Assembly (NCBI GenBank): GCA_951406725.2 | Contig: OX597822.1 | Location: forward strand, 77,624,001-77,688,000 | Source: Octopus vulgaris | Taxonomy: Eukaryota | Reading direction: 5' to 3' | DNA length: 64,000 bases | Part shown: piece after piece, positions 1 to 64,000 of the stretch | How the letters are laid out: each line of letters starts with the position of its first letter | Position numbering within the stretch: the first letter of the stretch is position 1 | Program-made: the position numbers and the translations under genes | Notes under the pieces: model-generated | Told to the model about the DNA's origin: nothing | Database searches by the model: none | What the model saw: the letters and a program-made list of their open reading frames with translations, nothing else

Positions 1-779
1 GCCAGACACAAAATATTTTAACGATTTGTTTTTATACAATTCCTAAACATATTAAATTGTTAAGATATTGTAGGATTTTTTTAAACATCGAATGGTCCAC
101 CCGAGCAAAATGGGAATTAAAGCGGGCCCATAGGTTAAAAATGGTTGAGAACCCGTTGTTATAAAGGAAAACTGTATAGAAATCCATCGGATGGATTGTA
201 CCCGTAACACAAAAACCCCAAACTTGTAACACTATCACGCTGGTTCCGCCTTAGAATTACGATAAGAGCACGTATGCAATAAGGGTCTGTAATATACTCG
301 GCCACTTACACGGCAAATCAATTAGCCAGGCAGTTCGATTGATCGAACAGCTGAAAACTCGGTGTCTGAAATTCTAACCCAGATCTATTTTATTTTATAT
401 GCTCAATATAGATAGCAAAAATTGATATAAAACAGATATACGAGCATTGGTTTGTAAAAAAAACATACGCGTGTGTGTGAGGAGTATGTGTAGAAAAAGT
501 GTGACAATAACGGCTTGTAAATTGCGTGTACATGTGGTATATGAATATTATGTTTATATGTGAACTGTGTGTGTCTGTGTATATTTACTTGCGCCCTTTT
601 ATCATACACACCAGGCCCTAAAACACCGAGGTATGCATAAACACAGCATGTAGAAACTCTGGCATTCGACGCACATCTTTTACCTGCAACCACAAAAACG
701 CGCACTGTGTTCTTATGTATACATGTGCGTGCGTGTCACTATCTATGTATCTATCTGTCTGTCTGTCTCTAAAGAAACA

Positions 780-1190
<411 letters not shown>

Positions 1191-1819
1191 AACCACCCAT
1201 CCAAACATCCATCCATCTACCTAATCTATCCATCTATTCACCCACCCACCCATCTATCTATCTGTCTTTCTGTCTGTTTATATATCTACCATCTAGCTTT
1301 CTGTCTATATTTGTCTCTACCTATATAACGATTTAGGTATTTATCGATTTATATATCTATATCATACAAACACACACGCACGCAAACAATCACACACATA
1401 CATATCCGTCCATCAACACCCATACACATATATATATCCATCCATAAACACACACTCCCGAGAGATGAGGGGTAGGGTTGAAACAATCCTCAGTAGCACT
1501 TCAGCGTCATTATTTCTAAACGTAACATCTATCATTATCTCTAAGACACGGCCATCAACATAGAAAGCGGTGGATTTAGCAGCATCGTTAAAACGTCGTC
1601 GCCAAAGGCCTTGCGGTAGCATTTCGCTGCGACATTTTATGCTCCGAGTTCAAATCCCGCTGAGACTAACCTTACCTTACATCTCTTTGGGATCGATAAA
1701 TTAAAGTAGCAATCATGTAGTTGGTCAATTTAATATACCTGTAAGGTATCCAACAGGTGAATGGAAGAACGACAGAAGACTAAAACCAAAGCTAACATCA
1801 TATATAACTAGAGACGTGG

Positions 1820-2680
1820 TCCCGGAAAATGCTAGAAATAACGGCCAAATTTCCTTCAAATCACACTTGCGTTCTTCAAAAATTGTAGGGCACATTGGCT
1901 AATGTAGTCTTTTGGTATATTGAATAAAAGAGACGGCATGGTTGGAACGTCTTGATTACAGGTCTACTCGATCATCACCAACTTGGGGATAAATAACCAG
2001 AATTGTTGATAACGGCTTTTCGAGGGTGCCTCTGCGTAGCCGCCCGACCTGCTAGAACTAGCAACTAAATCTCCCTTAAATTACACCTTACTGTCTTGAA
2101 AAGTAAGCGGGAAGACACATTAGATAACGTACTCCTAGATACCCTAGGACGTGATGCTCAGGGCTGACATGGGTCTTGAAAACAGTATCCCCACTACCAA
2201 CAGCATTAGCTGCACAAACCCAGAAAAAAGTCTCTGCGTAGTCACTCCACGTGCTAGAAGTAGCAGTCAAAATCACCCTTAAATTCCTCTTCGAGTATTG
2301 CAGTGTTAAAAATAGAAAGAACACGTTGGAAAATGTGGTTTTAGGCTTCTTGTATTTACAGTAATACGGGATGGTCTCTATTGACATAGATGTGCTCGGG
2401 GGCTAAAGAACAACAGTAACAGCAAAAACAGCGCAGGTTTTCGAACAGATTCACTCTGCGCGGTCGCTTTCACCTTCTGGAAATGTGTTGCAACCGTATT
2501 TCCTTTTAGATCATGCATATTCTACCTGCCGTCTTCAAAATTATATCTAAGGCTACTCTGGATAAATGTAACTACACTCAAGTTACCTGGGGAAAATAAA
2601 TGAAAGAAAGAAAGAAAAATTGAATGGTCCTCACTAGAATGCTTTTGATCACAAACAGGGCCGACACACCTGGGTTACAA
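1820..2680. repeat. Old degenerate tandem repeat, ~210-bp period, ~4 copies
   Basis: TGCTAGAA.TA.C.GC.AAAT.TCCCT.AAAT.ACAC-like block at ~1830, 2050 and 2252, weaker at ~2475. Confidence 0.6.
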
Positions 2681-3871
2681 ATAATAATTGTTTTGTTTTT
2701 TTTTTTTTGTTTTTCAATTTTCAAAACCGACCAGCGCAGTGTCACCCCACAAGACTAGCACTCTGGTCACAACATCCCAGCCGAGCCCCCCATCGCCTCC
2801 ACTTTCAATGCAAATATAGAAAATCCATCACCATCATAACAACATTGTTAACCTGAAACTTTAAAATAAAACCAGGTACTTACATCAGTGAGACTCCCTG
2901 CTAGCCTGTTTATGTATGCATAATGCATATATATACACATACACACATAAATATATATATATGCATGCATACACACACTCCAGCTGTATTCCTTTCAGGT
3001 ATTTCAAATGCAGGTATATATGTGCATATATATATATTATGCATATAAATATATATGTAATTTTTTAATCCACTAGTTTTTCTCAACCGTCTTCGAGAGG
3101 TGTTTTGTGCGTGTGTTTGTATAGAGTTATGTATGTATGTGTTAAGATATTCACGAATGCGTCAGAGCGCGCGTGTATTTTCTCGCGTGCATACCACGTA
3201 CATACGACGACAACGACCTGGCGGTGTGTCTCGCAATTTAGCTTGTGTTCGGTTTTTCTTTCTGTCTATTTATTTGTATATATACATACATATATATATA
3301 TACATGCGTGCGTGTGCATGTGTGTGCGCGCGCGGGTGCGTGCGTGCGTGCGTGTGTATACTGGTATGTTTGCGTATAAACGTGTGTGTTTGTGTATTTG
3401 TATGAGACCTGCGTGCATGCGTGCGTGTATATATATATATATATATTTGTGTGTGTTTGTCTGGGAACCTATATGACTGTGTATATATATATATATATAT
3501 ATATTTATATTAAATGCGAGAAACAAGACGTGTGCGCGCGTATGTGTATGTGTGTTTACTCAGCTCAGTATATCGATATGCGTGTGTTTTGAGTTTTTAA
3601 TATCGTGGTGTGTCTGTATGTGAGGCGGGGTGTCTATGTATGAATGAGAAAAAGACAAAAAAGAGGAGTACATATGTGTATGTGACTTCACGGCAAATAT
3701 GAAAAAGAGAGTGTGGTTGATGTGCTGGCGTATGCGTGTGTATTTAAGTATCTGTATATATGAGTATTTGCAAGTGACAGAAAAATGTGTGCGTGCGCGT
3801 GTGCACGTGTGTGTGTACGTGTACGAGAGCACTGATGTTAGTGGAAGATTATGAGTTTATGAGCTGTTCTC

Positions 3872-3918
<47 letters not shown>

Positions 3919-3988
3919 CTACCTATCTGTCTGTTCATATATATATATCAATCTTTCTATCGCTACTTAACTCTTTCATTCTCTCTTT

Positions 3989-4019
<31 letters not shown>

Positions 4020-4064
4020 GCCTGTCTATATATTTATCAATCTATCTATATCTGCCTATCTTTA

Positions 4065-4108
<44 letters not shown>

Positions 4109-4116
4109 TCTATCTG

Positions 4117-4199
<83 letters not shown>

Positions 4200-4252
4200 G
4201 CCTGTCTATTTATCAATCTATCTATTTCTGCCTATCTTTATCTATCTATCTA

Positions 4253-4336
<84 letters not shown>

Positions 4337-4842
4337 CCACTAGTTTCGTGCGACTGGTGAAAGTGAAACCAACTTGTGCATACAAGCCCCAATTTGTGTC
4401 TGCATATATATATATATATATAAGTAAAATACACTTTCTTTGTATGTTTCTATGAATGAATGTCAATGTAAGAGTTTATACATCCCGTCAATGTATGCGT
4501 ATGTTTGCGCGTGTATGTGTGTGTGTGTGTGATCGCTCGAGTACATGCATCTATCTCTGTGTCTGCGCGCGCGAAAAGATGTGCGTGCTTATGTATGTAT
4601 AAATGTATGTATGTGTGTATGCATGCATGCATGCATATGTCTGTTTATCGCTCTTTCCCCGTTTTTTATTTATATTTACGTTGCTCTCTGTGTAATATAT
4701 CTGTCTTTGTATACGTTTGCATGTGTGCGTGTGAGGCAATCTGACAGTCTGTCTGTTTGAAAGGAATAGAGTTAAACAGACAAGTCGTCTGTCTAACTAA
4801 CCCCCCCTTTCTTTCCCTTAACCCCCCCTTACTTACTGCTCA

Positions 4843-4884
<42 letters not shown>

Positions 4885-5079
4885 CTCTCTCTCGCTGGCT
4901 CTCTCTGTTCCTTGTATACTGTTGACTTTCGTCTTTGATACTTTCTCGTTCTTTCTTAGATAACCATTTCCTTTGCTCTCACTTTTACTCAACTCATCTT
5001 CAATGATCTCTCTTTTTCCTTCTCTATTTTTGTTCTTACCCTCTTTTTTCTCTCCTTCTCATTCTCGATTGAACTATAA

Positions 5080-5166
<87 letters not shown>

Positions 5167-5259
5167 CCTACCTACCTACCTACCTACCTATCTATCTATT
5201 TACCTACCTACCTACCTACCTATCTACCTACCTATCTACCTATCTACCTACCTACCTAC

Positions 5260-5318
<59 letters not shown>

Positions 5319-8300
5319 CCTACCTACCTACCTACCTACATATCTATCTATCTATCTATTATTTAAACAGGCCCCTTCTCTGTTTCCTTCACCCTTTCTT
5401 TTCTCTCTCTCCATTCCTCTCAGACTTTCCACTTGCTGTTATCTCCGACCCCTTTTCGTATCTTACTCCATCGACGTCTTTTAATTCAAAAATCTTCAAA
5501 CAATTGTTTATCGAGTCTATCTTCTCATTAACGGACACGCATGCCATTTTCCACACCAAATATCGAACGAACTATCACAGCACCGCTTCTACTTTATCTC
5601 AGACCTATTTGCACCACATCCAGACCAAAAACAACCCCCACCTCACCCTCTCTCATTCTCTCCCCCCTCTGTCTCCACCCAGCTTCATGTACCCCTTCTG
5701 TCACCTATTGCCTGTCATTGTGGCAATCGATGAGGATACTTAGGGTGACTGGCGTTAACGGTCGTATAGTGATGATGATGGTGGTGGTGTTGAAGATGAT
5801 GATCGTCGTCGCCGTGGTAATGGTGTGGCTCAGGTGTTAGTGCAAAAGTGTTGAAAATTATGATACCGATTATGATGATGATGTTGGAGGAGGAAGAGGT
5901 GGTGGTGGTGATGGTGGATGTAGAAAAATGGTGATGTTAGTTAAACTACTGTTTGTGTTGCTAGTGACAGTGATACTATCGCTGATGATAATGATGATGG
6001 TGGTGGAGGTGGTGGTGGCATTAGGAGTGGGGCATGGTCAGCAAGTTCTCTGTATTTCCTGACAAGGTGTGAGAGACTAAAACTGATGTACATAGGTGTG
6101 TATATATCATCATCATATTCGTCGTCGTCGTCGTCATTATCATCATCACCATTATTATCATTTAACGCCTATTTTCCATAATGAGATAAACTGGATGGTT
6201 TGACTGGAGCTGGCTAGGCAGAAGAACAGCACCAGGCTTCACTGTCGGTTTTGGCATGGTTTTTACAGCTGGATGCCCTTCCTAACACCAGCCACCTTAC
6301 AGAGTGGAATAAGTGGACTTTTTACCTGGCACCGGCACCAGTGAGGTCTACTTTGGCATGGTTTTTGCAACTGGATGCTCTTCCTAACACCAACCACTGT
6401 GGACATTTTACCTGGCACCATCACCAGTGAGGTCTGCTTTGACATGATTTCTGCAACTGGATGCTCTTCCTAACACCAGCCACCATGGATTTTTTACCTG
6501 GCACCAGCACCAGTGAGGTCTGCTTTGGCATGGCATTTATAGCTGGATGCCCTTCTAAATGCCAACCACTTTACAGTGTGGACTTGATGCTTTTTTGTGG
6601 CACCAGCACAGGTGCAATCACCAAGTAACTCACAAAACTCACTTATATAATCCAATACTCACTTATAAGGTGGTTGGCATATTAGGAAGGGCATCCAACC
6701 AAAGCTGACATTGGGGCTTCACCTAGCTCTGTGGCTTATTAGATCCTGTCAAACTGTCCAACCCATGCCAGCATGGAAAGCAAATATTGAGGATGATGAT
6801 GATGGTGTTTCCATCTTCAATTATTTGAATTCTTCATTTCCTTGTAGTTTTTTCATGTATTCTTTCATGTTTCAACACCTGTTTTTGTCCCCTAATTTTC
6901 AGCAGCTTTTTTTTTTCTGTGTGTGTATTTGTATTTTTGTGTTTTTAAAACACCCAGCACAATAATCTACAATTGTTTTACAGTACATTCTGTAAAATGG
7001 TTGATGTCAGGAAAGGGCAACAAACCTTGGAAGCCATGCCTAAGCAGAGAGTAGAACTTTGGCACAGTCCTCTGGCTTGCCAGTCCCTTTCAAACTGTCC
7101 AACCCATGTTAGATGGTAATAATGATGATGATGATGAAGCTTTACCCCTTGCCTATCACACTAGTCCTCATTCTGTATCTAATATCTAATTTTGCTACGT
7201 TTTCTACCCCACCTATCCTCCCCCTCTATGTGTATATATATCTACATATATATCTCTGGATAGCCTTGTTACTTATTTTGATTTTAATCACCTTACTTTG
7301 AAATTGTATGGATAATACCATACTAAATTCTAATGCCTCAACTTAAGTACCATATTCATATGAATCTAAATTTTTGCTGAACTCATCTACCATACCCAAA
7401 GTATATATATCTACATATATTTTATTCAAACTGCTGTTCTGTTTATCAACATCTTGTATCAGAGATTCATATCCACCCCTTAAAAATCCATCCCCCACTT
7501 CTTACTTTTTATCACTCTTTCACATTTTACATCTCTCATTTTCTTTTTTTTTGTTTTTTTTTTCTTTCACAAACTCTTTCCCTCTCTTTTCCCCTGGGTG
7601 TTCATTTACCCTTGTTTTTTATATCTTTTATCATATATTTTGAATTATTTCCTCGTTTTATCTCCACTGCTGCCTTGCTTCGTTTGTGTTTCCTAAATTC
7701 TAAAATGGTTCTTGACTAGAATTTTTTCTTGGCAGCAGATATTTTTACAGTTGCCCTACACCAATGCAGAAGGCTTCATTTTCTTCAGTTTTGCTTTACT
7801 CGGATCCAATGTTTATGTTGTTCTTCATCAGGAATGGCTGTGTGGTTAAGAAGCTTGCTTTGCGACCACATGGTTTCAGGTTCACTCCCACTGGGCAGCA
7901 TCCTGAGCAAATGTCTTCTGCTATTGCCCCAGACCAACCAGTGCCTTGTGAGTGGATTTGATAAACGGAAACTGTGCAGAAGCCTACCATGTTTGTGTCT
8001 GTTCTTTTATTCTTATACATATTTCTGTCATTTGACTGTGGCCATGCTGGAGCACCACTTTGAAAAGTTCTAGTCAAAGAAATCGACCCTGTTCTTATTC
8101 TTTGCAAGCCTAGTAGTTATTCTGTCAGTCACTTTTACTGAACTGCTAAGTTATGGGGGACGTAAACACACCACCATCAGTTGTCAAGCAATGGTGTGGG
8201 CACAAACACAGATACACACACACACCCATAAATATATACATACATTCATACATACATATATATATATATGTGTAGAATTATGAGTGTCTATGCACACATT

Positions 8301-8356
8301 TTTATATTTTATATTTTTATATTTATATGTAAATTTTTTCCACACTTATATTAAAT

Positions 8357-8467
8357 TCTCTGAAGAGGCCGTGAGACATCCTTGTTAATGTCTCATTTAT
8401 ACCTGCTTTATATGGCTAATAGGTTAAATGAGACATACTTGTCCTCACGGCTGAAACAGCTGTCAGA
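8357..8467 (+). ncRNA. Type I hammerhead motif with extended, branched stem II
   Basis: TCT-CTGAAGA-GGCCGTGAG...CTCACGGCT-GAAA-C(AGCT)GTC-AGA; internal hairpin ATGTCTCATTTA/TAAATGAGACAT. Confidence 0.72.
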
Positions 8468-10039
8468 TATGATGTAATTGTATTTTATATTTCTATTTCC
8501 ATGTCTAGTTATATTTACAATATATTATGTATAATGTCTTTGCTGTTATGTAATGGTGTAATAAAGTATTGATTGGGTATTATCTGATGGTTGATGATTG
8601 ATTGATTTAAGTATGTTTCTCCATTTTCTCATTTTGTATATATATATATATATATATATGATGGGCTTCTTTCAGTTTCCATCTGCCAAATCCACTCACA
8701 AGGCTTTGGTCAGTCTGAGGCTATAGCAGAAGACACTTGCCCAAGGTGCCACACAGTGGGACTGAACCCACAACTATACGTATATGTGTGTGTAAATGTG
8801 GGTTTTTGTCTCCCCCACCCACACCTACACCACTTGACAACTGGTATTGGCTTGTCTGCATTCCCATAACTTAGCAGTTTGACAGAAGAGACTGACAGTA
8901 TGTTCTAGGCTTGATCTGTTCAGTGAAATGCTTCCAGATGGCATTTCAACATGGCCGCAGCTAAATGACTGAAACAGATAAAACAAAAGATTAAGATAAT
9001 GGTCAACTGTATTTACATTATTTTACATTTGACGAAATGCTGTTAAGACAACGTTTCAGCTGATATACCCTCCAGCCTTCATCAGGTGTCTTGGGGAAAT
9101 TTTGAATCTGGGTTCTGATTCCAACCATAGAAACAATGCCGAAACAGATAATTGGAGCCTGGTGCTGCTCTCCAGTTTTCTAGCTCCTATGAAACTGTCC
9201 AACCCATGCCAGCATGGAAAATGGATGTTAAATGATGATGATGATGATGGGCAGGAGCAGGGAGCAATAGGAAAGGTTACGAAAGAAGGTTACCTAGTGA
9301 GGTCTGACTCTGCCATCCCTTAGCTCTATTTTAACGATGCAGATATTAAACACTACAAGATAAGTGTAGTTGAAATACATGATTTATTCATGGTAATAAT
9401 TACAGCAGAATGGAATAGAATTCTATGAGCTATTTTAAATGAGTCTCAATGGATTGCAAAAGCTAATAATATTTAAAAGAGGGGATTTCTGTTTGAATAA
9501 ATCTGAAGACAAGAACCAAATCATTTCAAATAGTTTTAACTCAAAAACGAAAAAAATATTGTGTTGGCATACATAATTTCACACAATATGATAGAATACA
9601 CGAGGTTATGAATTACAGAACAGAAATGTTTGTACGTGGAGTGAATGTATCTTCCGCTAAGCCAGTGATAATGCCATTTCTTCAGAATCTTTGTTTACAT
9701 AATATAACAAAAATGTAAACAAGTTGATGATAATGTCAAATGATGCAAAACATATATGACGGTGATGAAATAGAAATTAACAGCAAAGCTATGAAAAACA
9801 AAAACTAAATACAATCACTTTACTAATGAAACTGTCAGAGAGGGTTATATAATAACATAATTGTAATGTCTTTGAATTGACGTCTGGAAATGTCTCCTCT
9901 GTTGTCCTTCTTTGGTGAATTACTTCACAAGCTTGTTGCTGTCTGATCTGAAAAGAAGCTGTTGTTTCAAAGAAGCCTCTTTTACTCGTGTCAATCAGCT
10001 GGAAATCTACTGGTTTGGGTAAAGGTTAATTTTAAGAAT

Positions 10040-10277
10040 ACTCTTTTACTCGTTTCAGTCATTTGACTGTGGCCATGCTGGAGCACCACCTTTTAGTCGA
10101 GCAAATCAACCCTAGGACTTATTCTTTGTAAGCCTAGTACTTATTCTATCTGTCTCTTTTGCCAAACCGCTAAGTTACAGGGACGTAAACACACCACCAT
10201 CGGTTGTCAAGCGATGTTGGGGGAACAAACACAAACACATAAACACACACACACATACATACATACATATATATATG

Positions 10278-10323
<46 letters not shown>

Positions 10324-10468
10324 ACGGGCTTCTTTCAGTTTCTGTCTACCAAATCCACGCACAAGGCTTTGGTTGGCCCAAAGTAGAAGACACTTGCCCA
10401 AGGTGCTACGCTGTGGGAATGAACCCAGAACCATGTGGTTGATAAGCAAGCTACTTACGACACAGCCA
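10040..10468 (-). mobile_element. CORE-type SINE, full length
   Basis: Reverse complement of the same consensus. Other full or partial copies: ~7833-7985(+), 8020-8770(-), 10650-11080(-), 12717-13005(+), 31515-31740(+), 32930-33100(-), 37040-37800(-), 38025-38390(-, two heads), 44710-45010(+), 45060-45270(-), 51850-52120(+), 52135-52460(-), 59560-59710(+). Confidence 0.85.
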
Positions 10469-10847
10469 CGTCTGAATGAGTATTTTAAGGCATTGAGTAC
10501 CCAACTTTTAATCACCAGCAATTTGTCGGAATGGTAATAGGTGTTAAGAGAAAGAATTGGTGATGGTAGTCTGTTGTATTGCCTGAAAGCTGACCTCAGG
10601 GAAATGGTTGGACAACTATCATCCTTAAAACCACACGGCGCCTTTCATCTTTTACTTGTTTCATTCATTGGGCTACGGCCATGCTGGGGCACCACCTTGA
10701 AGGTTTCAGTTAGTCAGATTGGCCCCAATACTTATTTTTAAGTCTGGTACTTTTTCTTTCATTCTCCTTTATTGAATGGCTAAATTACAGGAAGATGAAT
10801 GAACCAGCACTGGTTGTCAAAATAGTTGGCGGGGGATAAAAACAGGC

Positions 10848-10878
<31 letters not shown>

Positions 10879-11939
10879 ACATATATAAAGTGATAGATAG
10901 ACAGATACACACACACACAACATATATATATATGTGTGTGTGTGAGATGGGCTTCCACACAATATCCATTGACCAAATTCACAAGACATTTGTGAACTTG
11001 GGGCTAAAATAGAAGATACTTGCCATGCAGTGGGACTGAACCCAAAACCATGTGGTTGCAAAGCAAGCTTCTCAATCACTCCCCACCCCACACACACAGA
11101 CACAACACATGTCTGTTTCCCACTCACCCTGTACATACAAACACTCATTTTCTTCCCACTCCCCTTTCTCCTCTCCCTCTTCCTCATCTCCCTCTCCCCT
11201 CTCTCTCTCTCCTCTCCCTCCTCTCCCCCTCTCTCCCCTCACCCTCCTTCTCTCTCCCCTTCTCTCCTCTCCCTCCTTCTCTCCCCCCTTCTCTCCCCTT
11301 CCTACTTTGGATACAAATTATAAAATAAATAAACAAACACAATGATTCCAAGTCCTTGCTTTGCAACACGCCCCCCCTCTCCACTGCCTCATCCCATAAA
11401 CTAAATCATTTTTACAAAAAAAGCAAAAAGAAAAAAAAAGACATCAAATTCTTCAACTCCACATAATCACTGTCTCCACGCACGCATTCACCCATTTCTC
11501 ACCAGAAATTCTTCACCTCCTAACACTGCTACCCTGATCTCCAAAACAACAAAACCAGAAATCTTTCCGCACCAATGAATCTCATTTTCACTAAAAGACA
11601 TTCATGCCTCTTTAATTACCATTCTGCCACCGCAGACGTTCACACAATACCCCAATGACTGACAAACTGCAGCTATTCACTTTTTTCCATTTATTTACTT
11701 TTACTAATCTCAAAAAAAAATGACACAGACAGTTCTTCTGTGCACGTAGAATAAGCCTGTCACATAGGTAAAATATTGATTAATTGAGATTATCCTTGTA
11801 ATTTGGTGATAAATCTCCACTAAAGTTGTGTTCTTGTGTAGTCATTTCAATAAGCAAATACTACTGCCTTGTTTTGGTTATTGAGTATGTCACCTTACAT
11901 AGTGGTACTCTCAGTTTTTTAAAAGAGTATTTCATTGGG

Positions 11940-12716
11940 TGACACACTGTGCTTGAGGAGACTTATTGAGTCAAGTAAAATCAAAATCGCAATCAGAATC
12001 TCAATCAAATTGAAATAAAAAATGGAAATTGTAGTCGTGGCCGATGCCAGTGCCACCTGACTGCCTCCCCGTGCTGGTGGCACGCAATAAGCACCATTCA
12101 TGCATAGGTCGATGCCAATCCTGCCTGACTGGCTACTCATACCTGTGGCAAGCAATAAGCACAATTCATGTGTGGGTTGATGCCAGTGCCACCTGACTGG
12201 CTCCCATGCTGGTGGCATGCAATAAGCACCATTCATGCATGGGTCGATGCCAGAGCTGCCTGACTGGCCCCCATGCTGGTGGCATGCAATAAGAAGATTC
12301 ATGCATGGGTCGATGCCAGTGCCGCCTGACTGGCTCCCATGCTGGTGGCATGCAGTAGGAACCATTCATGTGTGGGTTGTTGCCAGTGCTGCCTGGCTGG
12401 CTCCCCATGCCGAAAGGCATGTAAAAAGCACCATCCAAATGTGGTAAATGCCAGCCCTCCCTTCCCCCCACCCCAACTGGCTCCTGTGCCAGTGACAGGT
12501 AAAAAGCACCATCCGAATGTGGCCGATGCCAGTGCCGCCTGACTGGCTCACAGATGGTGGCATGTAAAAAGCATCTACTACACTCTCGGAGTGGTGGGCA
12601 TTAGGAAGGGCATCCAGCTGTAGATTGGAGCTTTGGTGCAGCCTCCTGCCTTACCAGTCCTCAGTTAAACCGTCCAACTCAGGCCAGCATGGAAAATGGA
12701 CATTAAATGATGATGA
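11940..12716 (+). mobile_element. RTE 3'-UTR fragment with internal ~58-bp tandem expansion
   Basis: Repeats of GATGCCAGTGCCNCCTGACTGGCTCCC...GGTGGCATGCA..AAGCACCAT, then the RTE tail. Other tail copies: ~6105-6610(-), 6670-6805(+), 7000-7135(+), 9120-9250(+), 35930-36300(-), 40440-40660(-), 52690-53040(-). Confidence 0.8.
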
Positions 12717-14477
12717 CTAAAGCCTTGTGAGTGGATTTGGTTGATGGAATCTGAAAGAAAACCCATCATATATATGTATGTGTGTGTGTGTATGCGTGTG
12801 CATATTTGTGGGTCTGTGTTTGTCCCCCCAACATTGCTTGACAACTGATACTAGTGCGTTTATATTCCTGTAACTTAGTGGTTTGGCAAAAGAAACCGAT
12901 AGAATAAGTACTAGGCTTACAAAGAATAAGTCCTGGGGTCGATTTGCTCGACTAAAGGTAGTGCTCCAGCATGGCCACAGTCAAATGACCGAAACAAGTA
13001 AAAGAATCCTTCTGAGTTTGTCATAGGTTAGCCTATACGTTGTTAAATTTCCTTTAGAAATTCTCCCTGAGGATATACACATTTCTCTGGTTTCGTATAT
13101 AGAATTTTATTTCTGAAATTAAAGAATTGTGTATGGAAACTGCTTCAGGTAGGAATCATCTGTATGTAAATTTTTTTCCATTACCTTCATTTTCTTATTT
13201 CAAAGTTATATATATATCTCATTACCCTGTCTAGCTCAAACATTTTTTTCGTTTAGACTTGTCTCCAGGTTCATAGCCACTCTGATTTTTCAATTTTTCA
13301 ATTTTTCGTTTAGTATTGTCTCCCGATTCATACTAACCCATTTGCTAGCTCACGATTAACAGAACCTCTTTACTCAGCTACGGTGTTATATTAGCTATCA
13401 ATAATGATATTCCCTCTGATTTTTCTGATTTTCAAACCTATTTATCTAATGTTTATTTATCGACAATGCCGTCCCCAGTCAAATTCCCTCACACCGCTTA
13501 TTGTCACGTGTCCCTTGACCTCTCTCTCTAACTAACCCTATCTCTCTCTCGCTATGTTCCCCCCTTCCCATAACCATCATCGCCATGGTCCTCTATGCCC
13601 CCCCCCCCACTCCCCAAAACCATCATCGCCATACATAAAAGAGCGATCGCATTTATCGTTAACCCCACTCGCTTCAAAATATTGAAAGAATACGCACAGA
13701 TCATGAATGGCTAAAAGTTAAGTGAATCGTCCAACCTCGCTACGACTACCTTCTTTCTTGCACTTATCCTTATTCTGTCTCTATTCTTCAATTTCCATCT
13801 CATTGTATTGTCACTCATTCTTTCAGTATTCCCTCATTACCCTGTCTAGCTCAAACATTTTTTTCGTTTAGACTTGTCTCCAGGTTCATAGCCACTCTGA
13901 TTTTTCAATTTTTCGTTTAGTATTGTCTCCCGATTCATACAAACCCATTTGCTAGCTCACGATTAACAGAACCTCTTTACTCAGCTACGGTGTTATATTA
14001 GCTATCAATAATGATATTCCCTCTGATTTTTCTGATTTTCAAACCTATTTATCTAATGTTTATTTATCGACAATGCCGTCCCCAGTCAAATTCCCTCACA
14101 CCGCTTATTGTCACGTGTCCCTTGACCTCTCTCTCTAACTAACCGTATCTCTCTCTCGCTATGTCCCCCCTTCCCATAACCATCATCGCCATGGTCCTCT
14201 ATGCCCCCCCTCCCCAAAACCATCATCGCCATACATAAAAGAGCGATCGCATTTATCGTTAACCCCACTCGCTTCAAAAATTTTGTTCTCGAGTTACTGT
14301 TCATTTGCGTTGTGAGAAAATTGCTGCCTTCATTTAAGAGAGTTCGGATTTGTGCTACTATTGTTTGTGCTAACTGTTTTGAACAGTGCCCGTTGTAAAA
14401 CGGTAATTTTCGCCCTACGGGGCAGAAAATTTGTATTACCTGTATTTTTGTTACCTTCGAGGTAATTTTTTTTTGAA

Positions 14478-15901
14478 ATGGAGTTCGACTTGACGTCGAA
14501 GGATGATTTTCCCGTGATGGGAAAAAGTGAAAATAAGGATAAACAAGTACCCAAACAGTCATTCTCGGCCGCGGTGGGCGGCGCCATGATGGATGTCGAA
14601 TTCAAAATTGAACAATTGTATGAATTCAGGAATCTAGTAAAAGTGGAAGGAGGCGAAATAAGGCTTGTACCGCCGCAGGCAAAAGTACAAGAGATCAAAG
14701 AAAGAATTGTGATTTACAAGGTATATAGCTTCAAAGAAAAGAAGATTATGGATGTGAAGAACGAAATTGTCGAGAAGTGCCTGTCCCCGGTGTGGGACAA
14801 AATTCGTCATGTCGTGAGAGGTGCACGCAGTGCTACGGTCGAGGCGCACTTTGACACGGCAGAGGTGGCGAGAGAGGTGTCGTCGTTGACCCTTAAAAAC
14901 GACGACATCATGCTGCTACCCTCGTACATGGGGAAGCGTACTGCTAAGTTACTAGTAGAAGACATACCCAGAGGGTACGACATCATGTGGGTAGCAGCGG
15001 CAGTCCTGCACAACATTGAACGTGAAATATCAATACTGCAAATGAGAAGGAAAGAGGTGGTACGGTGGAAGGGCCAGACCCTGGAGCTCCTCGTGCAGGC
15101 GGAGAACAAAATCCTAGAAAACCTGCCCGACAGAATCTTTAATGAGGACGGTACGTCCATGAGAGTTTCGGTAGAGGGACGTAGACCCAGATGCTTCAAG
15201 TGTGGAGAGAAGGGTCACGTCCGATCCAATTGTATTAAAAAGAAAAAAACAGAAGAAGCGCCTCCTCAAAGTGTCCCTATCACTGAAGGGGAGGAAACAG
15301 GAAAAAACAACAAAAAGACGAAGACAAGTACGGAAACAAAAACAGACAACACAGAACTAATGGACTACACACAAGTCACTCATAAAAGAAAAAAGAGAAT
15401 ACCCAGGACTCCCCTCCCCAAACAAGGAAAAAAACAGCAAACACAGCAGACACACACATCAAGCAAATCCCCCAACCCTACCCCCATGGCACTGTTTTCA
15501 TTGGAAAACAGTTTGCCAAGCCCCACCCCATAAAACAAGACATAAAAAAGTGCTTACAGAAGAACGAGAGGATAATAGCTTTCGATGAGAAAAATGAAAA
15601 AGTATATAAGTGTTGCAAATTCTCAAGATTTGTACTGTACAGTAGAGCCACAGATGTAAAAGCAACCGCTCGCTTCGCCAAGGTAGGGGAGGACGAGTGG
15701 AAAGAGGAGGTTCTTCAGGAACATCTGAGGAACCGTCTAATAAGAGACGTAACCAAAGAGGTTATGGAGGGCAAACTAATAATAACCCCGGCAACCACAC
15801 CCACCCAGAGCCCAGTGGCAACGCCGGTCAAGAGCCCTGCAGCAGCGGAAGAAGGGGAAGCAGGCAGACTTAAACTGTCATGCTCCCTTTCACAACCGTG
15901 A
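14478..15901 (+). CDS. Tx1-like ORF1 (gag-like, CX2CX4HX4C zinc knuckle); one apparent frameshift near 15480
   Basis: ORF 14478-15533 contains CFKCGEKGHVRSNC. An overlapping open frame (HGTVFIGKQFAKPHPIKQD...SLSQP*) continues to TGA at 15899-15901, just before ORF2. Confidence 0.82.
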
Positions 15902-15929
15902 GTACTTTTATGTTTCTCTCTCACCCACA

Positions 15930-18900
15930 ATGGCTAAGCTGGGTTGTATAAATGTACGTGGAATGGGGTCGAAACGGAAACAAATTTGTTTCCTGAACGA
16001 CCTCACAACACACGGTGTAGATATTGCTATTGCAACCGAGTCCAAGATGAGCGAGACCCAAGCGTTCTCGCCTCTTCTAAATGGTTTTGAGAAATTTATT
16101 TCTCCTAGCCGAGGAAGAGGCAGAGGCGTGGCAGTCTTCATCAGGAAGAGCTTGGACTTGCAGGTAAGTACTGTCTTTCTGGACCCAGAAGGCAGGCTGG
16201 TTGTCCTGGATGTGACTCACGTAAGTAAACAGTCCTTCAGGTTGGTAGCTGTCTACGCCCCGAACGAGGGTAGACAGACGGGTTTTTTTCGGAACCTGGA
16301 GCCCTTTTTAGCGACGTCGAAAACAGTAATCCTAGTAGGGGACTTTAACACTGTCCTTGAAGCGCACATCGACAATGTTGGCTCAACCAATAGGAAGGGG
16401 AACCCTAGCCTCAAGGGTCTACTAGAGAGCTTTGATCTAGTGGACCGTTACCGACTGGATGAGCCGAGCGTTCCACAGTGGACGTGGAGTAACAACGACG
16501 GCTCACACAGATCGTATCTAGATAGGATATTTATTAAGAAAAGAGATAAGGATACGTTTAGTTGTCCACAATTTCATATTGTACCTTACTCGGATCACAA
16601 ATTTGTGACGTGTGAGGTGCAATTGGACAAGTGTCATAGACAGGGACCCGGGTACTGGAAGCTGAACAAGGCTATTTTGAATTGTGAAGACTTCCGTACC
16701 CGGATTAAGGTGTTAGTTCAGAGGGCATTGTGTGGCGCCATCATTAACAATAGATGGTGGCACGCCCTCAAAAGAGCCATTCGTTTAGAGTCCGTTAGAT
16801 TTAGCAATCAGCTAAGGATAGATAGGGCTAGTCTAGAGGGCGATTTAGTTAAGAATCTAGACGAGGCAATGGAAGCTGGCTCTGCATCCGGAGTGTTGGC
16901 GGCAAGGACGGTATTGTACCGCCACCTTAACTCCAAACACGAAGGTTGCAGAGTCAGAGCTAAGCTGCGCGCTGGGAAACGAGAAGGTATTAACGTGGCC
17001 GGATGGGCCCGTCGTGTGGAGAGTCAGAGAGGCAACAGAGCCTCAATCAAATCTTTGACTGACGAACAGGGACAAAAGATCTATGGACAGGAGGAGATGC
17101 AAAAGTTTCTTCACCAGCATTTCGCTCGCGTGTTCGGGGGTGGTGGTTCGCTGGATCGGGGAGGGCCTTAAAGGACTTCCTAGCCGGCGGACCGCGGCTC
17201 GCGGGGCGTGAGGTGGAGTGCTGTGAAGGAGCGATCACTCCCGCGGAGATAAGGGAAATACTGGCCGGATGCGCCGGGGAGAAGTCGCCGGGGTTGGATG
17301 GTCTGCCCTATGAGTTTTACCAAAGTATGCCGGACTTGTTCGGGGAATACTGGCGGGCGTCTACACGAACTGGCAGCAGAATGGGAGAATTCCCAGTTCT
17401 GTAAGCCGGGGAGTGGTGACGCTAATCCAGAAAGACCCGAGCAAGGGGGATAACATCAGTAACTACAGGCCCATAACTCTACTTAATGTAGAGTTAAAGA
17501 TTTTGGCCAAGGTGTTGGCAAAAAGGTTGACGGTTGTCGTGGAGAAACTTGTAGGGAGAGCACAGACATGTGCAATTCCAGGCAGGTCGATCCAGGACAA
17601 CCTTCACCTTATACGCTATACCTTAGATAGGGTGGGTAAATTAGCCGGCAAAGGCGGGGTAATGGTCCATTTAGACCAAAGTAAAGCCTTCGATAGGGTA
17701 GACCATGGGTACCTGGCGACGGTCCTCGAAGCGGCTGGGCTGGGCCCTGTATTTCGCGGGTGGATCTCCGCTATGTATAGCGGCATCAAGTCCACCGTCC
17801 AGATAAACGGTTACCTAACGGAACCGTTTTCGATCGAGTGTTCAGTGCGTCAGGGGTGCCCCTTGTCACCACTTTTGTACGTATTGGCTCTTGAGCCATT
17901 GCTGCGAAAGTTGGAGAGGCTGGGGAGTAACTCGGATGAAATCGGAGGTGGGAGGACGGTTACTGCTTATGCGGATGACGTCACCCTCATCGTGTCCAAA
18001 GAGGCCCAACTACCTTGTGTAGAGGAGGCTATCAGAGGATACGAGGCGGTGGCAGGAGCAAAGGTTAACAAGGACAAATCGGTTGGCTTGCGCCTCGGCA
18101 CCTGGAGGAGCAAGTCGATATCGTCCAGTGTCGTGGGACACTGGACGGATGGCCCTGTTAAGTTGCTGGGAGTTTGGTTCGGGCCAGACTCCCAAACGGA
18201 GAAGAACTGGAGCGAGGTGACAAGCAAGGTGGAAGCCATAGTACGGACCTGGTCCGGAAGGTTTCTGTCCTTGAAAGGAAAGGCGGAGGTGGTGCAGATG
18301 TTCATTGCATCTGTAATCACCTACCGCCTGACCGTTGTCCCTTGCCCCGATTCATGGCTTAACAAGTTGGAGCGAATCCTTTTCCGCTTTTTGTGGAAAG
18401 GAGGAAGGCCACTTGTGAGGCGCTCCGTTTGCTGCCAGGAACCGTTAAAGGGTGGGCTAGGAATGCCTTGGTTGATGATGCGCAGACATGCGTTGAGGCT
18501 AAGGCATCTCTGGCACCACCTGGAGGGTGATAAGGTGTGGAGTCCGCTGGCAGGGGGATTTTTCCCGAGACCGGCCTCCTTAGTGAATTTTAAACCCGGT
18601 TACATCAAAAGATGGAAACTGACTCCATGGCAAAAGGAGTGCCGACAGGCACTCACGCTGATCCACAAGGCGGGCAAGGCCGGCTGCGGAAATACCACCT
18701 CGGTATTTTATAGAGGGCTGGTAGAGGCAAAAAACGACGACGTCCTAGGAGGGGCTCTGGGGTTTGATGAAGACCAGCTTGCCAACCTGTTTAAAAAACT
18801 TTCAGGTCGGGGTATTTGGATAATTTCCAAAGATCCCTGGCCTGGCAGTGCTATAGGAATGCTTTACCTGTTCGCGAGAAGTTATCGCGGCACGGAGTTT

Positions 18901-19316
18901 CAGTGCCACCGACGTGTCCAAGGTGCGAGTTGGACGATGAAACCGTCCAGCACGCTTTTGTTCACTGTCGGAAGTTGTCCGACTTGATAAGTTACGCAGA
19001 ACACGTGTTATCGCATCTGGGACGAGTACAGCTGTCGGCTGAGTCTATGATTAAGATGATACCGCCAACTGGACTCTCGAAGGAAGGTGAGGCATGTTTT
19101 CACTGCACGGTTGCAGTAGTAAAGGAATGCATGTGGAGAACGAGAATGGAAGGAGCCGCGATAGGATCCTTTGTCTCCGGCCCCAGCTTGCTCACTTACT
19201 TCAGATATCATCTGAAGAGCAAAATGGGGCTGGAAAAGAGGATCTTACCGCGGGGTGTGTATGAGAAAAGATGGAAGGAAGTGGAAAGAAAGGTGGGTGT
19301 CAGAAACCCAGCTTGA
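15930..19316 (+). CDS. Tx1-like ORF2: AP endonuclease, reverse transcriptase, C-terminal CCHC; broken by ~3 frameshifts (~17160, ~17345, ~18795)
   Basis: APE motifs CINVRG, VGDFN, YLDRIF, SDH; RT motifs SPGLDG, YRPITLLN, DQSKAFD, RQGCPLSP, AYADD, KLLGV; CPRCELDDETVQHAFVHC. Pieces are ORFs 15930-17171, 17213-17404, 17413-18987 and 18816-19316. Confidence 0.92.
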
Positions 19317-22300
19317 CCATGGAGGAGAGAGAGGAAGTGGAAGCTGCAGGGCCTCATAAATTGCCGGGGTGTAAAAACTCCAGTGAGACTACAAGTTCAT
19401 CTACTGTTGTTTGTTATACTGGTTATGCAAAGGATATTATTTTATAATGAATCTAAACAAAATTTTTAATCGAATCTCTTAAATGTTTTTTGTATGTATG
19501 TCCTGTATTTGTCCTTCTGTGTATCGATTTTCATAATCTTAATAAAGAAATACCCACTCGCTTCAAAATATCTAAAGAATACGCACAGATCATGAATGGC
19601 TAAAAGTTAAGTGAATCGTTCAACCTCGCTACGACTACCTTCTTTCTTGCACTTATCCTTACTCTTTCTCTATTCTTCAATTTCCATCTCATTGTATTGT
19701 CCCTCATTCTTTCAGTATTCCCTCATTACCCTGTCTAGCTCAAACATTTTTTTCGTTTAGACTTGTCTCCAGGTTCATAGCCACTCTGATTTTTCAATTT
19801 TTCAATTTTTCGTTTAGTATTGTCTCCCGATTCATACTAACCCATTTGCTAGCTCACGATTAACAGAACCTCTTTACTCAGCTACGGTGTTATATTAGCT
19901 ATCAATAATGATATTCCCTCTGATTTTTCTGATTTTCAAACCTATTTATCTAATGTTTATTTATCGACAATGCCGTCCCCAGTCAAATTCCCTCACACCG
20001 CTTATTGTCACGTGTCCCTTGACCTCTCTCTCTAACTAACCCTATCTCTCTCTCGCTATGTTCCCCCTTCCCATAACCATCATCGCCATGGTCCTCTATG
20101 CCCCCCCACTCCCCAAAACCACCATCGCCATACATAAAAGAGCGATCGCATTTATCGTTAACCCCACTCGCTTCAAAATATCTAAAGAATACGCACAGAT
20201 CATGAATGGCTAAAAGTTAAGTGAATCGTTCAACCTCGCTACGACTACCTTCTTTCTTGCACTTATCCTTACTCTTTCTCTATTCTTCAATTTCCATCTC
20301 ATTGTATTGTCCCTCATTCTTTCAGTATTCCCTCATTACCCTGTCTAGCTCAAACATTTTTTTCGTTTAGACTTGTCTCCAGGTTCATAGCCACTCTGAT
20401 TTTTCAATTTTTCGTTTAGTATTGTCTCCCGATTCATACTAACCCATTTGCTAGCTCACGATTAACAGAACCTCTTTACTCAGCTACGGTGTTATATTAG
20501 CTATCAATAATGATATTCCCTCTGATTTTTCTGATTTTCAAACCTATTTATCTAATGTTTATTTATCGACAATGCCGTCCCCAGTCAAATTCCCTCACAC
20601 CGCTTATTGTCACGTGTCCCTTGACCTCTCTCTCTAACTAACCCTATCTCTCTCTCGCTATGTTCCCCCCTTCCCATAACCATCATCGCCATGGTCCTCT
20701 ATGCCCCCCCCCACTCCCCAAAACCATCATCGCCATACATAAAAGAGCGATCGCATTTATCGTTAACCCCACTCGCTTCAAAATATCTAAAGAATACGCA
20801 TAGATCATGAATGGCTAAAAGTTAAGTGAATCGTTCAACCTCGCTACGACTACCTTCTTTCTTGCACTTATCCTCACTCTTTCTCTATTCTTCAATTTCC
20901 ATCTCATTGTATTGTCCCTCATTCTTTCAGTATTCCCTCATTACCCTGTCTAGCTCAAACATTTTTTTCGTTTAGACTTGTCTCCAGGTTCATAGCCACT
21001 CTGATTTTTCAATTTTTCAATTTTTCGTTTAGTATTGTCTCCCGATTCATACTAACCCATTTGCTAGCTCACGATTAACAGAACCTCTTTACTCAGCTAC
21101 GGTGTTATATTAGCTATCAATAATGATATTCCCTCTGATTTTTCTGATTTTCAAACCTATTTATCTAATGTTTATTTATCGACAATGCCGTCCCCAGTCA
21201 AATTCCCTCACACCGCTTATTGTCACGTGTCCCTTGACCTCTCTCTCTAACTAACCCTATCTCTCTCTCGCTATGTTCCCCCCTTCCCATAACCATCATC
21301 GCCATGGTCCTCTATGCCCCCCCCCACTCCCCAAAACCATCATCGCCATACATAAAAGAGCGATCGCATTTATCGTTAACCCCACTCGCTTCAAAATATC
21401 TAAAGAATACGCACAGATCATGAATGGCTAAAAGTTAAGTGAATCGTTCAACCTCGCTACGACTACCTTCTTTCTTGCACTTATCCTTACTCTTTCTCTA
21501 TTCTTCAATTTCCATCTCATTGTATTGTCCCTCATTCTTTCAGTATTCCCTCATTACCCTGTCTAGCTCAAACATTTTTTTTCGTTTAGACTTGTCTCCA
21601 GGTTCATAGCCACTCTGATTTTTCAATTTTTCAATTTTTCGTTTAGTATTGTCTCCCGATTCATACTAACCCATTTGCTAGCTCACGATTAACAGAACCT
21701 CTTTACTCAGCTACGGTGTTATATTAGCTATCAATAATGATATTCCCTCTGATTTTTCTGATTTTCAAACCTATTTATCTAATGTTTATTTATCGACAAT
21801 GCCGTCCCCAGTCAAATTCCCTCACACCGCTTATTGTCACGTGTCCCTTGACCTCTCTCTCTAACTAACCCTATCTCTCTCTCGCTATGTTCCCCCCTTC
21901 CCATAACCATCATCGCCATGGTCCTCTATGCCCCCCCCACTCCCCAAAACCATCATCGCCATACATAAAAGAGCGATCGCATTTATCGTTAACCCCACTC
22001 GCTTCAAAATATCTAAAGAATACGCACAGATCATGAATGGCTAAAAGTTAAGTGAATCGTTCAACCTCGCTACGACTACCTTCTTTCTTGCACTTATCCT
22101 CACTCTTTCTCTATTCTTCAATTTCCATCTCATTGTATTGTCCCTCATTCTTTCAGTATTCCCTCATTACCCTGTCTAGCTCAAACATTTTTTTCGTTTA
22201 GACTTGTCTCCAGGTTCATAGCCACTCTGATTTTTCAATTTTTCAATTTTTCGTTTAGTATTGTCTCCCGATTCATACTAACCCATTTGCTAGCTCACGA

Positions 22301-25300
22301 TTAACAGAACCTCTTTACTCAGCTACGGTGTTATATTAGCTATCAATAATGATATTCCCTCTGATTTTTCTGATTTTCAAACCTATTTATCTAATGTTTA
22401 TTTATCGACAATGCCGTCCCCAGTCAAATTCCCTCACACCGCTTATTGTCACGTGTCCCTTGACCTCTCTCTCTAACTAACCCTATCTCTCTCTCGCTAT
22501 GTTCCCCCTTCCCATAACCATCATCGCCATGGTCCTCTATGCCCCCCCCACTCCCCAAAACCATCATCGCCATACATAAAAGAGCGATCGCATTTATCGT
22601 TAACCCCACTCGCTTCAAAATATCTAAAGAATACGCACAGATCATGAATGGCTAAAAGTTAAGTGAATCGTTCAACCTCGCTACGACTACCTTCTTTCTT
22701 GCACTTATCCTCACTCTTTCTCTATTCTTCAATTTCCATCTCATTGTATTGTCCCTCATTCTTTCAGTATTCCCTCATTACCCTGTCTAGCTCAAACATT
22801 TTTTTCGTTTAGACTTGTCTCCAGGTTCATAGCCACTCTGATTTTTCAATTTTTCAATTTTTCGTTTAGTATTGTCTCCCGATTCATACTAACCCATTTG
22901 CTAGCTCACGATTAACAGAACCTCTTTACTCAGCTACGGTGTTATATTAGCTATCAATAATGATATTCCCTCTGATTTTTCTGATTTTCAAACCTATTTA
23001 TCTAATGTTTATTTATCGACAATGCCGTCCCCAGTCAAATTCCCTCACACCGCTTATTGTCACGTGTCCCTTGACCTCTCTCTCTAACTAACCCTATCTC
23101 TCTCTCGCTATGTTCCCCCCTTCCCATAACCATCATCGCCATGGTCCTCTATGCCCCCCCCCCACTCCCCAAAACCATCATCGCCATACATAAAAGAGCG
23201 ATCGCATTTATCGTTAACCCCACTCGCTTCAAAATATCTAAAGAATACGCACAGATCATGAATGGCTAAAAGTTAAGTGAATCGTTCAACCTCGCTACGA
23301 CTACCTTCTTTCTTGCACTTATCCTTACTCTTTCTCTATTCTTCAATTTCCATCTCATTGTATTGTCCCTCATTCTTTCAGTATTCCCTCATTACCCTGT
23401 CTAGCTCAAACATTTTTTTACGTTTAGACTTGTCTCCAGGTTCATAGCCACTCTGATTTTTCAATTTTTCAATTTTTCGTTTAGTATTGTCTCCCGATTC
23501 ATACTAACCCATTTGCTAGCTCACGATTAACAGAACCTCTTTACTCAGCTACGGTGTTATATTAGCTATCAATAATGATATTCCCTCTGATTTTTCTGAT
23601 TTTCAAACCTATTTATCTAATGTTTATTTATCGACAATGCCGTCCCCAGTCAAATTCCCTCACACCGCTTATTGTCACGTGTCCCTTGACCTCTCTCTCT
23701 AACTAACCCTATCTCTCTCTCGCTATGTTCCCCCCTTCCCATAACCATCATCGCCATGGTCCTCTATGCCCCCCCCACTCCCCAAAACCATCATCGCCAT
23801 ACATAAAAGAGCGATCGCATTTATCGTTAACCCCACTCGCTTCAAAATATCTAAAGAATACGCACAGATCATGAATGGCTAAAAGTTAAGTGAATCGTTC
23901 AACCTCGCTACGACTACCTTCTTTCTTGCACTTATCCTTACTCTTTCTCTATTCTTCAATTTCCATCTCATTGTATTGTCCCTCATTACCCTGTCTAGCT
24001 CAAACATTTTTTTTCGTTTAGACTTGTCTCCAGGTTCATAGCCACTCTGATTTTTCAATTTTTCAATTTTTCGTTTAGTATTGTCTCCCGATTCATACTA
24101 ACCCATTTGCTAGCTCACGATTAACAGAACCTCTTTACTCAGCTACGGTGTTATATTAGCTATCAATAATGATATTCCCTCTGATTTTTCTGATTTTCAA
24201 ACCTATTTATCTAATGTTTATTTATCGACAATGCCGTCCCCAGTCAAATTCCCTCACACCGCTTATTGTCACGTGTCCCTTGACCTCTCTCTCTAACTAA
24301 CCCTATCTCTCTCTCGCTATGTTCCCCCTTCCCATAACCATCATCGCCATGGTCCTCTATGCCCCCCCCCCACTCCCCAAAACCATCATCGCCATACATA
24401 AAAGAGCGATCGCATTTATCGTTAACCCCACTCGCTTCAAAATATCTAAAGAATACGCACAGATCATGAATGGCTAAAAGTTAAGTGAATCGTTCAACCT
24501 CGCTACGACTACCTTCTTTCTTGCACTTATCCTTACTCTTTCTCTATTCTTCAATTTCCATCTCATTGTATTGTCCCTCATTCTTTCAGTATTCCCTCAT
24601 TACCCTGTCTAGCTCAAACATTTTTTTTCGTTTAGACTTGTCTCCAGGTTCATAGCCACTCTGATTTTTCAATTTTTCAATTTTTCGTTTAGTATTGTCT
24701 CCCGATTCATACTAACCCATTTGCTAGCTCACGATTAACAGAACCTCTTTACTCAGCTACGGTGTTATATTAGCTATCAATAATGATATTCCCTCTGATT
24801 TTTCTGATTTTCAAACCTATTTATCTAATGTTTATTTATCGACAATGCCGTCCCCAGTCAAATTCCCTCACACCGCTTATTGTCACGTGTCCCTTGACCT
24901 CTCTCTCTAACTAACCCTATCTCTCTCTCGCTATGTTCCCCCCTTCCCATAACCATCATCGCCATGGTCCTCTATGCCCCCCCCACTCCCCAAAACCATC
25001 ATCGCCATACATAAAAGAGCGATCGCATTTATCGTTAACCCCACTCGCTTCAAAATATCTAAAGAATACGCACAGATCATGAATGGCTAAAAGTTAAGTG
25101 AATCGTTCAACCTCGCTACGACTACCTTCTTTCTTGCACTTATCCTTACTCTTTCTCTATTCTTCAATTTCCATCTCATTGTATTGTCCCTCATTCTTTC
25201 AGTATTCCCTCATTACCCTGTCTAGCTCAAACATTTTTTTTCGTTTAGACTTGTCTCCAGGTTCATAGCCACTCTGATTTTTCAATTTTTCAATTTTTCG

Positions 25301-26597
25301 TTTAGTATTGTCTCCCGATTCATACTAACCCATTTGCTAGCTCACGATTAACAGAACCTCTTTACTCAGCTACGGTGTTATATTAGCTATCAATAATGAT
25401 ATTCCCTCTGATTTTTCTGATTTTCAAACCTATTTATCTAATGTTTATTTATCGACAATGCCGTCCCCAGTCAAATTCCCTCACACCGCTTATTGTCACG
25501 TGTCCCTTGACCTCTCTCTCTAACTAACCCTATCTCTCTCTCGCTATGTTCCCCCCTTCCCATAACCATCATCGCCATGGTCCTCTATGCCCCCCCCACT
25601 CCCCAAAACCATCATCGCCATACATAAAAGAGCGATCGCATTTATCGTTAACCCCACTCGCTTCAAAATATCTAAAGAATACGCACAGATCATGAATGGC
25701 TAAAAGTTAAGTGAATCGTTCAACCTCGCTACGACTACCTTCTTTCTTGCACTTATCCTCACTCTTTCTCTATTCTTCAATTTCCATCTCATTGTATTGT
25801 CCCTCATTCTTTCAGTATTCCCTCATTACCCTGTCTAGCTCAAACATTTTTTTCGTTTAGACTTGTCTCCAGGTTCATAGCCACTCTGATTTTTCAATTT
25901 TTCAATTTTTCGTTTAGTATTGTCTCCCGATTCATACTAACCCATTTGCTAGCTCACGATTAACAGAACCTCTTTACTCAGCTACGGTGTTATATTAGCT
26001 ATCAATAATGATATTCCCTCTGATTTTTCTGATTTTCAAACCTATTTATCTAATGTTTATTTATCGACAATGCCGTCCCCAGTCAAATTCCCTCACACCG
26101 CTTATTGTCACGTGTCCCTTGACCTCTCTCTCTAACTAACCCTATCTCTCTCTCGCTATGTTCCCCCCTTCCCATAACCATCATCGCCATGGTCCTCTAT
26201 GCCCCCCCCACTCCCCAAAACCATCATCGCCATACATAAAAGAGCGATCGCATTTATCGTTAACCCCACTCGCTTCAAAATATCTAAAGAATACGCACAG
26301 ATCATGAATGGCTAAAAGTTAAGTGAATCGTTCAACCTCGCTACGACTACCTTCTTTCTTGCACTTATCCTCACTCTTTCTCTATTCTTCAATTTCCATC
26401 TCATTGTATTGTCCCTCATTCTTTCAGTATTCCCTCATTACCCTGTCTAGCTCAAACATTTTTTTCGTTTAGACTTGTCTCCAGGTTCATAGCCACTCTG
26501 ATTTTTCAATTTTTCAATTTTTCGTTTAGTATTGTCTCCCGATTCATACTAACCCATTTGCTAGCTCACGATTAACAGAACCTCTTTACTCAGCTAT

Positions 26598-29500
26598 GGT
26601 GCACCCGCCCTCCCACCCCCACCACGCATGCCGGAAGTTCCTATTCTCTTCCATTCCGGGGTTGCTTCCCATGAAGACTGCAAATGCTCTCACCATCCCT
26701 ACCCCTCCCTACCCCTAGTCTCGACCTATGTAAGGTAATGTTCATACAGTGCAAAATATGAAAGGCTAGCGTTATGCAGGTTGTACTGAAGGCTACTTTA
26801 CTACTTCATTTTTTGCACATGAATTCTGCCAAATGCGAGCTTTCTTTTCAGGTACACGAAGCTACTGTCCACCGTCCCAGGGTCTCTAGAGCCCATGCCT
26901 TCCACACCCTCAGGGTTGGCACTCTGAAAGGTAGGTCTGGTGAGATAGTCGAGATGCTTGAACGGAGATGTGTGGATATATGTTGCATGCAAGAAATAAG
27001 GTGGAGAGGAGGATCAGCTAGGTTCCTCACAGGCAAGGAACGCAGGTACAAGATTTTCTGGGCAGGGAATACTGACGGGGTTGGTGGCGTGGGTATACTT
27101 ATCGCTGAGAAATGGGTAGATAAAGTAATTGAGGTAATCAGAGTAAGTGACAGAATACTTAAGATTAGATTAGTGCTTCATCATAGTTTAGCAACCATTA
27201 TATCAGCCTATGCTCCTCAGTCGGGGCTACCCGATGGACAGAAAGACCGATTCTATGACACTCTACTGCAGACTACCTCATTGACGAACGACAGAGACCT
27301 TATCTTTGTGGCTGGTGACTTCAATGGTCACGTTGGACGACATGCTGGGGGCTTCCATGGCGTACATGGAGGCTACGGCTATGGCTCCCGCAACGAGGAG
27401 GGAACCAGGCTGCTGGAGTTCTGCGATGCAAATAATCTTATGATTTGCAACACTAACTTCAGGAAACCTACCAGCCACCTAGTCACTTACCAATCGGGCC
27501 AACATACCAGCCAAATTGACTACATCCTTACAAGGCAAAGGGAGAGATGGCTGCTTATAAATGCCAAAACCTTCCCAGGTGAAGAATGTACCCCACAACA
27601 TAGACTGGTAGTTAGTGACTTTAGGATCAGGACTAGGAGGACAACCAGAAGACGACAAATATGGAGAAGAAGGATCTGGAAGCTTAAAGATCCTGCAAAT
27701 GGACAGAGATTTAGGGACATATTACTTGAAGCCTCTGACGAAGTAGAAGGGGATAGAGCATCACAGGGGGTAGAAGACAGCTGGACGTTTCTAAGGGACA
27801 ACCTGCTGAGAGCCACTGACCAGATCTGTGGCTGGTGCAAAGTCCCCTCTCGACCTAGAATAACGTGGTGGTGGAACAATATTGTAGACAGGGCTATTAG
27901 AGAAAAGAGACAGGCTTGGAAGGTCTGGAAAAATGGGGGTAGCAGGGAATTGTATCAGACTGCCAAAAGAGAAGCTAGGAGACAGGTTTATTTAGCCAGA
28001 GGGGAAGCAGATAAGAAAAAATTTGCCAATGTTCTGCGCCGTGAGGACCAAAGACTGGAGGTGTTTCGTGTTGCAAGACAGTGTGTGAGAGAGAATCGTG
28101 ATGTGGTAGGAGAGAAGTGTGTTCGCATGGAAGATGGTTCACTTGCGCTAAATGAGGATGCAAAGAGAGAGGTTTGGAGATGCCACTATGAAAGGTTGCT
28201 GAATGAAGAAAATGAATGGGATAAAGAGAGTCTGCCGAATGTTGACCCAACAGAGGGACCAGCTATCCGAGTTGATAGTTCTGTGGTAGCTAAGGCAATT
28301 AGAAGCATGAAGACAGGGAAAGCCCCAGGCCCATCAGGAATCACTGCAGAGATGCTCAAAATGTCTGGTAGTGTCGGCTATAGCCTAGTCACCCATATAG
28401 TTAATCAGGTGATACACAAAGGGGTCATACCCAATGACTGGTGTAGCAGTATAATAGTCAACTGCTACAAAGGTAAAGGTGATGCCCTAGATACAAACAA
28501 CTACAGAGGTATCAAGCTGTTGGACCAGGTGATGAAGGTTACGGAGAGGGTCATAGCCCAACTAATTAGAGAGAGAGTTAGTTTAGATGAGATGCAGTTT
28601 GGGTTTGTGCCAGGGAAAAGTACTACTGATGCTATATTCCTGGTAAGGCAGCTGCAGGAGAAATACCTAGCCAAAGATAAGCCCCTGTACCTGGCTTTTG
28701 TTGACATGGAGAAAGCCTTCGACAGGGTCCCCGATCCCTTATCTGGTGGGCAATGAGAAAACTAGGGATAGATGAATGGTTAGTGAGAGCTGTGCGGGCC
28801 ATGTATAGGGACGCCGCTAGTAGGGTGAGGGTTGGAAATGAGTACAGTGAAGAATTCCGGGTAGAGGTAGGGGTCCACCAAGGCTCAGTACTCAGCCCCC
28901 TCCTATTTATCATAGTCCTCCAGGCAATAACGGAGGAATTCAAGACAGGATGCCCTTGGGAGCTCCTCTATGCTGATGACCTTGCTCTAATTGCTGAGTC
29001 GCTATCAGAACTGGAGGAGAAGTTTCAGGTGTGGAAACAAGGATTAGAATCGAAGGGCCTCAGAGTCAATCTAGCTAAAACCAAAGTCGTAATCAGTAGG
29101 AAGGTAGACAAATCACAAACACCTTCAGGTAGATGGCCCTGCTCGATCTGTAGAAAAGGTGTAGGTAGAAACTCTATAAGATGCACCAAGTGTAAGCTAT
29201 GGACACATAAGAGATGCAGCAATGTCAAAGGAAGGCTAACTAGGAAGATGGTTTTTGTATGTGGCAGATGCTCAGGAACAATAAACACTGAAAATGCTCT
29301 GAGACCAACTTCTGTCACTTTCCAGGGAGAAAAACTAGAAATAGTTGATAGTTTCCGTTACCTAGGTGACCAAGTCAGCAGCGGGGGCGGGTGTGCTGAA
29401 AGTGTAACTGCTAGAGTAAGAATAGCTTGGGCAAAGTTCAGAGAGCTCTTACCTCTGCTGGTGACAAAAGGCCTCTCGCACAGAGTGAAAGGCAGACTGT

Positions 29501-30537
29501 ATGATGCGTGTGTACGAACAGCCATGCTACATGGCAGTGAAACATGGGCCGTGACTGCTGAGGATATGCGTAAGCTCGCTAGAAATGAAGCCAGTATGCT
29601 CCGATGGATGTGTAATGCCAGTACTCACACTCGGCAGAGTGTAAGTACCTTGAGAGAAAAGCTGGACCTAAGAAGCATCAGTTGTGGTGTGCAAGAGAGA
29701 CGTTTGCGCTGGTATGGTCATGTGGCGAGAATGGATGAAGATAGTTGTGTGAAAAAGTGCCACACCCTAGCGGTTGAGGGAACCTGTGGAAGAGGCAGAC
29801 CCAGGAAAACCTGGGACGAGGTGGTGAAGCACGACCTTCGAACTTTAGGTCTCACCGAGGAAATGACTAGAGACCGAGACCTCTGGAAGTGTGCTGTGCG
29901 CGAGAAGACCCGGCAGGACAAGTGAGTCCACAACCCGTGGCCTTCTACATGGGATGGAGCCAGCCTACGTATGCATACCTTCCCTTCTTGGGACACAAAA
30001 CTCTACTTGTGAAGACGTGTTGAGGCAAGTGAGGATCAGAATCGAAATCGATCAATGGAAATTGCGGATGTGCTACCAGTGCCGGTGGCATGTCGAAACT
30101 CTGCTTGTGAAGACCCATTGAGGCAAGTGAGGATCAGAATCGAAATCGATCAATGGAAATCGATCAATGGAAATTGCAGATGTGTTACCAGTGCCGGTGG
30201 CATGTAAGAGAACCTTCCGTTTCGCGACCGTTGCCAGCACCGCCCCGTTTCGTGTTCGTTGCCAGCCTCGCCTGGCCCTCGTGCCGGTGGCACATAAAAA
30301 ACACCATCCGTTCGTGGCCGTTTGCCAGCTCTGGCTGGCACCAGTGCGGGTGGCACGTAAAAAGCACCCACTACACTCACGGAGTGGTTGGCGTTAGGAA
30401 GGGCATCCAGCCGTAGAAACACTGCCAGATTTGACTGGGCCTGATGAAGCCTTCTGGCTTCACAGACCCCAGCAGAACCGTCCAACCCATGCTAGCATGG
30501 AAAACGGACGCTAAATGATGATGATGATGATGATGAT
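26598..30537 (+). mobile_element. RTE-clade LINE, near full length, ending in (TGA)n
   Basis: Single APE-RT polyprotein; 3' UTR ends CCGTCCAACCCATGCTAGCATGGAAAACGGACGCTAAA(TGA)n, a tail shared with many truncated copies in the window. Confidence 0.92.
26774..29925 (+). CDS. RTE polyprotein (APE + RT + internal PHD-type finger); one frameshift at ~28730
   Basis: MQEIRW, SAYAPQ, AGDFNGH, SQIDY, PQHRLV, KAPGPSG, NYRGIKLL, DMEKAFD, HQGSVLSP, LYADD, FRYLG, RLRWYGHV, RGRPRKTW; ORFs 26774-28756 and 28753-29925. Confidence 0.93.
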
Positions 30538-30564
30538 ATATATATATATATATATGTCACGGTG

Positions 30565-30600
<36 letters not shown>

Positions 30601-30769
30601 ATAATGGTAAAATATTTTTTTACTTCACCCATTTAATACAATAAGTTTATTGCAATGCAACTAAAAACACTTGTGTATTAATAATTGGGTATTATACCAA
30701 CAGTATATTGGATAAGTATTATCCCTTGGTGGGTTGGATCCACAACCCCTAACTTACTTGGTGGTATAC

Positions 30770-31510
<741 letters not shown>

Positions 31511-31849
31511 AAGTATGTGTGTGTGTCTTTGTGTCTGTGTATGGTTCCCACCACCACTTGATAACCAGTGTTGGTGTGTTTATGTCCCTGTAACTCAACA
31601 GTTCAGGAATTGAGATTGATGGAATAAGTACAAGGGTTATTTTAAAAGATGTACTGGGGTAGATTTATTCAACTAAGAATTTTTCGAGGCAGTGCCCCTG
31701 CATGACCACAGTCTAATAACTGAAACAGATAAAAGATTAAAAAATAGGTGATGGTTGGTGACAGGAAGAGCATCCAGCTGTATATCAAGTCACCAGCAAA
31801 TTCCATTTAGATCATACGATCATGGAAAAATGAACAGTAAAATTATTAC

Positions 31850-32070
31850 AATGATGATAATAATGACAGTGATGATGACAATACTGATGACAATGGTGAT
31901 GACGATGACAAGTGCGATGGCAATGAAAATAATGATGGCAATGACAACATCATTGGTGATGGCGATCCTGACAACAATGATGATGGCGATGACAATGACG
32001 ATGATGGTGATGGTGATGATGATGATCATGATGATGGTGGTGGTGGCAGTGGCGGCGGCGGTGACAACGA
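31850..32070. repeat. Degenerate (ATG)n/(GTG)n trinucleotide repeat
   Basis: Direct inspection. Confidence 0.85.
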
Positions 32071-33358
32071 CGATAGATTATGGGAGATCTTAAATAAGCC
32101 AGAAATTCTCATGCTATTGGAACTGGCAATCTGCTTTTGTGACAACAATTCTTGAAATGCCATAATCGCTTAGCATTTCTTTCTGTATTGAACTGTCTTG
32201 TGTTTAAAAAAAAAAACCAGCACAATATGTCCGTTTCTCTTCAGTGGCAGAATTTAAAATCTGCTTCTGTGAATAGTTCTCTGTTTGCTCTTATGTTATG
32301 AAATTGTCTCTTTCTGAAATTTCTCATGTCTTCTGCATCAAACGATTCTTCTTCTGTAACGTTCTCCTCTCATTTGGTCTTCTAATGAATTCATCAGGTT
32401 CTTTCTCCTCACCTGTCTGCTTTAAGTTCATTTTTTTTTCTGTTGTTTCTATAGTTAAATGTGAAGGTGCCTGCCTGAGTGGTTAAAGCATCGGGCTAAC
32501 AATCATGAGGTAGTGAGTTTGATTCCCGGACTGGGCTGTGTGTTGTGTTCTTGAGCAAGACACTCTGTTTCATGTTGGATAACATCGGTGGTGTTGAGAG
32601 GGGAGGCTGGTATGCATGTACAGCTGATGGTCTTCTATAAACAACCTTACTCAGATTTGTGCCTTGGAGGGAACTTTCTAGGTGCAATCCCATGGTTATT
32701 CATGACCAAAGGGGATCTTTACTCATTACCCTATGTACATATAGTGGTGTGCAGAGGGAAGGCTGGTTTCCATGGGAGACTGCTGGTCTTCCATAAACAA
32801 CCTTGCCTATTCATGACCGAAGGGGATCTTTACCCTATAGTTGCCATAAAGTTGGTTTAGGGTACTCATCTTTAGTCTTTGGTATTCAAAAATGCTTTTG
32901 TGTCCTTTATTTTATATTTTTTATACTTATGGCCATGCTGGGGCATCATCTTGAAGGGTTTTTACTTCAACAAATTGACCCATTACTTATGCTTTTATAA
33001 GTCAGGTACTTATTCTGCTCTCTTTTGCAGAACTACTAATTTACTAGGATGTAAACAAACCAACACCAGTTGTCAGGTGGAGGTAGCAGGGTAACACACA
33101 CAGACACACACACCCAATCGTGTGTGTGTGTGTGCGCGTGTGTGTGAGTGTATGGAGGCGTATTTCTTGAGCAAAACACTTCATTTCATGTTGCTTCAGT
33201 GTGCTCAGTTGTCAAAAATGAGTCATCTTGCAATAGTCTGCCTTCCCATCCTGGGACCGGGAAGGAACATACACACCATCGCATTTGGAAAAGCAGTTTA
33301 AAGGTTCAGAAAGTCCTTATTATATATATTATATACACACACATACACACTCATATAA

Positions 33359-33404
<46 letters not shown>

Positions 33405-33409
<5 letters not shown>

Positions 33410-33600
33410 ATCCAAACAAGAAAGCACAAAAAAACAAATAACGTGAGGACGTGGAACAAATATAGTATTATTGGATGCTAAGGAAAGAAGGAGGGTTTAA
33501 CGTTTCGAGCGGAGCTCTTCGTCGGAAACATAGAAAGAAAGATCCAGAGAAGGGAAGACAGGAAAAAAAATCGCCAACGGTACACATGAGGTCACATTTG
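33405..33600 (-). repeat. Short dispersed repeat with minimal hammerhead-like motif (second copy ~50260-50470)
   Basis: Minus strand reads GTTT-CCGACGA-AGAGC(TCC)GCTC-GAAACGTT-AAAC; the copy near 50380 has core CTGAAGA. Confidence 0.6.
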
Positions 33601-33614
33601 TATATATATATATA

Positions 33615-35090
33615 TATGGGTTTGTTATATAGGTTTGGGGATGTATGTGTTAATTTGTCTGTGTGGGAGGGAGTGGGTTTTTGGTGTATATTGAGGTTTA
33701 TAAGTTAGTATAGGTATGTGTGAGTGAGGTGGGTATTTGTATAAGTCGTGGGTCTGTGGTTTACGTGTGTGTATTTGTGTGTGAATGTTTAGGTTAGGGG
33801 GATTGCTATATAGGTTTGTTATAGAGTTTAGCAAAGGGAGATTTTATCGTTATATGTTTATCATGGTTTTTTTAGGGAATTCGTGGTAATTTGTCTATTT
33901 ACGATGTTTGTTGTTTTATTACATTGTTTCATTCATAATTTTTGAGTGGTGTTCGTTTTGCCACGTGAATATTATTTTTAATTCCATTTATTCCATTTCT
34001 CCATTCATAATTTTAAAAGATGTTCGTTTCCAGAGCGGGAATACTTTTTATACATATGTTAAGTTCCTTGGTAATGTAATTTTGTTTGGTGTATATGTTG
34101 AGGCTTATATGTACTTGTGGGTGTGTGTGAGTGGGGTGGGTGTTTGTATTTGTTATGGGTGTGTGGTTTACGTGTGTGTATTTGTGTGTGAATGTATAGG
34201 TTAAAGGGATTGCTATATAAGTATGTTATAGGGTTTAGTAAAGGGAGGTTTTATCATTTATGTTTTTGTGAGTTTTAGTTTATCATGGTAGTTTTATAAA
34301 AGAATCCATTCATAATTTTTTTTAAATAATGTTGGTTTACCGCGTGTATATAATTTTTAATTCCATTTATTCTATTTCTCCATTCATAATTTTAAGTGAG
34401 GTTTGCTTCCATAGTGCGTATTCTTTTTATACATAAGTTATGTTCCTATGGTAACGTAATTTGGTTTGATGTTTTTAACGGATTAGAATTTAATTTCACT
34501 TCATAATTTGAAACTGACTTGAAAGTATGTATATTATTTCTCCTTATGTCATATTGTTATTTTTGATATTCTGGTTACTTACGATGTATTTTATATATCG
34601 TATTATGTGTAATAATGTTGTCTTTTTTGGAGTGTTTATGTATGTGGGATTGTGTGTGAGTGTGTGCGTATTTTGGTTGTGTAGTTTGTTTATCTGTATG
34701 AATGTGGGTGTGTTAATATTGTTGTATATGTCGAGTTTGGTGAGTATGTATATGTATATGGTGTGTGTTTTACGTATGTATATTTGTGTGTGAATGTGTT
34801 TATGGGTTTGCTATTTAGGTTTGGGGATAGTAAAGGGAGATTTTATCATTATATGTTTTTATGAGTTTTGGTTTATCATGGTAGTTTTGTTAGGGAATTC
34901 GTAGTAATTTGTGTCTATTTGCGATGTCTGTTGTTTTATTGCATTATTTCATTAATAATTTTTAAGTAGTGTTCGTTTTACCAAGTGAATATAATTTTTA
35001 ATTCCATTTATTCCATTTCTCCGTTCATAGTTTTAAGTGATGTCCATTTCTAGAGCGGGAATGTGGGTTGTATGTGTGTGTGAGGGAGTA
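33615..35090. repeat. Degenerate G/T-skewed tandem repeat, 3-4 related blocks
   Basis: TTTTTAATTCCATTTATTCCATTTCTCC.TTCATA at ~33975, 34355 and 34995; AAAGGGAG.TTTTATC.TT at ~33833, 34240 and 34832. Confidence 0.7.
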
Positions 35091-35463
35091 TGAATAAGTA
35101 TTGTGTTGAAGTATTTAGCTATTTTATTTATTTATCGTTGCCTAGACATTTTTATGTGTATGTATAGGGATATATATATATAGGTGTGTGATTTAGTGTA
35201 TGTATTTAGATATGGTTATATATAATTAGTTATATGTGTATGGGTGTATATATAGTTTATTTTTTGTTTTGTTTTATATTTTATATTTTATATTTAATTG
35301 TTGATAGGTTTATTTTAGTTTATATATTGTTTATATATTGATTATATATGGATTATATATAGGTTATAAATGGATTATATATTTATATTTTTTCATTAAT
35401 ACTTTAATTATTTTAAAATTATTATTTTTATATTTTAAAATATTGATATTTTAGATTGGAAGT

Positions 35464-35506
35464 CCACCTGAAGATTGTCGATCAAGACAAGAAACAATTG
35501 TAGTGG
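35464..35506 (+). ncRNA. Type I hammerhead ribozyme motif (Penelope-type)
   Basis: CCAC-CTGAAGA-TTGTC(GATCAA)GACAA-GAAA-C(AATT)GTA-GTGG. All three stems pair; stem III is palindromic; predicted cleavage after GUA (35502). Confidence 0.8.
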
Positions 35507-35680
35507 CGGTTTTTTTTACTTTTTATTAAAATTGTATGTATTGATTAAGTCTTTCCTTGTTTGTTTTGCAAAATAGTGGTTTTGTCTCTAATAATATTAT
35601 ATAATATTTTACTATAAAATTGGATTTAATCCTAAATCTGATTTTTTTCCCTGTAAATTTGGATTTATTCCCTAATATTT

Positions 35681-35732
<52 letters not shown>

Positions 35733-36670
35733 TGTGTGTTTATTGGGGGCTGGTGGAATCGTTAGCACGCTAGATGGTATTTCACCCGTCATTATGTCCT
35801 GAGTTCAAATTCCACTGAGGTCAACTTTGCCTTTTATCCTTTCAGGGTCAATAAATTAAATACCAGTGAAACACTGGGATTGATGTAATCGACTAGCCTC
35901 CTCACGCCAAATGTCAGGTCTTGTGCCTATATCATCATCATCATCGTTTAACGTCTGTTTTCCATGCTGGCATGGCTTCGGTGGTTAAACTAAGTTTTGG
36001 AAACCCAGTGGCTGCACCAGGCTCCAGTCTGATCTGGCAATGTTTCTACAGCTAGATGCCCTTCCTAATGCCAACTACTCCAAGAATGTAGTAGGTGCTT
36101 TTTACATGCCACCAGCAAGGTAGTCAGTCAGGGGGTACTGACATCGGCCACATTTGGATGGTGCTTTTTACGTGTCACCGGCAAGAAAGCCAGTCAAGGG
36201 GCACTGGCATCAGCCACATTCTGATGGTGCTTTTTATGTGCCACTGGCATCGGCCATGTTCGGATTGTGCTTTTTATGTGCTACCGGCCCAGAAACCAGT
36301 AAGGCAGCCCTACATACATGATAGGCTTCCACACAGTTTCCGTCTACTAAATTCCTTCACAAGGCATTAGCCCAACCCAAGGTACTGTACAGTGGAACTG
36401 AAACTGAAACTCATTGTTGCCAAACAAGCTTCCTAACCACATACGTATACCTACGCCTACATGTAAGTTCCAATGCACAAATCCTCACTCATGCCTGAAT
36501 GAGTCAATAGAACATATATTAATGTACAGACATTTATCAATACAGACACACATATATTAGGAACATATTGATTTAAAACTTTAAAAAGCAAATGAATCTT
36601 TGGGGATATTGTGGGTGAAATATTATGTTTTACTTGAGCCTGTGGAGATTTTTAGTTAAATATCTAGAAG

Positions 36671-36814
36671 TATTATTTACATTTGACGGATATTTGTCCT
36701 CATCTTGTTTGTTGTTATCCCAATGTTTCAGCTGATATACTCTCCAGCCTTCCTCAGGTGTTTTGGGAAAATTTTGAACCGGAATTCCCATTCCTAAGGT
36801 ATTTTTCAATGTTG

Positions 36815-36864
<50 letters not shown>

Positions 36865-36995
36865 ACCTTAAGAATGAGAACCAAGGTTTGACATTTCCCC
36901 AAGACACCTGATGAAGGTTGGAGGGTATATCAGCCAAAATGTTGTGTTAACAACGAACAAGATGAGAACAAATATCCATCAAATGTAAATAATGT
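36671..36995. mobile_element. Inverted-repeat element with central (TTA)n and minimal hammerhead-like motifs; a single arm also at ~9017-9120
   Basis: Arms ~36671-36790 and ~36880-36995; ACAC-CTGATGA-AGGYTG...CAGCY-(G/A)AAA-YGTT-GTGT. Confidence 0.75.
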
Positions 36996-38189
36996 ACATA
37001 ATTCCTCATCACTTAAATATAGAACAGTATCTAGAAGTATTCTTTTACTCTTTTATTGTTTTACATGCTCCAGTCATTTGACTGGATCCATGCTGGAGCA
37101 CTGCCTTAAAGGGTCATAGTCGAAAAAATCAAGCCCCAAGACTTATTCTAAGCCTAGTACTTACTCTATTGGTCTCTTTTTTCAAGTTGCTAAGTTATGG
37201 GGATGTAAACACACCAACATCGGTTGTCAAGTGATGGTTGAGGGACAAACACAGATACACACATGTAAATATATATATATATACAAAAGTCGACCAACAC
37301 ATTGGAATGTAACTCCTTCTGGTAAATTCTTCCCTGATGAATTACCCAATTAAACTGTTCAAATCTGAAAATTTTAAATTAATTTGTTTTAATCTAATTT
37401 CTCTAATTGAATTAATTAGATGGAAATGTCTGTAGGGATAAGACTTTCATATTATATTGATTTGAATATCTTTGAATAAACTGGTGTCTATGTGTCAATT
37501 TCTCTATTTTCTTCTTTTTCTCATTCATAAATAATTTAAATACATCCATCAATACAAAACTAATGCATTTAGCTTTTCACTGAACACTGGGAAAAAGCAG
37601 AGAACTAGGATGTAAACATCCCTTAATGGATTATAGGTCCTTGGTAAGGCTTTGGTTGGCCTGAGGCTATACTAGAAGACACTTGCCCAACATGCAGACA
37701 CACAAACATACACACACACTTGCCCAACATGCAATGCAGTGGGACTGAACCCAGACCATGTGGTTGGCAAGCAAGCTTCTTACCATGTAGCCATGCCTAG
37801 TCGCCATACCTAGTCGCCATGATAGATCGTTAGCCACTACACACATTTATTTCTCTTCTTGTTTTTTCTGTGTCTCTTTCTGTCGAAGAGTGTAGGCTCG
37901 AAACGTAAAAGACTTTTTCAATTCCTGAGCAGTATACTAATACATCTGTTTGTTTTGTACACCACCTGTCTTCGTCTTTTGTTTGTTTCATAAACTCTCC
38001 CTCTTTATATATATATATAAAAGACAGGCTTCTTTCAGTTTCCGTCTACCAAATCCACTTAGCTGACAAGGCTTTGGTTGGTCTGAGGCTATAGTAGAAG
38101 ATGCTTGCCCAACGTACCACGCAGTGGATCACTGAACCCGGAACCATGTGGTTGGGAAGCAAGCTTCTTACCACACAGCCATGCCTGCG

Positions 38190-38231
<42 letters not shown>

Positions 38232-39037
38232 ACAGGCTTCTGTCAGTTTCCATCTACCAAATCCACTCACAAGGCTTTGGTTGGCCTGAGGCTATAGTAG
38301 AAGACACCTGCCCAACAGCCACGTAGTGGGACTGAACTTGGAACTTTTTGGTTGGGAAGCAATCTTAACACACAACCATGCCTGCACTTATAGTATGTTG
38401 AAAATATGAATGTATGCTGTTAAAAATATTACTTTAAATCCTGGGTTTGAATCACTCACTCTCACATTCCCTCTTCCTGTCTCTCCCTCCCCCTCCTCCT
38501 CTCTGTGTCTACTCTGACAATACAAATGCTCTCTGCTTCTTTCTCTCTTAATGTAACTGCCTCTCCTGTCCACCTCTCTCTATCTGCCTTTCTTTAACCT
38601 CACCACCAGAATATCACCCTCTGCTAAACATATCTCTTTCTCTTTACCTTTCCCTCTCCGCCCTACTTCTCTCACTCTCTTTCTCTCTCCCTCTTTTCTC
38701 TCACCATTTTTCTCTCGCTCCCCCTTCAACTAACCACATGACATATTTGGCCTTACTATACATCTTTCTCTACTTCTTCCTCACTTCTTTCTCTTCTCAC
38801 TCTCTCTCTCTCTCACTTTTACTCCACCTCTCTAACTAATTGAAGTGTAATGGGTGAATGAACAAGCAGATTATTATATAGATTAGTATGGAATATTTGT
38901 TAATTTTTCTTTTTCAACTCTCAAAAGAATGAGAATTGCGTGGTGTCTTTACTTCTATTTTCATCTTAGAACTTATTCATGTGTTGAATATAGAGAAGTT
39001 TGGATAGATCTGATGTAATCCCCCCCATATATATATG

Positions 39038-39078
<41 letters not shown>

Positions 39079-39163
39079 GTGTATATATATATATAAACAC
39101 ATGTATATATATATATATATATATATACATGTGTATATATATATATATATATATAAACACATG

Positions 39164-39196
<33 letters not shown>

Positions 39197-39269
39197 GTAT
39201 GTATGTATATATATATACATGTATATATATATATGTATGTATATATATATATACATGTATATATATATG

Positions 39270-39338
<69 letters not shown>

Positions 39339-40297
39339 GGCTTACACCAAATCCATTCAAAGTTCTCACACCTACATGCACATTTATACTGTGTGTTTGT
39401 GTGTGTGGGTGTTTGATGTGTTATTTGTTTTTATTATACATTGATAAATTATATCCATAGCAAGACAGACAGACAGACTCTAATGGACAAATGTTGTTGT
39501 TCTTAATACATTTGCCCTCATTGATTTGCTTTGTAAGACATTTATCAAGTTTAAGTAAATTAAATGCAAGTGTGTTAGTAGTTAGAATATAAAATGTTGG
39601 TAACATTTTTGTTGAATATTTTGTGATATTTATGGTGATGAGAAAAATGTTTTCTCGTTAATTTCAAGAAATTATTTGCTATTGCCATTTTGCTAGTCAT
39701 ATTAAAAAAATAGATTATACTAAGTGATGCTTTATCTTATCTTATTGTTGACAGTGGGTTTAATGGTTTCTTTCATATATTTATTTTCCATTGAATCTAG
39801 TTTTCATCAGAACTTCTTTGCAATATATAGCTGAGTTAGTAATTTCTTTTTTCTCATGGCTGAGATATTAGAGAATGAAGAACATGTTGTGAAGTATGTT
39901 GCTGCCAATACATCTAGTGTGTGTGGAATGTAATTGGTTGTTCTTTTCAAGTTTTTTTTTTTCGATAGACAGCATTGACTGGCATAAATTTAAAGTAACA
40001 TCTAAGAAATTAGTAAATACCATATTGTTACTAGTAACTGTTACATATGTCTGGTTTGTAAAAAGACAAGTACAGGTTTTTCTTCATTCTTTCTGTATTC
40101 TTTCTGGAGGTTAGGATGTTCATAACTAGGACACTGTCAATTCGATAAATGCATCTTCTGTTATCGAGAACTTCATCAACTTGGTTAGCAGACATGTTCC
40201 TGTTAAGTCACTGATATTGACAGAGAAATGGGCATCCATACTCAGATCAAAAATGACTAACAATAATTTTCTATTCCACATAACTTTACCAATATAT

Positions 40298-40347
<50 letters not shown>

Positions 40348-41329
40348 ATGCGTGCTAGTGTCTCCTTGGAATAGATTGAAAGAAGTCACTGCTCCTGGAG
40401 AAAAGACAAGAAGGATATGCCAAGCATATATCTATATACATATCATCAACATCATCATCTTTTAATGTCTGCTTTCCATGCTAGCATGGGTTGGATAGGT
40501 TGATAGAAGCTGCCAAACCTGAGGACTGTACCAAGCTCTGTTACCTGCTTCGGCATGATTTCTACAGCTGGGTGCCCTTCCCAATGCCAACCAATTTACA
40601 GAGAGTTCTGGGTGCTTTTATCATGGTGCCAGCATTGGCAAGGTCACCTAGTAACTTGTGAGACAAAGGCACCTCACTGAGTTAGCAAATAGCATTGAGG
40701 GAAGTAGTTTTGTGCCAGTTGATGACAGGTTAACGAATATAATGGTGGGATAGAGATAAGTGTCTTGCTACAGCTATCCCAGTTGGAATAGAGATGGAGA
40801 GACAGAGAGAAAGAAATGGTGGTGGAGATGTGTTTTGACTACCTTCAAGGTACATTGGGTGGTGGGGTGAATATAAGGGCTAGAGGTTTGAACTGGATGA
40901 ATGGGCAGGGGAAGGATAGAGGGGATAAGATAGGATAGAGATGACTAGAATAAGTGATGGTGAGATATTTAGAAGTGGCTCTGGTGGGAGGGTGCAGTTA
41001 TGGTAGATATACGTGAGCATTGAGAGTGACAGCAGATAAGAGGGGTTCGAGGATGGAGTATAGCAAGAGGAGAGATCAATAGCTGAAGGTACAGAAAGGA
41101 GGTGATTGGTGGAAATAATAGGAAGAGAAGATAATGAAAATCAGAAGTGATTTCAGAGAGGGTGAGGAGGAAGGTAATCAAAAGGGAGGGGACATAACTT
41201 GTGCCTATTCTGCTCCAAAAGTTGAATAGCACCCTAGACAGAGAAGTGATGAGAGCTAGGGGATGAGATGTGGAGGTGGGGTAGAGCCCTTCGTGTACAG
41301 ACATTACCAAAGTGGCTTTAGGATATCAT

Positions 41330-41850
41330 TTCTGCTCAAGTGGACAGGTTTTCTTGAGCACAGCAGAACACCAATCATCTCCTCCATAAAGCTCAATATC
41401 CAGAGATTGGCCTTCTATACTATATCCCATGTCTTCCTGGGTCTGCCACTACCACAAGTTCCATCCACTTTAAGTGAGTGGCACTTCTTTATGCAAAAGC
41501 CCTTGTTCATATGCATCACACGACCAAACAAAGATGGCCTTCTCTCTTGCACATTACTTCTAGTTCTTTTTATTCCTAACTTTTCTCTCTATACACTTGT
41601 ACTTTATTGTACATCATGCACACTGACATTGCACATCCAATGGAATATACTAACTTCGTTCTTCTCTAGTCTTTGCATGTCCTATGCATTGCAGACTCAT
41701 GTCTTATTACGATATAGCATCACCACTTGTACACAAATATCGTACAATCTTTTCACTTGGAGAGAAAGACCTTTTGTTGCTAACAGAGGTAAAAGCTCTC
41801 TGAATTTTCTATATACTATTCTTATTGTAGCAACTACAAAATACATTGTC
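41330..41850 (-). pseudogene. Decayed RTE RT C-terminal fragment
   Basis: IRIVYRKFRELLPLLATKGLSLQVKRLYD matches VRIAWAKFRELLPLLVTKGLSHRVKGRLYD of the intact RTE. Confidence 0.85.
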
Positions 41851-42552
41851 CTATGCTCATCAGAGAATGAACATATCTGAATAATCTTTTTTATTAGTTT
41901 TATCAGGAATAACAAGATATATTTAAATGTATTTACTTTTGTTTATAGAAAACACCTGAAAAGCTGTAGCTCAGTTACATTAAACTTAATTTCAGTTTTC
42001 TAAGGTACATTCTGTTCTACATAAAATATTTGTTAATTTCATAATTATCCTACAGACTATCACATGGCATGCAGTTTAGCCTAACCATTACAACTAAGTT
42101 CTGGTTTGTGTTTGCTTTAAATAGTGACTGTTATAAATTTTCTACATGACAATAAAGATGAGGATTAATATTCTTTGATAGCTTTATAGCCAACTGGCAA
42201 TAAAATATGCCAGGATAATCTATTTATCTGTGTGCAAAGAGAAAAACAAAAATGTATTTACATCTTTTTAAGTTCTGCAGTGAAGGCCCAAATAGCTGTA
42301 GTCTAACCCTGTTAAATTTACCTCACACATATTTTTATGTATTTGTGCATGTGTGTGTGTATAAATGTGTAGATTGAACTGTCTCAAGTGTAACTGCCCA
42401 AAACTGTCATAACTTCTGGTACTATACTGAGGAAAGATGGCCACAAATGACCCGTATTTTTTGCCTGTCCTTCTAATTGTTGTTTCTCTTGTCCGCCTTT
42501 GTATCATCTATCTGTCCAAATGTTTTATTGTCCTCTATTGTGTTTTTGTTCC

Positions 42553-42595
<43 letters not shown>

Positions 42596-42818
42596 TAAAT
42601 ACGTACGTAAACATATGTATACACACATGCAATATACATACTATACATGTGCGCACACACACACACTTATGCAACAGGCTTCTTGAAGTTTCCATCTACC
42701 AAATCCGTTCATAAGGCTAAAATAGAAGACACTATTGCTCATGGTACCTCACAGTGAGACTGATCCCGAAAACATATTGTTGGGAAGCAAACTTCTTAAC
42801 CACATACCCACCCCTGCA

Positions 42819-42864
<46 letters not shown>

Positions 42865-42929
42865 TCATCATCATCATCTTTTAACGTCCGGTTTCCATGC
42901 TAGCATGGGTTGGATGGATATATATATAC

Positions 42930-43315
42930 TTTTATTTGTTTCAGTCATTTGACTGCAGCCATGCTGGAGCACTGCCTTTTAGTCGAAGAAATTGACCCCA
43001 GGACTTAATTTATGTAAGCCTAGTACTTATTCTATCGGTCTCTTTGATGAACTGCTAAGTTACGGTGACATAAACACACCAACATCAGTTGTCAAGTGAT
43101 GGTGGGGGAGAAATACAGACACACAAGCATATACATACATATATAAATATATATATACGACAGGCTTCTTTCTGTTGCCATTTACCAAATCCACTCACAA
43201 GGCTTTGGTTGGCCTGAGGCTATCGTAGAAGAGGGTTGCCCAAGGTGCCATGCAGTGGGATGGAACCCAGAACCATGTATTAAGGAAGCAAGCTTCTTAC
43301 CACACAGCTATGCCT
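42930..43315 (-). mobile_element. CORE-type SINE, full length
   Basis: Same consensus on the minus strand. Confidence 0.85.
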
Positions 43316-43350
43316 GTGTCTTTATATACATACATATACACACACACATG

Positions 43351-43402
<52 letters not shown>

Positions 43403-43405
<3 letters not shown>

Positions 43406-44090
43406 TCATCATCATCATCATCATCGTTTAACGTCCGTACTCCATGCTAGCATGGGTTGGACGGTTCGACCGGGGATCTGGGAAGCCAGAAGGCTGCACC
43501 AGGCTCCAGTCTTATCTGGCAATGTTTCTACAGCTGGATGCCCTTCCTAACGCCAATCACTCCGTGAGTGTAGTGGGTGCTTTTTACGTGCCACCTGCAC
43601 AGGTGCCAGGCGAGGCTGGCAACGACCACGGTCGGATTGGTGTATTTTATGTGCCACCGGCACGGAAGCCAGTCGAGGCGGCGCTGGCATTGGCCACGAG
43701 TCGGATAGTGCTTTTTACGTACCACCAGACCAGGGATCCTGGCTGGTTCAATTTGATTTCGCTTGCCCCATATATATATATACACGTAAAAAGCACCATC
43801 TGAATCATGGTCAAAGCCAGTTCCGCCTCGACTGGCTTCCGTGCAGGTGGCACGTAAAATGCACCAATCCGACCGTGGCCGATGCCAGCCTCGCCTGGCT
43901 CCAGTGCAGGTGGCACGTAAAAAGCACCCACTACACTCACGGAGTGGTTGGCGTTAGGAAGGGCATCCAGCTGTAGAAACATTGCCAGATAAGACCGGAG
44001 CCTGGTGCAGCCTCCTGGCTTCCCAGATCCCCGGTCGAACCATCCAACCCATGCTAGCATGGAGAACGGACGTTAAACGATGATGATGAC
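43403..44090. repeat. Two RTE 3'-tail copies in inverted (head-to-head) arrangement
   Basis: 43403-~43730 (-) and ~43783-44090 (+) are reverse complements over ~300 bp. Confidence 0.9.
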
Positions 44091-45349
44091 ACACACACAC
44101 ACACATACACACACACACACATGCATACATATATACATACATACATAGTTGAAATTTATAGGAAAAAGACAAAGACAGGTGTATGAAGAACAAGCAGGTG
44201 TATTAGTTTATTAGTTTGACACTTGGGAAAATGAAAAAGTCTTTTACGTTTCAAGCTTTTCAACAGAAAGGAATAAGAGAAAGTAAACAGAGAGAGAATT
44301 GGAAAAAACCTTGTAGATTTCAGAGAGAGAGAGAGAAAGAGATTCATAACATAAATATATATGCATACACAACATGCACATATATGTATATATGTATATG
44401 CATGTATGTATGTTGTTGTTTTCTATTTGAATTCTTTCTGTTGCTGGATTCCCTGTGTAAAATTCCATTGTTTGACTTGGATAATGTTATGTTATCCAAT
44501 GTATTACATTCTAGTTACAGAAGCATTAATGACAATTCGGGATCAATGAACCTGAGAGAGCAAGGTCTTACCTCAGGGTGTGAGGTAGAGCTGTAAAGCA
44601 TGGATCCAACTGGAGAGAAGTAGAAAAGACAGAACAGGATTAGAACAGTAGAGAAGAGTCATTGAAAATGCTTGATTGGGAGTGAAGGACTTAAATAAGA
44701 ATCAACACATCTGCTATAGCCCCAGGCTGACCAATGCCTTGTGAGTGGATTTGGTAGACGGAAACTGAAAGAAGCTTGTCGTATATATGTATATATATAT
44801 ATGTATGTGTGTGTTTGTGTGTCTGTGTTTGTCCCCCTAGCATTGCTTGACAACCGATGCTGGTGTGTTTACGTCCCCGTCACTTAGCGGTTTGGCAAAA
44901 GAAACCGATAGAATAAGTACTGGGCTTACAAAGAATAAGTCCCGGGGTCAATTTGCTTGACTAAAGGCAGTGCTCCAACATGGCCACAGTCAAATGACTG
45001 AAACAAGTAAAAAGAAAGAAAAAGAAAAACATCTGTACTTTTTCTGTGAACTTTTATCGTTTACTTGTTTCAGTCATTAGACAGTGGCCATGATGGAGCA
45101 CGACCTTCAAGAATTTTTAGTCAAATGAATTGACCCCCAGTACAATTTTCTTTTTAAGCCTGGTACTTATTCTATTAGTTTTTTTGCCAAACTGCTAATT
45201 TATGGAGATGTAAACACACCAATGCCGGTTGTCAAGTGGTGGCGGGTGGACAAACACAGACATGAAGACACACAAATATATCCACAATGGACATCTTTCA
45301 GTTTCTTATTTCTTTATAGCCCACAAGGACAAACAAGGGGATTAACAAA

Positions 45350-45538
45350 GAGGGGACAAACAAAGGGATTAAGTCAATTACATCGACCCCAGTATGCAAC
45401 TGGTACTTAATTTATCGACCCCAAAAGGATGAAAAGCAAATTCGACCTTGGCGGAATTTGAACTCAGTGCGTAACAGCAGACGAAATACCTCTAAGCATT
45501 TCGCCTGGCGTGCTAACGTTTCTGCCAGCTCACCACCT
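45350..45538 (-). mobile_element. tRNA-derived SINE with Meta-like domain (copies at ~1565-1735, 35750-35930, 54132-54325, 58325-58500, all +)
   Basis: GAGCTGGCAGAAACGTTAGC...GAGTTCAAATTCC...CTTTTCATCCTTTTGGGGTCGATAAATTAAGTACCAG. Confidence 0.75.
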
Positions 45539-46342
45539 TTCAGTTTCTGGACATCTTCCAGTTTCTGTCTGCCAAATCCACTCACTAGGTGCTGTGCAGT
45601 GGGACTGAACCTGGAACCATGTGGTTGCAAAACAAGCTTCTAACTACACAGCCACATGCAACATCTCATGGCAAATCTTGATGTTTCTAGTTTCAGACAT
45701 AAACATTGTGTACTTCACCATTTGTTGCATCTAAATTGAAATTGAAATAGCTTTCTTGTTTACTGTACTAAAATATGGAAAGTAGATTATTCAACCAATA
45801 AATCCTAATGAAAGATGTTGAGAATTGTGGAATGTTCTTCATGAAGTTCTCTGGTTCTAATAAATACTTAAGTAGCCTGTACTGGACTTGACAAATATCT
45901 TCAAATTTAAAACTATAATGTCATTAGATGGTTATTAATAAGTTGTAGAGAAAGCTTCAAATGGTTATTTATGTGTCAATGAAGAAATGAATGAAACAGG
46001 AAATCAAAAACTAAGAGTGAAACTGGAACTGGAATCAATAATTGGTAACAGATGTGGAAATTGTGGAATGTAAGAATGTAAGTGATATAGTTATAATGAT
46101 ATAGTTATAATGTTAAATATTTAAATATGTAAACGGCTATATTGGTAGTGGCCAACATAGGCAAGTTAAAAATAAATGGTGATATGATAGAGGTCTGAAA
46201 TTTTTTTCGAAGAATGTATAATTATTATAATAATAGTAATGATTTCATTTATTTGCCACAAGGGCAAAGAATGAGGGGGAAATATAGAGACAAACTGAGT
46301 GTTGGGGTTTACATATAATAATGTAATGATAAAAACAAAAGT

Positions 46343-48825
<2,483 letters not shown>

Positions 48826-48839
48826 AAAGTATACATGGT

Positions 48840-49795
48840 ATACACTGAAAAAGAAGGGACAAAAGCATAGCATACAAAGGTTAAAAAAAAGTGGCGGGGA
48901 GGATGATAGAGACAGGCCCTCCTTATACAGAAAGGCCTCTAGGGATAATCGAGGAACTCCACTGTCCGAGATTTCACTGAAACTCTCGGAGCAAGTGTCC
49001 TCTCCAATTCCTTCTTTCTGACTCACAGGTCTACACTTAGAGAGGTACCAGTCACTCTTGCCATTTTCGCAACTTTCATCCACCTTGCAGTAAACTCACT
49101 CAAGGACAGCACTTCCCTCTCCATTCTCAGTTTCCTTTTCAAGTGGAACTTGAAGAAGTCAATGAGAGCTCTACCAAAGAGAAATGTATCTGTCCTCATG
49201 CTTTTCAACCTTGTCTACCAAACAACCTCTTTCACCACAGCCACCTGGCAAAGGAAAATTTCCTTGCCTGCCCCACTGAAAGAGGGCGGCGGTGCTATCA
49301 TTACTACAGACGTGGCATACAGACGGTTCCGTCCCTTATGTGACAGCTAGTGTTCAACATAATCCCACAAGTCAGCAATGCCCGAACACTGAATGAGGGT
49401 GTGCAAAACAGTTTCATCACTCTGCGCGTACCTTGAAAAAGTCCCTCTGACAGCACATCTGTGCCTGTAGGGTTTGTCTCGAACTGGTAGTGTCCCCAGC
49501 CCCGGTAGCACTGCCAGGCTAAGGACATCTGGAAATTATCCATGATAGTTCCTGACTGGAGAGTCCTCTGGAACACACTAACCAGTTGGTTCTCATCAGC
49601 ACCCAGAGTCTCCCCGAGAACATTGTCACACTTCCCCATCACTAATCCTCTATAAATTTCTAAAGCAGAACATCCACCGATCCTATTGCTCGACTGGTAG
49701 AGGGCTGTGAGTGCCTGGCAACATTTTAGGTGCCAGGCACCCAGTCTCAGTCTTTTCTTCACCCAAGACTGCAGCTCCGTCAAGGAGACAAGCTA
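48840..49795 (-). pseudogene. Decayed 3' fragment of a Tx1-like LINE related to 14280-19552
   Basis: MDNFQMSLAWQCYRG and FFKFHLKRKLRMEREVL align to MDNFQRSLAWQCYRN and YFRYHLKSKMGLEKRIL. Confidence 0.85.
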
Positions 49796-49803
49796 TGGAA
49801 AGA

Positions 49804-49856
<53 letters not shown>

Positions 49857-49933
49857 CCTTTCTACTAAAAGCACAAGGCTTGAAATTTGGTGGGAGGAGT
49901 CTAGTTGATTACATCAGTCGTGTATGAATAGAT

Positions 49934-50233
49934 AATTAAAAAAATTGGAGTCAACAAGGAGTATGGTTGGGCATTTATTTCTTAATCACTACAATTGTTT
50001 CCATGCAATGTAGTTCTCGAGGCATGCAAGTACTTGATTATGTAAACTCTTCCCTGCATTATGAGATTTAGTTGTGTTTCCTGAGGCAATATGTAAATAT
50101 TGTCTCCATAGTTCTGGTTGCATAATCAAGTACCTGCATACCTGAAGAACTACATTGTGTGGAAGCAATTGTAGTGTTTAAAAAATAAATGTCCGACCAT
50201 ATCCCTTCTGGGTGACTCCAATTTTTTTCAATT
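49934..50233. mobile_element. Inverted-repeat element (~110-bp arms) with degenerate hammerhead
   Basis: Arms ~49934-50046 and ~50117-50233; CTGAAGA...GAA(A/G)CAATTGTAGTG, same 3' half as the motif at 35491-35505. Confidence 0.65.
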
Positions 50234-50627
50234 ATATATATGTATGTATATGTATATATAGTAAATCCCAAAAAATGAAGAACAAACATGAAAAAACAAC
50301 AACGCGAGGACATGGTACATGTAAAGTATTAGCAGATGCTCAAGGAAGGAAAGAAAGGTGGTTTTGTTTCAAGCAGAGCTCTTCTTCAGAAACAGGAGAC
50401 ATAGGAAAGTCCAATAGAAAAGGAAGATGGAGGGAAAAAAATCGCCAACGATTCACATGTTTTTACATTTTGAAAAACGTGTGTTTGTGTGCCATGCTTA
50501 AAGATATGTATATATATATATATATATATATATGTAAAGACGGTAAGATAACAAAAGAAAGAAAGAGACCTCAATATTATGTAAATAGAGGAAATTTATC
50601 TGTGAAATAATATGTGACAATTATTTT

Positions 50628-50677
<50 letters not shown>

Positions 50678-50874
50678 TAAGCAATAAAGGGTTTGGCAAC
50701 GAATTGCCTTACCACATACCGAATTTATATATATATATATATATATATATATGATAATATGTTTTATCTTATATTGAATCTTTCTATAATATGTAATTTT
50801 TCTAAATGGTATAATCTAATTTTTCATTATTGAATTGATAAAAGGTGTTTTTTTTCTAATTTATATATACATGT

Positions 50875-51076
50875 TGATTCGCTAGCTTCTGCACGCATTT
50901 TTTTTTCTCTCCTTGTTTCTTTCTGTGTTTCTTTTCTGTGTATCTTTCTGTTGAAGAGCGTAGGCTCGAAACGTAAAAGACTTGTTTTATTTATATTCCT
51001 GAGCGCCATACTAATACAATTGTTTGTTTATATTCCACCTGCCTTCGTCTTTTGTTTATTTTCATAAAGCTTCCCG

Positions 51077-51080
<4 letters not shown>
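50875..51080 (+). repeat. Short dispersed repeat with variant minimal hammerhead (copies at ~37820-38005 + and ~44150-44300 -)
   Basis: CTTT-CTGTTGA-AGAGC(GTAG)GCTC-GAAACGTA-AAAG. Confidence 0.55.
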
Positions 51081-51118
<38 letters not shown>

Positions 51119-53815
51119 GCACACACAAAGTACAGGTGTGTGAAAACTCCCTATGATAAAAAGTAGAAAAGAGAACATGTTAAGATATATTTTGGGAATG
51201 GAGACAGTTGTGCAGACTCTATAATCATAGTTGTTTTATTTCACTAAATATTGATTATACAGAACACTAACTCACAGCCATTTTAGCTCATGGCACCACC
51301 CACCCCTTGGGATCTTGAATTTTTTTGTGACTCCTTAGACATCATTAGTGTAAAAATACTTCTATTTTGTCACAAAAGGTTTATAGTAGAAAGAGGTCAC
51401 CTTTGAAGAAAATTAAAAACCTGTAACAATAACGAAATTTATCAAAAAAAAAATTAAAGTTTAAATGTAAATTGTTTTAAATTAGTTTTATTATCATGAA
51501 AATTATTTCTAGGAATATTTTACCAAATGTATTATTTGTAATAAAAGCAATTTTGGTGAAAAAACATTACAACAAATAAGGATATTTTTTTTTTTTTGCA
51601 ATAGTAACCCTTTTTTTAAAACCATTAATGTAATAATCTCCATAAAAATATCAGTGTCTCTTAATTGGACATTATTCTCTGTTATTTTATTTCATGAAAA
51701 ATATTTTGTGGATTTCTTAAAACAACCATTTATAATCATACATTATTTTTCTGGTGTAACATACATAACAAAAAACATGTATTCATTCTCAGAAAATTAA
51801 TAACTTCTAAAAAAATTATCACATTTGAGCACAAAACTAAAATTCCTCAGTGTGGGTGTTTGGTTAGAGGCTTGCTTCTCAACTACATGGCTTCCAGTTC
51901 AATCTCACTGTGTGGCACCTTGGGTTAGTGTCTTCTACTTGTAGGTGGATTTGGTAGATGGAAATATCATATGTGTATGTGTGTGTTTGTCACTGTGTTT
52001 CACTCCCACCACCACCACCTGATAACTGGTGCTGGTTTGTTTATGTTCCCTTAATGTAACAGTTTAACAAAAGAGACCAATAGAATGAACACCAGGCTTA
52101 AAAAGTAATAATTACTGGGGTCAATTTGTTTTTTACTCTTTTACTTGTTTTAGTCATTTGACTGCAGCTATACTGGGGCACCGCCTTTAGTCGAGCAAAT
52201 CGGCCCCAGGACTTATTCTTTATAAGCCTGGTACTTATTCTATCGGTCACTTTTGCCGAACCTCTAAGTTACGGGGACGCAAACACACCAGCATTGGTTG
52301 TCAAGTGATGTTGGGTGGACAAACACAGACACACAAATACACACACACACACGTATATATATATATATATATATATACTTATAAGACGGGCTTCTTTCAG
52401 TTTCCGTCTACCAAATCCACTCACAAGGCTTTGGTTGGTCCGAGACTATAGTAGACGATACCAGTTGCATTTTTCCCAAACGGATCTACCACTCTGCTTG
52501 GAATATTCATTTCCAAGAGATCTTTGAACCTAATTTCCATATCATTGTGCTCTCTCTTCAAGTGCTCAATGAATACTAAAATGTCATCCTCTTGCAGTTC
52601 CTCTTCAGTAATGGCAAGAGGTTGAAAATAACCCCTTATGCCCAGTATTTATCCTAAATAGATTAAGCTTTCCAAAGAAAACACTTATAGCATCATCATC
52701 ATCATCATCTAATGTCTGTTGTCCATGCTGGCATGGGTTGGACAGTTTGACTGGGCTGGCACACTGGAAGGCTGCACCAAACTCCAGTCTGATTTGGCAT
52801 GGTTCTCTATGTCTGGATGCCCTTCCTAATGCCAACCACTCCAAGAGTGTAATGGGTTCTTTTACGTGCCACCGGCATGGATGTCATTTGCATGACACCA
52901 GTATCTGCCACAACTGCAATTTTGCTCAGCTTAATGGGCCTTCTTCTCAAGCATGACACAATGCCAAAGGTCTTGGTCATTGCCTCCGCAAGGCCCAACA
53001 CTCAAAAGGAACTCAACCACTTTTCCCCCATGAGGCCCAACGTTCGTAAATTAATTTTACCTTGTCATTGTTTGTTCAGCGAATTTAGCTTCTCAAATAT
53101 ATTTGTAAAATAGAATCTGTCATACTTGGCAGTTAGGATTTCTTCCCTAAGCTGCTTACTATTCAGAAACATTACAACACTATCTCAAAGTAATGCAATT
53201 ACCCTTAGAGATTGTCACTAGATATATTGAACTTCAAAGTACTAATATTTAATTCATGCAAGACTTTCCAGTGCCAACCTGATACTTTATTTATCAAGGA
53301 TAAATTATTATCAAGGTGTCAAATAAAATCCTTTTATTTTTTTTTTCCATCATGATGGAACTTTAGATGTAGAAATGCATTATGTGTGTGTGTGTGTGTG
53401 TAATTCATATGTGCAGCAATGAAATTTGTTTAAGGGGTGCAAACCTAGTTTTTCAGGAGAATGCTCAAAGTGTTTTCATTGCCCCACTACCACCACCACC
53501 ACCACCAAATTTTAAAGCGTGCTTGCTCCCCTATGCCTCTTGTTCCCAAGCCTATGGTGTGTGTATTTGTGTGTAAATTTGAAAGAAAAACAGACTGCAA
53601 TGAAAAATTTTAGAAAGAAAGAGAATGGGAGTTACGCACCCCTCCTTTACTGAGCCTGTGCTCCACTCCTAATTCCCCAATTTTTTTCTGTTCCTATTGA
53701 ATTTTGCCAAAGTACCTTTAGGATAATATGGCTCCAATTCAGGAAACACTGGGGTAGAGTATGTTTGTTGTTGTTGCTATAGTTATTTCATCACATGGTT
53801 ATAGCATAATGGATG

Positions 53816-53871
<56 letters not shown>

Positions 53872-53901
53872 CATCATTATTATTATCATCATCATCATCA
53901 T

Positions 53902-54082
53902 TTCATTGCCTTTGCACAGCTCCTAACACTGGAGATGTACTATGGTGTCAGCTGTTCACTACCAGTGAACTAAGGTAACACCCCTTATTTTTCAAGCACC
54001 ATCTGGAGTATTTGAGCGGTTCCAAGCAGAGCTGTTTTCTCCATGTGCTCCACCCTTATTGCAGCCCCTATTTCTTCCATGT
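53902..54082 (-). pseudogene. Short third R4/Dong-like 3' fragment
   Basis: Near-copy of 55466-55645, flanked by (TTA)n/(TCA)n. Confidence 0.75.
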
Positions 54083-54829
54083 ATTATTATTAATATTATT
54101 ATTTACCATCATCATCATCATCATCATCATTAAAGTGGTGAGCTGGCAGAGTTGCTAGAATGCTGGAAAAATGCTGCTACGTTTTTTCAAATTCCACCAA
54201 GGTGGACTTAGCCTTTCAACCTTTTAGATCAATGAAATAAATACGAGTTCAGCACTGGGGGTCAATGTAACTGACTTACCCACTCCCCCAAGGTTGCTGG
54301 CCTTGTGCTAAAATTTGAAACCATTATCATCATCATCTTCATCATCATCATTATTATTATTATAAAGAAAACAAAATGGAGAAGTACTGATGAACAACAA
54401 TTGACTTACATCAATTATTATTTATTAATTCAATGCAAATAGACTGCATCCCATCTAACAGCCGTTTCTGCTTCCAATGTTATATGGTATTGCCATTGAT
54501 ATGCAAAAGTATGTAAAAATATTAATCGTATTTGGTAATAAAACCGATCTGAAACAAGGAGCTTCATCAGAGTGAAGAATAAATAAAGAAAAGCATAGAG
54601 AAGAAAAAGGGAAAAGTTGAACATGGTTATAATCATACTATTTTGCTTGTTTGCATATGTATGCCCATGGTTAAATATAGGTAATATACCATTAGTGTAA
54701 TGGATACTTCTATCCCTTAGATGGTTATTTTAACCTCTGATTCAACTAACCTATTATTATTATATGAAAATGCACAGCTTATTTTGCTGGTTATGATGGA
54801 AAGTGTCAGCTGTCCACAACCAGCAGACT

Positions 54830-55420
54830 AAGGTGACACTTGTTTTACTGGTCATGCTTCAAGAACCCTGCAAAGAATTCTTGCAGTTCCAAGCAATGCT
54901 GATTTTTGTAAGTTTTCTACCTTCACACTTGCACTGATCTTTTACAGCCATGTAGGTAGTTGAGTCCTGATACTTCCAAGTGCACCAATTACTATTGGTA
55001 TCATGTCTACTCTCTTCATTGACCACAACCTTCGTATCTCCCACTTTAAATAATTGTAGCTGTTTATTTTTTCTTCTTACACATTGATCCTGTTGTCACC
55101 GGGGAATTCTATGTTGATAATCATACATGTCCTTTCTTTTTTATTCACCACAATAATGTCTGGTTTCCGATGTCTGGTCAGATGATCACTCTTGATCGTT
55201 ACATCCCACAGGATTTTGCATTTCTTTTCCTTGGTGACTCCTTCTGGGGCTTACTGATGCCATGTCTTTGCTCTTTGTAGACCATGATTTCCAGAGTTCC
55301 CAATGGATCAGTCTTGCCTCATTGTCATGGAGTCTTTTGTATTCGCATTGTGCCAATTTTAGGCAATTGCTAACAATGTGCCATACCGTTTCACCCCTCT
55401 CACCACACATTCTGCATTTG
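54830..55420 (-). pseudogene. Decayed R4/Dong-like LINE 3' fragment (CCHC + restriction-like endonuclease)
   Basis: CRMCGERGETVWHIVSNC...HRKPDIIVV...LQKSALLGTARIL. Confidence 0.8.
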
Positions 55421-55465
55421 TCACTATTGTTGTTATTATTATTATTATTATTGTTGTTGTTATTA

Positions 55466-55858
55466 TCATTGCCTTTGCACAGCTTCTAACACTGGAGATA
55501 CACTATAGTGTTAGCTGTTCACTACCAGTGAACTAAGGTAACACCTCTTATTTTTCGAGCACCTTCTGGAGTATTCAAGTGGTTCCAAGCAGTGCTGTTT
55601 TCTGCAAGTGCTCCACCTTTATTGCAGCCCCTATTTGTTCCACGTACTTCTCGAGATTTTTTCTCACTGTTCCCAGGGCTCCAACAATTATTGGTACTAC
55701 TGCTACCTTTTTCATCGACCACACTGCTTAACTTCCCAAGCTAACCTGTCATATCTATCGACTCTTCTTTCTTCCTTATCGCATACCTTGTTGTCAGCTG
55801 GGCATGCTATATCTATGATCCAGCATAGTTTGTTTTCTTTCTCAATTAAGACTATGAG
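55466..55858 (-). pseudogene. Second R4/Dong-like 3' fragment ending in a (TAA)-rich microsatellite
   Basis: CWIIDIACPAD...PIIVGALG...LQKTALLGT; the 3' UTR abuts (TTA/TTG)n at 55425-55470. Confidence 0.8.
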
Positions 55859-56137
55859 CAAGATGTAAATAGTAGCAGCACGACATCATGAAGTATATTT
55901 GCCACCTAAATGTGGCTGACCATATGGGATGATGCTACTGTTGTTTATAACCCCAGGAAGACATCTCCTCCAGCTGGCTAAAGACACACTGTCTGTGTCC
56001 CCAATTTATTACAAGAAATTAAACCTCCTTCTAGTCTACTTCCTTTAGTATATTCCATATTGTTTTCTTCTCTTTTATTTTTATTTCATTTCTCCACTTT
56101 ATAGTATCATATTTTATTTTTATTTTATTTTATTCTG

Positions 56138-56530
56138 GCTGTGTGGTAAGAAGTTTACTTCCCAGCCACATGGTTCCAGGTTCAGTCCCACTGCATGGCA
56201 CCTTGGGCAAGTGTCTTCTACTATAGCCTCAGGCTGATGAAAGCCTTGTGAGTGGATTTGTTTGACAGATGCTGAAGGAAGCCTGTGGTCTATATACATG
56301 TGTATATCTATGTGTGTGTCTTTGTGTCAGCGTTTCTCCCTTCAGCACCACTTGACAACCAGTGTTGGTGTGTTTACATCCCCATAATTTAGTGGTTCAG
56401 CAAAAGTGACTGTTAGAATATGTACTAGGCCTTAGGAAAAAATAAGTCCTGGGGTCAATTTGTTCAACTAAATTCCTTCAAGGTGATGCTCCAGCATGGC
56501 CACAGTCAAATGACTGAAACAAATAAAAAG
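56138..56530 (+). mobile_element. tRNA-derived CORE-type SINE, full-length example of the most abundant family
   Basis: A-box-like GGCTGTGTGG, B-box-like GGTTCAGTCCC, CORE-like ACCTTGGGCAAGT, central (TA/TG)n, tail CAGTCAAATGACTGAAACAA. Confidence 0.85.
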
Positions 56531-57037
56531 TTTTAAAAAAAGGGGTGTTTTTTTTTGTATTTCTTTCCATCTTCCACCCCAACTATCCTTCTAACAGCGT
56601 TACCCTGTTATCTTACTAATCTGTCTTGGGTGTTTGTTCTTCTGGCAGTAAGAAAACCTTTCCTGCAAGTCTCCCTCTTCTTTCTGCCACAATCTCCAGC
56701 AGCCCTCACAGATTGGCTCTTCTGAGGATTTCAGAGCTCATGATTCTATCTCTATGGGTAATCTTGTGTATTCTACATATCTAGGACTCAATTGCTGTTG
56801 ATATTATTTTCTTATATCCATGCCCAACACTACTTATTTAATTTGTAGATCTTTGTATTTTGACAGCTTCTGTCTCATTTTGGGCAATGTTTTGACCAGA
56901 AGGGATTAAGATGTCTCTCAGAATAAAAACATTTCCTCTCCAGTTGTTGGTTATTATGTCCAAACAGTTTACCTTGATCTTATGTCAGTCTGGACAAGAA
57001 TATTTGGATCATTGTGGTTAATTCATTACCAAGTATG

Positions 57038-57372
57038 TGAAGGCACATGGCTCAGTGGTTAGAGCGTCAAACTTATGATCGTGAGGTTGTGAGTTTGAAT
57101 TCCGGATTGGGCTGCGTGTTGTGTTCTCGAGCAAGACACTTTATTTCACATTGCTCCAGTTCACTCAGCTGTAGAAATGAGTTGCGATGTCACAGGTGCC
57201 AAGCTGTATCGGCCTTTGCCTTTCCCTTGGGTAACACTGGTGGCGTGGAGAGGGGAGGCCGGTATGCATGGATGACTGCTGGTCTTCCATAAACAACCTT
57301 GCCCAGACTTATGTCTGGGAGGGTAACTTTCCAGGTGCAATCCCATGGTCAGTCATGACCGAAGGGGGTCTC
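57038..57372 (+). mobile_element. Third tRNA-derived SINE family (Deu/Nin-like body); rearranged copy at 32460-32835
   Basis: TGGCTCAGTGGTTAGAGCG head, GAGTTTGAATTCC B box, CTCCAGTTCACTCAGCTGTAGAAATGAGT body. Confidence 0.75.
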
Positions 57373-59049
57373 AATTCATTGCCAAGTACAATGTCTGGTA
57401 CATTCCTATGTCACTCCAAAACCATTTTCACATTGTGCTCATAGCATAATTCTCCATGGCTTTGACTGTTGACTCAATCATGTCTGTGAATGTAGACATT
57501 TTTTTCCAAGGCTGGGCAGCCAGAGATGATGTCATCACTTCTATTAATCTCATGACTACAAAGACTACACTTGATCTTTGCATGTTTTCTTATTTTTGTA
57601 GTTCTTTGTGGCCAAGCTCCATCCTGTATAATTAAAATCTCACCTTCAGTTACATTTTAATCCAAACCTTTAAACCATTGTTGGCTTTTACTCTCATGCT
57701 ATTCATCATAGATTGGTTTTTACTTTGATTTTTTTCTTTATTTTATTTTTGTCGTTGCTATATATTTTAGAAATCCATTTTGTCTTCTTTTTTTAAACCT
57801 TTTCTGATGTTTTGTCATTATCTAAATCTTATTCTTCAGTGCAGTTACATTTTAGTTTGTACTTCGTTATTTTCTGACATGTATAGAGAAAAGAAACTAA
57901 TGGTGATGATGATGATGACGACAATGGTGTGTTTAATTTCTGAGATGATAGTGTATTCTGTCAATTTCTTTTTTCTTGGTAATCAATTCAAGCTTTGCAA
58001 TGGCTTGTTTTCTGTTTTACTATTTTCTATATAATAGCTTGGTTTGCTTGTAGCTGCACGTTGCAACAATATATCCCTTTCTAACAATCCTTTCTGTTTT
58101 CCTATTGGTCATAGGTGAGTGATCTACCTATTATAGAGTATGGATGGGAGAGCTTTGTATGTTGTTGGCAAACAAGTAATTTATCTATGATTTTGGGACC
58201 TCTGGTGTTTTTGAGTTTGGAAGTTAATGTTGCCCCTCACCTAGCAGCTAATCAGGTGTTGATTCTGATCTACTAACCATTTCATTAAATGATACCACAA
58301 TATATTAATGGATACCGATCTGGTAAAGGCAACAAACTGGCAGAACCATTAGCAAGTCGGATAAAATGCTTAGTGGCTTCTCTTCTGGCTCTTTATGTTC
58401 TGAGTTCAAATCCCACTAAGGTTGACATTGCTTTTTATCACTTCAGAGTTAATAAAATAAAGTACCTGTCAAGCACTAAGGTTGATATGTCCCCCTCCTT
58501 TCAAAATTCCTAGTATTGAATCCAGCAACGGACCTGCATCCAATTTAGGGGTAATGTTGTGATCTCAATTACTTATACACCATAGAAACCGAATAATCAG
58601 TCTTATGGATCCTAGAACTCAAAAAAATATTTATAAAAACAAAAGCTAAATAAAACTGGTGAGGTACTTCAACCAAAAATGTGTTCCATCCCAAAGCTTT
58701 TTCCATTTACTTACAGTTTTTAACGTTCTGGTAAATTCCATTTCAGTAATGTTGTGGCACTTATATTCTCTTGCTTCTCTCCTGAACCATTATGCTTCTC
58801 TTTCATTCTATTGAATGGTTTGTTCCATATTCCCTCCTGCATGCTTCAGTTTTTGTTCATGTTTCTCAGTCCTTCATTGGGATTTTTTCCCCAATATAAT
58901 GTCCCTATAAAATCCATTGCAATCTAATTGAAATACCCTGTTCTCTTACAAACATTCCTTTTTTTATTTTTTTTCTCCAAAATATCTAAATGATTCTACT
59001 GATGTAAGTTGTTAAAGGATTTTATTTATTTTTTGCTTCCAAGTGCAGA

Positions 59050-59420
59050 TGTGGTTGTTTGGTAAGAAGCTTGTTTCCCAACCACATGGTTCTGGGTTCA
59101 GTCCCACTGCGTGGCACCTTGGGCAAGTGTCTTCTACTATAGCCTCAGCCTGACCAAAGCTTTGTGAGTGGATTTGATGGACAGAAACTGAAAGAAGCCT
59201 GTCGTATATATATGTTTGTGTGTGTCTGTGTTTGTTGCCCCCCCTATCACTTGACAACCGGAGTTGGTGTTTTTATGTCCTCATAACTTAGCACAGTTTG
59301 GCAAAAGATACCGATTGAGTAAGTACTAGACATACAAAGAGTAAGTCTTGGGATCGATTTGTTTGACTAAAGGCAGTGCTCCAGCATGGCCGCAGTCAAA
59401 TGACTGAAACAAGTAAAAGA
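59050..59420 (+). mobile_element. CORE-type SINE, full length
   Basis: Same head, CORE and tail as 56138-56530. Confidence 0.85.
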
Positions 59421-59870
59421 ATGCAAAAATAAAAAGAATAGACTATCTCCCTTTTTATTGATATCATACATTTTTGTACACATGTTCTTTTCTTCTTATT
59501 TATGTTGGCTCTCTTGTTTTCTCTGTCGATAAAGAATGTATAGGCACAAGTGGGGGTGGGGCTGTGTGGTTAGGAAGTTTGCATACCAACCACATGATTC
59601 TGAGTTCAGTCCCACCACATTGCACCTTGGACAATGTCTTCTGTTATAGCCTCAGGCCAACCAAAGCATTGTCAGTGGAGTTGGTAGATAGAAAATAAAA
59701 GAAGCCCATAGTGTGTGTGTGTGTGTGTGTGTACACGCGTGCATGCGTGTCTACTACAGCCTTGTGCTAATGAAAGCTTTTAAGTGGATTTGTTAGATGG
59801 AAACTGAAAGAATCCCATCATATATATATATACACACATTAATAGTTATTGCCAATAGTTACTACATGGC

Positions 59871-60421
59871 AGTCCAGAAAAATAGGACGAATGCTGCCAT
59901 TGATTAGCTCCAAGAGGCCATCGCCTCTAGTTAGCTATGTGACACATGAACCTGTGTCCATTATAACCATCGAACAGGGGAGGTTAGCCACTTCCCCTTG
60001 CTAGTCTAGCATCTACAGACTAGTTTCAGGGTATTTGCCCCTTATCAATATACAGCAGCCTAACCAAGCAGGCATTGCTACTGACCGTCTGTTCGAAGGA
60101 TTATTTACCAAAATTCCATGGAATACATCCACTGGTTTTCAAAAATGGAAATATTAATATTTCTAAAGGAGACTACGGCAGCGGTAAATAACACTTCAAA
60201 CAGACGGTCAGTAGTGACGCCTGCTTGGTTCAGCTGCTCTACATCGATAAGGGGCAAATATCCTGAAACTAGTCTGTAGATGCCAGACCAGCAAGGGGAA
60301 GCAGCTCACCTCCCCTGTTCGAAGGTTATAATTAACACAGGTTCATGTGTCACATAGCTAGCTAGAGGTGATGGCCTCTTGGAGCTAATCAACGGCAGCA
60401 TTCGCCCTATTTTTTTGGACT
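59871..60421. mobile_element. ~228-bp inverted-repeat element; each arm carries a variant hammerhead motif
   Basis: Arms 59871-60098 and 60194-60421; CTACA-TCGATAA-GGGG(CAAATA)TCCT-GAAAC(TA)GTC-TGTAG at 60239-60279. Confidence 0.85.
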
Positions 60422-61137
60422 ATCAAACAGTCCAACCCATGCCAGTACAGAACATGGATGTTAAATGTTGCTGCTGCTGCTGATGATGATTATGATGTCT
60501 TTGGTTACATACTAAATTTGGTGAACGTTTATACCATTTATTACCAGCTTTGAAGAGGAAACGTCTGCATTGCTACCCAATCAATACTGCTATATACCCA
60601 GTCATGTCTATGGATATATATTCTGTTTTTGTGAGGACTGGCCAGCAGGAAATGATGTAGCCGATTATTTCTTTATGCTGATTAGATAATCTTTACTCAA
60701 CATTAGCCTCTTATTTATTTCCTTTATCTTTCATAGATTTTTTTTTTTTTTTTTTTGTTTTTACTCATGGCTAGCCATTGATCTTGTGTAGCTAAAGCCA
60801 GACATCCCATTTTTATCTTTAGTTCAGTAATTTCTAGCTATTGTTGTGCTCTTTTATTGAATCACTTCTTCTCTATCCAGTCATCTTAGAGCAGATTTCT
60901 GACCAGGGAGAGATTTTTTTTTCTTCAATAGTTTTATTGTAAAGTTCCACCTGGATTTTATCTCATTTCTATTTTTCATTTCTTTTTTCTTAAACTTTTC
61001 ACTTGTTTTGTCTTTAATCAAGCATATTGTGTATGTGTGTATAATTAGCTTTATTGTTTCCTTAATTAGGGAAAAAATGTATACATTTTTTCTTGCTCCT
61101 CTGCTTCTTTCTTACACTAATCAGCCAACTACACTGC

Positions 61138-61808
61138 ATCATCATCATCATCATCATCGTTTAACGTCCGTTTTCCGCGCTAGCACGGGTTGGACGGTTT
61201 CGACCGGGGTCTGGGGAGCTCGGGACTGCCCCAGGCTCCAATCTAGTCTGGCAGTGTTTCTACAGCTGGATGCCCTTCCTAACGCCAACCACTCCGCGAG
61301 TGTAGTGGGTGTTTTTTACGTGCCACCTGCACAGGTGCCAGAGGGGTCTGGCAACGGCCACGTTCGGATGGTGCTTTTTATGTGGGGGTGGTGCAGAAAT
61401 ATAGGGGAGCACCAGTGGGGAGGGGTGGTTCAGAGAAATGATGACAGGTTCTAGGCAAGTAGAACGTAGGATATCGAGAGAGGGGTAATGCATGGTGAAA
61501 TAGCGTATTGAAGAGGGGGGTTCGAAGAGTAGACACCTATAATGGTGGTGGGAGAAGCGACATCCGGTATAGATGGAGCAAAATATAGAGATATCCAGTA
61601 TTGGTGGTGGGGTGGGCAGGGCGGGTGAAGATACGAAGTTTGATTTTAGACGAATGAAGATAGATAGATAGATAGATAGAGAAATTAGATAGATAGAGAA
61701 ATTTGATAAATAGTTAGACAGATAGAGAAACATAAATAAATGGTAACCGAAGTGAAAATTAAGCATTCAACTTATCTGCACTCAGGACTACAGCTTGTAG
61801 ATGAATGA

Positions 61809-61840
<32 letters not shown>

Positions 61841-61909
61841 ACATATGTGTATTAGAGGGGACATACTTCAAGATGGCGCGAAGATACGAAGTTTGATTTT
61901 AGACGAATG

Positions 61910-61941
<32 letters not shown>

Positions 61942-64000
61942 GAAATTAGATAGATAGAGAAATTTGATAAATAGTTAGACAGATAGAGAAACATAAGAGG
62001 GAGTATCCGGTGTAGATGGTGAGAACAGTGTTCACCGGTATTGGTGGTGGCGGTGGGAGGGCGGGCGCACCGCGCATTGGGAGAAGATGAGGTTTTAGGC
62101 GGCAGAAAGAAGACAGGATTGAGATGAAATGCTTTGCGGTGTGTGAATAAGTTTTTGTGAGTGAAAGTTTTCATGCTTCTATGCTTCAGCTAGCATTTGA
62201 GACGAATGACAACGATAACGCTATTAGATGGGGATACAATAATAATAAGGCTTGCAAAAACAATGAAAAGAGGAAACAGGTCGGGAACTTAGCTGATGTT
62301 TTTCATCCTGCGGTATTGGCTAAGCCTGTGGAAGCGAGTGAAGGTGAGATATATACCGAGAGAGAGAGAGAGAGAGACAGTGAAAACAGAGGGAGAACCG
62401 ACACCACATAGCGAGAGAGAGAGAGACATAGTGACACCGCGCATTGGGAGAAGATGAGGTTTTAGGCGGCAGAAAGAAGACAGGATTGAGATGAAATGCT
62501 TTGCGGTGTGTGAATAAGTTTTTGTGAGTGAAAGTTTTCATGCTTCTATGCTTCAGCTAGCATTTGAGACGAAAGACAACGATAACGCTATTAGATGGGG
62601 ATACAATAATAATAAGGCTTGCAAAAACAATGAAAAGAGGAAACAGGTCGGGAACTTAGCTGATGTTTTTCATCCTGCGGTATTGGCTAAGCCTGTGGAA
62701 GCGAGTGAAGGTGAGATATATACCGAGAGAGAGAGAGAGAGAGACAGTGAAAACAGAGGGAGAACCAACACCACATAGCGAGAGAGAGAGAGAGAGAGAC
62801 ATAGTGACACCGCGCATTGGGAGAAGATGAGGTTTTAGGCGGCAGAAAGAAGACAGGATTGAGATGAAATGCTTTGCGGTGTGTGAATAAGTTTTTGTGA
62901 GTGAAAGTTTTCATGCTTCTATGCTTCAGCTAGCATTTGAGACGAAAGACAACGATAACGCTATTAGATGGGGATACAATAATAATAAGGCTTGCAAAAA
63001 CAATGAAAAGAGGAAACAGGTCGGGAACTTAGCTGATGTTTTTCATCCTGCGGTATTGGCTAAGCCTGTGGAAGCGAGTGAAGGTGAGATATATACCGAG
63101 AGAGAGAGAGAGAGAGAGACAGTGAAAACAGAGGGAGAACCGACACCACATAGCGAGAGAGAGAGAGAGAGAGACATAGTGACACCGCGCATTGGGAGAA
63201 GATGAGGTTTTAGGCGGCAGAAAGAAGACAGGATTGAGATGAAATGCTTTGCGGTGTGTGAATAAGTTTTTGTGAGTGAAAGTTTTCATGCTTCTATGCT
63301 TCAGCTAGCATTTGAGACGAAAGACAACGATAACGCTATTAGATGGGGATACAATAATAATAAGGCTTGCAAAAACAATGAAAAGAGGAAACAGGTCGGG
63401 AACTTAGCTGATGTTTTTCATCCTGCGGTATTGGCTAAGCCTGTGGAAGCGAGTGAAGGTGAGATATATACCGAGAGAGAGAGAGAGAGAGACAGTGAAA
63501 ACAGAGGGAGAACCGACACCACATAGCGAGAGAGAGAGAGAGAGAGACATAGTGACACCGCGCATTGGGAGAAGATGAGGTTTTAGGCGGCAGAAAGAAG
63601 ACAGGATTGAGATGAAATGCTTTGCGGTGTGTGAATAAGTTTTTGTGAGTGAAAGTTTTCATGCTTCTATGCTTCAGCTAGCATTTGAGACGAAAGACAA
63701 CGATAACGCTATTAGATGGGGATACAATAATAATAAGGCTTGCAAAAACAATGAAAAGAGGAAACAGGTCGGGAACTTAGCTGATGTTTTTCATCCTGCG
63801 GTATTGGCTAAGCCTGTGGAAGCGAGTGAAGGTGAGATATATACCGAGAGAGAGAGAGAGAGAGACAGTGAAAACAGAGGGAGAACCGACACCACATAGC
63901 GAGAGAGAGAGAGAGAGAGACATAGTGACACCGCGCATTGGGAGAAGATGAGGTTTTAGGCGGCAGAAAGAAGACAGGATTGAGATGAAATGCTTTGCGG
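61138..64000 (-). mobile_element. Putative non-autonomous RTE derivative: 5' tandem array + 5'-UTR homology + RTE 3' tail, no ORF
   Basis: On the minus strand: array (64000-62068), boundary motif matching 26598-26634, further 5'-UTR similarity at ~61630-61460, RTE tail 61385-61138. Confidence 0.7.
62068..64000 (-). repeat. Tandem array of ~373-bp monomers (>5 copies, runs off the window)
   Basis: CACCGCGCATTGGG starts at 62068, 62435, 62808, 63183, 63556 and 63929. Length variation is in the (GA)n tracts. Confidence 0.97.

Follow-up and report, generated by a model that had tools for sequence, protein, structure and literature searches.

Tandem 5′ units of RTE-type retroelements in Octopus vulgaris, likely promoters, and a probable deletion behind the resemblance between two of them

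The A-module of Dictyostelium TRE5-A is tandem, and Ty3 reportedly inserts at polymerase III start sites. A close described parallel for the DNA discussed here is rodent L1, the 5′ UTR of which is made, in mouse and rat, of tandem monomers (~200 bp in mouse, 650 bp in rat) with a tether to the ORF, and diverges or is replaced between families, according to the part of PMC5381506 covered here. In Dictyostelium, TRE5-A.1 is a LINE that moves autonomously and has a promoter module at its 5′ end, TRE5-A.2 is mobilized in trans and TRE5-A ORF1 binds TBP in vitro (PMC5391098, in part). Target-specific Tx1 elements, Tx1L and Tx1-Mar, use fixed sites in other transposons (PMC4494074, in part). The octopus has an RTE of its own on record, the brain-expressed RTE-2_OV (PMC9115989, in part). 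For the layout described below we found no RTE or octopus precedent in the papers searched, and in the part of PMC13282606 covered the arrays are undescribed.

Our subject is a window, the whole stretch of DNA analyzed, of 64,000 nucleotides from Octopus vulgaris (contig OX597822.1, positions 77,624,001 to 77,688,000). It holds two tandem repeats on opposite strands, with units of 612 bp (family A) and 373 bp (family B). An initial annotation had noted eight short motif blocks shared by the two units, and all eight are found on the strands and in the cyclic order it gave (Table 1). The words held exactly in common are CACTCGCTTC (10 nt), ATTGTAT, TGCTAGCT, CACACCGC and TCTCTCTCTCGCTATGT (17 nt). 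Units of the 612-mer measure 595 to 614 bp by the spacing of CACTCGCTTC, those of the 373-mer 367 to 375 bp. The reading we have come to, with good if not complete confidence, is that both repeats are the 5′ tandem units of RTE-type retroelements, likely polymerase II promoters, and that the 373-bp unit is short of a 113-base module, most likely through deletion.

Table 1. Features of the window, in order of position; blocks are numbered as in the initial annotation.
Feature	Position	Strand	Remarks
Tandem repeat, 86 bp	6313-6569		
Tandem repeat, 67 bp	12042-12434		resembles repeats within RTE 3′ tail
612-bp array, 5′ part	13218..14279	+	begins mid-unit, after TA run
L1/Tx1-type LINE in A array	14280..19552	+	three broken frames; 16-nt target duplication
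612-bp array, 3′ part	19553..26601	+	11.5 units
A unit, TATA-like CATAAAAG	20738	+	CCCACTCGCTTCAAAA 30 nt downstream at 20768; site spans 20738..20783
A unit, CCCACTCGCTTCAAAA, 16 nt	20768	+	predicted start site; duplicated by Tx1-type LINE
A unit words AATACGCA (20793), GCTAAAAGTTAAG (20814), TTGCACTTAT (20862)	20793..20871	+	
Array-ORF tether	26598..26773	+	junction motif; ETS-like CCGGAAGT (26631)
RTE-type LINE	26762..30537	+	one endonuclease-RT ORF; frameshift near 28705-28756; PHD-like finger; 3′ tail
PHD-like finger after RT domain of RTE ORF	29256-29390		protein 28705-29925, residues 146-189; Pfam score 22.9 bits, under cut-off of 24
(GAT)n end of RTE-type LINE tail	~30516-30537	+	
Tandem repeat, 66/40 bp	36094-36288		resembles repeats within RTE 3′ tail
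Inverted repeat pair, ~190 bp	59890-60010 / 60220-60410		MITE-like
RTE-like 3′ tail of 373-mer element	61137..61384	-	ends (GAT)n; 85% over 247 bp to 30291-30537
Non-coding body of 373-mer element	61385..62042	-	TATC and CT runs; second junction-like copy
Junction motif at array end, GC-box/CACCC-box-like	62043..62072	-	common with RTE at 26598-26625
Family B array, 373-bp units	62068..64000	-	heads 5′ end of non-coding retroelement
Block 7, CACACCGC	62136..62143	-	absent from C and E; order relative to CGGTG anchor broken; likely chance
Block 6, TGCTAGCT	62188..62195	-	exact in A, A2, A-old, B, C, E; absent from D, G, H
Block 5, ATTGTAT	62234..62240	-	absent from C and E; likely chance
Block 4, TTGCAAG	62251..62257	-	inherited core in A, B, C, E; D differs at one base
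Block 3, AGCTAAG	62288..62294	-	inherited core; exact in 8 of 9 compared units
Block 2, AATACCGCAG	62308..62317	-	putative fusion point; 113 nt of E unit missing (C-rich box, TATAAAA, predicted start)
Block 1, CACTCGCTTC	62331..62340	-	aligns to segment ~95 nt upstream of family E predicted start; initiator-like
Block 8, CT run and CGCTATGT	62406..62422	-	exact in A, B, C; partly low complexity

The 612-bp array runs through a GC-rich junction motif into a LINE that we take to be an RTE from its layout and from sequence motifs typical of the clade; it has the features of that clade, namely a single ORF with AP endonuclease and RT, and a microsatellite tail. At 19 of 20 loci the 612 array is joined to this same RTE at one junction, with 5′ starts that are scattered; at the remaining locus Tx1 has split the array and left half of it. 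Scatter at the 5′ end combined with a constant 3′ end is what reverse transcription from the 3′ end usually leaves behind. Family A arrays contain anything from 0.1 to at least 13.8 units before a tether of ~170 bp; GC is ~0.40 over the array, the units being AT-rich and not of the CpG-island type. Beyond the GC-box-like junction stands an ETS-like (C/A)GGAAGT (26631-26638); D, E, G and H have it too, and it is absent at B and C junctions.

The 373-bp array amounts to 5.5 units in total, running 108 bp past the window end, and the element that it heads is non-coding. Its junction motif was seen at 17 of 19 373-array loci and has 172 exact copies in the genome, against none for a reversed control. 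Rfam and tRNA scans of the window gave no match to a tRNA-, 5S- or 7SL-type head. Clear non-repetitive target duplications were found for one of 43 B and C elements (8 nt), most of the 43 lying in TA runs. We also looked at the 373-mer as a possible RNA structure and found its fold no better than those of shuffles (z -0.2). This value, the lack of Rfam matches in the window, the hammerhead ribozyme included, and the presence of linear RTE-type tails make it barely credible that the units are self-cleaving or structured RNAs of the retrozyme kind, with monomers produced by ribozyme cleavage.

The junction served for a survey of 126 entries, 4 loci being counted twice. RT accompanies 38 of 39 A entries and all 8 D entries; a tail without RT, in the stretch examined, is what follows in 32 of 32 B entries and 30 of 31 C entries (C units are ~505 bp), and likewise in family F. 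Three further families that carry RT (E, G and H) came to light next to Tx1 insertions. F (L162, L167, L127) has a 277-bp unit with the junction and tail in common. At one locus (L023, G000:C4:74.51-74.52 Mb) a B element and a C element, separated by 3.5 kb, point in opposite directions with their backs to each other, and at another (L159/L310, G000:C9:5.71-5.72 Mb) a C unit is already present 11.8 kb upstream of the junction, so that the array may be at least that long.

Such long arrays invite the thought that they are satellites, or passive repeats picked up by RTEs, with no promoter role. They reach at least 14 to 19 units (at least 18.7), and their units diverge by 0.1 to 0.4% within loci as against 0.4 to 1.3% between loci (0.1% against 1.3% in A), which argues for local expansion, just as a satellite would have it. 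The unit bodies are, moreover, mostly unalignable between families, though RT differs by only 0.11 to 0.38 at four-fold sites. Yet nearly all examined arrays end at an element junction, and the TATA spacing, Tx1 landing sites and 5′-end excess described below point to starts inside the units. We therefore give passive repeats very little credence; the annotation was right to set neutral satellites aside, both arrays being parts of RTE-type retroelements that end at the same junction motif. The mismatch between low RT divergence and unalignable units means either that units turn over faster than the ORF changes neutrally or that families exchange them.

How good is the resemblance between the 612-mer and the 373-mer? 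Taken alone, the two units resemble each other little more than chance would allow. Their local alignment has a score of 35, where dinucleotide shuffles give 21±2 and none of 300 scored as high; 10-nt block shuffles equalled it 4 times in 300, 25-nt block shuffles 89 times in 300, and under two other local scorings 60 and 10 of 300 shuffles were as good. No shuffle in 300 matched the global alignment, a comparison biased by phasing on the common motif. The best colinear chain of exact 7-mers was equalled by 2 of 150 dinucleotide shuffles, 49 of 150 block shuffles and 3 of 224 genomic pieces; once simple runs were masked the counts became 88 of 150, 107 of 150 and 58 of 224, so the excess rests on the CT run. 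Colinearity beyond shuffled controls, on which the annotation had staked its case, is thus present in the unmasked chain under dinucleotide shuffling and falls to chance in the masked one. Order is also broken at one point: CACACCGC precedes the CGGTG of the array end in the 373-mer but follows it in the 612-mer. Outside the core to be described next, A and B have no significant similarity (15/300, 56/300).

Profile tests link the two units through their sisters. A core of ~130 bases is common to A, B and their five sisters, the unit families C, D, E, G and H, running in the alignment from a TATA-like box through an initiator-like word, AAA(T/C)AC and AGCTAAG to TTGCA. Core profiles were built without the target family, and G and H were phased by Tx1 sites and so independently of A and B; D was phased by eye, and E is represented by a 385-bp piece below a Tx1 site. 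A profile of G and H finds the core of A at 8.9 bits (equalled by 0/200 dinucleotide shuffles, 0/200 block shuffles and 0/140 genomic pieces) and that of E at 15.8 bits (0/200, 0/200 and 0/220), and a profile of B, C and E finds that of G at 8.9 bits (0/200, 1/200). Trained on A, D, G and H, the profile recognizes B at 9.2 bits with a narrow training window (0/200, 0/200, 0/228), and C also passes; with a wider window B scores 3.1 bits (5/300, 9/300, 16/228). Direct tests between A and B fail (A and A2 on B, 19/300; B, C and E on A, 35/200), pairwise scores of core against rest are mostly at chance level between distant families, and for family F the core profiles fail (245/300, 151/200). The common ancestry first proposed is nevertheless supported, since both arrays carry one junction motif on RTE-type retroelements and family-blind profiles find the core at the right phase and strand. 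Judging from what survives of the units, the core is probably under selection.

A second LINE tells us where units may start. The insertion in the A array has an ORF1 with a CCHC knuckle, an ORF2 with endonuclease, RT and zf-RVT, and a site preference, all features of the Tx1 clade; we label it L1/Tx1-type so as to cover both L1 and Tx1. At the A unit site CCC(C)ACTC it is found in four loci, at CCCACTCGCTTCAAAA in the window and at three more. Across 27 paired sites of 11 target types (two sites were dropped because their duplications were shorter than 12 nt), a TATAWAW with at most one mismatch stands 30 nt before the Tx1 duplication in 8 of the 11 types, against a background of 0.10 to 0.12, and is absent there in 3, the -32..-28 window having been picked after inspection of the data. 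One G copy has a shortened spacer: its Tx1 site shifts and the 30 nt are kept. The predicted start of A units accordingly placed would fall at CCCCACTCG. Array 5′ ends lie within 20 nt of an initiator-like A in 16 of 88 cases where 7.4 are expected (A 6/33, B 2/26, C 5/23, D 3/6); the ±20 window was likewise picked after the data had been seen, and the count omits edge-cut and two Tx1-cut arrays. The suggestion that the blocks mark promoter sites therefore gains from the Tx1 landing sites, the excess of 5′ ends and a start common to C copies that we come to below, while promoter activity itself we infer.

Some Tx1 candidates and oddities deserve a record. Specificity of Tx1 for CACTCGCTTC was rejected, the targets being many, and a seemingly unique target turned out to be a repeat with 46 matches. 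Tx1 copies stack in tandem, at least nine of them near G000:C9:59.2 Mb (loci L056-L085, L176-L236), and several have 10 to 28 extra 5′ bases resembling the start of another target. The promoter-like repeat at L272 (G000:C4:112.47 Mb), which contains CCAAT words and TATAAAAG, has 46 matches, and pairs of these ~5.2 kb apart suggest further Tx1 insertions. The commonest Tx1 target, family J (L059, L085, L197, L210-L221), has no TATA at -30; at its beginning it resembles a related Tx1 5′ end, and it closes with a hairpin and CTAG, Helitron-like by eye, and its copies may not be independent insertions. Contigs from 7 runs, whose RNA nature is a guess, span the junction as well as the greater part of the A unit. 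Contig ends near the predicted start were rejected as starts, three of them sharing a 30-nt prefix that fits a graph branch. Contig ends at CCC runs with an adaptor that seems to be of the template-switch type look like strand-invasion artefacts.

The closest autonomous relative of the 373-mer is family E. Intact E units have 113 nt between CACTCGC...AGCCAATA and C(C)GCAGGATGAAAA, comprising a C-rich box, TATAAAA and the Tx1 site, and TATAAAA is present in 19 of the 19 E-type loci that have the upstream part. In B and C, whose main alignments to the E unit are 76 to 89% and 87 to 90% identical, respectively, 177 units have the fused form and none has the module. The C-to-E identity suggests that B and C are nested inside E. 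AC/CGC microhomology flanks the 113-nt module, and because all five autonomous families (A, D, E, G and H) bear a TATA-like box, loss in B and C is likelier than gain in E, a direction drawn from parsimony and microhomology. The opposite direction belongs to a view, close to that of the annotation, in which all eight blocks are orthologous and selected, the layout of B and C is ancestral, and E gained its TATA module by insertion or duplication. There is something to be said for it. To the eye, the segments before and after the TATA box of E look alike, which makes an old duplication possible; the profile of A, D, G and H does find both B and C with the narrow window; and the spacing fits, AATACGCA lying at +22 in both A and C units and AGCTAAG at +44 to +52 in A, B, C, G and H. 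We nonetheless think it improbable, given that only the non-coding B and C are without TATA, that microhomology marks the edges of the missing piece, that the masked chain is at chance and that close relatives do not keep blocks 5, 7 and 8.

With the deletion as the preferred reading, the eight blocks sort themselves into different kinds. Blocks 1 and 2 of the two units would be positionally non-equivalent, marking the predicted start in the 612-mer, and an upstream segment and fusion point in the 373-mer, so the most striking match between the repeats is likely a look-alike created by loss of the module, only part of the resemblance being inherited. TTGCA keeps to +75 to +114 in A, B, C and E units, and block 6 (TGCTAGCT) is possibly inherited as well; block 8 has 2 to 3 mismatches in older A units and 5 in the E fragment. 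That the eight blocks are conserved orthologous sites is thus not supported: two belong to an upstream segment and a deletion junction, and blocks 5 and 7 are missing from close relatives.

The scheme we favor would work as follows. Each intact unit would have a TATA box with a start 30 nt on, a transcript from one unit would include the promoters of all downstream units, so that new copies would keep promoters, much as rodent L1 does, and arrays would re-expand locally. B and C would be mobilized by RTE enzymes via the common tail. The deletion would have joined the upstream initiator-like CACTCGC to the inherited core (GATGAAAA, AGCTAAG, TTGCA) at a spacing close to that of the TATA-bearing families, which would account for blocks 1 and 2, and family C would likely have its start at this initiator-like word from upstream, which the deletion would have brought to 44 nt from AGCTAAG, the distance found in G.

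Five C copies that lie in unrelated flanking DNA all start at the fourth base (T) of the block 1 segment, which suggests a re-created start; the four of them that were measured have 0.7 to 7.9 units. A genome-wide pattern at the C phase gave 6 matches, namely 5 true 5′ ends and 1 substitution, none in family B; a control phase gave 1 match, an internal rearrangement, and no true 5′ end. Four of the five copies belonged to the set that prompted this test, and the control phase was a single one. On this footing one might speculate that the passenger lost its TATA box and start and rebuilt a TATA-less promoter, one deletion having set an initiator-like word at the right distance from GATGAAAA...AGCTAAG; we offer it tentatively. 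About equally plausible to us is a deletion as described, with the likeness of blocks 1 and 2 due to chance and B and C having no start of their own, read instead by transcription from flanking DNA. Family B has no 5′-end cluster, pyrimidine-rich strands yield chance 7- to 10-mers, and B and C are without the ETS-like word of autonomous junctions, all of which suits read-through. It sits less well with the single 5′ base of five C copies in differing flanks, and with families that are young and dispersed (B and C diverge by 1.2% and 0.4% between loci, respectively). Read-through is compatible with the rest of our preferred explanation.

Why might any of this matter? A LINE loses sequence upstream of its start at each copying, and chained TATA promoters would be one solution, here in an RTE-type element, with non-coding passengers built on the same promoter chain. 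If the rebuilt promoter is real, AGCTAAG would count among the core-promoter elements of cephalopods, as a downstream one that depends on spacing, the seven unit families would amount to a natural mutational scan, and the Tx1 landing sites to a genomic map of starts. The set supplies reporter material for cephalopod core promoters, TATA-bearing (A, E) and TATA-less (B, C), together with a candidate downstream element. There are two plainer lessons: repeats labelled satellites are, in this case, heads of retroelements, and a deletion can create a striking motif match between two repeats, which is a warning to anyone who compares them.

Set beside rodent L1 as described in the part of PMC5381506 covered, the arrays are alike in their variable number of tandem 5′ monomers and their tether. 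They differ in that the carrier is a one-ORF RTE-type element rather than a two-ORF L1, in that the units are AT-rich and TATA-bearing with no CpG island (judged from GC content), and in that at least five autonomous unit families coexist and non-coding passengers also bear arrays. RTE-related SINEs, in the part of PMC6007223 covered, resemble B in being non-coding, in having the 3′ end of the LINE in common and in their microsatellite end; unlike them, B has no tRNA, 5S or 7SL head, its head being a tandem array from the LINE's 5′ units. Within the same limits, the TRE5-A.1/TRE5-A.2 pair is like our RTE and its passenger, an autonomous LINE with a non-autonomous derivative, except that TRE5-A.2 retains ORF1 and targets tRNA genes, and the binding of TBP by TRE5-A ORF1 could serve as a model for the landing habit of Tx1 here (PMC5391098). 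RTE-2_OV is of the RTE class too (PMC9115989, in part), and the primer published for it has 31 exact matches in this genome; a link was rejected, the 5′ end being fixed at one base in 18 of 20 copies and tandem units occurring in 0 of 20. By eye, the 5′ end of those primer-matching copies (L237-L256) looks ribozyme-like. Unlike Tx1L and Tx1-Mar, in the part of PMC4494074 covered, and unlike Ty3, the Tx1-type element here appears, in targets unrelated to one another, to have its site set by how far it lies from a TATA box. What is new, compared with all of these, is the core held across families, the passenger families, and a deletion that would explain the best of the block matches.
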